Source of the DNA: Candidatus Parcubacteria bacterium
Lineage (GTDB): Bacteria > Patescibacteriota > Minisyncoccia > UBA6257 > HR35
Length of the DNA stretch: 64,000 nt
Reading direction: 5' to 3'
Assembly (NCBI GenBank): GCA_025999335.1
Contig: AP024681.1
Span: 322,565 to 386,564 of the forward strand
The translations under genes were made by a program, and so were the position numbers. The notes under the pieces were generated by a model. The model made no database searches, was not told where the DNA came from, and saw only the letters and a list, made by a program, of their open reading frames with translations. Shown piece by piece: positions 1-64,000 of the stretch; position 1 is the stretch's first letter; each line of letters opens with the position of its first letter.

Positions 1-759
1 ATTTACAGCGCTTTGGGTTTACTTCAAGATCAATTGATAACTAAACCAGTTTTGCGCAATCCCCATCATTCATCTTCAGCAACAGCTATTTTAGGTGGAG
101 GCAAAGAGGCTAAACCTGGTGAAGTAACTTTATCGCATAGAGGTGTTTTGTTTTTTGATGAATTACCAGAATTTAGGCGCGATATTCTTGAAGGCATAAG
201 AGAGCCTTTAGAGACAGAAGAAATAGTAATTGCCCGAGCTAAAAAAACAATCAAGTATCCGGCAAGTTTTTTGTTTGTAGGAGCTTATAATCCTTGTCCT
301 TGTGGCTATTACGGCGATGAACAAATTGAATGCAAGTGCACCATTGCTGAAATCAATAAATATCAAAAGAAAATATCTGGGCCAATTTTAGATAGAATTG
401 ATATTTATTTATACGTACCACGAATTAATAGCGAAAAAATATTAAGCTTCAAAGAAAACAATTTAAATCAAATAAAAACTAAAATCATAGAAACAGTAGA
501 AAAAATGCAATATCGTTATCGCAAAGAAAATTTTAAATATAATAGTAAAATCCCTGTAAAAGCATTAAAAACTTATTGTAAATTAGACACCGCTAGCGAG
601 AATTTTTTAAAAAAAGCAATTGATGCTTATCGTTTATCTTTGCGTAGTGTTCATAAAATATTAAAATTAGCCCGCACTATAGCTGACTATAATGATCAAG
701 AAAATATAAAATTAGAGCATTTAAGCCAAGCCTTGCAATATAAATTAAGTACAAATTAA
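1..759 (+). CDS. comM: YifB/ComM-type Mg-chelatase-like AAA+ protein, C-terminal part (5' end lies outside the window)
   Basis: Frame 1 is open from nt 1, so the ORF-track start at 13 is not a real start. Motifs HRGVLFFDELPEF, the cysteine cluster CPCGYYG..CKC and GPILDRIDI are typical of the YifB/ComM family. Confidence 0.8.
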   Translation: MYSALGLLQDQLITKPVLRNPHHSSSATAILGGGKEAKPGEVTLSHRGVLFFDELPEFRRDILEGIREPLETEEIVIARAKKTIKYPASFLFVGAYNPCPCGYYGDEQIECKCTIAEINKYQKKISGPILDRIDIYLYVPRINSEKILSFKENNLNQIKTKIIETVEKMQYRYRKENFKYNSKIPVKALKTYCKLDTASENFLKKAIDAYRLSLRSVHKILKLARTIADYNDQENIKLEHLSQALQYKLSTN

Positions 760-769
760 TTTTATTTCC

Positions 770-1891
770 ATGATTATCTTGAAAAAAAATAAATTATTAA
801 AAAACAATCTTCATAAAACTAAAAATAAAAATGTGATTTTAAGGGTTGATTTTAATATAGATTTGAAAGATGGACATCTTGTTGACAAATACCGTCTAAA
901 TGCTGCTAAAGCAACCATTTATGCCTTAAAACAAACAGCAAATAAGATAATCATTATCAGCCACTTAGAAAACAATAAATTTAAGTCATTTAAAAAATTT
1001 CTTCCCTTTATAGAAAAGTTTCTCAAACAAAAAATAGTATTTTGCAATAGTTTAAACAAAGATATTGTCCAAAACATAAAAAATAAAATTATTTTTATAG
1101 AAAATATAAGACTTTGGCCCGGAGAAAAAGCTAACGACCTTATGCTTGCCAAACAAATAAAAGAACTTGGCGATGTTTTTGTTAATGAAGCGTTTTCCGT
1201 TAGCCATCGCAAGCACAGCTCTGTATACTGGCTACCCAAGCTAATGCCGACATTTTATGGTTTAAACTTTGAAAAAGAAATAAAATTATTAAACACTGTT
1301 TTAAAACAAAAAAGGCATGTTTTAATTTTGGGTGGCGCTAAAATAAGCACTAAACTACCTTTAATAAAAAAATTCTTACAAAAAAAGGCATTGGTTATTT
1401 TAGGAGGTGGTTTAGCAAACACAGTTTACAAAGCTTATAATTTTAAAATAGGCAAATCATTGATTGAAAAAAATATTTTAAATGATATCAAAAAAATAAA
1501 TAATGAAAATTTAATTTTACCTATTGATTTTTATGTCTTAAGTGATAAAAAAATTTTTTATAGGCGATTAGACGAAATTAAAAACAATGATATAATTTTA
1601 GACATTGGCGATAAAAGTTTAGACTTATTCAAAGAAAAACTACAAAATAATAAATATTATATTGTTTGGAATGGACCTTTGGGTTATGTAGAAAATCAAA
1701 CTTTTCAAAATGGAACTTTGCAACTAGCAAAGTTTTTAATAACAAAAAATAAAAACACTGTTGTCGGCGGCGGTGACACAATCGCTTTTTTAGAAAGTCA
1801 TAATTTAATGAAAAAATTTAAAAACATATCAACCGGGGGTGGAGCTATGTTGCATTACTTAGCTTTTGAAAAATTAAGTTTTAAAATATAA
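770..1891 (+). CDS. pgk: phosphoglycerate kinase
   Basis: 373 aa. Carries RVDFN near the N-terminus, NEAFSVSHRKHSS, GGGDT and STGGGA motifs of PGK. Confidence 0.9.
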   Translation: MIILKKNKLLKNNLHKTKNKNVILRVDFNIDLKDGHLVDKYRLNAAKATIYALKQTANKIIIISHLENNKFKSFKKFLPFIEKFLKQKIVFCNSLNKDIVQNIKNKIIFIENIRLWPGEKANDLMLAKQIKELGDVFVNEAFSVSHRKHSSVYWLPKLMPTFYGLNFEKEIKLLNTVLKQKRHVLILGGAKISTKLPLIKKFLQKKALVILGGGLANTVYKAYNFKIGKSLIEKNILNDIKKINNENLILPIDFYVLSDKKIFYRRLDEIKNNDIILDIGDKSLDLFKEKLQNNKYYIVWNGPLGYVENQTFQNGTLQLAKFLITKNKNTVVGGGDTIAFLESHNLMKKFKNISTGGGAMLHYLAFEKLSFKI

Positions 1892-1893
1892 AA

Positions 1894-2337
1894 ATGAAAA
1901 ATGATTTTTCTGAAATCATTGTTTACACCGATGGAGGTTCTCTTAATAATCCCGGTAAGGCAGCTATTGGAGTGGTTATTCATTATAAAAACCAAACAAA
2001 AGAATATTCTCGAGTAATAGGCGAAAATAAAACTAATAATGAAGCTGAATATGAGGCAGTTATTTTTGCTTTAGAAAAAGTAAAACAATTGTTTGGCAAA
2101 AAAAATTTACAAAAAGTAAACATTGTTTTAAATCTTGACAGCGAGCTTGTTGGTAATCAATTAAAAGGAAAATATAAAATAATGGAAGAAAAATTAATTC
2201 CTTATTTTATTAAATTTCATAACTTAAAAATTGATTTACCGAATATAAGTATTAACATTATCCCCCGAGAAAAAAATGCAGCCGCTGATGCTTTAGTAAA
2301 AAAATCATTATTCCCCAGTTTTTTAACATTTATTTAA
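1894..2337 (+). CDS. rnhA: ribonuclease HI family protein
   Basis: 147 aa. YTDGGS..NPG, NNEAEYEA and DSELV supply the acidic catalytic residues of the RNase H fold. Confidence 0.8.
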   Translation: MKNDFSEIIVYTDGGSLNNPGKAAIGVVIHYKNQTKEYSRVIGENKTNNEAEYEAVIFALEKVKQLFGKKNLQKVNIVLNLDSELVGNQLKGKYKIMEEKLIPYFIKFHNLKIDLPNISINIIPREKNAAADALVKKSLFPSFLTFI

Positions 2338-2397
2338 GATTTGCTTGATTTAGCTTTTTTAAAAAATGGTTTATAATTTATTAAAAATTTTTTAAAA

Positions 2398-3762
2398 ATG
2401 GATGACCTTTTTGAAACAACCTGGGAAAAAATACTGAATAATATCAAGGAAAATGTTGGACAATCGTTGTATAATGTGTGGTTTGCCAATCTGATGCCTA
2501 AAAACTATTCCCAGGGTATTCTTAAAATCGAGGTTCAAAGTAAATTTGTAAAAGATTGGCTAGAAAAAAAATTTCAACATATTATTCTTAAAGCCATTAA
2601 AGAAGAACTGCCGGAGATTAAAAATATTGAAATATGCGTTTCAACTAAAAATGATGTTAATAAAATAATTACCTATAAAAAAAGCATTCAAACAAAATTC
2701 CACAAAGTTTTTTTAGAAAAACCTTTATCAATTTTTGACACCAACCCTCATACTAATTTAAACCCTCGTTACCGCTTCGATAATTTTGTTGTCGGCAAAA
2801 GCAATGAATTAGCTTTTGCGGCTTGTCAAGCTGTTGCCAAAAATCCCGGCAAAAGTCATAATCCTTTGTTTATTTATGGACCGGTGGGCGTTGGAAAGAC
2901 GCACCTTCTCCAAGCTGTTGGCAATGAAACTTTAAGAATAAACAAAAATTCCAAAGTCAAATATATAACAACCGAAGAGTTTACCAATGAGTTTATTAAC
3001 GCTCTTAAAAACCATTCAATGGAAGATTTCAAAACAAAATTTCGCGAAGTTGATATTTTAATCTTAGACGATGTTCAGTTTTTATCAGGCAAAAACACTT
3101 CTCAAGAAGAATTATTTCATACTTTTAATTATTTATACAACATGTATAAACAAATTATTTTTTCATCGGATAGACCGCCGCGTCTTATCCCTGATATTGA
3201 AGAAAGGTTAAAGTCAAGATTTGAAGGGGGTTTGGTTATTGACATTAATCCTCCTGATATAGAAACAAGATTGGCTATTTTAAAATTAAAAAGCCAAGAA
3301 AAAGGCATAATTCTTGATGAAGAAATTTATGAAATAATCGCCAAAAAAATAACTCATAATATCAGAGAATTAGAAGGAGCTTTAAGCGCTGTTTTATTTT
3401 ATTATTCAAAAAACGAGAAAATTTCTAAAGACAAAATAGAAGAAATAGTTAAAAAATTTTCTAAAGATTATTACAGAAAAATTACTCCTAAAAAAATTAT
3501 TAAAATTATCTGTGAACATTATGACATTAAAGAAGAGGATGTTTTTAAAAAAACAAGAACCAAAAATTTGGTTGAGATAAGACAGTTCTTAATTTATCTA
3601 TTAAGAGAAATTTCACAATTATCTTATACTTCTATAGGTCAAATCTTAAAAAAAGACCATACAACTATAATATATTCATATGAAAAAATTGTTGAAAAGA
3701 TTAAGAATAAACCTGAATTAAATCAAGAATTAGAAACAATTAAATCAAAAATAATAGAATAA
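2398..3762 (+). CDS. dnaA: chromosomal replication initiator DnaA
   Basis: 454 aa. Walker A GPVGVGKTHL, Walker B ILILDDVQF, and a C-terminal DNA-binding HTH region (..KDHTTIIYSYEKI..). dnaN follows immediately. Confidence 0.95.
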   Translation: MDDLFETTWEKILNNIKENVGQSLYNVWFANLMPKNYSQGILKIEVQSKFVKDWLEKKFQHIILKAIKEELPEIKNIEICVSTKNDVNKIITYKKSIQTKFHKVFLEKPLSIFDTNPHTNLNPRYRFDNFVVGKSNELAFAACQAVAKNPGKSHNPLFIYGPVGVGKTHLLQAVGNETLRINKNSKVKYITTEEFTNEFINALKNHSMEDFKTKFREVDILILDDVQFLSGKNTSQEELFHTFNYLYNMYKQIIFSSDRPPRLIPDIEERLKSRFEGGLVIDINPPDIETRLAILKLKSQEKGIILDEEIYEIIAKKITHNIRELEGALSAVLFYYSKNEKISKDKIEEIVKKFSKDYYRKITPKKIIKIICEHYDIKEEDVFKKTRTKNLVEIRQFLIYLLREISQLSYTSIGQILKKDHTTIIYSYEKIVEKIKNKPELNQELETIKSKIIE

Positions 3763-3927
3763 ACAAATTATTAACAAATTATAAAGAAGTTATTATTTAA
3801 AAATAGTGTTTATTAATAAATAAAAATAAATATTTTTACAATTTATCCACAAATTAACATTACTATTATTACTACTATTAATAATATAATATTTAAATAA
3901 TATAATAAATTTATTTGAAAACATACA
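3763..3927. promoter_or_regulatory. putative oriC (dnaA-dnaN spacer)
   Basis: 165-nt, almost pure A/T spacer. It holds one perfect DnaA box TTATCCACA at 3843-3851, then an AT-only tract containing ATAATATAAT twice (3881-3890 and 3897-3906), which is DUE-like. Confidence 0.5.
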
Positions 3928-5055
3928 ATGGAAATAACTATTTTAAAAGATAAATTAAAAGAGGTTTTGCAAATAATTTCCGATATTTGTTCAAAAAGAA
4001 GTGATCTTAATATATTAAATTATTTTTATCTTGAAGCTAAAGATAATAAAATTTATATCTCTGCAACTGATTTAGATTTAAATTATCAAACAACCTTTCC
4101 TTCGAGAATAATCAAAGAAGGAAAAATTTTAATTCCCGCTAAACAATTTCAAAATATAATTGAAAATTTATACGAAGATGATTTAACTTTAGAAACAAAA
4201 GATAATGTTTTGTTTATTAAGACCAAACAAACATTTTCTTCTCTTCCTGGTTTACTAGAAGAAGATTTTCCCACTTTTCAAAATATTAATTATGATAATT
4301 ACTTTGAAATTGACTCTAATATTTTTGATGATTTTGTAAACAAACTTTACCCCATTCTTTTAACTTCTGATTTAAGACCAGAATATTCTGGTATTTATTT
4401 TGATTTAAATAATGATAATTTAAATTTAGTTGCTACAGATACAATCAGATTGGGCATTCAGTTGGTTAAACCTCAATTATTTGAAACTAATATAAAAAAA
4501 ATAAATGCTTTATTATCAAAAAGACTGATTAGTGAATATAAAAGTATTAGAAAAAAATCAGGCAAATTAAAAATATATTTTGAAGAAACGCAAGTAACTT
4601 TTGAAATTTTAAACCATAAACTAACAACAAAATTAAGTTCTATTGAATACCCAAATTATAAATCATTTATGTCGCCAAACAATTTTCTTTTTAGTTTTTT
4701 AATAGACAAAGATAATATTTTGAAAGCTTTACGTCTTAGTAAGATTTTTTCAGGCAATCTAAGAGAAGTTGAATTGAGTTTTGATTTAAAAAATAATAAA
4801 TTAACTCTTTATAGTAAAAACGAGTTTTTGGGTGAAAATAAAAATATTATTGATTTTCAAATTAAAGATAATAATCTTGTTGATGATTCTTTTAATATTA
4901 AATTTAGCGTTGACTTTTTGATTGATGGATTTAATGTTAACGAAGGTGAGAAAATTTTTGCCGGTTTTTTTAATGGTCCTCATCAAGATAGTTCCCCGAT
5001 TTACATCAAATCACCTCTTTACGACGATTTTTTCTATATAGCTATTCATCGATAA
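3928..5055 (+). CDS. dnaN: DNA polymerase III beta sliding clamp
   Basis: 375 aa, directly downstream of dnaA. Length and N-terminal pattern fit a three-domain beta clamp. Confidence 0.85.
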   Translation: MEITILKDKLKEVLQIISDICSKRSDLNILNYFYLEAKDNKIYISATDLDLNYQTTFPSRIIKEGKILIPAKQFQNIIENLYEDDLTLETKDNVLFIKTKQTFSSLPGLLEEDFPTFQNINYDNYFEIDSNIFDDFVNKLYPILLTSDLRPEYSGIYFDLNNDNLNLVATDTIRLGIQLVKPQLFETNIKKINALLSKRLISEYKSIRKKSGKLKIYFEETQVTFEILNHKLTTKLSSIEYPNYKSFMSPNNFLFSFLIDKDNILKALRLSKIFSGNLREVELSFDLKNNKLTLYSKNEFLGENKNIIDFQIKDNNLVDDSFNIKFSVDFLIDGFNVNEGEKIFAGFFNGPHQDSSPIYIKSPLYDDFFYIAIHR

Positions 5056-5056
5056 A

Positions 5057-5287
5057 ATGAAAAGCATTAATTATGTTTTAACTAATCAAGATATATTCAA
5101 AATTGCTTCTCTTTTAAAAAAATACTTTCCTAAAAAAAATATTACTATTAAAACAGATAATTTTAATAAAAATAACATAAGTATTATTTTCAAAGATAAG
5201 GTTGACAGATTACTTTTAGAAGAAATTCGTTTACTTCTTTTTGAAAAATATCCAGATAAAAAATTTTTTTTAAAATTTAAAAATTAA
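5057..5287 (+). CDS. small hypothetical protein, possibly DUF721/DciA-like
   Basis: 76 aa, starts 1 nt after the dnaN stop. The C-terminal pattern ..ISIIFKDKVDRLLLEEIRLLLFEKY weakly recalls DUF721 proteins that often sit near dnaN. Confidence 0.4.
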   Translation: MKSINYVLTNQDIFKIASLLKKYFPKKNITIKTDNFNKNNISIIFKDKVDRLLLEEIRLLLFEKYPDKKFFLKFKN

Positions 5288-5292
5288 ACACA

Positions 5293-7314
5293 TTACTCAC
5301 TGTTTGCCCATTGTTTTACTGGTTGCTCCCAGTTATAAAACTGAGGATCATTAGCAGGATTTGATGGCATCGGACCTAAAGGATCATACCTATCAACATA
5401 ATATAAAATATTGTGAATTCCGTAATCAGAAAAGTATTCGCCGTTTAACATTGGTTTGTTAATAAATTTCTTTTGATAAGTTGCAAATTTTTCAGGAGTA
5501 ATTTTGTCTTTATCAATAACATTTTTAAGAAAATCATGGACAATAGGTAAAGCGGCGACCAAACTTGAGCCTAAGGATCGCATTCTTTTGCCATCAGTAT
5601 TACCAGCCCAAACACCGATAACAAAGTTAGGAGTGTAGGCAAAAGCCCAGGCATCTTGATAAAATTGGGTTGTGCCTGTTTTAAGGGCAACTTCGTAGCC
5701 AGGAAAGATTGTTAAATAAAGACTACGGCTAAAAAGTCCTTTGCGCGCTTCAATATCTTTAAGAATATCATTAACCATTCTAGCGGTTTCAGGTGAGATG
5801 ATTTGCTCTTCCTTAACTTTGTGTTCGTAGATTATTTTTCTGTCTTTGATAATTTTTAAAACAAATGTTTGGTTCGTTAGTTTGCCTTCATTAGCTAAAG
5901 CGCCGTAAAATTTTATTAAATCAGCCATTCTTACTTCAGCGGCGCCTAGAGCAGCTGATAAACCATAAGCTTGCCAGTCTTTTAGATAATCCATACCTAT
6001 TTTTTTTGCTAATTCAAAAACTTTTTCGGGTATAGCCAAATAAAATACTTTTACCGCGGGAACATTTCGAGATTCCGCTAAAGCTTGTCTTAAGGAAACA
6101 GGTCCTTTAAATTTATTGTCGAAATTTTTTGGTTTGTAATTACCAAAATTGGTTGGTAAATCAAAAACTATTGTCTCTGGGGAATAGCCGAGTTCAAATA
6201 ATGACGCATAAGCAAGGGGCTTAAAAGCTGATCCAGGTTGCCTTAAGCGAAAAGGAACATTGACTTGTCCGTCAATGCTTTCGTCATTAAAATCTTTAGA
6301 ACCAACTAATGCTATAATTTCTCCTGTTTTTGGATTAATAGCCATTAAAGCAGCATTAGCGCCACCGTAATTTTTTTTGTTTCTTTCGGCCATTTCTTTA
6401 ACGCTTTTTTCAGCTATTTTTTGAATGTCTAAATCTAAAGTGGTTATTACCTTTAAATTGCTATTTTCTAAATTTTCATTTACATCAGGGAGATGCAATG
6501 ATTTTATAAAATTAATTGTTTCAATGACAAAATGAGGAGCTATTAAGCCCGCATATTTAAATTTTTGAATTTTAATTTCCTCGTTTAAAGCATTAACGTA
6601 TTCTTCTGGAGAAATTATTTTTGCATCTTTCATTTTTTTAAGAATAAAATCTCTTCTTTCTTTTGTTTTGATAATATTTGTTGGAGTTAAAGGAGCGTAA
6701 ATATTAGGTGACTTAGGAATGGCAGCCAAGATTGCCATTTCCGATAAAGATAAATTTTCCAGTTTTTTGTCAAAATAAAATTCAGCGGCTGCTTTAACAC
6801 CAACATTGCCAGCGCCAAAATATATTGAATTAAGATAATAGGTTAAAATTTTTTCTTTAGAATAATTTTTTTCTATTTTAATGGCTAGTAAAATTTCTTT
6901 TATTTTACGAATAAAAGTTTTTTCCTGAGTTAAAAATAAATTTCTCGCCAACTGTTGAGTTATTGTTGAACCGCCGTAAGTTAAGCTGCGATTTTTAATA
7001 TTTAAGAATATAGATCTTATAATGCCTCTTAAACTAATACCAGGATGTTCGTAAAATTGTTCGTCTTCAGCGGCTAAAAAAGCTTTAACAAGAAGAGGTG
7101 GGATTTTATCAAAATCAACCCAAGTTCTTCTTAAGCCAATTTTATACAACAAAACCGTGCCGCTGCGATCAAAAAACTCTGTGCCGCCACTAATTATTTT
7201 TTCGCCTAAAATATTTGGAGTTGGCAAATTTTTGTTAATGTATAATATAACAGCGAGAGAAAAGCTGGTTGTTATTAAAACTAAAGATAAACAAATTTTT
7301 AAAAAAAGTCTCAT
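5293..7314 (-). CDS. class A penicillin-binding protein (transglycosylase + transpeptidase)
   Basis: 673 aa with an N-terminal TM anchor. GT51 motifs are EDEQFYEHPGIS, GGSTITQQ and RKIKE. Transpeptidase motifs are SAFKP (SxxK), SRN and KTGTT. Confidence 0.9.
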   Translation of the reverse strand: MRLFLKICLSLVLITTSFSLAVILYINKNLPTPNILGEKIISGGTEFFDRSGTVLLYKIGLRRTWVDFDKIPPLLVKAFLAAEDEQFYEHPGISLRGIIRSIFLNIKNRSLTYGGSTITQQLARNLFLTQEKTFIRKIKEILLAIKIEKNYSKEKILTYYLNSIYFGAGNVGVKAAAEFYFDKKLENLSLSEMAILAAIPKSPNIYAPLTPTNIIKTKERRDFILKKMKDAKIISPEEYVNALNEEIKIQKFKYAGLIAPHFVIETINFIKSLHLPDVNENLENSNLKVITTLDLDIQKIAEKSVKEMAERNKKNYGGANAALMAINPKTGEIIALVGSKDFNDESIDGQVNVPFRLRQPGSAFKPLAYASLFELGYSPETIVFDLPTNFGNYKPKNFDNKFKGPVSLRQALAESRNVPAVKVFYLAIPEKVFELAKKIGMDYLKDWQAYGLSAALGAAEVRMADLIKFYGALANEGKLTNQTFVLKIIKDRKIIYEHKVKEEQIISPETARMVNDILKDIEARKGLFSRSLYLTIFPGYEVALKTGTTQFYQDAWAFAYTPNFVIGVWAGNTDGKRMRSLGSSLVAALPIVHDFLKNVIDKDKITPEKFATYQKKFINKPMLNGEYFSDYGIHNILYYVDRYDPLGPMPSNPANDPQFYNWEQPVKQWANSE

Positions 7315-7342
7315 TTTTATAATATTTCATTATAATTTAATT

Positions 7343-8989
7343 ATGGATAATTTTAAAGATTTTGATAAATTTCAAAAAGATCAAGAAAAGCTAGCAATGA
7401 CCTTGGCCGATTCTTTAGGAATGGATTATTATGATTTGCAAGTTAATAAGCCATCTGTTGAAGCTCTGAAGGTTGTTGACGAAGAAGTTGCTCTTAAATT
7501 AAAAGTTATCCCGATTAAAAAAGATTTAAACACAATAATTTTAGGCGTTGTTGATCCTTTTAACCCCGAAGTAGAAACCTTAAAACAAAAATTAGAAAAC
7601 GAAGGCTTAAAAGTTAGTTTAGCGATTATTTCTAATCAAAGCTTTGATATCGCTAAAGATGATTATAAATTTATAAGTCGCCGCAAAATTAGTTATGCTA
7701 AAGTTTTTGAGGTTAATACCGATGTTATTAATGATGTTAATCAAAATATTGATAACAGAGAAGATTTGCAAAAAGTTATGCTTCGTACTTTAGAAGAATC
7801 ACCTTTCTTTTTGCTTGATTATGTTTTAGCCGGCGCTTTAAAATTTAATGCTTCAGATATTCACTTTGAGCCTTACGAGAAAAAAGCAATAATTAGATAT
7901 CGTTTAGATGGTTTGTTGTATGATGTTTGCGAATTGTCGCAAACTGCCTATGATTTAATTAAAAATAGAATAAAAGTTTTGTCTGGATTAATGATTAATG
8001 TTACTAACAAGCCTCAAGATGGTAGTTTTTCATTAACTGTTATTAATAAAAAAATAGACATAAGGGTTTCTATTATTCCTGTGGGTATTAACGAAGCTAT
8101 TGTTTTAAGGGTTTTAGATTTTAGTCAAATCAAAGTCAATTTAGAAGATTTGGGTTTTAGAGAAGACGATTTGGAGTTTTTAAACGAAGCTATTGCTGCT
8201 CCTAATGGTTTAATTCTTAACACTGGACCGACAGGATCAGGAAAAACAACAACTCTTTACTCTATTTTAATGAAAATCAAAGATCCAACAATTAAAATTG
8301 TAACCGTTGAAAATCCTATTGAATATAAAATTGAAGGTATTAGCCAAACGCAAGTTGACGAAACAAAAGGGCTTACTTTTGCTTCTGCTTTAAGAGCTTT
8401 TTTAAGACATGATCCCGATGTTATTTTAGTTGGCGAAATCAGAGATAAAGAAACAGCCGACACCGCTATCCAGGCAGCTTTAACTGGACACCTTGTTTTG
8501 TCAACTCTTCACACCAACGATACTTTAGGAGCTATCCCAAGGTTATTTAGTTTAGGCGTCGATGTTAAATTAATACCTTCAGCCTTACGGTTAATTATCG
8601 CGCAAAGGTTATTAAGACAAATATGCAGTAATTGCAAAGAAGAATATAGCGCCGATGAAGACTTAATAAAAAAAATTAAAGCTAAACTAATAGACCTACC
8701 AAAAAGAGTAAAAACAAGTTTTAACTTTGATTATACGAATCTTAAGTTAGCTAAAGGCAAGGGTTGCGACAAATGTTTTAATACCGGCTATAAAGGTAGA
8801 ATAGGCATCTTTGAATTTTTGCGAATGTCTAAGGCATTAGAGGAGCTAATATATCAAAAACCATCGGAGGCAGAAATTTTAAAAGCAATAAAAGACGATT
8901 TTGTTTCTTTGCAGCAAGATGCTTTAATAAAAGCTTTAGAACACAAAACAACGATCGAAGAAGTTGAAAGAATAACTGGGTTGATTTAA
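7343..8989 (+). CDS. type II/IV secretion / type IV pilus assembly ATPase (GspE/PilB family)
   Basis: Walker A GPTGSGKTTT, ILVGEIRD, a His-box region, and a tetracysteine motif CSNC..CDKC. The start is moved to ATG 7343 (MDNFKDF..) because the ORF-track start at 7157 overlaps the divergent PBP gene. Confidence 0.9.
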   Translation: MDNFKDFDKFQKDQEKLAMTLADSLGMDYYDLQVNKPSVEALKVVDEEVALKLKVIPIKKDLNTIILGVVDPFNPEVETLKQKLENEGLKVSLAIISNQSFDIAKDDYKFISRRKISYAKVFEVNTDVINDVNQNIDNREDLQKVMLRTLEESPFFLLDYVLAGALKFNASDIHFEPYEKKAIIRYRLDGLLYDVCELSQTAYDLIKNRIKVLSGLMINVTNKPQDGSFSLTVINKKIDIRVSIIPVGINEAIVLRVLDFSQIKVNLEDLGFREDDLEFLNEAIAAPNGLILNTGPTGSGKTTTLYSILMKIKDPTIKIVTVENPIEYKIEGISQTQVDETKGLTFASALRAFLRHDPDVILVGEIRDKETADTAIQAALTGHLVLSTLHTNDTLGAIPRLFSLGVDVKLIPSALRLIIAQRLLRQICSNCKEEYSADEDLIKKIKAKLIDLPKRVKTSFNFDYTNLKLAKGKGCDKCFNTGYKGRIGIFEFLRMSKALEELIYQKPSEAEILKAIKDDFVSLQQDALIKALEHKTTIEEVERITGLI

Positions 8990-9018
8990 ACTAAAATCTG
9001 AGTTATAATTTAAAACAA

Positions 9019-9371
9019 CGGAGAACAGCTGATCGCTTTGTTTTTAAACAAAGAGGAAAGTCCGGACACCGTTTATTTTAAAGCGCCTTTGAAAAAAGGA
9101 AAAGCGAAAGCTTTTAACGACTAAAACAGAGACCATTCTAGCTAAACATTGATTGTTTAGCCAAAGGTGAAAAGCAAAAAGATGTCAAAAAACCCTTTTT
9201 TTGGCTACTTTTTGCTCTCAAGAAGTAATTCTTGAGATGGTTTAGTCGTTCGCTTTATCACGGTGCAAGGCCGAGCTTTGGCTTATGCCAAAGAGTGCCG
9301 CATTAAAGAAAAAAGAAATTTTTTCTTTAGACAGATGATCAGCTCAAACAGAATCCGGCTTATGTTCTCCG
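9019..9371 (+). ncRNA. rnpB: RNase P RNA (bacterial type A-like)
   Basis: The P4 strands are conserved: GAGGAAAGUCCGGAC near 9052-9066 and ACAGAAUCCGGCUUA near 9348-9362. The terminal P1 helix pairs GGAGAACA (9020-9027) with UGUUCUCC (9363-9370). The region holds no ORF and is GC-richer than its flanks. Confidence 0.85.
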
Positions 9372-9396
9372 TCTTTTTAAATTAACATTAACTATT

Positions 9397-10092
9397 ATGG
9401 CAGGACATTCTCATTGGGCACAAATTAAGCACAAGAAAGCTATTGTTGATGCTAAACGTGGGCAGCTTATAAGCAAATTGGTGCGCGCTATATCTATTGC
9501 CGCTCGCGAAGGTTCAAATCCGGAATTGAATTTTAAATTAAGATCAGCCATTGAAAGAGCTAAAAATTTTCAAGTGCCTATAGAAAATATTGAGAGGGCT
9601 ATTAATAAAGTTTCAGAAACAAGCAAGCTTGAAGAAGTATTTTATGAAGCATACTTGGATGAAGTTCAGTTGCTTATTAAAACAATTACCGATAATAAAA
9701 ATAGAACTTTAGGAGAAATCAAACATTTATTAAATAAATATGGCGGTAGATTAGGCGAGGTAGGTTCAGTGAGGTGGAATTTTAAAGAGGTAGGCGTTAT
9801 TGTTGTTGATGATAAGGATGTGGATAAAATTTTAACAGACATTGATTTGATTAATGATTTTGAAAACAAAGGATCAGAAGGTAAAACTTGGTTAATAGTT
9901 GAATCTAAAAAAATAAACGATGTTAAAAACCTGTTAGATTCTAAAAAAATCCCTATTTACGATATTTTTTTAGATTTTAAGCCTTTAAATACAGTTAATA
10001 TTGAAGACGAGAGTAAAAAAAATAAAATTAACGCTTTTATAGAAGAAGCTTTAAATCTTGATGAAGTTGACGAGGTTTTTGTAAATATATAA
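9397..10092 (+). CDS. yebC: YebC/PmpR family DNA-binding regulator
   Basis: 231 aa. The N-terminus MAGHSHWAQIKHKKA..DAKRG is the family signature. Confidence 0.9.
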   Translation: MAGHSHWAQIKHKKAIVDAKRGQLISKLVRAISIAAREGSNPELNFKLRSAIERAKNFQVPIENIERAINKVSETSKLEEVFYEAYLDEVQLLIKTITDNKNRTLGEIKHLLNKYGGRLGEVGSVRWNFKEVGVIVVDDKDVDKILTDIDLINDFENKGSEGKTWLIVESKKINDVKNLLDSKKIPIYDIFLDFKPLNTVNIEDESKKNKINAFIEEALNLDEVDEVFVNI

Positions 10093-10207
10093 TTAATTAA
10101 AAGTATTGTTTAAAAAAAATTTGTATATAATATATATAATCAATTAACATTTAAGTCGTTCATTAAATATTTTTTAGGTTTTTAATTTTTATTTTTTTTA
10201 TTAAACA

Positions 10208-10405
10208 ATGAGAAAAATACTAATAGAAGCATTTACAGACGAAGAAGAAGACACAGGAGAAGAAAGTTGGTTAGAAGAAGAAAATTGGGAAGACGATGAA
10301 TTTGAAGACGAAGGCGGTGAAGACGAAAATGGAGACGAAGGGTTTGAAGAGGAAGATTGGGACGAAGGGGACGAAGAATATGACGGAGAAGAGAGCAATG
10401 AATAA
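10208..10405 (+). CDS. hyperacidic small protein (65 aa)
   Basis: ATG start. By my count 36 of 65 residues are Asp/Glu, with interspersed Trp/Phe/Tyr. A strong terminator follows on the same strand. The antisense Ser-rich ORF is the mirror of the GAA/GAC-rich sequence. Confidence 0.55.
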   Translation: MRKILIEAFTDEEEDTGEESWLEEENWEDDEFEDEGGEDENGDEGFEEEDWDEGDEEYDGEESNE

Positions 10406-10431
10406 TAAATTAATTTAAACAAAGCATTCTT

Positions 10432-10466
10432 AAAGCCTCTTTTGTTTTTAACAAAAGAGGCTTTTT
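10432..10466 (+). terminator. rho-independent terminator
   Basis: Perfect 14-bp stem AAAGCCTCTTTTGT (10432-10445) with ACAAAAGAGGCTTT (10451-10464), a 5-nt loop, and a 3' arm that ends in a T-run. Confidence 0.75.
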
Positions 10467-10499
10467 AAAATATTTTTAAAATTTATATAAAATAAAATT

Positions 10500-10928
10500 A
10501 TGTTAAAAATTACAGTTAAGGATAAGAATAACAAAAAAGTTGTTAGAACAATTTTAAAAATGTTGCCAACAGTAAATATTTTTCTTTTTAATGGCAGATT
10601 AGGAGCCGGCAAGACAACCTTAATTAAGGAAATAGCAAAAAGTTTAAAAATTAAAGAGCCATTAACAAGTCCTACATTTATTTTGTGGCAAAAATATATC
10701 TTTCGTTTTAAAAATAAAACAAGGTTTTTTAATCACTTAGATCTTTATCGGATTTACGCAAGAGATTTAAAAAAAATAAATTTTCTTCCTGAACTTAACG
10801 ACAAAAGAAACTATTTTTTTATTGAATGGGGTTTTAAATTAAAAAAATTTTTAAAAAATAGAAATATCAAATTTCAAGAAATTTTAATTAATAAAACAAA
10901 AAATGGCCGTGTTTTTATAATTAAATAA
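10500..10928 (+). CDS. tsaE: tRNA t6A37 biosynthesis ATPase TsaE
   Basis: 142 aa. Carries GRLGAGKTTL (P-loop), TSPTF and HLDLYRI motifs of TsaE/YjeE. Confidence 0.8.
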   Translation: MLKITVKDKNNKKVVRTILKMLPTVNIFLFNGRLGAGKTTLIKEIAKSLKIKEPLTSPTFILWQKYIFRFKNKTRFFNHLDLYRIYARDLKKINFLPELNDKRNYFFIEWGFKLKKFLKNRNIKFQEILINKTKNGRVFIIK

Positions 10929-10935
10929 CGAAAAA

Positions 10936-13455
10936 ATGAAAGTTGTTATCTTGGATACTAGTATATTAATTTATAAACTTTACCATGCTTTGCCGCGTTT
11001 AGAATATGACTATGGGAAGCCTGTGCAAGTTGTTTATGGTTTAGCTAATATTATTTTAAATCTCGTTAAAGATTTAAAGCCAGATTATTTATTTGCTGCT
11101 TATGACAGACCTGAACCAACAGAAAGACATAAAATTTTTGCTGCATATAAAGCTCAAAGGCCGCCAATGGCTGACGATTTAAAAAGTCAACTACCTTTAA
11201 CAAAAAAACTATTTGCTGCTTTTAATATTCCTATTTTAGAAAAACCAGGTTATGAAGCTGATGACATTATTGCTTCGGTTAAAAAAATTTTTGTAAATAG
11301 CGTTGAGGAAATTATTATTGTTAGTGCTGATTTCGATACTTTACAGTTAGTTGATGAAAAAACAAAGGTTTTTGTATTAAAAAAAGGCATAAGTCAAATA
11401 GATATTTACGATATTAATCGCGTTAAAGAAAAATTCGGCATTTTGCCTCATCAAATCGTTGATTGTAAAACTTTGGTTGGCGATGTTTCTGATAATATTA
11501 TTGGTGTTAAGTCTATAGGACCGAAAACAGCCGCGTCTTTGTTGAATAAATTTGGCTCTTTAGAAAACATTCTTCTTGCTGCAAAGGAAGGACAAATTGA
11601 TAAAAAACTCGCGGAAAAAATTTTAGAAAGAAAAGACGATATTTTATTTTATAAAAGTTTAATAACCCTAAACGATGAAATTAAATTTAGCCAAGAATTA
11701 TTAAAACCATTTTTAGGCTTTAATCAAGCTGAAGTTTTTAAGTTATTTAACGAATTCAAATTTAAAAGCTTATTAAATAGATTAAACGCGGACATTCATC
11801 AAGGCAGTTCCGACAAAGATAGCAATCAATCTTTATCTCTTTTCACTAACCTTGTCAACAGCCAGAAGATTGATCGACAAACCCCGATATTTATTTTTTA
11901 TGATATTCAAGACGGACAGATAAAATTAATAAATAAGGATAATTTTTTAATAATCAACGATCAACAAACCTTACAACAAATATTTTTTTTAGAAGGAGAA
12001 AAATATGCTTTTAACTTAAAAGAGATTTTTAAAACAATTTTTAAAAACGATTTATATTTTGATAAAAAAATAACTTTAGAAAAGATATATGATTTGCAAA
12101 TAATTTTTTGGATGTTGTATAACGAAGTAAATGTTAGTTTGTTTAAAATTTTCAAAGGTAATCCACTCAACCAGTCAGAATTTGTTTTTCAAGTATGCTC
12201 TGATTTAAAACAAAAATTATTTGCAGAGAAATTAGCAGATTTATACTTTTCACTAGACCTACCTCTTGTTCCTATTTTAGCGCGCACTGAGCTAAGAGGT
12301 TTAAAGGTTGATTTAGATGAATTAAAATCTATGAAAAAATTTTTAGAAGCCAAAATTCAATTTTTACGCGAGGAAATTTTTAAATTAAGCGGAGAGAATT
12401 TTAATATCAATTCAACCAAACAATTGCGGGTTATTTTATTTGAAAAGTTAAAAATAAAAACCAAAGGTTTAGGGAAAACTAACAAGGGCTCAATTTCAAC
12501 AAAAGAAGAGGATTTGATTAAAATCATTGAAGCCCACCCAATCATTGCTAAAATAATTGAGTATCGAAAGTTAACAAAACTTCTAACCACTTATACCGAT
12601 TCCCTATTAATCACTTACGATAAAAATAGCGGAAAAATTGTTACTGCCTTTAATCAAATTGGTTCTCGTACAGGCAGGATTATTTCTGAAAAACCAAATT
12701 TACAAAATCTCCCCTTAGACCACAATGAAATTATTAATGTTCGGAAAGTTTTTGTGCCTCATGATGATTTTATTTTTATATCTTCCGATTATTCGCAGTT
12801 AGAATTAAGATTATTAGCACATTTAAGCGAAGATCCGGGCTTAATTTCTGCTTTTCAGCAAAACATAGATATTCACAGCCAAACAGCCAAAATTTTGTTT
12901 GGCGATGATTCGCCTTTAAATCGACGCAAAGCTAAAATTATAAATTTTAGCATTATTTATGGCTCTGGTCCTAAAGGATTAGCTGAAAGATTAAATATTA
13001 GCATTTCTCAAGCAAAAGAAATGATTGATAAATTTTTTTATTTTTATCCACAAGTAAGAAAATATTATAACAATATTATAGAATTTGTTAAAGCTAATGG
13101 CTATGTAGAAAATTTATTTAAAAGAAGAAGACTTATTCCTGAGCTTATGTCTAATTCTTATAAAGAAAAATCTTTAGGAGAAAGAATGGCTATTAATATG
13201 CCGATTCAAAGTTTAGGCGCTGATTTAATAAAAAAAGCCGCTGTTTTAATAGATAAAGATATTTATACAAATAATTGGCAAGATAAGGCTTTTTTTATAA
13301 TGTTTATTCATGATGAAATCGTTTTTGAAGTCCATAAAGACATAAAAGATATTTTTAAAGATATAATAAAAGAAAGAATGGAGAATATAGAAAATCTGTT
13401 AGTTCCATTACCAGTGGTTATTAAAGAAGGATTTAGATTAAGCGATTTAAAATAA
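10936..13455 (+). CDS. polA: DNA polymerase I
   Basis: 839 aa. It has an N-terminal 5'-3' exonuclease domain (GYEADD). Family A polymerase motifs are A (DYSQLELRLLAH), B (RRKAKIINFSIIYG) and C (IHDE). Confidence 0.95.
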   Translation: MKVVILDTSILIYKLYHALPRLEYDYGKPVQVVYGLANIILNLVKDLKPDYLFAAYDRPEPTERHKIFAAYKAQRPPMADDLKSQLPLTKKLFAAFNIPILEKPGYEADDIIASVKKIFVNSVEEIIIVSADFDTLQLVDEKTKVFVLKKGISQIDIYDINRVKEKFGILPHQIVDCKTLVGDVSDNIIGVKSIGPKTAASLLNKFGSLENILLAAKEGQIDKKLAEKILERKDDILFYKSLITLNDEIKFSQELLKPFLGFNQAEVFKLFNEFKFKSLLNRLNADIHQGSSDKDSNQSLSLFTNLVNSQKIDRQTPIFIFYDIQDGQIKLINKDNFLIINDQQTLQQIFFLEGEKYAFNLKEIFKTIFKNDLYFDKKITLEKIYDLQIIFWMLYNEVNVSLFKIFKGNPLNQSEFVFQVCSDLKQKLFAEKLADLYFSLDLPLVPILARTELRGLKVDLDELKSMKKFLEAKIQFLREEIFKLSGENFNINSTKQLRVILFEKLKIKTKGLGKTNKGSISTKEEDLIKIIEAHPIIAKIIEYRKLTKLLTTYTDSLLITYDKNSGKIVTAFNQIGSRTGRIISEKPNLQNLPLDHNEIINVRKVFVPHDDFIFISSDYSQLELRLLAHLSEDPGLISAFQQNIDIHSQTAKILFGDDSPLNRRKAKIINFSIIYGSGPKGLAERLNISISQAKEMIDKFFYFYPQVRKYYNNIIEFVKANGYVENLFKRRRLIPELMSNSYKEKSLGERMAINMPIQSLGADLIKKAAVLIDKDIYTNNWQDKAFFIMFIHDEIVFEVHKDIKDIFKDIIKERMENIENLLVPLPVVIKEGFRLSDLK

Positions 13456-13458
13456 AAA

Positions 13459-14760
13459 ATGTTTGCTTCTTTTTTAAAAATTTTAAAAGAAAAATTGATG
13501 TTTATTGTTGTTAGCTTGTTTGTTGTTGTTTTTTTGTTGTTTTTGTCAACTCTTTTTATTAGCTCATCACAGTTTTCTTTATTAAAGGCATTGATATATA
13601 TAGGATTAATTTTATTTTTAATTAATTTCGGTTTGTTGGCTATCTATTTAAAAATGCCCAAAGAAGAAAAACTTAATTTTTTTTATTTTTTTCAAAAACT
13701 TTTGGATTATTTAAGTGAAAGTATTATTATTTACGATAATAATTTTAAAATTGTTTTTATTAATAAAGCTTTTGAAAAATTTAGTGGCTTATCAAAACAA
13801 GATTTGCTTAATTTAGTTGTAAGCCAGCAAATGATTCAAAATGAAAAATACGAAAAAGTGGCTAATGTTTTTTTTCCTTTTTTGCAGGGGCAAGATTTAA
13901 AAATTATTAGTCAAAACCCGGAAGTAGTTGAAGTGAAATTTTTAAAACCAGAAGAAACATATTTATTAATTAGTTACATAGACATTCAATTAGATAAACC
14001 TTATAAATTAAGAGTTATTCTTGATAGAACTCAAGATGTTATTGAAAGTCACAAAAAAACTGAGTTTGTTCAATTGGTAAGCCATAACTTGTTAACGCCT
14101 TTAAATGAAATCAGGTGGTTATTAGAATCAATTAACAAACAATCATTAAAAGATGATGACAAAAACGCTCTTAATTCGGCTTTGCAGGTTGTTAAAAGTA
14201 CGGTTGTTTTTTCAGAATCAATTTTAACCTTTTTACGTAGTGAAAAGGGCCAATTAAAATTAAATTTGGAAGATGTTAATCTAACAGAATTGTTAATTAA
14301 TATCTTTGATATTTTAAAAGGCAAAATAGAAGAAAAAAAACTAAAACACCAAATAGAAATTAGCGAAGGCGAAGATCATTTAACTTGCGATAAAGGATTA
14401 ATGTTTTCAGCCTTATTTGCTTTAATAGAAAATGCTGTTGTTTATAATAAAGAAGGCGGAACAATTAATATCAGCATTGATAAAAATATTAAAGAGAATG
14501 CTCGGGAGATTAAAATAATAGATTCTGGTATTGGCATGAGCCAGGAAGATTTAAAAAATATTTTTGTTAAATATTACCGCGGTAAACAAGCAAAAAATAT
14601 AGACGTTAAAGGTTTTGGCATAGGTCTTTACAGCGCTAAAGGTATTATTGATTTACATTCAGGCAAAATTTCTATTGAATCTAAAGAAGGACAAGGAACA
14701 ACAGTAACAATTTTAATTCCTCTTGATTTAGCCTGGACAACTAAAATTACTTCGTCATAA
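13459..14760 (+). CDS. membrane sensor histidine kinase
   Basis: Two N-terminal TM helices and a PAS-like segment. H-box SHNLLTPLN, N box ENAVVYN, G boxes DSGIGM and GFGIGL. No adjacent response regulator. Confidence 0.85.
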   Translation: MFASFLKILKEKLMFIVVSLFVVVFLLFLSTLFISSSQFSLLKALIYIGLILFLINFGLLAIYLKMPKEEKLNFFYFFQKLLDYLSESIIIYDNNFKIVFINKAFEKFSGLSKQDLLNLVVSQQMIQNEKYEKVANVFFPFLQGQDLKIISQNPEVVEVKFLKPEETYLLISYIDIQLDKPYKLRVILDRTQDVIESHKKTEFVQLVSHNLLTPLNEIRWLLESINKQSLKDDDKNALNSALQVVKSTVVFSESILTFLRSEKGQLKLNLEDVNLTELLINIFDILKGKIEEKKLKHQIEISEGEDHLTCDKGLMFSALFALIENAVVYNKEGGTINISIDKNIKENAREIKIIDSGIGMSQEDLKNIFVKYYRGKQAKNIDVKGFGIGLYSAKGIIDLHSGKISIESKEGQGTTVTILIPLDLAWTTKITSS

Positions 14761-14782
14761 TTTTGTTTTATAATGTAAACAA

Positions 14783-14859
14783 GGGGGAGTAGCTCCAATT
14801 GGCAGAGCGACGGTCTCCAAAACCGTAGGTTGAAGGTTCGACTCCTTCCTCCCCCGCCA
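14783..14859 (+). tRNA. tRNA-Trp (anticodon CCA), 3' CCA encoded
   Basis: Cloverleaf read by eye. Acceptor GGGGGAG/CTCCCCC, anticodon loop CTCCAAA, T-loop GGTTCGACTCC. Confidence 0.9.
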
Positions 14860-14889
14860 AAACACATATATAATCTTTAAATAAGCAAG

Positions 14890-15462
14890 CTAAAGACCTA
14901 ATTGATTGCTTATTTCTTGCATAGATTGTAAGGCTATAGACATTATCTGTTCTAAATTAAAACCGAGCATTGCTTCACTTTGAAGAATTACTTCTCTGTT
15001 AACACCCCGAGCAAAAGACGGTTCTTTAAATTTTTTTAAGAGACGTTCGATCGTAACTTCATTTAATTTTTTAGAAGGCATTACCAAGGCAACCGCAGTT
15101 ATAAAACCTGTTAACTCTTCACAACAATATAAAGCTTTTTCTAATAAAGTATTATGAACAAAATTATGGCCCGGGTGATGTTTTTTAATAGCTTCTATAA
15201 TCTCATCAGAAAATCCTTCTTTTTTTAAAATTTCCGCAGCAATAAAAGTATGCTTTTCCGGAGTTTCTTTTGTCATTTCCCAATCCAAATCGTGCAACAG
15301 GCCAGCTAAAGCCCAAGTTTCTTCATCTTTTTCTTGGTTTAATTTACGCGCTAAATGTCTCATTAAATTTTCAGCTGCCAAGAGATGTTTTTTTAAATTA
15401 TCATTTTTTATATATTGATCAATTAATTCTAGAGCTTTTTGACGTTGATTTTGTTGATTCAT
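14890..15462 (-). CDS. HD-domain phosphohydrolase
   Basis: 190 aa. Carries H..LLHDLD metal-binding motifs of the HD superfamily. Confidence 0.7.
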   Translation of the reverse strand: MNQQNQRQKALELIDQYIKNDNLKKHLLAAENLMRHLARKLNQEKDEETWALAGLLHDLDWEMTKETPEKHTFIAAEILKKEGFSDEIIEAIKKHHPGHNFVHNTLLEKALYCCEELTGFITAVALVMPSKKLNEVTIERLLKKFKEPSFARGVNREVILQSEAMLGFNLEQIMSIALQSMQEISNQLGL

Positions 15463-15532
15463 TGTTTTATAAAAATTAATTATTTTAATTATATTAAAAA
15501 ATCTTTAATCTTAGATATTAAGAAAATAATGA

Positions 15533-16081
15533 TTAATTTAAATTTTCAAAGTTTGTTGTTGATGTAGAAAGTTGTTGTTGATTTTTAAAATTAATTTTTT
15601 CTAAAAATTTTTTTGAAATATATAAGGGAACAATTCCTAAATTTAAATATTTTTTTTGAATATAAACAGGCAGGTATTTAAAATCTCGAATACGTTTACG
15701 ACAATTATTGCTTCCACAGTTACAATTCATTTCCCAATCGTCTTCGTCCATTGTTGTAGAATAATCCCAAGTGATTTCTTCGTTTTTCTTTATCTCTTTT
15801 ATGGCAATTAAAAAAACTTTTTTACCGTTTATTTTTACTCCGGAATTTGGATCGCAAGAATGATTCAAAAAATCATCAATATCGCCTGATGGTCCTATGT
15901 ATAAATTTTCGCCTATTTGCATATAGCGATCTTCGGTTTTATTGTAAGGTGTTGGCAATTCTTCGCTGGTATATAAATCCCCGCGAAATTCAAGAATAAA
16001 TTCATTTTTTTTAAAATCTTTGTTTGCGAAAACGCCTTTACCGTTTTGTGTCTTTCTAACAATCAAATTTTTACTCCCCAT
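15533..16081 (-). CDS. SET-domain protein (putative protein lysine methyltransferase)
   Basis: 182 aa. Carries NHSCDPN, EEITWDY and the post-SET cysteine cluster CNCGSNNCRKRI. Confidence 0.8.
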   Translation of the reverse strand: MGSKNLIVRKTQNGKGVFANKDFKKNEFILEFRGDLYTSEELPTPYNKTEDRYMQIGENLYIGPSGDIDDFLNHSCDPNSGVKINGKKVFLIAIKEIKKNEEITWDYSTTMDEDDWEMNCNCGSNNCRKRIRDFKYLPVYIQKKYLNLGIVPLYISKKFLEKINFKNQQQLSTSTTNFENLN

Positions 16082-16174
16082 TGCAATTTTAATAATTTTT
16101 TGCTGCTATCTTTTAATTTTTAATAATTGTTAGTTGTTTTTTAAATTATAACAATAAATAAACTTTTGTAACTG

Positions 16175-17014
16175 TTATTTTGATTCGTTGATGCCTTGTT
16201 CTTTGTAAATTTCGTCTATGAATTTATTAAAACTTGCATTTTGTTTAGCTAATTTTTTATATAATTCAATCGCTCTTTGAATATTAATTTCACGCCCTTC
16301 AGTAATGCCGGCAATTTTTTGATAATATGCCACTCGTCTAAACCAGTTTGCAACATCAAGGATAAGGGAAAATTGTTCATTGCTTATTTGTTCTATTTTT
16401 ATTAATTCTTGGTAATCATTATCTAAAGAAAATCGCTCTTTATTAAGAACAAGAGCTATATATTTTTCAAGAAATGACTTGCCCTTGTTTTCTGCTTCCA
16501 TATACTGATATGCAAATTCTTGACTTGGGGGTTGTTTTTGAAGTAGACGTTGGTAGGCGTCGGCAGTTAACTCTTTATTAATGCCGGCGCCATGATGAAA
16601 AAGCATAAAAATCGACCTAGCGACTTCTTTGGCTTGGGGATGTAATTTAAAATACAATTGCAATGTTTCTAATGCTTGATTTTGAATGTCCCGTTCTTTG
16701 CCAAGACTAATTTCTGACCAAGGAAGATTTATTGCCAGCTGATCCATTGTAAAACCATATTGACCCATTAATTTATCGCGTTCTTCTTGAGAAATGGTTT
16801 CGTCTTCTGTTTTAGCAAGAATCTTTTCTGCTTGTTTTTTTAATTGTTCAACAAGCTCAAATTGACGCTGTTCAATTCTTTTTTTATTTTCTTTTGATGC
16901 GCTTTTAAAATACTTTTCTTGTAATTTCCTTAGTTCTTGCAAGATATCATCTAAACTTTCCCCGGATTTTGGTTGAGATTTGCGCATATCAAAGTTTAGT
17001 TGTTCAAAAGGCAT
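16175..17014 (-). CDS. hypothetical helical protein
   Basis: 279-aa ORF with ATG start and charged, coiled-coil-like composition. Same strand and upstream of the SET gene. No family recognised. Confidence 0.6.
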   Translation of the reverse strand: MPFEQLNFDMRKSQPKSGESLDDILQELRKLQEKYFKSASKENKKRIEQRQFELVEQLKKQAEKILAKTEDETISQEERDKLMGQYGFTMDQLAINLPWSEISLGKERDIQNQALETLQLYFKLHPQAKEVARSIFMLFHHGAGINKELTADAYQRLLQKQPPSQEFAYQYMEAENKGKSFLEKYIALVLNKERFSLDNDYQELIKIEQISNEQFSLILDVANWFRRVAYYQKIAGITEGREINIQRAIELYKKLAKQNASFNKFIDEIYKEQGINESK

Positions 17015-17058
17015 AAATTTTAGCAGTAATTATATATTATAATTTTCTATTTATAAGT

Positions 17059-17143
17059 TGGCGGTGGGGGTGGGATTCGAACCCACAAGGCTGTGAAGCC
17101 ACCGGTTTTCGAGACCAGCGCATTGCCGTTCTGCCACCCCACC
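17059..17143 (-). tRNA. tRNA-Ser (anticodon CGA), long variable arm, CCA encoded
   Basis: The reverse complement gives acceptor GGTGGGG/CCCCACC, anticodon loop CTCGAAA, variable arm TGGCTTCACAGCC and T-loop GGTTCGAATCC. Confidence 0.85.
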
Positions 17144-17156
17144 TTTGTTTTAATTA

Positions 17157-17229
17157 TGCCGACGGTGGGATTCGAACCCACGGCCTAGCGCTTATGAGAC
17201 GCTCGCTCTAACCCCTGAGCTACGTCGGC
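17157..17229 (-). tRNA. tRNA with anticodon CAT (elongator Met, or possibly Ile2)
   Basis: The reverse complement is GCCGACG TA GCTC AGGGGTTA GAGC .. CTCATAA .. GTGGG TTCGAAT CCCAC CGTCGGC A. A G1-C72 pair is present, so it is not an initiator. Confidence 0.85.
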
Positions 17230-17344
17230 TTTTTACTACTATTATAGCATAGACGTTATCGTAGTAACAAAAATTAATTATTCAAAGTTTACTTCATTTA
17301 AGGCAATGACAGGGAATTTATATTTATGATAAAATATACCTATA

Positions 17345-19465
17345 ATGCTTAAAAAAGAGTTTATCAAAAATAATTCAGTTTACAATCCTTTACTTTTTGA
17401 AGATCGTATTTATAAAATATGGTTTAAAGATTTGGCTTCTAAGAAATTAACTCAAAGCAAAGGTAAAAATTTTGTTATTTTAATAGCTCCGCCAAACATT
17501 ACTGGAACGCTTCATATGGGGCACTCTTTGCAAAATATTATTTTAGATATTTTAGCTCGCTACAAAAGAATGAAAGGTTTTAATGTTGTCTGGATGCCGG
17601 GCACTGATCATGCTGGAATTGCTACGCAAAATGTTGTTGAGAAGGAATTAAAAAAAGAAGGTTTAACGCGTTTTGATATAGGTCGCGAAGCTTTTGTCAA
17701 AAGAGCTTGGGAATGGCGCAATAAATACGGTTTTACCATTTTAAAACAATTTGAAAAATTAGGCCTAACCCTTACTTGGTCTAAAGTAAAATTTACCTTG
17801 GATAAGCCTTATGTTGAGCAGGTAGAAAAAGCTTTTCTCGAATATTTTAAGAAAGGATTTATTTATAGAGAATTAAGGCCAATTAATTTTTGTGTTCGTT
17901 GTCAAACCCCATTGTCTGATTTAGAAACAAAATATAAAGAACAAAATGGTAAGTTGTATTATGTAAAATATTTTTTAAAAAATAGTAATAATTATGTTTT
18001 GGTAGCAACAACAAGGCCTGAGACAATGCTTGGCGATACTGCTTTAGCTATTAATCCTAAAGATAGCCGTTACTTAGATCTTATAGGCAAAACAGCTATT
18101 ATTCCTTTAATTAACAGAGATATTCCTATAATTGCTGATTTGTTAGTCGACCCAGGCTTCGGCACTGGTGTTTTAAAGGTAACACCAGCGCACGATTTAA
18201 AAGATTACGAAATAAGCTTAAAACATGGTTTGAAAATCTTAACAGTTATTGACATGAACGCTAAAATGAATGAAAATGCTTTTGACTTTCAGGGTTTAGA
18301 TTATTTAACAGCTAGGAATTTAATTGTTAATAAATTGGAACAACTTAATTTACTTGAAAAAATAGAAGAAATAAAACATAATGTGCCTTTTTGTGATCGT
18401 TGTGGCACAGAATTGCAAATATTACCTTCGAAAGAATGGTTTTTGAAAATGAATTATTTAGCAACTTTAGCTTACAAAGCTGTTAAAAGCAAAGAGGTTG
18501 TGATTACTCCTAAAAGATTTAAAAAATTATATTTTAATTGGTTGAAAGAGATACGAGATTGGTGCATTTCAAGAAAATTATGGTGGGGGCAACAATTACC
18601 TGTTTGGTATTGCAGTCGTAATAACGATAATTATATTGTTAGCTTAACCAAACCTAAAGTTAAATGTTCTTTATGTAAAAAAAATTGCTGGCTGCGAAGC
18701 GAAGAAGTATTTGATACTTGGTTTTCGTCAGCGCTTTGGCCCTTCGCTATTTTATATACAAAACAGGAAAAAAAATATTATCCTGCGGATATTGTTGCTT
18801 CGGCGCGCGATATTATTAATCTTTGGATCGGACGAATGATTTTTTCAGGTAAATTTTTTAAAGGCAAAATTCCCTTTAAAACAGTTTATATTCACCCTAC
18901 AGTTTTGACAAAAGAAGGCAAAAGGATGTCAAAAAGTTTAGGCACAGGCATTGATCCAGTTGAATTAATTAATCGCTACGGATCTGATGCTTTACGTTTT
19001 GGATTGATTTGGCAATTATCTGGTCATCAAGATATGCGTTTTGACGAAAGATATGTTGAGCAAGGCAAAAAATTTTTAAACAAAATTTGGAACGCCTATC
19101 GTTTTTATTATTTAAATGTTAAGAAGGTAGAAAAAGTTGAGGTTTTGCCGTCAACAATTAAATTCTACTCTTATGACAAAAAAATTTTAAGTTCATTAGA
19201 AAAAACCAAAGCTTTTATTGAGAAAAAAATTAATACTTTTGAAGTTAATGCTGCCTTGAAAAAAGCTTATGATTTTTTTTGGCATGAATTATGCGATATT
19301 TATTTAGAGCAATGGAAAAAAAGACATAACAAAGACGATCGAATATTAAATTTTGTTATGTTTCAAACTTTAAAAATTCTTCATCCTTTTGTGCCTCATT
19401 TAACGCAACTTATATTTTATTCATTTTACAAAGATAAAAAAGCTTTGTTTTATGAAAAATATTAA
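17345..19465 (+). CDS. valS: valyl-tRNA synthetase (short form)
   Basis: PPNITGTLHMGH (HIGH), TTRPETMLGDTA and KRMSKS motifs. At 706 aa it ends right after the anticodon-binding domain. Confidence 0.9.
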   Translation: MLKKEFIKNNSVYNPLLFEDRIYKIWFKDLASKKLTQSKGKNFVILIAPPNITGTLHMGHSLQNIILDILARYKRMKGFNVVWMPGTDHAGIATQNVVEKELKKEGLTRFDIGREAFVKRAWEWRNKYGFTILKQFEKLGLTLTWSKVKFTLDKPYVEQVEKAFLEYFKKGFIYRELRPINFCVRCQTPLSDLETKYKEQNGKLYYVKYFLKNSNNYVLVATTRPETMLGDTALAINPKDSRYLDLIGKTAIIPLINRDIPIIADLLVDPGFGTGVLKVTPAHDLKDYEISLKHGLKILTVIDMNAKMNENAFDFQGLDYLTARNLIVNKLEQLNLLEKIEEIKHNVPFCDRCGTELQILPSKEWFLKMNYLATLAYKAVKSKEVVITPKRFKKLYFNWLKEIRDWCISRKLWWGQQLPVWYCSRNNDNYIVSLTKPKVKCSLCKKNCWLRSEEVFDTWFSSALWPFAILYTKQEKKYYPADIVASARDIINLWIGRMIFSGKFFKGKIPFKTVYIHPTVLTKEGKRMSKSLGTGIDPVELINRYGSDALRFGLIWQLSGHQDMRFDERYVEQGKKFLNKIWNAYRFYYLNVKKVEKVEVLPSTIKFYSYDKKILSSLEKTKAFIEKKINTFEVNAALKKAYDFFWHELCDIYLEQWKKRHNKDDRILNFVMFQTLKILHPFVPHLTQLIFYSFYKDKKALFYEKY

Positions 19466-19477
19466 TAATTAAAAATT

Positions 19478-20269
19478 ATGGAATTATTCTTTTTGTTTTT
19501 TTTGTCATTTTTTTTATCATCTATATGGTTTTGGTTAATTTTTGAAGAAGACAAACATCATGCTGATCCTATTTATTGGCTTTTATATGCTGTTTTTTTA
19601 GGAATTTTAGCTGCTTTTCTATCATTATTTGTTCTTAAATTTATTTTAGGAAACTTTTTGCAGATTAGTGCTTCGGACTTATCATCAATTAGCGATTTCA
19701 ATTTTTTTAATGATTTCCAAAGTTTAAAATTAGTTATAATTGTTTTATTAATCTCGGCTTTTGTTGAAGAATTTTTTAAATTTTTTACGATCTGGTTTTT
19801 GTTTAGTAGGTATAAAAATTTTGAAGAACCAGCCGATGCTATGATTTACTTAAGCGCTTCAGGTTTTGGCTTTGCTATAATTGAAACTTTTTTAAAATTA
19901 TTAGAAGCAATTTTTGATTCTTCGCTTTCGTCTTCTCAGTTAGTGGCTGCGCCTTTGATTAATATTTGGTCTTTAGGTTTGTTTATTGTTTTTCTTAGGT
20001 TTTTAGGAGCTAATTTGCTGCACGTTATTGCTTCGTCAATGATAGGTTATGGTTTTGCTGTTTATAGAATTACACGCAGATTTTATCCATTTTTTATAGC
20101 TTTTTTTAATGCTTCATTATTGCATTTTATTTTTAATTTTGTTATAATTATTGGAGGTAATATTTTATTCGCTTTGCCCTTATTATGGGCACCTTTATTC
20201 GTCGTTATTAGCAAAGTTAGACGTTTAGATTTTTTTTATGACAAACGATTACTCCAATCCACAAATTAA
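19478..20269 (+). CDS. PrsW-like intramembrane protease family protein
   Basis: 263 aa, multi-pass. The EEFFKF (EExxK) motif and a later His-containing helix (LLHFIFN) match PrsW-type proteases. Confidence 0.55.
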   Translation: MELFFLFFLSFFLSSIWFWLIFEEDKHHADPIYWLLYAVFLGILAAFLSLFVLKFILGNFLQISASDLSSISDFNFFNDFQSLKLVIIVLLISAFVEEFFKFFTIWFLFSRYKNFEEPADAMIYLSASGFGFAIIETFLKLLEAIFDSSLSSSQLVAAPLINIWSLGLFIVFLRFLGANLLHVIASSMIGYGFAVYRITRRFYPFFIAFFNASLLHFIFNFVIIIGGNILFALPLLWAPLFVVISKVRRLDFFYDKRLLQSTN

Positions 20270-20609
20270 ACAACAAGAAGGCACTTTAAGCGTCGATGTT
20301 TATTTTAAAGACGACGAGTTGGTAATTATTGCGCCTATTGCCGGAGCTATTATGGAAAACATAGATTTAGTTGTTCAAGGCGAGATTTTAGTTATTAAAG
20401 GTTCGCGTCTGCCTCCCGAACAAATTGATGAAAGTCAATATGAACATAAAGAATGCTTTTGGGGTTCATTTTCAAGAACAATTGCTTTACCTAAAAATTT
20501 AGATTTAAACCAGATAAAGGCTTATTATCATAATGGTATTTTAATGGTTAAGATTCCTAAAAAAGGCGATAGCGAAGTAAAAAGAATTCAAATTCAAGCT
20601 TCTGAATAG
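20238..20609 (+). CDS. Hsp20/alpha-crystallin small heat-shock protein
   Basis: 123 aa with an alpha-crystallin domain pattern (..GSFSRTIALP..I.A.Y.NGIL.V.IPK). It overlaps the upstream gene by 32 nt, and its stop codon shares one base with tRNA-Ile. Confidence 0.85.
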   Translation: MTNDYSNPQIKQQEGTLSVDVYFKDDELVIIAPIAGAIMENIDLVVQGEILVIKGSRLPPEQIDESQYEHKECFWGSFSRTIALPKNLDLNQIKAYYHNGILMVKIPKKGDSEVKRIQIQASE

Positions 20610-20681
20610 CGTCCATAGCTCAGCGGTTAGAGCACCGACCTTATAAGTCGGGGGTCCCTGGTTCAAATCCAGGTGGACGCA
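20609..20681 (+). tRNA. tRNA-Ile (anticodon TAT)
   Basis: Acceptor GCGTCCA/TGGACGC. Anticodon stem CCGAC/GTCGG with loop CTTATAA, so the anticodon is UAU. T-loop GGTTCAAATCC. Confidence 0.85.
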
Positions 20682-20685
20682 CTTA

Positions 20686-21156
20686 TTATAGATAAAATTG
20701 ACGATAAATAATATCAATAAAAGGTACTTTATCTTTTTCTTCTTCAAGGATTTCTTTTAGAAACTCTATAACTTCATCTTCGCCAATAAAAAAAGGTTCA
20801 ATGGGTATGTGAACACCTAAAGATAATTTTTTAGGGAACAAGAAAATGAATGTTCGATAATCATTCGAGAATTTTTCAAAAGCATAAAATTGATTCCAGT
20901 CATAAAATTTATCATTAATATGTAAGCCACGCCTAGAAAGCTTAATATCCATTAATTTTGGTTCGTAGAAATGTGGATGGAAGAAGAATATTATGGATAT
21001 TAAAGAAATAACCATTAACCAGAAATCAGTATTAATAATAGATAATATTAAAGTTGCTCCAAAAATAGCTCCCCATAATAAATGCCAAATTAAATCTCCA
21101 TAAGGATGATGGATATGATCAAAGGTTTGCCACCTTAATTCTTTTGTCTCGTTCAT
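20686..21156 (-). CDS. hypothetical membrane protein
   Basis: 156-aa ORF with ATG start, two central hydrophobic helices and a soluble C-terminal domain. No family recognised. Confidence 0.6.
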   Translation of the reverse strand: MNETKELRWQTFDHIHHPYGDLIWHLLWGAIFGATLILSIINTDFWLMVISLISIIFFFHPHFYEPKLMDIKLSRRGLHINDKFYDWNQFYAFEKFSNDYRTFIFLFPKKLSLGVHIPIEPFFIGEDEVIEFLKEILEEEKDKVPFIDIIYRQFYL

Positions 21157-21212
21157 TGGCGATTATTTTTAAAGATTTGATATAGTATAATATATAATTA
21201 TATTATAAATCT

Positions 21213-23708
21213 ATGAAAAAGTATAATTTTAAGAAAATAGAAAAAAAGTGGCTATCTCTTTGGATCAAAAAACGCTTATGGAAAGTTAAGGATTCTTTAC
21301 ATCATAAAAAGAAAAAGTATATTTTAGATATGTTTCCCTATCCTTCGGGTGAAGGTTTGCATGTTGGCCATGTTGAGGGTTATACGGCTACAGATATTTT
21401 AACCAGATTTTACAGGATGAATGGTTATAATGTTTTGCATCCTATAGGATTTGATGCTTTTGGTCTGCCAGCTGAAAACTATGCCTTAAAAAAGAAAAAA
21501 AATCCCTCTTCGTTTGTGCCTAAAAATATTGCTCGTTATCGAAAACAATTATTATCTTTGGGTTTTAGTTATGATTGGGACAGAGAAATAAGCACCACCG
21601 ATCCTGAATATTACAAGTGGACACAATGGATGTTTTTACAAATGTATAAACATGGATTGGTTTATGAAAAAGAAGCGCCTATTAATTTTTGTCCTAACTG
21701 TAAAACAGGTTTAGCCGACGAAGAATCTATTGGAGGCAAATGTGAAAGATGTGAAACGCCAATAGAGGTAAGATTTTTAAAACAATGGCATATAAAAATT
21801 ACAGCTTATGCTGAACGTTTGTTAGAAGATTTAGAAGAACTTGATTGGCCCGAACATATAAAGGAAATGCAGAAAAATTGGATTGGTAAAAGCGAAGGCT
21901 ATGAAGTAAAATTTGCTTTAACTGACTATCCAGAGCCATTGAAAATTTTTACTACACGTTTAGATACAATTTTTGGAGCAACTTTTATTGTGCTATCTGT
22001 ATCTCATCCATTAATTTTTAAAATAACTAAACCTGATTATATGATGTTTATGGAAGATTATGTGCGCAATGAACTCAAAAAAGAAAAATTAGGCATTATT
22101 GACAAAGAAATTAGCGGTATTTTTACTGGTAGTTACGCGATTAATCCTATGAATGGTTTTAAAATCCCGATTTGGGTAAGTAATTATGTGCTTAGTGGTT
22201 ATGGAACAGGAGCGATTATGGGCGTACCAGCTCACGATGAACGCGATTGGAATTTTGCGAAAAAGTTTAATTTAGATATTATAAAAGTCATCAAACATTC
22301 TCTTGATGAAGAAACTAATGCCGACTTTACTTCAGTTCAGTGTTTTACTGAAGACGGCATTTTAATTAATTCTGATAAATATTCGGGATTAACTAGTAGC
22401 GAAGCGCGAGAACAAATAGGGGCTTATCTTATAAGCTTGGGCTTAGCTGAGAAGAAAATTTATTATAAATTAAGAGACTGGATTTTTTCGCGACAAAGAT
22501 ATTGGGGCGAACCCATTCCTCTTATTAGATGCAATAAATGTGGCATTGTTCCTGTGCCTGAAAAAGACTTACCTGTTGTTTTACCTAAAGTGAAAAGTTA
22601 TCAACCTACAGGCACAGGCGAATCACCTTTAAAAAATATTCATCATTGGGTTAGAGTAAAATGTCCATCGTGTCGTTCTATAGCTGAACGCGAAACTCAA
22701 ACAATGCCTCAATGGGCTGGTTCTTGTTGGTATTTTTTAGCTTATATATTAAAGAAAAAACAATCATCCAAAAAGTATAAAATAAGCTTTGATTTAAAAA
22801 AACTTAAATATTGGATGCCGGTTGATATTTATGTTGGCGGCGTCGAGCATGCTGTTTTACATTTACTATATGCTCGTTTTTGGAATAAATTTCTTTATGA
22901 CTTAAATTTAGTTCCCTGTAAAGAACCTTTTTTAAAACTGTTTAATCAAGGAATAATTTTGGGTCCTGATGGGCGTAAAATGTCTAAATCAAAAGGCAAT
23001 GTTATTAATCCTGATGATATTATAAAGCATTACGGCGCTGATACTTTACGAATGTTCGAAATGTTTTTAGGACCGTTAGAAGTTGAAAAACCTTGGTCTT
23101 CTGAAGGTATTAAAGGCATTGAAAGATTTTTGCAACGCGTTTGGAAGCTTTCCCTTTGGTTAGACAAAGTTTATAAAACAAAAAGAACTAAATTGCTTAA
23201 AAATAAAGCAAAAGAACAAGAATTATTGATTGCTTTGCATAAGCTTATTTATGAAGTAACCCAATCAATTACAAGTTTTAGATTTAATATTGCCATAGCA
23301 AAAATGATGATTTTCGAAGAAACATTAAGAAGAAATTTAGAAAATAATGTTTATATTGCCAAAGATATATTTTTAACTTTTATTAAACTACTATTTCCTT
23401 TTGCGCCTTTTATTTCTCAAGAGATTTGGCATTTATTAGGCAAAAAGAATTTTTTAGATAAAGAGAAATGGCCTCAATTCAATCCTAAATTATTAAGTAG
23501 CCAGTTGACAACCTATATTATTCAGGTTAACGGCAAAAAACGAGGTGTTTTAGAAGTTAAGGCAGACAATTTATCTGTTAATGAAGCAAAAAAATTAGTT
23601 CAATCTTTGCCTTTGTATAAAAAATATTTAGAAAACAAAACAATTAAACAAATTATCTTTGTTAAAGGTAAAGTTATTAATTTTGTTTTAGCCGATGCTA
23701 AAAGCTAA
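21213..23708 (+). CDS. leuS: leucyl-tRNA synthetase
   Basis: 831 aa. Carries PYPSGEGLHVGH (HIGH), GRKMSKSKGN (KMSKS) and an editing-domain insertion. Confidence 0.95.
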   Translation: MKKYNFKKIEKKWLSLWIKKRLWKVKDSLHHKKKKYILDMFPYPSGEGLHVGHVEGYTATDILTRFYRMNGYNVLHPIGFDAFGLPAENYALKKKKNPSSFVPKNIARYRKQLLSLGFSYDWDREISTTDPEYYKWTQWMFLQMYKHGLVYEKEAPINFCPNCKTGLADEESIGGKCERCETPIEVRFLKQWHIKITAYAERLLEDLEELDWPEHIKEMQKNWIGKSEGYEVKFALTDYPEPLKIFTTRLDTIFGATFIVLSVSHPLIFKITKPDYMMFMEDYVRNELKKEKLGIIDKEISGIFTGSYAINPMNGFKIPIWVSNYVLSGYGTGAIMGVPAHDERDWNFAKKFNLDIIKVIKHSLDEETNADFTSVQCFTEDGILINSDKYSGLTSSEAREQIGAYLISLGLAEKKIYYKLRDWIFSRQRYWGEPIPLIRCNKCGIVPVPEKDLPVVLPKVKSYQPTGTGESPLKNIHHWVRVKCPSCRSIAERETQTMPQWAGSCWYFLAYILKKKQSSKKYKISFDLKKLKYWMPVDIYVGGVEHAVLHLLYARFWNKFLYDLNLVPCKEPFLKLFNQGIILGPDGRKMSKSKGNVINPDDIIKHYGADTLRMFEMFLGPLEVEKPWSSEGIKGIERFLQRVWKLSLWLDKVYKTKRTKLLKNKAKEQELLIALHKLIYEVTQSITSFRFNIAIAKMMIFEETLRRNLENNVYIAKDIFLTFIKLLFPFAPFISQEIWHLLGKKNFLDKEKWPQFNPKLLSSQLTTYIIQVNGKKRGVLEVKADNLSVNEAKKLVQSLPLYKKYLENKTIKQIIFVKGKVINFVLADAKS

Positions 23709-24060
23709 AACAAACTTGCGGCTTAAGGGGAAGATAGCTGAAGATTTAGCCGCACAATTTATTCAAAGTAAAAATTTTAAAATTAGAGAACGGAATTGGG
23801 TTTTACCTAATGTTGGCGAGATTGATATTATTGCTGAAAAAAATGGTATTCTTAATTTTATCGAGGTTAAAGCGTTATGGAAGAGTAAATATTTTCAGCC
23901 TGAGTATCATTTTAATAAGAAAAAAATCTTTAAACTTACAAAATTAGCTTCGTTTTATGCAAATCGTTATAATTTTGATCACTGGTTCTTGTCTTTAATA
24001 GCAATTAATTTTGATAATTACAAAATTCAAATTAAATACTACCCCCGCTTAATTTTATAA
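23695..24060 (+). CDS. yraN: YraN (UPF0102) family endonuclease-like protein
   Basis: 121 aa. Carries G...E..A...L...G..I..RNW....GEIDIIA.....L.FIEVKA, the YraN pattern. Confidence 0.75.
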   Translation: MLKAKTNLRLKGKIAEDLAAQFIQSKNFKIRERNWVLPNVGEIDIIAEKNGILNFIEVKALWKSKYFQPEYHFNKKKIFKLTKLASFYANRYNFDHWFLSLIAINFDNYKIQIKYYPRLIL

Positions 24061-24399
24061 ATGTTTTTTGAGCGCAGAAAAAAAAGAAAATTATGGCAAA
24101 TAATAAGTTTATTTCTATTTATTTTTATTATTGTTATATTGTATAATATTTACTTAGAAAGAAGTAAAAATATGTTGTATTATAAAGAAATCAATAATTT
24201 TAAAAAAAACTTAACTTCCGCTCAATTGGAAAATTTAACTTTGATGAATAGAGTTAATTATTTAAAGCATCCTTTAAATATAGAAAAAGAAAGAAAAGAC
24301 AAAATGGGAGAAAAGTTGCCTAATGAAAAAGTTATTGTCGTTTCTAAAGAATTACTAGACAACACAGTAATTCCTATTTTTGGCAAAGAATATAAATAA
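24061..24399 (+). CDS. septum formation initiator (FtsB/DivIC-like) protein
   Basis: 112 aa with an N-terminal TM helix, a coiled-coil segment and a C-terminal ..IEKERKDKMGEKLPNEKVIVV motif resembling FtsB/DivIC. Confidence 0.5.
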   Translation: MFFERRKKRKLWQIISLFLFIFIIVILYNIYLERSKNMLYYKEINNFKKNLTSAQLENLTLMNRVNYLKHPLNIEKERKDKMGEKLPNEKVIVVSKELLDNTVIPIFGKEYK

Positions 24400-24463
24400 A
24401 ACATTAAAGCTTTTGTTTAGTTTGATGTTGTTATTGATTGACAAATTCTTGTTTTCTATTTAA

Positions 24464-24535
24464 GGACGGTTAGCTCAGTGGTAGAGCACTTCGTTTACAC
24501 CGAAGAGGCCGCTGGTTCGATCCCAGCACCGTCCA
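24464..24535 (+). tRNA. tRNA-Val (anticodon TAC)
   Basis: Acceptor GGACGGT/ACCGTCC, anticodon loop TTTACAC, T-loop GGTTCGATCCC. Confidence 0.9.
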
Positions 24536-24632
24536 CATCGTGTTTTTGTTAAATTTTTGTTAAAAATTTAATCAAAAATAAATTAATAAAGCATATGAAA
24601 AATATTTTTTAAAATATGATATAATAAAAATA

Positions 24633-25403
24633 ATGGAAATTTTAATAGCTTTATCTATTATTGTACTTATTATAATTATTAGAGGTTTAAGAATTGTTAA
24701 TCAATACGAACGAGGAGTAGTCTTAACTTTAGGAAAATATTCTAGCACTCGTCAGCCGGGTTTAACTTGGGTTTTTCCTCTGATTCAGCAAATGATTAAG
24801 GTTGATTTAAGAGTCAATACTGTTGATATTCCTCAACAAGAAGTTATCACTAAAGATAATGTTACGGTTGGCATTAATGCAGCGGTTTATTTCCGCGTTG
24901 ATAACCCTGAGAGAGCTGTTTTAGATGTTGAAAATTATCGTCACGCTGTGGCTATTTACGCTCAGGCAGCCTTAAGAGATGTAATTGGTGGTATTGAATT
25001 AGATGTCTTGCTTTCTGAAAGAGATAAAATTGCTGAAGAAATAAAGAAAGTTGTTGACGTAACAACTTCTTCTTGGGGTGTTGATGTTTCTATAATCAAG
25101 ATTCAAGACATCGAGCTTCCTGCTGATATGAAAAGAGTTATGGCTAAACAGGCTGAAGCTGAGAGAGAAAAAAGAGCAATTATTATTAGAGCCGAAGGAG
25201 AATATATTGCTTCTCAAAAATTAGCAGAAGCTGCTCAAGTTCTTAGTTCTGTGCCTGGAGCAATTTCGATGAGAACTTTACAAACGATTGAAAAAATTAA
25301 TCCCGATCCTTCAAAAACAGTAATTTTTATGTTGCCTGTTGAGTTTATGGAAGGAATTAAATCTCTAGCTCAGTTTTTAAAAGATAAACAAGGGAATGAA
25401 TGA
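24633..25403 (+). CDS. SPFH/band-7 (stomatin/prohibitin-like) membrane protein
   Basis: 256 aa with an N-terminal TM helix. Carries RIVNQYERGVVLTLGKY.., ..ITKDNV.V and a Glu/Ala-rich coiled coil (QAEAEREKRA). Confidence 0.85.
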   Translation: MEILIALSIIVLIIIIRGLRIVNQYERGVVLTLGKYSSTRQPGLTWVFPLIQQMIKVDLRVNTVDIPQQEVITKDNVTVGINAAVYFRVDNPERAVLDVENYRHAVAIYAQAALRDVIGGIELDVLLSERDKIAEEIKKVVDVTTSSWGVDVSIIKIQDIELPADMKRVMAKQAEAEREKRAIIIRAEGEYIASQKLAEAAQVLSSVPGAISMRTLQTIEKINPDPSKTVIFMLPVEFMEGIKSLAQFLKDKQGNE

Positions 25404-25860
25404 TGGAATTTTAGATTATTTAATAACATTAGGCAATAAAGAAATTTTAGATTATTTAATAAATTTAGGCTTAATATTATTGTTTTCGATTGCATTCATA
25501 CTAAATATTACTAGAAAAAAACTTCTGGCTAAAAAGAAAGCTGAACTAAAAAGTTTTTATAAAGATAAAGTATTTTTTTTATGTGAAGGAATTTATTATT
25601 TAAAAGATAATTTTATTCAGTTTTCAGGAGAAGCTTTTGGGTCTTCAATACGTCCTAGTATGAAGTTGTACAATCCAAGTATTGGCGAATATGTTATAAA
25701 AGAAGTTTACGCAGACGAAGAAAATCCTGATAAATCCAGTCCAGAAATTCCTGATGGTACAACCGATGCAGCGATTGTGATTCAAACAGACAATTTTAAT
25801 CGCCAAGCTTTTGAGGAAATTTTAGCAAAAGATAAAATTGTAGTTTTCGAAGTTCGCTAA
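25396..25860 (+). CDS. hypothetical membrane protein co-transcribed with the SPFH gene
   Basis: 154 aa. Overlaps the SPFH stop by 8 nt and has one TM helix. It sits where NfeD-type partners usually lie, but I do not recognise an NfeD motif. Confidence 0.55.
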   Translation: MNDGILDYLITLGNKEILDYLINLGLILLFSIAFILNITRKKLLAKKKAELKSFYKDKVFFLCEGIYYLKDNFIQFSGEAFGSSIRPSMKLYNPSIGEYVIKEVYADEENPDKSSPEIPDGTTDAAIVIQTDNFNRQAFEEILAKDKIVVFEVR

Positions 25861-25864
25861 GCTA

Positions 25865-26686
25865 TTATGTTACTTCTTTAAGAAATTCTTCTGCTAATTT
25901 CGGAATATCGTTGTTACTTTGATAGAAATATTTCCAAACAATAACAATGTCAGCATCATTAAATATTGCTCTTTGAACTTCCTTTAAAGTATCGCCACCG
26001 GCAATAGAAATTAAAACATCATAGTTACTTTTAATTCTTCTAATTTCATATAAAGGAATTTGCTTTTCTTTATTAAATTTTTCTTCATCAACACCGCGAT
26101 GAAGAATGATAACGCGAGGGAGTTTTTTTAATTTTCTTAAAACATTAAGAGGAAACTCAACATTCATCATATCAACCATAGAATCTATGCCTAAATCTTC
26201 GCATTTCTGAATAAAAGCATTAAGAGATTCAATTGGTGCGCAACCAAGAGCAATCACTGCATCAGCTCCAGCTTCGGCAGCAATTTCAACTTCAGTTTCA
26301 CCTCTGTCCATCATTTTTAAATCTGCTACCACATAAGGAATTATTTCTAAATTTAAAAATGATTTTTCTATTGTTTTTATTTGAAAATCACTTTGTTTAA
26401 GAATTTCTAAAATTGATGATAGTGATAAATTGAATGTTTTAGAAATTTTTTTAGAAAATATACTTGATTTTAAAGTTTGATTGACGAGATGCTGTTGATA
26501 CCATTCTTTAATCCGTTTTATTCCTTTTACCCCGTAACGTTTAATTAAGGGCGTTCCGGCTTCAATTAAAATTCTATCGCTTAGAGGTAATTGAAAAATA
26601 ATTTTTTGGGCTTCTTGAAGAGTGCTATTCAAGGCAATTTGAAGATAACGTTTTTTAGAATCAAGTTTTGAATATTTTCCTTGCAT
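25865..26686 (-). CDS. OMP-decarboxylase-suprafamily protein, 3-hexulose-6-phosphate synthase/KGPDC-like
   Basis: 273 aa. LQIALN.., LIEAGTPLIK, ADLKMMDRGE (DxKxxD) and ISIAGG align by eye to HPS/KGPDC motifs, with an insertion of about 50 aa after the first strand-helix unit. Confidence 0.55.
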   Translation of the reverse strand: MQGKYSKLDSKKRYLQIALNSTLQEAQKIIFQLPLSDRILIEAGTPLIKRYGVKGIKRIKEWYQQHLVNQTLKSSIFSKKISKTFNLSLSSILEILKQSDFQIKTIEKSFLNLEIIPYVVADLKMMDRGETEVEIAAEAGADAVIALGCAPIESLNAFIQKCEDLGIDSMVDMMNVEFPLNVLRKLKKLPRVIILHRGVDEEKFNKEKQIPLYEIRRIKSNYDVLISIAGGDTLKEVQRAIFNDADIVIVWKYFYQSNNDIPKLAEEFLKEVT

Positions 26687-26742
26687 TTGTATAATTTATT
26701 ATAACATTTTTATAATTTATTTTTTAATACTAAAAAGTATTA

Positions 26743-27909
26743 TTAGTTATTTTCTGTAAATTGCTTTGGTGAATTTTTATTTTTAGCAATAAATTCGCTC
26801 CATATTTCTAAAGGTGTTTCTTTAGCTTGTCGGGGATCTTTATAAAAAGCGCGATGTCTTTCATAAATTTTTTTTAAGTCATCAATGGTTAAAGCATTAA
26901 TAATTCGTCTGATATGGGGAGTAATATGGAAATAAGTTTTATACATTAAAGTATCAAAAGCTCTTGTTTTCAAAAACTCAAACTTAAACATTGTTGCTAG
27001 CAAGGTTTTTGCTAATAATTCCTGACTTACTTTTTTGCCAAATCTATATCTTCTTATTATCTCATGTTCAAAATCATGAACTACAGGAAACGCTTCAAAC
27101 TCAGCTTTAGTTTTAAAGCCAGCTTTATTTAAGTTATGCCAGATCCAAGTATGACTAGCTCCTAAAACTATTAAAATATTTATTGGTTTTTTGTTTTTAG
27201 CTTTTATTTGAAGAGAAGGATTATTTTCAATTAACTCTCTAATTACTCGAGGAAGATTTTTAAGCATAAATTCGTCTCTTTTTTGAAGACACGTTATTGC
27301 AAAATCTTTTAATATTTTGTTGTATTTTTCTAAAGCTTGTTCAAATGAATAGTTTTTTTTGATTAAAGAGTATCGAAATTTATAAAGACTCGTTATAGCT
27401 TTTTCAGTTAAGGTATACAAATTTGAATCGCGAGGTACGTCAATTAAACCAATTATTTTATTTTTTCCTAATAATCTTTTGGCGATTTGCAGTAACCAAA
27501 ATTTGCCGTTAATTTCTGGTTTTATGTTGTTTACAAGTTTTTCTAATGATTCTTTGTTTAACTTTTCATTAGGTTTAAAGTTATCTTCAATTGTTAAATT
27601 ATTATCTTTAAAAAATTGGAAATCTTCTTTAGTTAAATAACCCCGGGAGCTTATTTCTAAAAGACGCAAATGTGTTTTTTCCCAGCTAGTAAATTCAGGA
27701 AGGTAAATATCTACTTTATTTAAAAGTTTGGTGATTCTTGTTTCTGAAATTTGAGAATCATGAGATTCAAAAAAGAACATAAAATTTAAATTATAACCTC
27801 TATTTTTAAAATCTTCAGCAATTTCTTTAAGTTTTTGTTGCCAAACATCTATTTCTGATTTTTTTAAATTTTCTTTTGTTTTTTGTTTCTTTAAAGAAGG
27901 TTGTTCCAT
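26743..27909 (-). CDS. hypothetical protein, tandem paralog B of 27920-29278
   Basis: 388 aa. Shares KGYNL.F...FE.H, DIY.PE..W, a RDEFML/RENYML region and a LGA.HT...H.L...G..TK block with the upstream ORF. Confidence 0.65.
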   Translation of the reverse strand: MEQPSLKKQKTKENLKKSEIDVWQQKLKEIAEDFKNRGYNLNFMFFFESHDSQISETRITKLLNKVDIYLPEFTSWEKTHLRLLEISSRGYLTKEDFQFFKDNNLTIEDNFKPNEKLNKESLEKLVNNIKPEINGKFWLLQIAKRLLGKNKIIGLIDVPRDSNLYTLTEKAITSLYKFRYSLIKKNYSFEQALEKYNKILKDFAITCLQKRDEFMLKNLPRVIRELIENNPSLQIKAKNKKPINILIVLGASHTWIWHNLNKAGFKTKAEFEAFPVVHDFEHEIIRRYRFGKKVSQELLAKTLLATMFKFEFLKTRAFDTLMYKTYFHITPHIRRIINALTIDDLKKIYERHRAFYKDPRQAKETPLEIWSEFIAKNKNSPKQFTENN

Positions 27910-27919
27910 TGAAGATATT

Positions 27920-29278
27920 TTATATTGGATGATTTATGTTTATGTATTTTGACCAAATATCTAAAGCTGTTATTTTGCCTTCTCTAATTTTTTTTAATTC
28001 TTCAAATATGTGGCGAACATCGTTTAAAGTGAGTTGGCTAATTATGGTTCTTAAATAAGAAGAAAGATTTGTTATGTAAGAAAGAGATGATAGTCTATAA
28101 AATTCATACGTAAAATACGCTTCAGCCAAACTTTTTGCTGCCAGTTCTTGTATTTTTTCACGATATTTGCTTTTTTCTGATTCGTTTAATTTACTATAAA
28201 CAAAAACATATTTTCGCAAAATTTCAGGATACAGAGAATACACAAATGGCATTTTTGTGAATTTTCTTTTCGTCGGTATGCCTGTTTCTTCTAATTTATG
28301 AAAGATTCTTGTATGGACTGCGCCTAAATTTAACAAGATTTTAATACCTTCTTTGCTCAGAGCTTTTTGCTGTAATTCAGGATGTTCGTTAAGTAAATTA
28401 TCTATAGTTTTTGGAAGTTGTTCAAGCATATAATTTTCTCTTTCTTGCATAAGCTCAGAATATTTTTCAATAGAATTGATTATATTTTCTAATAATTGAT
28501 CGAAATTTTCATCAGGCATTGGTGGGTAATTATCTGGATTAAGAGAATGAAGAGGGGAAGCCTCTAAGACCTCAGATATCTTTTTTTCCAAAGGATGATC
28601 AAGAGGAAGATCTACTATAACAATTGGTTTTTTTGTTCCTTTTATGATTTTAAAACTTTGCAACCCATATTCTAAATAACCAAAAAATTCAGATATATTT
28701 TCTATGTCTTTTTCGTTTAACTCTTTACCTATTTTTAAAATTTTACTTATTTCTTCTTTTAAATTTAAAAATTCAATTACTTGCTTGCCTTTTACTTTGT
28801 TGACAAAAAGTTCAAGAAAAGAAATTTTTGACAAGACAAGATCATCTAGGATCTCAGGTTCTTGAAAATAGGATTCTATAAGAATATCGATTATATCTTC
28901 AGGGGTTGCTTTTACTTTAATTAGAAGAGCGGAAACAGCGTTTGAAGATAATAATTTAGCAAGAGGTTCTTTCTTAAACAAATCTAAAATTTTTTCTAAG
29001 TCATTTTTTTCAAATTTACCTCGGGAGATGCCATTCATTACAATTAAGTCTATTTTTCTCCATCTTATTGATTCAGGAATATAAATATCTGCTGCTGGCA
29101 GTAATTCTTTTAAGGCGCGATAAGTAGCTGGGTCGTAATGTTCTTCAAATAAAATATTAAATTGCAGATTATACCCCTTTTTTTCGAAAAATTCACGCAG
29201 TTTGTTTAATTTCACTAATTTTTTTGTTGGTTTATTGTCTTTTTGTTTTTCACGATGGAAATATTTTGGTATGGTCAT
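27920..29278 (-). CDS. hypothetical protein, tandem paralog A
   Basis: 452 aa with the same motif set as 26743-27909 plus an extra central segment. No TM helix and no signal peptide. Confidence 0.65.
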   Translation of the reverse strand: MTIPKYFHREKQKDNKPTKKLVKLNKLREFFEKKGYNLQFNILFEEHYDPATYRALKELLPAADIYIPESIRWRKIDLIVMNGISRGKFEKNDLEKILDLFKKEPLAKLLSSNAVSALLIKVKATPEDIIDILIESYFQEPEILDDLVLSKISFLELFVNKVKGKQVIEFLNLKEEISKILKIGKELNEKDIENISEFFGYLEYGLQSFKIIKGTKKPIVIVDLPLDHPLEKKISEVLEASPLHSLNPDNYPPMPDENFDQLLENIINSIEKYSELMQERENYMLEQLPKTIDNLLNEHPELQQKALSKEGIKILLNLGAVHTRIFHKLEETGIPTKRKFTKMPFVYSLYPEILRKYVFVYSKLNESEKSKYREKIQELAAKSLAEAYFTYEFYRLSSLSYITNLSSYLRTIISQLTLNDVRHIFEELKKIREGKITALDIWSKYININHPI

Positions 29279-29646
29279 TATTGATTATTTTTATTTCAAA
29301 ATTTTAGCAGATTTTTTATAAAATAAAAAACTAATAGTTTTTTAACTATTACTTAATTGATTAACATACCAAAAATGAAGTGTTGTGGCCGTAGGTTTGA
29401 TTTTACATTATTCACAATTATAAGGCTATCAAATTTATAATTTTGCTTAAAATATTATTAGAAGTACAATAATTTCAACGAAACCTCTCTGGATGGTTTT
29501 GCTTATTTCTATTCGAGCTTGCTTTCCTCTATTGGTTAATAGTTGACAGAGGACGTTGAACGGGTCGATAAATTAATTAACTTTTTATTAAAAGCCTAGT
29601 CTTTAGCGATCATTATACTAATTACCCTCTAAAGTTTTAATAAAAG

Positions 29647-32600
29647 ATGCTCAATAGAATAAAAACAAAATTTTTTTATTTGTTTTTAATTATTATTTTA
29701 GAATTTTTATTTTTTTCAAATGTGTATGCAGTATCTCCAACAATAAGCGATGTTAAATTTAAAGGAGCTGGCGACAATAATAAAATTGTCATATTTTTTG
29801 ATCAACCTGTTACTACGGCAACAAATAGTCCTCCTGGTTCTCCCGGTTCTTATTTAGTTCCAAGTGATTTTGTTTTAGGTGGTTCTGTTGGCGGCGGTGT
29901 AACAATAAACTCTGTTGAAACAATCACGATGCCCTTTTTTAATAAAACTATTGCTATTTTATCTCTTAGTGGTAATGTTAATCCTACAGCATTAGGACAG
30001 TGGACAGTTGCTGCTTCCTCGTCTCAAATATTTAATTCAAACGGCGAACCAGTTCCAACAACAGTTATTGATTTAAATGGAAAGGGAGATAATGTCCCAC
30101 CTAATGTTTTAAATGTTTTATTGGCTCATCAAAATGAACTTTTTGTACGTTTTTCCGAAGAAATTGATCAGACATCCGGGCAAGCTACTTCTAGTTATTC
30201 TAATTTGCAAACTTCAGCTACCGGCGATACTCCTGGAATTACCGAAAGATCGGTTTTTATGGAGAGAACCTTTGCGGTAATTAGAGTAACAACTTCTACA
30301 ATTTTGGGCTGGGGCAGCGGTAATACGATTGATGTTGGTGGCATTCAAGATTTAGTTGGTAATGCAATGATAACCTCAACAATTACTATTTTGCCACCAT
30401 TGAACATTAGCGAGGTGAAGGCAGAATCAACAACCAATAATCAGGATGAATTTATAGAAATTTATAATTTTAGCGATCTTAATATCAATATAGCCACTGA
30501 TACTTTTTTCTTGCATATTAGAAATGGTGCTACTGACACGGCAAAAACTTTAACCTTAAGAAGGAACCAAATCCCTAGCTTTGGTTATTATTTAATTTGC
30601 TCGGCTTCACATTATAGCGGGACGGTTGCTTGTGATGCTACTTATGATTCTTCTGCGATTGACATTACTCCAAACTCAGCTGTTTATATTTCTGCAACTT
30701 CAAGCACTTCGACAGCGTTAAGAATTGATTTATTAGGCATGGGCAGCGCCGAGATTTTTGAAGCCGCAACCACTGCTTCATTAATGGCTGGAAAGTCATT
30801 TGAAAGAAAAGCGCACCCCAATTCTTCAACTTCAACAATGGCAATGGGCGGTAGTGATGAATTTAAAGGCAATGGTTTTGATACAAATAATAATAGCCTC
30901 GATTTTCTTTTAAGAGACATACCTCAACCGCAAAATTCCCTTTCGCCTAGAGAATTTCCGTTTGGTCAAAGTAGTCAAAGCAATGATGTTACCCCACCAC
31001 AGGTTATGGGTTCTTTCCCAAGCGGTGCTTTAGGTGAAATTGTACCTAACAATCTTCCCGAGATTGGTTTTGGTTTTAACGAACCAGTTCAGGAGGCAAG
31101 TGTTAACACTTCAACAGTAAAATTATTTAAAGGATCAGATACAAGCACTAATTATTGTCAATCAGTTGATTATGTAAATTTTGTTGATCCCATAAATCCA
31201 AGATCACCAGGGCGATGCTTTATTAGCCCTTCAAGTTTGCCTCTTGATACGACGGCTACTTGGACATTTAAAATTTTAGGCGATGCTTCAAACGCAACTT
31301 CTAGTATTGCCGTTAGGGATTTTAATAATAACGCTTTAAATCAGCCAACCTCTAACAAAGGAGATGGGACTGGAAGTTATGTTGTTCAATTTAGACCTTC
31401 ATCGGGTGGCAGTGGATTTACCTTTACTGAGCCACCAATTATGGTTTGGGGCACTTTACCGTTTGAAGGTTCTTTTAATATTCCTACAAATATTAAAAAG
31501 GTATTTATAAAGTTTTCAAACAATGTGGCGACTTCAAGCGCTAATTTAAGTTCCACACATTTTAAAGTAAGAAAAATTTCTGATTTAAGTGAGGTTCCTT
31601 TATCTTCGATTACCGCAATATCAAGCGGGCCACAATTTACTTCAGATGTTGTTGTTCTTAATCTCGGCGCCACATTATCAGCTAATACTGAATATGAAAT
31701 TGTAATTGAGAATGTTTCAAGTCAAAATGGTCTATCAAGCGTTACTAGTTTTCCTCGAAGATTTACAACCGGTGGTTCGGCAGATACTTCCGGTCCTCGA
31801 GTTATTGGAAGATTGCCAAATATTTCTAGCAATGTTCCTGTAAGCGCAATTGATATTCATATAATGGCTGATGACAGGATTGATCCAATGTCAATTTCAA
31901 CAACTACAGTTAAAGTCTTTCAAGGAAGCAATGAGATTCCTGGTAGAGTTGACTTTGATCCATTTACTGGCGAAATTCTGTTTTTTACTAATAATGTTTT
32001 TCAAGCAAGCACTACTTATACAGTTAGACTTTACGCTTCAGGCACTACGCCTTGTATTAAAAATTTATCCGATATTTGTTTGCAAGATGACGACGGCATA
32101 GCCAATAATTTTTACGAATTTAGTTTTACTACCGGCGATCCCGATACGCAAGCACCGAATATTCTTTTTGCTCATGCCGACCAGAGAAATCTTTCCCTTA
32201 CTTTTAACGAACCCATTGATCCAAGACAAGCCGTTGATTTTAATAATTACACTCTTGTTGTTAACAATGCAACCTCTGTAATTTCAAGCTTAGCTGGACA
32301 AAGGATTTTTTATGACTACATCCATAGAACGGTGGTGATTGAAAATCTTAATTTACCAGTTAGAGCCAGCTTTACAATTACTGTTAGTAATATAACCGAT
32401 CTTTCTGGTAATTTGATTGGTTCACCTAATTCTGTAAGTGGAATTGTTGAAGATATTAATATGACCGGCGGTATGGTTGGACCAGGCGCAGCCCCGCCTC
32501 CGCCACCGGGGGATGTTCCTCAAAACTTTTCAACAACTACTTTCGCTCTTGCCCCTCAACCTGATGTTTTTCCAATGTCACCATTGGCAGGAGCGACAAC

Positions 32601-35600
32601 CAATTACTTTATAGGTATTCCAATTTCAAGACAAGTTAAAAATTCTTTTGGTGGTGGCAAAATTGTTTTGACATTTCCTAGCGGTTTTGATATTAGCAAT
32701 GCTTCTTTGCGTGTTTTTACCGGTATAACCCCTGATGCTAATGGCCCTGGTCCAGGAGTTTTAACGCCAAGTTTAACCAAAGATGCTAGCGCCAGAACAA
32801 TTACTCTAACTTTAGACACAAATACAAGATGTGATAACGGCAATAATGCGCCTTGTTCAGGTGACGCTCATGATTTCTTGCAATTTGATATTTCTGGCAT
32901 AGTTAATTCTTCTATTCCTAAAGACGCTGCGAGCGGTGGTTATACTCTTGATATTAAAACTTTTGAGGGAACAACTGTTTTAGAATCTTTGACTTCGCGA
33001 CCATTTTTCATTGTTGCTGGTGGCAATAGTTCTTTAGTAGTTAATGTTTTGGCAAGTGGCGCAATATCAGGAAATGCAAAAGTCAAGCTTTTTTCGCCAA
33101 TGACCGGTCCAAGAGATGCTATAAGCACGACATTTTCTAGTAGTTCGGCGACTGCAACCTTTACTAATTTATTAGAAGGTGACTATTTTGTTAACACTGA
33201 TCCTGTTGTAAGCTTGGGGAGTAATGATTATTTAGGTGTTTTTATGCCTAATCCGATTAGGGTTCAAGGCGCAACAACAACTTTTTCTTTAACATTGCAA
33301 CCAACCACAGGTTTTGCCACTGTGACTGTCCAGGTAACCGGTCCTAGTGGTAAATTTATTGATATTTTTGCTCATAGTATGGATGGCAAGTTTTTCAAGA
33401 AAGCAACGACAACAACCGGCTCGGTTCAAAATGTAATTTTAAAACTTGCAACCGGTACCTGGTGGATCGGTGTTGGTCCGCAAATACCAGATGATCCTTT
33501 TAGTGGTCCACCGCCGGCGCCAGATTTTATAGCGCAACCACCAGTTGAAGTTAAAATTATTTCACCTTCGAATATTCAGGAAAATTCAGGCACAATTAAT
33601 GATGGTACAGTAATTTTTGCTTTATCTGCTGCTGATAAAACAATTTCCGGTAGCGTAGTTGATCATCAAGGACGAGCGGTGGTTAATGCTGATGTTTTTG
33701 CTTTTCAACCTCAAGGCGGTTTTGATACTCATACGCAGAGCGATGGTTTAGGTAAGTTTACTTTAAAGGTTTCGGCTGGTTTATATCAAGTTGGTGCTTT
33801 TAAATTTGGCTTGCCGCCAGCACCAGAAATATCTGTTGAAGTCAAAAATGATGGTACTTTATTGGTTAATGGACAATCGGCTACATCGGTAACAATAAAA
33901 ATTATAAAACCTGAAAGAACCATTAGCGGTAAAGTTTTAGATCAAAATAATAATCCAGCGCAGAATGCATCAGTTTGGGCTTATTGCGATCCGAATGTTA
34001 CCAATAATGCTTGTTTAGGTCCCGGTGATCATTCTTGGTCGCCAACTGGTCAAGACGGTTCCTACTCGCTTTTTGTTAAAAATGGTACCTGGAAAGTTGG
34101 CGCCTTTTTGCCAGGGTTTGGCGAATTAGGTTTGCAAAGCGTTACAGTTTCTAGTTCTGATATGACTAATGTTAATTTTTCTCCGCCAACAAACGTGACT
34201 TTCTTAAATATTAGCGGAACTATTTGTCGTGATACTGATGTAAGCGGTAGTGCTACTATTTGTGGTTCTGGAGATGAAAAGGTTTCGGGCGTATTTGTGA
34301 GAGCTGAAGGTGCTGCTGGTCATAATAATAGTGTTAGCGATATAAACGGTGCTTATCAATTAAGAGTACTAGCAACAACTTCTGCTTACACTCTTGAAGC
34401 TTGGGACCCAGCTATGGGCCGAATAAGACCTTTAAGTGTGATTGCTTCCTCAACCGATAGGACTGGTCAGGATTTTGTGATTCCAACACCGCGAACAATT
34501 ACAATTAATGTTAAAGACAGTAATGGTAATTTTGTTACTGTTAAAGAACTATTTGTTGATTTTGAAGATTTTACAAATAAGGTATTTAATCATATAAAGA
34601 TTAATAATGCTAATTCTGGAACATTGCAGCTTCCTGATGGTTCTTATAAAGTTAGAGCTGGTTTGCCGGCACAATTTTTAGGACATTCAGTTATTTCTTC
34701 TGATGCTGTGGGCACTGTTTTTGCAACTTCAACCGGAATATTAACTGTTGATGGCAATGAAATAATTAAAGTAACCTTGCCAGTAATGGGAGTTATTGCC
34801 GGCACTGTTAAAGATGAAGCAAATAATCCAATTGATGTTTGGGTAAGTTTTGGTAATCAAGGAACAGGAATTTTTACCGGAGTATTAGCAAATGCAAGCG
34901 GTACTTATTCTATAGTTTTACCTTTTGCTACTTATACTGTTTCGGCGTTTAAGGAAGGTTACTTTTCAACACCGGTTATTCAAGGCGTTGCTACAACCTC
35001 AACAACGACACTTAACTTAACTGTAACCCGAGCTAATTTTACAATTTCGGGAAGAGTTACAATTAATAACACTCCTGCTCCAAGGGCATTTGTTTGGGCA
35101 GAAAGAGCGGGAGGTGGATTTAGTAGCGCAGAGACCGGTTCTGACGGTAATTACACTTTAGCAGTTTCTGCTGGAACTTGGCGAGTCTTTGCAGTTAGTC
35201 ATGGTTATGCTGAAGCTGAAGCTTCATCTCCGGTCGAAGTTACTACTGCTTCGATTTCTGGAGTAAATATTAATCTAACAACAGCTATTACTTTATCTAC
35301 GGTCAAGACTTGTTCAATTATACCAGCTCAAGGAGGCAACTGCTCTTATGATCCTAATAACGATGGCATTAAAGAAATAAGCTTAACTTTTCCGGCTGGT
35401 GCTTTAGGTTCGGATTCCAGTCCAGCTATTGTAAGCATTAGCGAAACTAATGTTCTTCGTGAAAGTGAATCCATTAAACCAGCTGGAAAAGAATTTGATT
35501 TAGAAGTAGTTGATGCAAATGGAATACCAATTGATACTTTTAACTCGCCTGTTATTGTAGAAATTATTCAAAGTAAAGCTGATTTAGCTTCTGCTGGTTT

Positions 35601-36879
35601 TGACACTAAAGCTGAAGCAGATGGATTGAAATTTATTCAGCCATCAGAAACAACTAATGAATTTGATGTTAGAGTTAGCACAGTTGATTACCTTGATGCT
35701 TCAGGCAATCTTGTTTCTTCTCCGGCTGCTGATTTAAGTAATGTTAGTTTCATTAAAATTACTGCTGAAACAACTCACTTTTCTGGTGGTGGCGTAGGAG
35801 GCAGTGGCGATACAATAAGACCTTCAGCGCCAACCGGTGTTTCTGCTTCTGTTTCTGAGACAACCGTAAATCTTAGTTGGAATGCAGTAACAACAAATTT
35901 TGATGGTACGCCTATTACTGATTTAGCTGGTTATCGTATTTATAGAAGCACTTCGCAAAGTAGTGGATTTTCCTTTATTGCGAGCGTTAGTTCAACGACT
36001 ACTAGTTATTCTAATAGTGGTTTAACAAGGGGGACTACTTATTATTATAGAGTGACAGCAATAGATACAAGTAATAATGAATCTGACCCATCTTCAACTT
36101 CCAATGCGGCAACAATTTCTCAATCGGTTAGCGGTAGTGGTGGCGGTAGTGGTGGAGGCGGTGGTGGCTCAACGCCAATTCCAACCGGGACATCTACTAC
36201 GAGCACAATTCCTGTTTCAACAACAACAACCACGACAACTGCTACTACCACAGCTCCAACAACTACTCCTACAATCACTACTACAACCATTTCAATAACA
36301 CCTGAAGTTAAAAAACAAACTGGCTTACCAAAAGTTAAACCTAAAGTAAAAGCAAAAACTAAAGCTTTAGCTATTAAATTTAAGAGAAATTTGACCATAG
36401 GTTCAACCGGCGATGATGTTAAGGATTTGCAAACATTTTTAGAGAATAAAGGATTTTTGAAGATGCCTAAAGGAATTGCTAAAGGTTATTTTGGTCCATT
36501 AACGGCATCAGCTTTAAAGGCTTATCAAAAAAGTGTAGGTCTTTCTGCTACTGGTTATTTTGGGACCACGACAAGAGAGAAAATTATAGAAGAGATGGGC
36601 ATAGAAATTCCTAAAGAAAAGCCAATTAAGCCAAAAGGAAAATTTAAACGACCGCTTTGGCGTGGTTCAAAGGGCGAGGATGTTAAGTTACTTCAAGAGA
36701 TTTTAGCTAAGAAAGGATTTTACAATGGTTCAATTACAGGTTATTTTGGTTCTTTGACAGAAAAAGCAGTTCAAGAATTTCAACTTCAATATAAAATTAC
36801 CACAAAAAACAATCCTGCTTTTGGGTTTGTTGGTCCTTCGACAAGAGCTAAACTTAATGAATTATTGGATGAAGAATAA
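29647..36879 (+). CDS. giant secreted/cell-surface multidomain protein with C-terminal peptidoglycan-binding domains
   Basis: 2410 aa with an N-terminal signal peptide (..FFSNVYA/VSP). By eye it contains a lamin-tail-like domain around 30400-30940 (NISEVKA...EFIEIYN). Three SbsA-Ig/Big_5-like repeats lie around 31000-32450 (D.T.P.V...P...V......I.F.EP). CarboxypepD_reg-like repeats lie around 33640-35280 (ISG.V.D..G.P...A.V.A). An FN3 domain lies around 35818-36100 (PSAPTGVSA..W..GYRIYRS..YYYRVTAID). A Gly-run and Thr-rich stalk lie around 36125-36300. Two PG_binding_1-like domains lie around 36400-36590 and 36664-36870. Confidence 0.85.
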   Translation: MLNRIKTKFFYLFLIIILEFLFFSNVYAVSPTISDVKFKGAGDNNKIVIFFDQPVTTATNSPPGSPGSYLVPSDFVLGGSVGGGVTINSVETITMPFFNKTIAILSLSGNVNPTALGQWTVAASSSQIFNSNGEPVPTTVIDLNGKGDNVPPNVLNVLLAHQNELFVRFSEEIDQTSGQATSSYSNLQTSATGDTPGITERSVFMERTFAVIRVTTSTILGWGSGNTIDVGGIQDLVGNAMITSTITILPPLNISEVKAESTTNNQDEFIEIYNFSDLNINIATDTFFLHIRNGATDTAKTLTLRRNQIPSFGYYLICSASHYSGTVACDATYDSSAIDITPNSAVYISATSSTSTALRIDLLGMGSAEIFEAATTASLMAGKSFERKAHPNSSTSTMAMGGSDEFKGNGFDTNNNSLDFLLRDIPQPQNSLSPREFPFGQSSQSNDVTPPQVMGSFPSGALGEIVPNNLPEIGFGFNEPVQEASVNTSTVKLFKGSDTSTNYCQSVDYVNFVDPINPRSPGRCFISPSSLPLDTTATWTFKILGDASNATSSIAVRDFNNNALNQPTSNKGDGTGSYVVQFRPSSGGSGFTFTEPPIMVWGTLPFEGSFNIPTNIKKVFIKFSNNVATSSANLSSTHFKVRKISDLSEVPLSSITAISSGPQFTSDVVVLNLGATLSANTEYEIVIENVSSQNGLSSVTSFPRRFTTGGSADTSGPRVIGRLPNISSNVPVSAIDIHIMADDRIDPMSISTTTVKVFQGSNEIPGRVDFDPFTGEILFFTNNVFQASTTYTVRLYASGTTPCIKNLSDICLQDDDGIANNFYEFSFTTGDPDTQAPNILFAHADQRNLSLTFNEPIDPRQAVDFNNYTLVVNNATSVISSLAGQRIFYDYIHRTVVIENLNLPVRASFTITVSNITDLSGNLIGSPNSVSGIVEDINMTGGMVGPGAAPPPPPGDVPQNFSTTTFALAPQPDVFPMSPLAGATTNYFIGIPISRQVKNSFGGGKIVLTFPSGFDISNASLRVFTGITPDANGPGPGVLTPSLTKDASARTITLTLDTNTRCDNGNNAPCSGDAHDFLQFDISGIVNSSIPKDAASGGYTLDIKTFEGTTVLESLTSRPFFIVAGGNSSLVVNVLASGAISGNAKVKLFSPMTGPRDAISTTFSSSSATATFTNLLEGDYFVNTDPVVSLGSNDYLGVFMPNPIRVQGATTTFSLTLQPTTGFATVTVQVTGPSGKFIDIFAHSMDGKFFKKATTTTGSVQNVILKLATGTWWIGVGPQIPDDPFSGPPPAPDFIAQPPVEVKIISPSNIQENSGTINDGTVIFALSAADKTISGSVVDHQGRAVVNADVFAFQPQGGFDTHTQSDGLGKFTLKVSAGLYQVGAFKFGLPPAPEISVEVKNDGTLLVNGQSATSVTIKIIKPERTISGKVLDQNNNPAQNASVWAYCDPNVTNNACLGPGDHSWSPTGQDGSYSLFVKNGTWKVGAFLPGFGELGLQSVTVSSSDMTNVNFSPPTNVTFLNISGTICRDTDVSGSATICGSGDEKVSGVFVRAEGAAGHNNSVSDINGAYQLRVLATTSAYTLEAWDPAMGRIRPLSVIASSTDRTGQDFVIPTPRTITINVKDSNGNFVTVKELFVDFEDFTNKVFNHIKINNANSGTLQLPDGSYKVRAGLPAQFLGHSVISSDAVGTVFATSTGILTVDGNEIIKVTLPVMGVIAGTVKDEANNPIDVWVSFGNQGTGIFTGVLANASGTYSIVLPFATYTVSAFKEGYFSTPVIQGVATTSTTTLNLTVTRANFTISGRVTINNTPAPRAFVWAERAGGGFSSAETGSDGNYTLAVSAGTWRVFAVSHGYAEAEASSPVEVTTASISGVNINLTTAITLSTVKTCSIIPAQGGNCSYDPNNDGIKEISLTFPAGALGSDSSPAIVSISETNVLRESESIKPAGKEFDLEVVDANGIPIDTFNSPVIVEIIQSKADLASAGFDTKAEADGLKFIQPSETTNEFDVRVSTVDYLDASGNLVSSPAADLSNVSFIKITAETTHFSGGGVGGSGDTIRPSAPTGVSASVSETTVNLSWNAVTTNFDGTPITDLAGYRIYRSTSQSSGFSFIASVSSTTTSYSNSGLTRGTTYYYRVTAIDTSNNESDPSSTSNAATISQSVSGSGGGSGGGGGGSTPIPTGTSTTSTIPVSTTTTTTTATTTAPTTTPTITTTTISITPEVKKQTGLPKVKPKVKAKTKALAIKFKRNLTIGSTGDDVKDLQTFLENKGFLKMPKGIAKGYFGPLTASALKAYQKSVGLSATGYFGTTTREKIIEEMGIEIPKEKPIKPKGKFKRPLWRGSKGEDVKLLQEILAKKGFYNGSITGYFGSLTEKAVQEFQLQYKITTKNNPAFGFVGPSTRAKLNELLDEE

Positions 36880-36929
36880 GATTAATTTCTTTTTGCTTTT
36901 TTGTTAGGTTCTTTTTGGCTAACTAATTT

Positions 36930-36955
36930 AAATACTTTTTAAAAGTATTTTTTCT
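36930..36955 (+). terminator. candidate terminator hairpin after the giant gene
   Basis: Palindrome AAATACTTTT T AAAAGTATTT (36930-36950) followed by TTTCT. It is all A/T, so stability is modest. Confidence 0.35.
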
Positions 36956-37170
36956 AATTTAAGAATATTTTGACATTTTAGTTGTTTGCGAAGATATTTT
37001 TTCATATTGGAAGAATTTTCTTTGCTGATGGTTTTAGTTCGCTATGACCAACTTCATATTCCTTTTTTTAAAATATTTTCCTTTTTGATTTAAACGAATT
37101 ATTATTTTAGCAAATTTAAGGCGATCTTACATAAAGATTTTTTGATAAAATAATAGTAATTTATTTTTTT

Positions 37171-37244
37171 CGGGACATAGCGCAATTGGTTAGCGCGCCA
37201 GCATGGGGTGCTGGAGGTTGCGGGTTCGAGTCCCGCTGTCCCGA
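37171..37244 (+). tRNA. tRNA-Pro (anticodon GGG)
   Basis: Acceptor CGGGACA/TGTCCCG. Anticodon stem CCAGC/GCTGG with loop ATGGGGT. T-loop GGTTCGAGTCC. Confidence 0.85.
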
Positions 37245-37250
37245 TATTTT

Positions 37251-37973
37251 TTATTTAAAATTACCACAAGCAAAACCTAAAGTGATAAGAGCATCGGTAT
37301 TTTGTAATTTTAGTAATTTTTTGATTTCATCATCATGCAAAGCTCCGGAGATAACACCACCAATATTTTCGTTTGCTAAGCGTAAGCCGAGGCTTTGCGC
37401 ATAAAGTCCGGTTTCAATAAGGATGAATCTACCACCGCGTTCACCGTATTTATTAACAGTTCTTTCAGGAATAGCGACAAAAATAAAAAATACCGCGGGT
37501 TCTCCTTCTAATTCTAAGCCAAAGAATTCTTTAATTTCATTCCATTCAGGGCAATTTGTTACTATTGAGAGAGAATGATTGTCGGCATTATAGTAGACGA
37601 TTTTTTTGTTTAATTTGCTTTTAACATTAAATAAACAAGCAAAAACTTCAATAGGATATTTGCCGCCAGCTGATGGTAATAATCTTTTTGTTGAATTTTG
37701 TTGAGCAAAAGCATAAAACAATGACCCTAATTGTTTTTCTGAGATAGGCACGCTAGAAAATTCTCTAGTACTTTTTCTTTGAGACATTATATAGGCTAGA
37801 CGATCTTTAGGCTTTTTTAAAAATAAATCTTCACTAGGGTAAAAAATTTGGGGTATGGTTTTAAAAGTTCGAGCATCTTCTATGAGATTTTTGATTAATT
37901 TTAAAGATGTTTGCTTGTTTAGTTTAGAATTTTCCCAGAACAACCTAAAAAGATCTGCTTTGTTTTCGTCCAT
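37251..37973 (-). CDS. SagB-type FMN-dependent dehydrogenase (TOMM azoline oxidase, McbC/SagB family)
   Basis: 240 aa with a nitroreductase-fold pattern. Carries RKSTREF, LLPSAGGKYP and NKYGERGGRFILIETG (Lys-Tyr motif). Sits 4 nt downstream of the YcaO gene. Confidence 0.8.
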   Translation of the reverse strand: MDENKADLFRLFWENSKLNKQTSLKLIKNLIEDARTFKTIPQIFYPSEDLFLKKPKDRLAYIMSQRKSTREFSSVPISEKQLGSLFYAFAQQNSTKRLLPSAGGKYPIEVFACLFNVKSKLNKKIVYYNADNHSLSIVTNCPEWNEIKEFFGLELEGEPAVFFIFVAIPERTVNKYGERGGRFILIETGLYAQSLGLRLANENIGGVISGALHDDEIKKLLKLQNTDALITLGFACGNFK

Positions 37974-37977
37974 TGTT

Positions 37978-39234
37978 TTATCCTAAAGGATGAGGCAATT
38001 TATTTGGAAATTCGACTTGATTAACTAAATCAGGATATCGCCATTTTACATCTGCTGTCCGTCCACCAAGAAAAGGAGCTCGTTCATCGCCGTGAAGCAA
38101 AGATAGCTCTGGAGATAAAACTCTTATTACATTTAAACCAGTTTCACGCACTTCGTCAATGGTTATATCACGATAAAATAGTCTGATGTTTTGTTCTTTT
38201 AATTGTTTAATTAAATTTGTTAAAATTTCAATTGTGTTAGTAGCTTTATTTTCTTGGGCTTGTTTTTGATATGAAAATCGTTTTTTTAACAAGGGAGTTT
38301 TGTGCCATAAGTGTGGATAAAGAGTATAGTAAACGGCATGTTTGTCAAAATCAACAATATCTTCAATTTTATTAAGTTTTAAATCTCTATTATAAAGGCT
38401 ATAAAATCCAGCAAAAATTACCCCTTGAATCCATTCAAGATATGCTTTTTCAATGGCTTCTTCATAAGTTGGTCGACAAGCAACGCCCATTGAAATTCGT
38501 TTTTTATTTCTTAGCGGCAAATGACCACAAACAATAACAACAGGATGAGGATTCCATTGTTGAGTTATATCAAAACAGAAAATTTCGCCACCCTTTTTTA
38601 AAACAGGATTTGTATATTTTTCATCAAGCTTGATTTCTCTGCCGCCTAAGGAATTAAGCCAATAAACAGTTAAGGCATCTCTTTCTAAGACTTCTTGAAT
38701 CCCCAACAATAAAGCATTGAACTTATTAAAATGAGCCGCTAACCCAGTTGACGTTGAGGGAAGAAAAGCTTTGTTAGATTTTGTGCCTAACCCAATTAAT
38801 TCTTGCGGGACCCAAAATTTTTCGTTATTATACACCGAATAAACTTCGCCAAAAAATGCTTCTTTAATATCAAATTTTTCCCAAGGAAAATTTTTGTTAT
38901 TATACTGTTTTTCTAAAAAAAGAGAAAATTGATCATGGGTAATTATTTTTTCATTTTTTATTTCTGATAATTTTTTAACTGGAAAATTTATTAAAAATGC
39001 CGAATATCTTTCCATAGCTTCAGCAATAGCACTAATAGTTGCTATTTGTTCATCTTGGTTGATCCCACCACTGGCTGATCTCCATGCTTCAATGGAATTT
39101 TCAGGTACAGAAACATTGGCTATATTTTCAATATCTGCAAAAGTGTTTTCAACTTTTTGAGGCGGAAGAACAATCCCGCAACGAAAACTTGTCGCTTTTT
39201 GTAAAACATATTGATTTAAAGTTTTTTTAAACAT
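37978..39234 (-). CDS. YcaO-domain cyclodehydratase (SagD/McbD-like)
   Basis: 418 aa. Carries the YcaO ATP/Mg motifs AIAEAMERYS and GIQEVLERDA, plus TSTGLAAH and a Pro-rich C-terminus ..FPNKLPHPLG like azoline-forming YcaOs. Confidence 0.85.
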   Translation of the reverse strand: MFKKTLNQYVLQKATSFRCGIVLPPQKVENTFADIENIANVSVPENSIEAWRSASGGINQDEQIATISAIAEAMERYSAFLINFPVKKLSEIKNEKIITHDQFSLFLEKQYNNKNFPWEKFDIKEAFFGEVYSVYNNEKFWVPQELIGLGTKSNKAFLPSTSTGLAAHFNKFNALLLGIQEVLERDALTVYWLNSLGGREIKLDEKYTNPVLKKGGEIFCFDITQQWNPHPVVIVCGHLPLRNKKRISMGVACRPTYEEAIEKAYLEWIQGVIFAGFYSLYNRDLKLNKIEDIVDFDKHAVYYTLYPHLWHKTPLLKKRFSYQKQAQENKATNTIEILTNLIKQLKEQNIRLFYRDITIDEVRETGLNVIRVLSPELSLLHGDERAPFLGGRTADVKWRYPDLVNQVEFPNKLPHPLG

Positions 39235-39270
39235 CGCTATTAATATTTATTCTTATAATGCTTCTTTAAA

Positions 39271-39324
39271 ATTAATCAATAATTTTTTGTTTTTTATAAT
39301 TGCGTAGCATTATTATTGATTAAT
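39271..39324. repeat. 13-bp perfect inverted repeat in the C-protein/YcaO spacer
   Basis: ATTAATCAATAAT (39271-39283) and ATTATTGATTAAT (39312-39324), separated by 28 nt. Confidence 0.6.
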
Positions 39325-39361
39325 AAATTAAGATAAACAAGAAAAAAATAATAAAAATTAA

Positions 39362-46850: not shown

Positions 46851-48245
46851 ATGCTTAACAAAAAAGCCATAATAAAAATTATCCCCAAACCTTTGCTTAA
46901 TTTATATCATTATTGTCTTGCTTTTTTCTTTGCGGCAAGATATAATTTTCCTTCGCGAAAAATTGTTACTATTGGCATTACCGGTACTAAAGGTAAAACA
47001 TCGGTGTCTTATTTAATCTATTATTTATTAACTAAATTAAATTTTAAGGTTGCTTTATCATCTTCAGATTTTTTATATATTGGCGAAGAACTGTTAGAAA
47101 AAAATAATCGTTTAACAATGCCGGGAAGAGGTTTTTTGCACTGGTTTTTAAAAAAAGCTGTTGACAATAATTGCGATATTGCTATTATTGAAGTTACTTC
47201 TGAAGGATTAATTCAACATAGGCATGCTTTTATTGATTTCGATATTGCTGTTTTTTTAGGTTTACACCCTGAACATATTGAACAGCATGGTTCTTACGAA
47301 GCTTATCGTAATGCAAAGGGTAAGCTATTTTATGCTTTGGAAAAAAGTTTTAGAAAATTACGTCGTGACAGTAAAAGACGTAAAAAATTAAAAGGCATAG
47401 ATGTTAAAAAAACAATTATTGTTAATTTAGATGATTTTGAAGCTGATTACTTTTTAAGTTTTAAAGCAGAACAAAAAATTACTTTTAGTTTGGAAACTCA
47501 GCAAAGTTTTTCAAAATTTCATCTAATGCCGACAAAATATAAAATTAACCAAAAAGGCATAGAGTTTATTTTAGAAGACAAAAAATTTGTGGCAAGTCAT
47601 TTATTTGGCAAAAGTAGCATATACAATGTTTTAGCTTCGTTTTCAGTCTTAAAAGCTTTAGATTTACCTTTAGCTGGTTTAGATGGTTATCTAAAAGATT
47701 TTCACAATATCCCTGGTCGTTTTGATATTATTCAAAGCAAGTCATTTAAAGTTATTATTGATTACGCTCATACGCCTCATTCTATAGAAGAACTTTATTC
47801 TACTATTTTAAAATTATTTAAACCAAAAAGACTTCTTTGTTTAATTGGTTCAGCCGGTGGTTTAAGGGATAAGTGGAAAAGGCCGGTTATTGGTGAAATT
47901 GCTGCTCGTTATTGCCATTATATAGTTATATCCAACGAAGATCCTTGCGATGAAGATCCTTTGACCATTATGGAGGCTATTGAATTAGGAGCAAAAAGAT
48001 ATTTAGCTGAATTTGGAGTAGAAAAACCTATAGAAATTATCCCTGATCGCAAAGAGGCGATCTATAAATTAGTTCAAACAGCAACTAAGGGTGATGTTAT
48101 AGTGACTATAGGCAAAGGGGCTGAGCCTTCGATAACTTTTAATGATCAAGAGATACCCTGGAATGAAAAAGAGGTTGTTCTTGAGGCAATTAAAAGCAAA
48201 ACCAAGTCCAAAGCTTACTCTAAAATTTCTACTAAAACATCGTAA
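46851..48245 (+). CDS. murE: Mur ligase, MurE-like (UDP-MurNAc-tripeptide synthetase)
   Basis: 464 aa. Carries GITGTKGKTS (P-loop), DYAHTPHS and GSAGGLRDKWKRP..ISNEDPCDEDP, matching the MurE pattern. The N-terminal domain is short. Confidence 0.75.
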   Translation: MLNKKAIIKIIPKPLLNLYHYCLAFFFAARYNFPSRKIVTIGITGTKGKTSVSYLIYYLLTKLNFKVALSSSDFLYIGEELLEKNNRLTMPGRGFLHWFLKKAVDNNCDIAIIEVTSEGLIQHRHAFIDFDIAVFLGLHPEHIEQHGSYEAYRNAKGKLFYALEKSFRKLRRDSKRRKKLKGIDVKKTIIVNLDDFEADYFLSFKAEQKITFSLETQQSFSKFHLMPTKYKINQKGIEFILEDKKFVASHLFGKSSIYNVLASFSVLKALDLPLAGLDGYLKDFHNIPGRFDIIQSKSFKVIIDYAHTPHSIEELYSTILKLFKPKRLLCLIGSAGGLRDKWKRPVIGEIAARYCHYIVISNEDPCDEDPLTIMEAIELGAKRYLAEFGVEKPIEIIPDRKEAIYKLVQTATKGDVIVTIGKGAEPSITFNDQEIPWNEKEVVLEAIKSKTKSKAYSKISTKTS

Positions 48246-48673
48246 TAAATACCAAAATTTAAAGCCTCTTCTTTGCTAGGAAACCAGATATCAATATGTT
48301 CATTGAATCTTTGGTTCATTTTATCTTCAATGATAAATATTTTATTACCAAAAACTCTGGGAATTCTTATTTTTGTTCCAAAAGGAAGGATATTTGAAGC
48401 TGCTATGCCATCTCTAACAGGCGTATTATAAGCTGTTATCCAAGGCGTATCGTCGGTTTCATCAAAACTTGAAGAATAGCCAGTTATATTTAAGAACATT
48501 ATTTTTTTAATTTTCGGCTCATTTTGGTTATGATTTGTTTTGATTTCATCTATATTTAAAAAAGCCCCTTGTTCAACTAAAGGGTTAATACTCGCTACTG
48601 ATGGCGAAAAGGCATTGGTAAATAAAGCCAAGGATAAAAGTGGCAATGATATTTTGATGAATATGTTTTTCAT
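48215..48673 (-). CDS. secreted 3D-domain (MltA/RlpA-like fold) cell-wall protein
   Basis: 152 aa with a signal peptide. The ..TGYSSSFDETDDTPWITAYNTPVRDGIAA..LPFGTKIRIP...F.IEDKMNQRF...IDIWF pattern matches 3D domains. Its 3' end overlaps murE by 31 nt (convergent). Confidence 0.55.
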   Translation of the reverse strand: MKNIFIKISLPLLSLALFTNAFSPSVASINPLVEQGAFLNIDEIKTNHNQNEPKIKKIMFLNITGYSSSFDETDDTPWITAYNTPVRDGIAASNILPFGTKIRIPRVFGNKIFIIEDKMNQRFNEHIDIWFPSKEEALNFGIYYDVLVEILE

Positions 48674-48883
48674 CGTAAGGTAATGCTTATAAATTATTAA
48701 TGATTAATTAATCTATTTTAAAAACCCCCAATAAGGGGGTTATTATAATATATATTATAAGATAAAAAATTTATTAAAGCAATTTTGGTTGTGGATAATT
48801 AAAGTCTTAAATACCTTGCAAAAAAAGGCTTTTTATATAGGTTTTTTAGGTATTTTTTAGCTTTTATGTTATAATCAAACATT

Positions 48884-49492
48884 ATGGAATTATTTTTAAT
48901 CATTTTTATCATTGTTTATTCAATTATTTTACATGAAATTGCCCACGGTTATGCTGCTTATCGTTTGGGAGATATGACTGCAAAATACGAAGGTAGATTA
49001 AGCCTTAATCCTTTGGTTCATATAGATATTTTTGGCACTATTTTACTGCCTATTTTAGGTTATATGTTTGGAGGAGTTATATTTGGCTGGGCAAAGCCTG
49101 TTCCTTATAATCCTTATAATTTAAACAATCCTCGTCGTGATTCTGTTGCTATTGCTTTAGTTGGACCTTTAACTAATTTAATTATTGCTTTATTATGTGT
49201 TTTTATGTATAAAATCCTCGCAGTGTTCAATTTTGATTCTTTTGCTGGTTTTGATTTTTTAAATTTATTAAAAGAAACTATAAAACTAAACATAGCTTTA
49301 GCAGTATTTAATTTTTTACCAATTCCACCTTTAGATGGCTCAAAGTTGCTTTTAACGAAATTATCTTTTGAAGATTACCATCAATTAGAATTATTAGGCT
49401 TTGTTTTATTGATATTTTTAGTTTTTTCTAGCTGGTTACCAGTGTTTGTAAATATAATAAGCAGTTTTGTATTTCGATTTTTCGGTATTTAG
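48884..49492 (+). CDS. site-2 protease (M50) family intramembrane metalloprotease
   Basis: 202 aa, multi-pass. Carries HEIAHGYAAY (HExxH) and FNFLPIPPLDGSKL (NxxPxxxLDG). Confidence 0.8.
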   Translation: MELFLIIFIIVYSIILHEIAHGYAAYRLGDMTAKYEGRLSLNPLVHIDIFGTILLPILGYMFGGVIFGWAKPVPYNPYNLNNPRRDSVAIALVGPLTNLIIALLCVFMYKILAVFNFDSFAGFDFLNLLKETIKLNIALAVFNFLPIPPLDGSKLLLTKLSFEDYHQLELLGFVLLIFLVFSSWLPVFVNIISSFVFRFFGI

Positions 49493-49495
49493 ATC

Positions 49496-51313
49496 TTAAA
49501 CATTTAACAAAGATCCTTTTGGTTCATTGATTAGTTTTTGAAACTGTTTTTTTTCTATTACTTCCTTCTTAATTAAAACTTTAGCTAATTTTTCAAGTTT
49601 ATCTTTTTTAATTTCTAAAATTTTTATGGCTCTTTCAAGGGCATTGTTTAAAATATTTTTAGTTTCATTATCTATTAATTCAGCCATTTTTTCAGAATAT
49701 TCTTTTTCGTAAAAGCTTTTGCCTATAAAACTTTGAGTTGAAGATGCTAGCGATATAGGTCCAATATTTTCTGACATACCAAAGCGAACAACCATTTGTT
49801 TAGCCATTTCTGTGGCTACCTCTAGGTCATTGCTTGCGCCAGTGGTGATATCATTAAAAACTAATTTTTCAGCAGCATAACCACCTAAAATTGAAGCCAG
49901 TTCGTCTAGAAATTCTTTCTTTGAATAAAAACTTTTTTCTTCTACAGGTAGTTTAAGAGTATAACCACCAGCCTTACCTCTGGAAACGATAGATATTTTT
50001 TGGACAGGGTGGCTATGAGGTAAGTAATGGGCTACAATCGCATGGCCACTTTCATGATAAGCAGCTATTTCTTTTTCTTTTTTAGAATAAACTTTTGTTT
50101 TTCTTTCGGGTCCTAATAAAACTTTTTCAATAGAATCTAATAATTCTTTTTGACTAATGCTGTCTTTATTGCGTCTCGCAGCTAAAATTGCCGCTTCGTT
50201 GCATAGGTTAGCTAAATCAGCTCCGGAAAAACCAGGAGTACGTTCGGCTACTTCTTTAATATTTGTTTTACCGATTTTTTTGTCTCTAAGGTGTATTTTT
50301 AAAATTTCTTCTCGAGCTTTAACATCGGGTAAATCTAAAACAATTTTTCGGTCAAACCTGCCTGGTCGCAATAAAGCGGGGTCTAAAACATCAGGTCTAT
50401 TTGTTGCGCCTAAAATTACAATTTTTGTGCCTTTTTCAAAGCCATCCATTTCAACTAAAATTTGATTTAAAGTTTGCTCACGTTCTTCATGTCCGCCGGT
50501 AATGCCAACGCTCCTTACTTTGCCTATGGCATCTAATTCGTCTATAAAAAGAATGCAGGGTTGATTTTTTTTAGCTATGGAAAAAGCATCACGGACTCTA
50601 CCTGCGCCAACGCCTACAAACATTTCAACAAATTCTGAACCTGATATATAAAAAAATGGTACATTAGCTTCTGAACTTACAGCTCGAGCTAAGAGTGTTT
50701 TACCGCTACCTGGAGGTCCAACAAGCAAAACTCCTTTAGGAATTTTAGCGCCGATACGAAAAAATTTTTGTGGATTTTTTAAAAATTCAACAATTTCCAT
50801 TAATTCTTCTTTAGCTTCTTCTAAGCCAGCTACATCTTTAAAAGTTACTTTATCAGGAGAGTTAGGATTATAAACCTTAATACCTGATTTACTAAAAGTA
50901 AATATTTGGCTTGTTCCTCTTTGAGCTTGTTTAAATATTTGCCAAAATATCCAGGCAATGATTAACAAAGGAACAATATTAAACAAAACAGCAAAAATAA
51001 TTTCTTTAAAATTAGTTGTTTTTTGTTCAATGTCTAAAGCAAAGATAGTGGTGGTATTAAGTCCATAGTCTTTAAAGATTTGGTAAACACTTTCCTTCGG
51101 ATCTTTGTTGGTAATATATATTTGATCTTTGCTTTCGCCAATAATTTGCGATTCGTCTCTAAGAATTATTCTAGTGATTTCGTTATTTTGTACTTTTTTA
51201 ATAAATTCAACTAAAGATATTTTTTGATTTTTATATGTTTCGTTAGCTCCTATAAAAATTAACAGAAAGAGCAATAACAAAGAAATAACTATGTATATAT
51301 TTTTATAGTTCAT
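49496..51313 (-). CDS. ftsH: ATP-dependent zinc metalloprotease FtsH
   Basis: 605 aa. Walker [12 protein letters not shown], Walker [10 protein letters not shown], an SRH region, the zinc site HESGHAIV, and an N-terminal TM pair. Confidence 0.95.
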
Positions 51314-52355
51314 TAGCCAGTTTAAGAATTAAGCTTTTGTCTTCGTTTTTTAATTTTTCAATAATAAAGTCGTAAGTTTTATCTACTTCTAATTTATTTA
51401 GATTTTCGAAAATCAAACCTTTAGCGCCGTTGACTTCAACAACGCCGAAAATATCATTTTTAGATTTAACAACGCCGCTCACTTTATCGCCTTCTTTATA
51501 TTTTTTAAGAATTTGCACCCAAGGATCAATAGTTAAGTTTTTTAAGCTAAAATTTGCTCTATTATTTTTTATTTGAATAAGCTTCGCTTCTATTTCCATA
51601 CCTATTTTAAAATTTTTTTCAAGGTTTGCCAATTGTTCTTCAGGAATTTCTGAAGCATGAATTAATCCGTCCATTGCCGGATTATCGTTAAATCTTACGA
51701 AAAGTCCAAAGTTGCTAATACTAACAATTCTAACTTTCATAATGTCGCCAATAATCATTTTTTTGAAAACTTCTTGATAAAGTTCTTCTTTAGCTGCTTT
51801 TTCTGACAAGATTAACTTGTTTTGTTTTAACTCTGCAGAAACAATGCGACATTTTATTTTTTGGCCTATGAATTTTTTTAAATGTTCAAGAATAGCATTT
51901 TTATCATTTTTTTCATTAATACGTGGATAGTATTCAGGTGACATTTGCGATAAGGGAATAAAGCATGGCATACCTTCAACTTCACCTAACCATCCTCCTC
52001 GATTTGCATCTTTAATTTCAATCTCCAATAAATCGTTTTTTTGGTAGTGAGTTAAAATTTTTTGCCATTTGTCAATGTTAGAAATTTCCTGGAGGATAAC
52101 CTCGTAATTTCCGTAATCATCGCTTAAACCTATGATTTTTACCCCGACTTTATCACCAACTTTCAATTGTTGAGCTAAATTTTTGCATTGCAAATAATAT
52201 ATACCGTATAAGCGTCCTGTGCCATAAGGACTTAAATCAATTATTATCTCATTACGTTTTTTACTCATCACTGTTCCTTGAAGAATAGAATCAATTTCTA
52301 AAGGCTTCGCTAGCTTTAATTTAATATTGTTATTAGCTTGTTTAACTTCAGTCAT
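51303..52355 (-). CDS. rpsA: S1 RNA-binding domain protein (ribosomal protein S1-like, four S1 repeats)
   Basis: 350 aa with repeated S1-fold patterns (G.V....G..V.L.....G..H.S). Overlaps ftsH by 11 nt. Confidence 0.7.
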   Translation of the reverse strand: MTEVKQANNNIKLKLAKPLEIDSILQGTVMSKKRNEIIIDLSPYGTGRLYGIYYLQCKNLAQQLKVGDKVGVKIIGLSDDYGNYEVILQEISNIDKWQKILTHYQKNDLLEIEIKDANRGGWLGEVEGMPCFIPLSQMSPEYYPRINEKNDKNAILEHLKKFIGQKIKCRIVSAELKQNKLILSEKAAKEELYQEVFKKMIIGDIMKVRIVSISNFGLFVRFNDNPAMDGLIHASEIPEEQLANLEKNFKIGMEIEAKLIQIKNNRANFSLKNLTIDPWVQILKKYKEGDKVSGVVKSKNDIFGVVEVNGAKGLIFENLNKLEVDKTYDFIIEKLKNEDKSLILKLANEL

Positions 52356-52573
52356 TGTTTTGTTTTAATAATTTAATTCAAATTTAAATTGAATAATAAA
52401 TAACGATTTTATTATTATATCATAAAATTTAAACAACAAATTTAAATTATAATTAATTTCAAGTTTTATTCTCTAAAAACTTGATATTAATTTTCAATTG
52501 ATATATATTATAATAAAATATTATAAAAAAGCTTTATAATTATATTTTAATTAAATATTTTTAAAGTTCAACT

Positions 52574-53071
52574 ATGGAAATTAAAAGTCATAAAAACTTC
52601 GCGGAAATTAATGTTGGAGCCATTAGTTTTTTTTGTGATCCTTCGGATGATTTTTTGGCCGAAGTTGATAATAAAAATGTGATTTTATTGTCAAATCCGT
52701 CTTTAGATTTAAATTATAACCGCATCTTTAATGCGGCTGGCGAATATAATGTTGATGATGTGTATTTTTGGGGCTTTAATAATAAAAAAAATATTGCTTA
52801 TTTATTAGAATATAAAAAAAATTTTCTTTTTTATTGCAATGGCGGCGTTGCGCAAGAAACAATTAAGCATATTAAGGCGTTTTATAAGAATATAGATGTT
52901 TTACTTTTAGGCAAAGACAATACTGATAAGGAGATTATTGCTGCCTTAAAGCCGAAAATTATTTTTTCTTTTAGGAATATTGAGGTTAATAAATTTACAA
53001 AAGAAAAAATATCTAAAGTTAAATTAAATTTTAAAAAGGTCGAAAATGTTTTATATATTTTTTCATCATGA
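52574..53071 (+). CDS. hypothetical protein
   Basis: 165-aa ORF with ATG start and an ATGA overlap with the next gene. No family recognised. Confidence 0.55.
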   Translation: MEIKSHKNFAEINVGAISFFCDPSDDFLAEVDNKNVILLSNPSLDLNYNRIFNAAGEYNVDDVYFWGFNNKKNIAYLLEYKKNFLFYCNGGVAQETIKHIKAFYKNIDVLLLGKDNTDKEIIAALKPKIIFSFRNIEVNKFTKEKISKVKLNFKKVENVLYIFSS

Positions 53072-53268
53072 AAAAACTTAATCCTCATTTTTTAGCCCTT
53101 ATGGTTGTCGTAGGATTATATTTATTATGGTGGTTAAGTGGTGGTAATTTTTTAGGAGTTGTTCAACGTCCTTCGCCATTAACAGTAGGCACAGCTTTTA
53201 TTGCTAATAATCTTAAATTAGGCGCGATTACTGTCTTCGAATCTTTTTATAAAGTAATTAATAAATAA
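53068..53268 (+). CDS. small membrane protein
   Basis: 66 aa with one hydrophobic helix. Translationally coupled through an ATGA overlap. Confidence 0.45.
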   Translation: MKKLNPHFLALMVVVGLYLLWWLSGGNFLGVVQRPSPLTVGTAFIANNLKLGAITVFESFYKVINK

Positions 53269-53280
53269 TTTATTATCTTA

Positions 53281-55596
53281 ATGAAAGAAAAAATTTTCTC
53301 TCAAGATCTTACCGAAGAATTAAGGCAAGCTTATTTAGATTATGCGATGAGCGTGATTGTTTCTCGAGCTTTGCCTGATGCTCGTGATGGTTTAAAGCCT
53401 GTGCAACGGCGTATTTTGTATACAATGAAAGAATTAAGTCTTTGGCCCAATGATAAATTTACCAAATGTGCTAATATCGTTGGTAATACCATAGCTCGTT
53501 ATCACCCTCATGGCGATCAGGCTGTTTACGATGCTTTAGTAAGGATGGCTCAAGGTTTCTCTTTGCGCTATCCTTTAATTATTGGTCAGGGAAATTTTGG
53601 TTCGATTGATGGCGATCCGCCAGCTGCTTATCGTTATACTGAAGCTAAATTGTCGTCTTTTTCTGTAGAAATGTTGTCTGACATTGATAAAGAAACAGTT
53701 GACTTTCGACCTAATTATGACAATACTAAAGAGGAACCTGTAGTACTGCCATCACGATTTCCTAATTTAATTGTTAATGGTTCTTTAGGCATAGCCGTTG
53801 GTATGGCAACAAGCATTCCGCCTCATAATTTAACAGAAGTAATGAAGGCGGTAAAATTTTTATTGCAAAACAATCTTAAAGCAGACATTGACGAACTTTT
53901 AACAATTATTCAAGGACCAGATTTTCCTACCGGTGGTTTAATTTACGGCGTAGGCGGTTTAAAGAATTCTTATTTAGAGGGCAAGGGTAGTATTATTTTA
54001 AGAGGCGAGGTTATAACTGAACAAGCTAAAAAAACAAGGTTAGTAATTATCTCTTTGCCATGGCAAGTGAACAAATCCGAACTTGTTAAAGAAATAGCTA
54101 ATTTAGCTTTAGAGAAAGTTATACCGGAAATAAAAGATGTTCGTGACGAATCAAATAAAGATGGCGTAAGAATTGTTATTGACATTAAAGATGGCGATCT
54201 TGATAAAATTAAAGCTAATTTATATCGTTTGACTTCTTTGCAAAAAACTTTTTATTTAAATTTAATTGCTCTTGATCAAGGCTTGCAACCAAAAATTTTT
54301 AATTTAAAAGAATTGTTGTTGGCGTGGATTTATCATCGTCAGGATGTCATTCGTCGACGCACAAAGTTTGACTTAGACAAAAATAAAGAGCGCGTTCATT
54401 TGCTTGAAGGCTTTGATAAAGCTTTAGAAGATTTAGATAAAGTGATTAATATTATTAAAAAATCTAAAGATAAAAACGACGCTCTTATTAATTTGAAGAA
54501 GAAATTTTCTTTAAGCGATAAGCAAGCCGATGCTATTTTAGAAATGCCTTTACGTACTTTAACTCAGCTTGAGAGGCATAAAATTTTACAAGAATTAAAA
54601 GAACGTCTTTCGCTTATAAAAGAACTGGAAACTATTTTAAAAAACCCTAAAAAAATCGATGAATTAATTATTAAAGAAGCCGATGAGATTATAAAAAAAT
54701 ATCCTTCGCCACGCTTAACCAAGATTGTTCATTCCCAAGATCTTGAAATTAGCAAAGAGCAAAAAATACCCTTAGAAAAAGTATGGTTAATCATTGATAA
54801 TAAACATTTTGTTTCTTTAGCGCCAATTGATAAATTAAGCATTGATAAATTATTTAAAAAAGAACCAATTAAGTTCTTGTCAATTGTTAATACAACTGAT
54901 AAGCTATTAGCCATTAGCAAGAAAGGCAGAGTATATACTCTTAATCTTAGCAATTTCTATTTTAGCGGCAAATATCTTGAATCACAAATTAATTTAGACA
55001 AAGACGATGCTATTGTTTCTGTTTTGCCAAATCCTGATCAGGCTAAATATTTATTATTGATTACCCATAATGGTTTTGGTAAAAAGGTTGCTTTAAAGGA
55101 TATTCTTAGTAATAGACGTAACGGCGTACAAGCCATTAAGATGAAAAATGATTTTTTGGTTGATGGTGTTTTTGTTCAAGATTCAAATATTGTTGGTTTG
55201 ATTAATAACAAAGGCAATATTTTATTGCTAAAATGTACCTTACCGGTTCAAGGTAAAAGCGCTAAGGGATTAAAAATGATGCGTGATGGCGGTATAGAAA
55301 AAGTTTTTCTTTATCAAAGCGATATCTTATTATTAATATTTGAAAAAGGCTTCTATAAAAAGATAAACTTAAAGGAAATTAAGATTCAAAATCGAGGCAC
55401 TAAAGGTGTTAAGTTATTTGATAATAAATATGGCAGATTATTGTTAGCGCAGACATTAAGTGATAATAAGGAAATTATTATTTTTGGCGATCAACTAAAG
55501 AGAATTTCTCTTAATAGTTTAAGTCTTAGCAAGCGCATTAGTTCACCTAAACAGCTTGATAAGATTGAATTGATTAATTCTTGCTTGCTTTTATAG
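53281..55596 (+). CDS. gyrA: DNA gyrase subunit A
   Basis: 771 aa. Carries [33 protein letters not shown], the catalytic-Tyr region AYRYTEAKL, and a C-terminal beta-pinwheel region. Confidence 0.93.
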
Positions 55597-55626
55597 AGAA
55601 TAAGAATTTTTTATTTGACTATATCA

Positions 55627-56148
55627 ATGTTTTTAAAACCTCAAAATATTTTAAACGAGTTAAGAAATAATAAAATTATCACGCCTTCAATGAAAGGAGC
55701 TGATTTTGGTTGTGGTTCTGGTTATTTTACAGCTTTATTAGCTAATGAAGTTGGACAAAACGGTTTAATTTATGCCATTGATATTCAAGAAGATGTTCTT
55801 AAGGAAGCGCAAGAATTTCTTAAGAATTTAAATATTAATAATGTTCGTTTTATTTTAGCTGATCTTGAAGAAAATTCTCAGTTAGAGTCGGAAACTTTAG
55901 ATTTTGTTTTTATTTCGCAATTATTATTTCAAGTTGAAAATGTTGAGAGAATTTTTTTTGAAGCAAAAAGAGTTTTGAAAAAAAATGGTTATCTAATTAT
56001 TGTTGAGCCTTTAAGAGATAATTATTTATTTCGAGAATATAAAGTTTTATCTGAAAATAATATCGAATCTTATCTTAATGAAAATGGATTTAAAATAATA
56101 TTAATGAAAAAGTTTAGCGGTTATTTTTTATCAGTTAGCCAAAAATGA
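55627..56148 (+). CDS. class I SAM-dependent methyltransferase
   Basis: Motif I is GADFGCGSGYF, followed by acidic-loop and post-I motifs. The ATG at 55627 is preferred to the TTG at 55615. Confidence 0.8.
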   Translation: MFLKPQNILNELRNNKIITPSMKGADFGCGSGYFTALLANEVGQNGLIYAIDIQEDVLKEAQEFLKNLNINNVRFILADLEENSQLESETLDFVFISQLLFQVENVERIFFEAKRVLKKNGYLIIVEPLRDNYLFREYKVLSENNIESYLNENGFKIILMKKFSGYFLSVSQK

Positions 56149-57305
56149 ATCTCAATTCTTTAGCTGATAAAATTAGAGATTGGGATAGCATCACTAAGTT
56201 AAAAATTCTCTTTTTCTTGATTGTTTTAGCGCTTATAGGTTTTTTTGTTATTAAAAATGTTTTTTTTGGTCAACAGAAAAGCAATTTACCTTGTTTTCGA
56301 GCTACAATTCGTATTTGGAGTCCTTTTAATAATAATGATTTGCTGGCAGTTTTAAATCCATTACACTCATATTGCATATCGTTTGTTTTTGAAAATAAAA
56401 CTTTAGACGATATAGATATGGATTTTATTGATAGTTTATTGAATAATAAATATCCTCATATTGTTTACTTGGATGATAATTTATTAAATAAATATCAAGA
56501 ACATTTAGTATCTGAACCAATTCTTTTTAATGTAGATACTTTAATTTCTTATTACAATAAAGATTATCTAAATTTTTTAGGTTTGCCAAAACTAAAAACT
56601 ATTGATGACATTCCGACTTTTGTTTCCCAAGCAAAAGCATCGTTAAAAAAAGATGTTTATCCTGTTGGCTTAGGTAGCGTAGAAATTCGCAATTATAAAG
56701 AAATAATTTTTTCTATTTTTAGTGGTTATATGCGAATATCTAATAACTTTAAACCGCAGGAAACCTTTAAAAAAACAATGGATTTTTATACCTCTTTTTC
56801 TGATCCAACATCGCCAAATTTCAGTTATCCTTTAGATAGTGGTAGCGATATTCAAAATTTTGCTGCTGAAAAATTAGTAGTTTATTTCGGTTTTTATCAA
56901 GATAAAAATGAGATTAATAAATTTAATCCCCGGCTTAATTATGAAATATATTATTTCCCAAATGTTTTACCGCCTAAAATAATTTTATCTTCTAAAAGAT
57001 ATTATTGGGCTATTGTTAAAAGAGATAACATCAATCTTTCTAAAGATGTTCTTAATTTCTTTATAAAAAAAAATCCTGATTCGTTAGATTCTTTTATCAA
57101 AAAATATGATTTGGTGTCGGAATGGGAACGCCAACCATCTCAAGATAAACAAATAGTTTTGGAATCTTTTAAAAATTATGGCACAAACATTGATTATAAA
57201 ACTAAATTATCGATATTAAGATATATTAGTGATTATTTAAATAATATCGATAATCCTGTTGAAGCAAATAAAATATTAAATTTTGTTAATTCAATTAGAT
57301 TTTAA
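56145..57305 (+). CDS. hypothetical membrane-anchored extracytoplasmic protein
   Basis: 386 aa with one N-terminal TM helix and a large soluble domain. Its size and pattern could fit a solute-binding-protein-like fold. It directly precedes the pilin-like array. Confidence 0.55.
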   Translation: MNLNSLADKIRDWDSITKLKILFFLIVLALIGFFVIKNVFFGQQKSNLPCFRATIRIWSPFNNNDLLAVLNPLHSYCISFVFENKTLDDIDMDFIDSLLNNKYPHIVYLDDNLLNKYQEHLVSEPILFNVDTLISYYNKDYLNFLGLPKLKTIDDIPTFVSQAKASLKKDVYPVGLGSVEIRNYKEIIFSIFSGYMRISNNFKPQETFKKTMDFYTSFSDPTSPNFSYPLDSGSDIQNFAAEKLVVYFGFYQDKNEINKFNPRLNYEIYYFPNVLPPKIILSSKRYYWAIVKRDNINLSKDVLNFFIKKNPDSLDSFIKKYDLVSEWERQPSQDKQIVLESFKNYGTNIDYKTKLSILRYISDYLNNIDNPVEANKILNFVNSIRF

Positions 57306-57311
57306 ATATTT

Positions 57312-57746
57312 ATGCAGCAAAATTATTTACAACAATTTTTATTTATAATAATGATTTTAATTATATTTTCGCCTATATTTATTAAAGCAGCAAGAGTTGA
57401 TTTAGCAAGCATTGTTGTTTGTTCAGCAACCCCTTGTACTTGGGGAGATTTTATAGCTACTTTGCAAAATGTTATAAAAGCAATTGTCGAAATATCTTTT
57501 TATTTAACTGTTTTATTTAGCGTTATTGGTTCTTTTATGATTATGTTTCACGGACCAAGGCCTGATTTTTATCAGAAAGGTAAAAGTTTTATTCAAATTT
57601 CGATTACTGGCTATATTATTTTATTATTTTCAGCATTGATTTTTGATACTATATTAGGCATTTTACAACCTCAATTTGTTAGTCAATATTTTTTTAAAAT
57701 TATAGAGATAACAAAAATTTTAAGTCTTAATAATTATTTTAATTAA
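57312..57746 (+). CDS. VirB2/TrbC-topology pilin-like small membrane protein 1
   Basis: 144 aa. It has a signal-peptide-like N-terminus and a Cys pair (CSATPC). Helix 1, a basic loop (HGPRPDFYQKGKSF) and helix 2 follow. Confidence 0.6.
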   Translation: MQQNYLQQFLFIIMILIIFSPIFIKAARVDLASIVVCSATPCTWGDFIATLQNVIKAIVEISFYLTVLFSVIGSFMIMFHGPRPDFYQKGKSFIQISITGYIILLFSALIFDTILGILQPQFVSQYFFKIIEITKILSLNNYFN

Positions 57747-57748
57747 TT

Positions 57749-58162
57749 ATGAAATATTTTTATTTTTTATTAATAAGTATGCTATTTGTTTTTAATTTTA
57801 CGCCTAATTCATTTATGATTCAAGCTCAAAGTGCTGCTTCTTATTCGCCGGTGATCTATTATAATTCTTTAAAATCAGCTATTTTAGGTTCTTTAAGATG
57901 CGGACAAGTTCCGACGCCAACATCAGCTTGGACGCAGTTAAAACAATGTTTACTTGATGCTGTGTCGTCTTTAAGAGGTATATCCTTGCTGTTTTTAGCT
58001 TTAGCAATTATTGGATCAGGTATTTACTTATTAACAACGCCATTGTTTGGTCTTAAAAATATAGCTTTGGCTTATAAAATTTTAACTTGGTCAATTATTG
58101 GCTTTATTATTATTTTAACCGCTGATATTATTGTTGGACAGTTAGACCTTCTTTTAAGATAA
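57749..58162 (+). CDS. VirB2/TrbC-topology pilin-like small membrane protein 2
   Basis: 137 aa with a signal peptide (..MIQAQS), a Cys pair (RCGQ...KQC) and a two-helix hairpin. Confidence 0.6.
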   Translation: MKYFYFLLISMLFVFNFTPNSFMIQAQSAASYSPVIYYNSLKSAILGSLRCGQVPTPTSAWTQLKQCLLDAVSSLRGISLLFLALAIIGSGIYLLTTPLFGLKNIALAYKILTWSIIGFIIILTADIIVGQLDLLLR

Positions 58163-58165
58163 AAA

Positions 58166-58594
58166 ATGTTAGTTCGTAAAAAATTTTTATTTATTTATCT
58201 AATATTTATACTTATTATTCCAATATATAATTTTTATGTACTTTCAGGAAGCGATGAAACTGCAAAAGTAGAAATTAGTTTTGTTACTTACACAGCTGCT
58301 GTTTGTCCGCCTTCTATTTTGGGTATACCTAGTTCGCGAGCTTCTTGCACTTTTCCTTCAATTGTTGATATTATTGCTACTACTTCTAATTTTATTATTT
58401 CTGAGTTAGCTCCTTTAACTTTAGTTATTTTAATTATAATAGGCGGATTTTTATATATTTTAATGGTATTTCAACCATCTTTTCTTGAATTAGGGCATAA
58501 GTATATTCAATGGGGAATTTATGGCTATGTTATTTTACTTTTGATTTTTTCAATCTTAGTATTTATTCAAACCACTTTTACACCATCGCCATAA
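58166..58594 (+). CDS. VirB2/TrbC-topology pilin-like small membrane protein 3
   Basis: 142 aa with a signal anchor, a Cys pair (VCPPS...SCTF) and a two-helix hairpin. Confidence 0.6.
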   Translation: MLVRKKFLFIYLIFILIIPIYNFYVLSGSDETAKVEISFVTYTAAVCPPSILGIPSSRASCTFPSIVDIIATTSNFIISELAPLTLVILIIIGGFLYILMVFQPSFLELGHKYIQWGIYGYVILLLIFSILVFIQTTFTPSP

Positions 58595-58694
58595 AAATTT
58601 TTTTATAAAATGTGTTATAATTAAAATGGAAGTATAAAGCAAATAACACTGGTCGTTATTAAATAATTAATTTTTAAAAACTTCTCTTTTAAAA

Positions 58695-59126
58695 ATGACT
58701 TATCTTAGTCGTCAAAATAAAGCAAAAAAAATTATTTTCGTGTTATTTTTCTTAGGATTATTATCTTTAGCGACTTTCAAATTTGTTTATGCTCAGACTG
58801 GTGGTACTGGTGGCACAGGGGGTACGGCTACTGGTCCTTTTGATATAGTGCCGTCCGGTGTGCCTACCACTATATGTGGCGAGAGGGACAATCTTTTAGT
58901 ATGCGGTGGTAAATGGGCAACAACTATTTTAAGATATTTAATTTTCATTGCCGTAGCTTTTTCTGTAATAATGATTGCTTATGCTGGCGTAGAATATATA
59001 CTATTTGGTGGTGGAGACGGAGCTAAAAATGCTAAAAATAGAATTATATACGCTATTGTTGGATTAGTTATTGCTTTTATAGCTTTTGTGGCCGTTAGAA
59101 TGATAGTCAATACTCTTACTTCATAA
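58695..59126 (+). CDS. VirB2/TrbC-topology pilin-like small membrane protein 4
   Basis: 143 aa. It has a signal peptide (..FVYAQT), a TGG repeat and a Cys pair (ICGERDNLLVCG). Helix 1, the loop GGGDGAKNAKNR and helix 2 follow. Confidence 0.65.
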   Translation: MTYLSRQNKAKKIIFVLFFLGLLSLATFKFVYAQTGGTGGTGGTATGPFDIVPSGVPTTICGERDNLLVCGGKWATTILRYLIFIAVAFSVIMIAYAGVEYILFGGGDGAKNAKNRIIYAIVGLVIAFIAFVAVRMIVNTLTS

Positions 59127-59256
59127 AATCCATAATTATTCATAAAAGATTTAGAGTATATAAGTTATTTAAAATTAAAAATTTATACCTTGATCTGAAG
59201 AAATTATGGTGAATTTTTAGTTATTTAAGGTTAAAGTTATATAAATACGTTAGTTT

Positions 59257-60342
59257 ATGAATTTTCTTAATAAAAAAAAATTCCATAAAATTTTACTCAC
59301 CAGCGTTTTAATATTTATGGTCTTATTTGTTGATTTGTTTAATGTTTTTTCTTTTGCAGGTTTGATTAATATATCTAGGGCAACTAGTCATGGAAGCAGT
59401 GGTAGCGGTGGTGTAGGAGTTGGTGGATCATTGCCAGACGTTATTCAAGTATTGCCTACGCCGCCTCTTTTAAATTGTCCTGCTTATCTTACAGACTCAA
59501 TGTGGGTTAATATTTTTGGAGAGAATAGATTTGGAGGTAGAGAAATTAATATATCGAATAGCGGTCAGTTTATGGTTTGTTTTCTTTTTATTGCAACTCA
59601 AGTTTTATCTTCTTTGGCTTGGATAGCCATTGTTTTTTCGGTTTTAGCTATAACTTATTATGGTATTTTGTATATTGTTAAACCGAGCACTTCTTCTAAT
59701 ACTACTAAAAACATTACTTGGGCTGTTTGGGGCTTAATTGTTTCTTTATCAGCATTTACTTTAGTACAGTTAATTCGTTGGAGCTTTTTTTCCTTTAATC
59801 CTAATTTAGACAATATAGCTAATTTATCTTTTTATTGGTTTATTAATAAGTTTCAATTTATAAATATTGCACAAGCTTATGTTGAAAGTGGTGTAGTTCA
59901 AAATAATAATTTATCCTTTGGTTATTTAGGAGAAAAATTAATCTCGGGTTTAGGTTTGCCTATGTTAGTGTCATTGTTAGCATTAACAAGTTTACCTGAA
60001 TTATTAGGGTTGCCTGACTGGATAGGCGAGCTTCATAATCTTCGTTTGAGTTTTTGTCCTGATTTGCCAAATGTTTTGTCTCCGGGTTCTATAGTTCCTC
60101 CTGATACTTGGACAGAATGCGCTTTTTCTTTTGTTTATATGCTTATATATTTATTATCTTGGTTGGCTTTGGTTTTATCAGTAATTTTTATAAGTTGGTT
60201 TGGCATTTTGTATATTATTCAACCATCAGAAGCTCAAAAAACGCATAGTCGCTTAAAATATGCTTTTATAGGTTTGATTGTCTCATTATCAGCTATTATG
60301 ATTATTAATTTAATATCAATGTTGTTTGTAGATTTATTCTAA
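59257..60342 (+). CDS. pilin-like protein with two tandem two-helix modules
   Basis: 361 aa with a signal anchor and a Gly/Ser-rich stretch. Two copies of the module are present (..LAWIAIVFSVLAITYYGILYIVKPS.. and ..LSWLALVLSVIFISWFGILYIIQPS..). Confidence 0.6.
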   Translation: MNFLNKKKFHKILLTSVLIFMVLFVDLFNVFSFAGLINISRATSHGSSGSGGVGVGGSLPDVIQVLPTPPLLNCPAYLTDSMWVNIFGENRFGGREINISNSGQFMVCFLFIATQVLSSLAWIAIVFSVLAITYYGILYIVKPSTSSNTTKNITWAVWGLIVSLSAFTLVQLIRWSFFSFNPNLDNIANLSFYWFINKFQFINIAQAYVESGVVQNNNLSFGYLGEKLISGLGLPMLVSLLALTSLPELLGLPDWIGELHNLRLSFCPDLPNVLSPGSIVPPDTWTECAFSFVYMLIYLLSWLALVLSVIFISWFGILYIIQPSEAQKTHSRLKYAFIGLIVSLSAIMIINLISMLFVDLF

Positions 60343-60360
60343 AGATTATTTTCTAATAAG

Positions 60361-60618
60361 ATGCCTCCTGGCCCAATTGATAACATAATTCATCCTACTT
60401 TAACTTTAGCGTTATCAAATACCATTAATTGGTTCTTTCAGTTTACTGTGTATATAGCTATTATTGTTTTAATTTATCTAGGTATTTTATATATTACTAA
60501 CAAAGAAGAAGGCATTAAAAAAACTCATAGTTGGTTGGGCTATTTAGCTATAGGTATTCTTATTGTTTTTTTATCGCGAATTTTAATCCAAGCAGTATAT
60601 TTGTTGTTAGTGGGATAA
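60361..60618 (+). CDS. pilin-like two-helix miniprotein (no signal peptide)
   Basis: 85 aa. It shares the GILYI...KKTHS.L.Y..IG..IV core with the modules of the preceding gene. Confidence 0.5.
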   Translation: MPPGPIDNIIHPTLTLALSNTINWFFQFTVYIAIIVLIYLGILYITNKEEGIKKTHSWLGYLAIGILIVFLSRILIQAVYLLLVG

Positions 60619-60648
60619 ATAGATTATAATAATATTAAAAATTTAAAA

Positions 60649-60732
60649 GCGCGGGTGGCGGAATTGGTAGACGCACAGCCTTGAGGTGGCTGCGAGATTA
60701 TTCTCGTGGAGGTTCGAGTCCTCTCCCGCGCA
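60649..60732 (+). tRNA. tRNA-Leu (anticodon GAG), long variable arm
   Basis: Acceptor GCGCGGG/CCCGCGC, D region TGGCGGAATTGGTAGACGC, anticodon loop TTGAGGT, T-loop GGTTCGAGTCC. Confidence 0.85.
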
Positions 60733-62110
60733 CTTTTTTAATTAGAGCCATCATCTTTTTTTCAATTAGTTTTAACTTGGATTTATTAATAGCTTCTAAA
60801 TATGCTTTGATATTAGGAGAAGTGTTTGATTGGCGTATTAAAAACCAACCATAAGGGAAGTAAATTTTGATTCCATCGATTATTTTAAATTTTTTAAATA
60901 ATTTTTTAGCAAAAGAAGTTATAGTTTTAACGAATTGATTTTTTTTATTGTCATCGTAATACCAGGTTATTTCTTTGTAGGGATATGTTTTTAAGTCATT
61001 GATGAGCATAGACAAAGGTTTTTTTTCTTTAATAAGTATTTCGCCAATTTTTAAAGGCACTAACAAAGCGTCGTCAAAGATAAAGTATTGAGGCATAACA
61101 ATATGACTTGATTGTTCAACTCCTAAAATAGCTTTGTATTTTTTGCATGCGGGAATAACAGAATTATGCCCAACAGGAACTTCTTTAATATTAATATTTT
61201 TTTGAATTTTTAAATTATTCTCTAAAGCCATTGAAACAGCAACCGTTTTAACAATAATTAATTTTTGTTGTGTTTGTTGATGTTCGTTTATTAAAAATTT
61301 AGCTAATAGACTGCCTATTTCATTGCCATTTAAATATCTACCTTGGTCATCGATAATAATAGCTCTATCGCCATCACCGTCAAAAGCAACGCCAAAATGC
61401 GCTTTTGTTTGTTGTACTATTTTTTTTAATTTTGTTGTTGCTTCCAAGGTTGGCTCGCTAGCTCTTCGTTTGCCAAAAATTTTATAATTACAATGAATTT
61501 TTTTAACCCAGAAGCCCAATTTTTTAAAAACTAAAGGGGCTATAATTGAAGTAGCTCCGTCAGCGCAATCAACAACTATCTTTAGGTTATTATTTTTTAA
61601 CAAAGGAAAATGTTTTTTAAAGAAATTTATATATTTTTGACTGAAGTTAACTTTAACAATACTTTGTTTTTGTTTAGGCGCTATTAATTGTTTATTCTTT
61701 AATTTTTTAATGGCTTGTTTAATGTTTTTAATGTCTTTTGACTTAAAAGGTTCGCCATCGCCATAATGTATTTTTAATCCATTCCAATGAGGTTCTAAGT
61801 GAGAAGCGGTAATAAAAATAATTTTATTGCTTTTTAATTGCCAACCCGTAAAAACACATAAGCCAATAGAGCTGATGTCTGTATAAAAAACTTTTGCTTT
61901 TTTAGCGCTCAAACCTTTTATTAAATATTTAGCTAACTGGCGACTGTGACGGCGATTATCGCTGCCAACCGTTATTCTTTCATTTTGTTTAGCAATAGCG
62001 TAGCCAAGTTGAAAAAAAGTATCTTCGTTAAAGTCTTTACCATACACTCCTCTAATATCATAACGGCGAAAAATGTTGTTATTAATTTGCACAGATTTTT
62101 GGTTATTCAT
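60698..62110 (-). CDS. phosphomannomutase/phosphoglucomutase family protein
   Basis: 470 aa. Carries the phosphoserine loop ITASHLEPHWNGLK and the Mg site FDGDGDR. The last ~12 codons are antisense to tRNA-Leu. Confidence 0.85.
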   Translation of the reverse strand: MNNQKSVQINNNIFRRYDIRGVYGKDFNEDTFFQLGYAIAKQNERITVGSDNRRHSRQLAKYLIKGLSAKKAKVFYTDISSIGLCVFTGWQLKSNKIIFITASHLEPHWNGLKIHYGDGEPFKSKDIKNIKQAIKKLKNKQLIAPKQKQSIVKVNFSQKYINFFKKHFPLLKNNNLKIVVDCADGATSIIAPLVFKKLGFWVKKIHCNYKIFGKRRASEPTLEATTKLKKIVQQTKAHFGVAFDGDGDRAIIIDDQGRYLNGNEIGSLLAKFLINEHQQTQQKLIIVKTVAVSMALENNLKIQKNINIKEVPVGHNSVIPACKKYKAILGVEQSSHIVMPQYFIFDDALLVPLKIGEILIKEKKPLSMLINDLKTYPYKEITWYYDDNKKNQFVKTITSFAKKLFKKFKIIDGIKIYFPYGWFLIRQSNTSPNIKAYLEAINKSKLKLIEKKMMALIKKVRGRGLEPPRE

Positions 62111-62147
62111 ATAGAAATTATAAAAAATTTTTTGTAAAATATTTAAA

Positions 62148-63134
62148 ATGACAAGAAAAAATTTTTTTCCTCAGAAAGTGAAAGCTTTTAATGTCCAAAG
62201 AAAGAGAAATGTTTTGCAAATCATTGAAGCGATGAAACAAACAGCTTTTCAAGGAAGAAGATTAGCTCAAGTTGTTGATGTTTGGTCAAAGATGGTGTCT
62301 GATAAAAAGGTGACTATTTTTTTAGGCTACGCTGGTTCTTTAAGCACAGCTGGGCAATGGCGTGGTATATGTTGGTTGATTGAAAATGGATTTGTTGATG
62401 TTATCGTTGCTACTGGCGCTAATCTGTCTGAAGATATCGTTGAAGCTATGGGTAAGAGTTACTATCAAATTAATGGCAATTTTGATGATGAATGGTTGCT
62501 AAAAAATAACTGCAATAGGTATTACGATATTTACGGTAAAGAAAAAGATTATATGCAGATGACAGAATTAATTGCTGATTTTATTCTGACTTTGGAAAAT
62601 AATCATCCTTTTTTTTGTCCGGCAATAATCGATAGTCCTTATGGCGACGCTGGCTTAATTGCTAAAAGCAAAGGTTTTAATTTGATTATTGATTCTATGA
62701 AAGATTATATTGAATTTATGAGTTTAGCCAAGGAGATAAAAGAAACAGGAGTTATCTATTTAGGCGGCGGCGTACCTAAAGATTTTATTCAACTTTTAGC
62801 TGTCACCGCTAATTTACTTTATGACAACAGAGAAGTTCCTAATAAAAAAGTGAAAATTAAAAGAATAATTGACAAAGAGATTAAAGAAAGTTATTACCCT
62901 CATAAATACGCTATTCAAATTACAACTGACGCGCCTCAGTGGGGAGGCCTGTCTGGTTGTACTTTTGAAGAAGCGATAAGTTGGGGTAAAATTGATAGTA
63001 GAGGAAATTTTGTTCAATGTTATTGTGATGTTACCATTGCTTTGCCGATTATCTTGCATGCATTATCTTTAAAAGTAAATAAAAAAAGAAAACGTACTTT
63101 GTTTAATTTTTATGGGCCTGTAGCTCAGTGGTAG
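62148..63134 (+). CDS. deoxyhypusine synthase-like (DHS family) protein
   Basis: 328 aa. Carries ..GYAGSLSTAGQ..I..LIENGFVDVIVATGANL.ED, P.IIDS..GD and YLGGGVPKDF, matching the DHS family pattern. The last 21 nt overlap tRNA-Ala. Confidence 0.75.
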   Translation: MTRKNFFPQKVKAFNVQRKRNVLQIIEAMKQTAFQGRRLAQVVDVWSKMVSDKKVTIFLGYAGSLSTAGQWRGICWLIENGFVDVIVATGANLSEDIVEAMGKSYYQINGNFDDEWLLKNNCNRYYDIYGKEKDYMQMTELIADFILTLENNHPFFCPAIIDSPYGDAGLIAKSKGFNLIIDSMKDYIEFMSLAKEIKETGVIYLGGGVPKDFIQLLAVTANLLYDNREVPNKKVKIKRIIDKEIKESYYPHKYAIQITTDAPQWGGLSGCTFEEAISWGKIDSRGNFVQCYCDVTIALPIILHALSLKVNKKRKRTLFNFYGPVAQW

Positions 63135-63185
63135 AGCACTGCTATGGCATGGCAGGGGTCAGGGGTTCAAATCCCCTCAGGTCCA
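63114..63185 (+). tRNA. tRNA-Ala (anticodon GGC)
   Basis: Acceptor GGGCCTG/CAGGTCC includes the G3:U70 alanine identity pair. Anticodon loop ATGGCAT, T-loop GGTTCAAATCC. Confidence 0.9.
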
Positions 63186-63217
63186 CAGGTATTGCTTTAT
63201 TCATTTTATTTAGCGAG

Positions 63218-63260
63218 ATAACTTTTTGTTTTTTAACTGATTCGTCAAAGTTATTTTTTT
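63218..63260 (+). terminator. candidate terminator after tRNA-Ala
   Basis: ATAACTTT (63218-63225) pairs with AAAGTTAT (63247-63254), followed by a T-run to 63260. The 21-nt loop weakens the call. Confidence 0.3.
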
Positions 63261-63311
63261 GATGGTCGTTTTAATTTAAGGTTTTAACAATCAATAAAAA
63301 TTAATATTATT

Positions 63312-63620
63312 ATGCAAATTAAAATAAGCTATTTATCAAGAAATATCAAGCCAACTCCGTTGTTTATTAATTTTGTCAACGAAAAAATAGCGAAATTGCA
63401 AAAAATTCTTGAAAAACATTTTGACGAAGCTGTTTTAGAATTAGAATTGTTTAAGCTCAAAGAATTAAAATCAGACAAAGGTACGATAAAAGTAAAAATA
63501 ATTTTAGATCTAAAAAGAAAAAAATTATTATCCGTCGAAGCTGAGTCTAGATCGTTGACCGTTGCCACTAATAAAGCCTTTAAAGAATTAACAAGACAAT
63601 TAGAAAAATATATTGTCTAA
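63312..63620 (+). CDS. hpf: ribosome hibernation factor (HPF/RaiA family), short form
   Basis: 102 aa. Starts MQIKIS... with ..I..KI.KL.K......v.l... and ends ..A...AF..L.RQL.KY, the family pattern. Confidence 0.6.
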   Translation: MQIKISYLSRNIKPTPLFINFVNEKIAKLQKILEKHFDEAVLELELFKLKELKSDKGTIKVKIILDLKRKKLLSVEAESRSLTVATNKAFKELTRQLEKYIV

Positions 63621-63658
63621 TCATTAGTTAAAATTCTTATTATTCGATTAATATTTAA

Positions 63659-64000
63659 TTAATAATCAGCTTGAATATAAAACCTTCCTCCGCTATTATG
63701 GATAACTCCTTTTATTTCTAAGTGAGTTAAAAGCGAAAGAATTTCATCAATACTTAAATTTATATTTTGATTTAAATCGTTGAAAGTATTTTTACCTTGT
63801 TTAATCGCTTCGATAATGATTTTTTCTTTTTCGCTAAGTTTTAAATTTTTTATTTTTAATGGCATTATAAAATCAAATTCTTTAAGAATATCATTAATGT
63901 CGATAACTAATTTCGCTCCTTTTTGAATTAGTCGCAAACAGCCTTCATAATTTTTATTATAAATACTATCTGGTATAGCAAATATTTCTTTACCGTATTC
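63659..64000 (-). CDS. dprA: DNA-processing protein DprA, C-terminal part (5' end outside the window)
   Basis: The minus frame stays open to nt 64000. The translation reads ..KEIFAIPDSIYNKNYEGCLRLIQKGAKLV.. and is followed by the C-terminal winged-helix domain (..LS.DEILSLLT.LE.KG.I). Confidence 0.75.
   Translation of the reverse strand, partial: EYGKEIFAIPDSIYNKNYEGCLRLIQKGAKLVIDINDILKEFDFIMPLKIKNLKLSEKEKIIIEAIKQGKNTFNDLNQNINLSIDEILSLLTHLEIKGVIHNSGGRFYIQADY

Follow-up and report, generated by a model that had tools for sequence, protein, structure and literature searches.

What do a row of six small genes on the chromosome of Candidatus Parcubacteria bacterium KatS3mg097 (contig of 680,436 bp) encode, and do their products act together as one device or in turn as alternative pilins? 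The genes lie in a 64-kb stretch of DNA (the window) that carries dnaA at position 2398, which makes the array origin-proximal. Tandem VirB2-like arrays are, as a class, already published (Wang et al., 2023, PMC10633639; Quinonero-Coronel et al., 2025, PMC12102498). In Patescibacteria 441 of them have been reported (Quinonero-Coronel et al., 2025), and Southlakia epibionticum ML1, the one genetically tractable member of the group (PMC11665869; PMC12857230), has an essential six-gene array, SEML1_0014-0019 (Wang et al., 2023), made up of six PF18895 genes inside an essential type IV secretion system (T4SS) locus (PMC10633639; PMC12857230). This T4SS and its pilin array are essential to epibiotic growth, in a role that has been called completely unknown (PMC11665869; PMC12857230). 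The first-pass annotation of the window had missed both the earlier publication of this array type and the membership of an upstream 386-aa gene in the same cassette.

Between 57312 and 60618 the list of open reading frames (ORFs) gives exactly six, consecutive and on the + strand, as that annotation had stated. ORF1 (KatS3mg097_376, 57312-57746, 144 aa), ORF2 (57749-58162, 137 aa) and ORF3 (KatS3mg097_378, 58166-58594, 142 aa) constitute modules 1, 2 and 3, each with a signal peptide, a Cys pair (Cys37/Cys42, Cys51/Cys67 and Cys47/Cys61, respectively) and a hairpin. Module 4 is ORF4 (KatS3mg097_379, 58695-59126, 143 aa), the most canonical pilin of the array, in which the signal peptide (VYA-QT) is followed by a Gly/Thr-rich exposed segment, Cys61/Cys70 and the hairpin; its AlphaFold2 (AF2) model places helices at residues 6-34, 67-104 and 108-142. 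ORF5 (59257-60342, 361 aa) matches PF18895 in two stretches and fuses module 5 (aa 1-181, Cys74/Cys108) to module 6 (aa 182-361, Cys267/Cys288), with an internal, relic signal-like segment at aa 227-250. Module 7 is ORF6 (KatS3mg097_381, 60361-60618), an 85-aa hairpin with neither signal peptide nor Cys.

A Kyte-Doolittle scan detects a hydrophobic N-terminal signal or anchor in ORFs 1-5 and, in every module, two C-terminal hydrophobic helices joined by a net-basic loop of 10-13 residues (for example, GGGDGAKNAKNR and QPSEAQKTHSRLK). Since ORF5 contains two such hairpins, the six ORFs hold seven modules, the number originally proposed. In all seven modules a net-basic loop connects the two arms of a membrane helical hairpin, and six of them present a Cys pair in an exposed N-terminal segment. 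The VirB2/TrbC membrane topology of leader, two helices and basic loop was therefore rightly recognized, and all the Cys motifs quoted are present, among them CSATPC in ORF1 (C37/C42) and ICGERDNLLVCG in ORF4 (C61/C70). Of the plan ascribed to all six ORFs, the hairpin holds throughout; the signal or anchor does not extend to ORF6. A promoter and terminator scan of 52300-61000 gave 60 against 49.6±7.1 in shuffled sequence, which is not above expectation, and operon structure is therefore read only from gene spacing and overlaps. The paralogues are 14-35% identical to one another.

All six ORFs match PF18895 (T4SS_pilin); relative to the curated cut-off of 26.6 bits, three score higher (ORF2, 27.0; ORF4, 29.2; ORF5, 35.0) and three lower (ORF1, 21.8, E 2e-4; ORF6, 20.9; ORF3, 12.7, E 0.14). 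The pilin-family matches looked for thus exist for PF18895 but not for PF04956 (TrbC), which in the Pfam scan touches ORF6 alone, below its cut-off (23.1 against 27.9 bits), and none of ORFs 1-5; precomputed PF04956 matches are present on some distant relatives of the array pilins. Searches by word index with single proteins found few relatives (two for ORF4, ten for the product of the upstream gene), and profile and pattern searches were therefore used. A profile (A3) whose sole sources were ORF4 and remote database relatives, and which left the other five ORFs outside the model, matches all six; these five score between E 9e-7 and 7e-19 (ORF1, 3.5e-9; ORF3, 1.9e-9; ORF6, 8e-9), and there is no further match among all window ORFs of at least 50 aa, that is, no extra pilin-like ORF elsewhere in the 64 kb. 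The NCBIfam Mbov_0395 pilin-like model (NF045849) is matched by ORF4 (E 2e-4) and ORF5 (E 2e-3), at 21 bits against a cut-off of 40. Weak profile matches to DctQ and V-ATPase subunit f were also drawn by the hydrophobic hairpins.

The features of PF18895 (leader, two hydrophobic helices and short charged loop) are found in the array, with ORF6 lacking the leader. A Patescibacterial VirB2 array has been defined as at least two PF04956 or PF18895 genes, in tandem or with one non-pilin gene between them, each with an i-E below 0.001 and more than 50% profile coverage (PMC12102498). By this definition the locus is one: ORFs 1, 2, 4, 5, and 6 pass, and ORF3 lies between passing genes. ORF4 also matches the pilins of L014 and L015 at E ~1e-10, and the likeness to pilin-like proteins of CPR genomes that had been noted extends to relatives that lie immediately beside VirB4/PrgI/TrbL clusters in other Patescibacteria (L014 and L050). 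Judged by sequence, the six genes are very probably real members of the T4SS-pilin-like family PF18895, three of them falling short of its curated cut-off. Direct homology to bona fide VirB2 is unsupported: hhalign of the A3 or A1 alignment against genuine VirB2 gives a probability of ~1% with a VirB2 alignment that is narrow (four sequences, from Ti, Ri, Sinorhizobium and Acetobacter plasmids), and the only contact with PF04956 is the sub-cut-off match of ORF6. The family profile matched no pilin among PDB sequences, and structural comparison of the ORF4 model with PDB entries returned generic helical hairpins only (best E 0.75), the fold being too simple to inform.

Where, then, is the secretion machinery? 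Pfam scans, and phmmer with the L014 and L050 proteins, agree with the first-pass annotation in finding no VirB4, VirB6 or VirD4 in the 64-kb window, nor any PrgI or TrsD; window ORFs of unassigned function, re-scanned at E≤1 for T4SS families, gave nothing. The T2SSE/PilB ATPase at 7157-8989 is, as had been claimed, the sole secretion ATPase found there by Pfam. A Patescibacterial T4SS locus has VirB4 within ~20 genes, plus PrgI/VirB3, a TrsD-like gene and VirB6; no such locus lies within the window or in the 10 kb of upstream sequence of the sister strain (GCA_041640215.1, L003), where no T4SS core gene occurs, and none occurs within 7-10 kb of any examined cassette that, like this one, is headed by a solute-binding-fold gene. 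In L014 and L050 the pilin arrays are divergent from VirB4, TraC-like, PrgI and TrbL genes. VirB4 is present in 2,417 of 3,035 Patescibacterial assemblies (~80%), and the parts of their T4SS are often dispersed. To our knowledge, no pilus built of the PF18895 family has been seen in any organism. KatS3mg097, GCA_041640215 and GCA_006214125 are absent from the text supplementary tables of PMC12102498, as far as these tables were available.

The first gene of the cassette is KatS3mg097_375 (56145-57305, + strand, 386 aa), whose product has an N-terminal transmembrane (TM) helix at aa 21-39. This protein has no solute-binding protein (SBP) match in Pfam at E≤1; PF01547/PF13416 are carried by its 32-43% identical relatives (P0046, P0048, P0051-53) and by longer relatives in L013 and L023, and BLASTP links it (E 8e-7) to an SBP_bac_1/8 protein that L013 encodes at the syntenic position. 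Its AF2 model (pLDDT 81.8, pTM 0.76; the other four models are of low confidence, 49-57) has the two-lobed fold of periplasmic binding proteins. At E≤1e-3 Foldseek finds 968 matches in the PDB, led by ABC sugar SBPs and MBP (E 1e-13 to 1e-11, TM 0.55-0.65). The product is thus a membrane-anchored protein with a predicted SBP_bac_1-like fold. The subfamily is narrow: a search of 1.84 billion proteins yielded 25 representatives at E≤1e-10. In 26 of the 26 related loci that could be checked the pilin array lies directly 3' of this gene, so that the modules are always preceded by a membrane-anchored solute-binding-fold gene; stop and start codons overlap by 4 nt in at least 12 of the loci. No ABC permease or ATPase adjoins the cassette.

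Within the clade carrying this short SBP-like gene, to which the one-to-one correspondence of modules is confined, the seven modules are collinear orthologues. Reciprocal best hits of module 1 in L016, L018, L020 and L022 are 46-52% identical, those of module 2 43-47% and those of module 3 42-48%; orthologues score 55-109 bits, against 21-56 bits for the second-best hit in the same genome. The modules keep their order one-to-one in genomes whose GyrA is only 66% identical, and more than 20 loci share the Cys pairs, the loop motif and the gene order. Adjacent modules are fused in combinations that differ by lineage: module 2 is joined to module 1 in L016, L018, L020 and L022, the ORF5 region is two genes in L019 (229 and 124 aa), and P0008 is module 6 alone. 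A terminal gene of 76-87 aa (the module 7 type) is kept in all complete arrays of the clade. Positional orthology was sought and not found with the Saccharimonadia-type arrays (L014, L015) or with L013. The set of seven is fixed and ancient, and its order does not change from one lineage to the next. Collinear orthology and lineage-specific fusion favor a set of several subunits with fixed membership over copies that are interchangeable or phase-variable and so strengthen the first of the two readings, multi-subunit and phase-variable, that had been offered for the array.

Between close strains the same cassette is the fastest-evolving, most strain-variable stretch of its neighborhood. Against GCA_041640215.1, 652 differences (145 per kb) fall inside 56145-60648. 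The divergence island (56219-60614, without strand) has sharp edges and spans the SBP-like gene and all pilin genes, and its flanks are 99-100% identical, with 5.4 differences per kb on the left and zero substitutions on the right. Identity returns to 100% from 60637 on, and a tRNA-Leu(GAG) gene (60649-60733, + strand; ARAGORN, Rfam) is the right boundary of both cassette and island. The differences cluster in the exposed parts of modules 4 and 5: ORF4 is 66.7% identical (dN/dS 1.0 in aa 34-74) and ORF5 73% (dN/dS 0.78 in aa 36-105). Modules 1-3 are 89-95% conserved, and the hairpins are under purifying selection (dN/dS 0.14-0.43). No invertible-element repeats, long direct or inverted repeats, silent copies or switchable promoters were found at the array, where repeats amount to short AT-rich tandem ones and one 9-bp x3 repeat coding for a Gly/Thr stretch; A9 runs occur in the start region of ORF5 (59272-59280) and at 57065. 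Phase variation is unsupported, given this absence and the individual conservation of each paralogue.

Taken together, the cassette probably encodes seven diverged, VirB2-like PF18895 modules that form a fixed set with an SBP-fold partner and are drawn by a T4SS into a hetero-oligomeric surface fiber or conduit. The module proteins would be exported by Sec and lose their signal peptides, then sit in the membrane N-out/C-out with the basic loop in the cytoplasm, like VirB2/TraA pilins. The motor that would draw them from the membrane into the fiber or conduit may be the Patescibacterial Gram-positive-type T4SS (VirB4, VirB6, PrgI, TrsD), encoded elsewhere in the genome. Adjacent modules, because they are fused in some lineages, would contact each other 1:1; modules 4-5 would form the exposed, host-facing surface; and the binding-fold protein may act with the fiber, either as its adhesin or receptor or by capturing ligands that are taken up from the host cell. 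A bolder and distinctly more speculative proposal is that the SBP-fold protein and the seven modules are one co-evolving, strain-swappable surface device, a T4SS-type fiber coupled to ligand capture, whose specificity for host or ligand would lie in the binding protein and the hypervariable modules 4-5, and that the long-sought function of the essential Patescibacterial T4SS and pilins might be host-specific import of host-cell molecules rather than export.

The same parts could instead belong to a T4SS-independent membrane complex, an uptake or receptor device of fourteen helices and a binding protein for which "pilin" would denote a shared hairpin fold only. This is unlikely, although in the examined loci of the clade the cassette always stands apart from T4SS core genes and is strictly linked to an ABC-type binding fold with no permease or ATPase adjoining, and homology to true VirB2 is not demonstrable. 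PF18895 relatives do sit beside VirB4, PrgI and TrbL in L014, L050 and S. epibionticum, and VirB4 occurs in ~80% of assemblies with T4SS parts that are often dispersed; signal peptides, exposed disulfide segments and hypervariability also point to a surface-exposed role.

Less probable still is the use of the modules as interchangeable major pilins, one or few at a time, for antigenic or phase variation or host-range switching, a use that has been proposed for the multiple virB2 genes of Anaplasma and Bartonella. The high divergence of the paralogues, the strain hypervariability with dN/dS near 1 in exposed segments, and the suggestion that paralogue diversity could aid adaptation to host strains (PMC12102498) would suit it. 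Against it, every module can be paired, in unchanged order, with an orthologue of its own despite 66% GyrA identity, fusions join neighbors in varying combinations, strains differ little in modules 1-3, and the tightly packed, single-strand genes lack inverted repeats, switchable promoters and silent cassettes. That the ORFs are spurious, or ordinary small inner-membrane proteins of unrelated function made alike by AT-rich, hydrophobic composition, is very improbable and already contradicted by the conservation data: half of the ORFs fall under the Pfam cut-off and hydrophobic hairpins do attract weak matches, but the independent profile is specific to the six among the window ORFs, the Cys pairs, loop motif and gene order persist across loci, and the hairpins are under purifying selection.

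The paralogues behave like seven different subunits that make up a fixed set, and their Rosetta-stone fusions suggest which subunits touch. In one clade the strict coupling to an SBP-fold protein offers a concrete way to approach the uptake or conduit proposal. Between otherwise identical strains the cassette is also a hotspot of recombination and diversification, as expected of a structure that meets the host or its phages, which makes it a candidate host-range determinant and a candidate strain marker in metagenomes.

The closest known systems are the published Patescibacterial VirB2 arrays, which share PF18895 (with or without PF04956), tandem same-strand genes, signal peptides, two-helix hairpins, a chromosomal, origin-proximal location and low paralogue identity (~25% in PMC12102498, 14-35% in the window). 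However, the arrays of S. epibionticum, L014 and L050 abut VirB4, TrsD-like, PrgI and VirB6 genes, whereas the window contains no T4SS core gene and its array is headed by a solute-binding-fold gene, unmentioned in PMC12102498 and PMC10633639. It also differs in its seven collinear, individually conserved modules and its strain-level divergence island; these two traits and the SBP coupling are absent from the literature searched. The upstream protein resembles MalE/UgpB-type SBPs (SBP_bac_1/SBP_bac_8) in fold and in a conserved "D-x-L-x-x-YYNKD" stretch, but is shortened to ~380 aa, too diverged for Pfam, TM-anchored, without a nearby ABC permease or ATPase, and always coupled to a pilin array. 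The Mbov_0395 family (NF045849) of Mycoplasma ICEs likewise has a pilin-like hairpin and belongs to a conjugation system of the wall-less or monoderm kind, though as a single gene on a mobile element and not as a chromosomal seven-module cassette.

VirB2/TrbC/TraA pilins (PF04956; T-pilus, RP4, F-pilus) are also small, with a cleavable leader, two hydrophobic helices and a short basic loop, implying the same N-out/C-out topology. In solved conjugative pili, whose lumen is bordered by the loop, the termini point outward, which fits the variation in the N-terminal segment of the modules. By contrast, the window array shows no significant similarity to real VirB2 in sequence or profile, its modules typically carry a disulfide pair in the N-terminal segment, its host is monoderm, and it comprises seven distinct subunits instead of one major pilin. 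The tandem virB2 paralogues of Anaplasma phagocytophilum and Bartonella are similar as rows of diverged pilin genes with strain variation in host-associated bacteria, and are regarded as alternative forms of a single subunit. Each window module, however, has a conserved orthologue and a position of its own, and fusions occur among them, which argues for distinct roles inside one assembly.

The six pilin-like genes lie in tandem on the + strand: ORF1 (57312-57746, 144 aa, module 1), ORF2 (57749-58162, 137 aa, module 2), ORF3 (58166-58594, 142 aa, module 3), ORF4 (58695-59126, 143 aa, module 4), ORF5 (59257-60342, 361 aa, modules 5 and 6) and ORF6 (60361-60618, 85 aa, module 7). Together with a binding-protein gene directly upstream they encode KatS3mg097_375 to _381 on the 680,436 bp contig, and form the cassette considered here. 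In a hydropathy scan, ORF1-ORF5 begin with a hydrophobic signal or anchor, followed by an exposed segment that in modules 1-4 holds exactly one Cys pair (C37/C42, C51/C67, C47/C61 and C61/C70), and then by two hydrophobic helices with a net-basic loop of 10-13 residues between them. ORF5 contains two hairpin units, each with its own Cys pair (C74/C108 and C267/C288), so that six ORFs yield seven modules; ORF6 has neither leader nor Cys. Aligned with one another, the seven modules all have an invariant Gly where helix 2 begins and are 14-35% identical to ORF4, whose AlphaFold2 model (pLDDT 72.7) shows the leader as a helix and the exposed stretch as disordered, followed by a long helical hairpin (67-104/108-142). 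The arrangement described in the first-pass annotation, six tandem ORFs with seven two-helix modules and Cys pairs, is borne out, the ORFs lying exactly where that annotation placed them. The hydrophobic stretch in the ORF5 linker (aa 227-250) corresponds to the signal peptide of a separate module-6 gene in a related locus (L019 771-1834, P0008); if it still enters the membrane, the second hairpin would have the opposite topology.

All six ORFs match Pfam PF18895 (T4SS_pilin), with ORF2 (27.0 bits), ORF4 (29.2 bits) and ORF5 (35.0 bits, in two stretches) above the curated cut-off of 26.6 bits, and ORF1 (21.8 bits), ORF6 (20.9 bits) and ORF3 (12.7 bits) below it. ORF6 also scores 23.1 bits against PF04956 (TrbC/VirB2), under that model's 27.9 cut-off, and NCBIfam returned weak matches only, to a Mycoplasma ICE pilin-like family. 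As an independent check of the three weak PF18895 members, an HMM (A3) was built from ORF4 and 23 distant database relatives; its targets were every ORF of 50 aa or longer, both in the window and in the fetched loci. Within the window, this model matched the six ORFs (E-values of 3.5e-9 for ORF1, 9e-7 for ORF2, 1.9e-9 for ORF3, 7e-19 for ORF5 and 8e-9 for ORF6) and no other ORF of that length. The earlier assignment to a pilin family proves essentially right. A Foldseek search of the ORF4 hairpin model against the PDB gave no informative match, the hairpin being too simple a fold; the family profile found no solved pilin in the PDB, and hhalign against genuine VirB2 proteins (Ti, Ri, Sinorhizobium and Acetobacter plasmids) gave a probability of about 1%. 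The label "VirB2-like" is accordingly based on topology, a weak overlap of profiles and the gene neighborhood in other genomes, and not on demonstrable homology.

The upstream gene (56145-57305, +) encodes a 386-aa protein with one N-terminal TM helix; on its 5' side the gene overlaps the methyltransferase stop codon, and on its 3' side it stops 6 nt short of ORF1. The protein has no Pfam match. The gene at the same position in the related locus L013 encodes an SBP_bac_1/SBP_bac_8 protein (BLASTP to the window protein, E 8e-7), PF01547/PF13416 is present in part of the relatives that are 32-43% identical, and the predicted AF2 structure (pLDDT 81.8) matches ABC sugar-type binding proteins and MBP (E 1e-13). 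Through an alignment of these binding proteins, loci were fetched from species genomes and metagenomes, and in 26/26 with downstream sequence (some of them near-duplicates) a pilin array lies directly 3' of the binding-protein gene, with a stop/start overlap of 4 nt in at least 12. The coupling of array and binding-fold gene is strict, and extends to full-length SBP_bac_8 genes of other lineages that are 22-27% identical, including L023 and L026, two loci that have 11-12 pilin genes, with type IV pilus minor pilins and a nucleotidyltransferase in front. Within 7-10 kb, T4SS core genes were undetectable in all of these loci. The upstream gene is part of the same unit as the array. Its short subfamily (about 380 aa) is narrow: a set of 1.84 billion proteins yielded 25 representatives at E<=1e-10. 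No mention of the association was found in the literature searched.

Across the clade (window 53281-57305, L013, L016, L018, L020, L022) the gene order is M50 protease, FtsH, S1 protein, small ORF, GyrA, SAM-methyltransferase, binding-fold gene and pilin array; given the overlap between the methyltransferase and binding-protein genes, cassette and gyrA may share a transcript. Several pilin genes of L023 (13007-15500, 17795-18355) and L026 (9093-11585, 13869-14597) carry a Cys-rich extension (6-13 Cys) C-terminal to the hairpin, which is absent from the window's clade.

The arrays of the window, L016, L018, L020, L022 and L019 were compared module by module. Modules 1, 2, 3, 4, 6 and 7 are reciprocal-best-hit orthologues in the same order (31-52% identity, 44-109 bits, against 21-56 bits for the second-best match in the same genome), and module 5, the fastest-evolving, is placed by position only. 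The order is fixed and the fusions vary: modules 1 and 2, two genes in the window, are fused in L016, L018, L020 and L022, with module 3 also joined in L022, and modules 5 and 6 are fused in the window and L016 and separate in L018, L020 and L019. Another eight complete arrays from metagenomes likewise come to seven modules, usually laid out as [1+2][3][4][5+6][7], and throughout the clade each module has one Cys pair, except the last, which has no Cys. From the sequence comparison, this pattern points to an operon for a multi-subunit assembly, built from ancient paralogues that are each individually retained; fused modules likely mark neighbors. It also argues against recent duplication for antigenic variation. 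Of the two possibilities raised in the first-pass annotation, the collinear, individually conserved modules and their differing fusions support the multi-subunit one, and the phase-variable one is unsupported, the paralogues being individually retained and switch elements absent from the locus. The 64 kb window has just two A9 runs, both of them within the cassette, at 59272-59280 (codons 6-8, KKK, of ORF5) and 57065-57073 (binding-protein gene); both could slip, and phase variation is otherwise unsuggested.

A sister strain (GCA_041640215.1; loci L003 and L010) is syntenic with the window. Its GyrA, methyltransferase, phosphoglucomutase and HPF proteins are 100% identical, and along the flanking DNA, taken 300 nt at a time, identity is 97-100%, in most cases at least 99%. 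By contrast, 56219-60614 contains 652 differences (145 per kb, against 5.4 per kb in the left flank and zero substitutions in the right). This island has its left edge 74 nt inside the binding-protein gene and its right edge 5 nt before the ORF6 stop, just ahead of the tRNA-Leu at 60649. Protein identity is 94.6% for the binding protein, 95.4% for ORF1, 90.6% for ORF2, 88.7% for ORF3, 66.7% for ORF4, 73.3% for ORF5 and 83.5% for ORF6. Synonymous divergence is 0.08-0.50 inside the island and 0-0.05 in the flanks, meaning that the island consists of old alleles joined by recombination or kept by selection, and not only of faster amino-acid change. The exposed segments are hypervariable (dN/dS 1.0 for ORF4 aa 34-74 and 0.78 for ORF5 aa 36-105) and the helices are under purifying selection (hairpins 0.14-0.43). 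Other read sets carry further alleles (63-78% identity). The cassette evolves faster than its neighbors at longer range too: against L020, FtsH is 77% and GyrA 66% identical, the binding protein 38% and the modules 29-49%. In the right flank, the deoxyhypusine-synthase-like gene (62148-63134) encodes 328 aa here against 360 aa in the sister strain; the window lacks 96 nt near 62610, a clean in-frame deletion and the only difference in 3 kb.

Distant relatives of ORF4 directly adjoin T4SS core genes in two Patescibacterial loci: in L014 six PF18895 genes are divergent from genes for TrbL_3 (838 aa), PrgI, a TraC-like protein and VirB4, and in L050 PF18895 genes lie beside core genes in the same way. 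Pfam scans of the window (every ORF of 90 aa or more upstream of 51.3 kb, plus the 165-aa ORF 52574-53071; unknowns repeated at E<=1) detected no T4SS core gene, and with the L014 and L050 proteins (VirB4, TraC-like, PrgI, TrbL) as queries, phmmer found nothing at E<=1 in the six-frame ORFs; the initial observation that VirB4, VirB6 and VirD4 homologues are missing from the window holds. The genes for S1, GyrA, the methyltransferase, phosphoglucomutase, deoxyhypusine synthase and HPF owe their identification solely to the sister-strain annotation. In that strain, the 10 kb upstream of the window encode SecDF, GltX, ComEC, RecA and ComM and no T4SS core gene; downstream lie DprA and an LTD-domain protein. 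In the literature, VirB4 occurs in 80% of assemblies, and roughly 40% of the assemblies with both have their pilins at a distance from virB4.

We weigh a T4SS encoded elsewhere. The modules would be exported by Sec, their leader cleaved, and inserted N-out/C-out, the basic loop facing the cytoplasm by the positive-inside rule; the T4SS would then extract them into a hetero-oligomeric surface fiber or conduit, on which modules 4-5 and the binding protein may form the host-facing, specificity-determining surface. We consider such a T4SS-dependent fiber reasonably probable. The main rival, in which the binding protein and fourteen helices form a T4SS-independent complex, seems unlikely. A repertoire of interchangeable pilins is improbable, as the fixed, collinear, orthologous modules and the absence of switch elements argue against a pool of variants, and it would be very surprising if the locus were nothing special.

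The window is origin-proximal chromosome (dnaA at 2398, dnaN at 3928, housekeeping genes, eight tRNAs). Just downstream of the PilB/T2SSE gene lies a class A bacterial RNase P RNA (9017-9377, 143.9 bits). A 182-aa SET-domain protein (15533-16081, -), similar to protein lysine methyltransferases, is encoded in this bacterial genome of about 0.68 Mb. The tRNA-Ile at 20609-20682 has the anticodon UAU (tat) instead of the usual CAU/lysidine route; an Rfam "Plastid-ycf2" match on its opposite strand is spurious. A 2,410-aa surface protein (29647-36879) combines CarboxypepD_reg repeats, fn3, a weak LTD match and two C-terminal PG_binding_1 domains, within a stretch of raised GC (0.37-0.39 vs about 0.29 elsewhere). 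At 37251-39234 (-), genes for a YcaO cyclodehydratase (418 aa) and a nitroreductase-family protein (240 aa) are neighbors, and the next three ORFs (39362-41747) have no family match; the region may be a thiazole/oxazole-type RiPP cluster, unusual for so small a genome.

Arrays of this class have been published before, so that the finding is not new as a kind of feature. VirB2-like genes (PF04956/PF18895) were reported in 1,948 Patescibacterial assemblies, with 441 arrays of 2-11 genes and about 25% identity within arrays (Quinonero-Coronel et al., 2025, PMC12102498). This array is set apart by its binding-protein coupling, its conserved seven-module architecture with Rosetta-stone fusions, its separation from T4SS core genes and the sharply bounded island of divergence between strains, which bear directly on an open question, the role of the essential Patescibacterial T4SS/pilin system. 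In Southlakia epibionticum the pilin genes within the T4SS locus are essential (Wang et al., 2023, PMC10633639), and a 2025 review describes its six pilins as conserved in structure and divergent in sequence. The layout of L014 and of L015, a further distant-relative locus, matches that of S. epibionticum: pilins, then Hsp20, then phosphoribosyltransferase.
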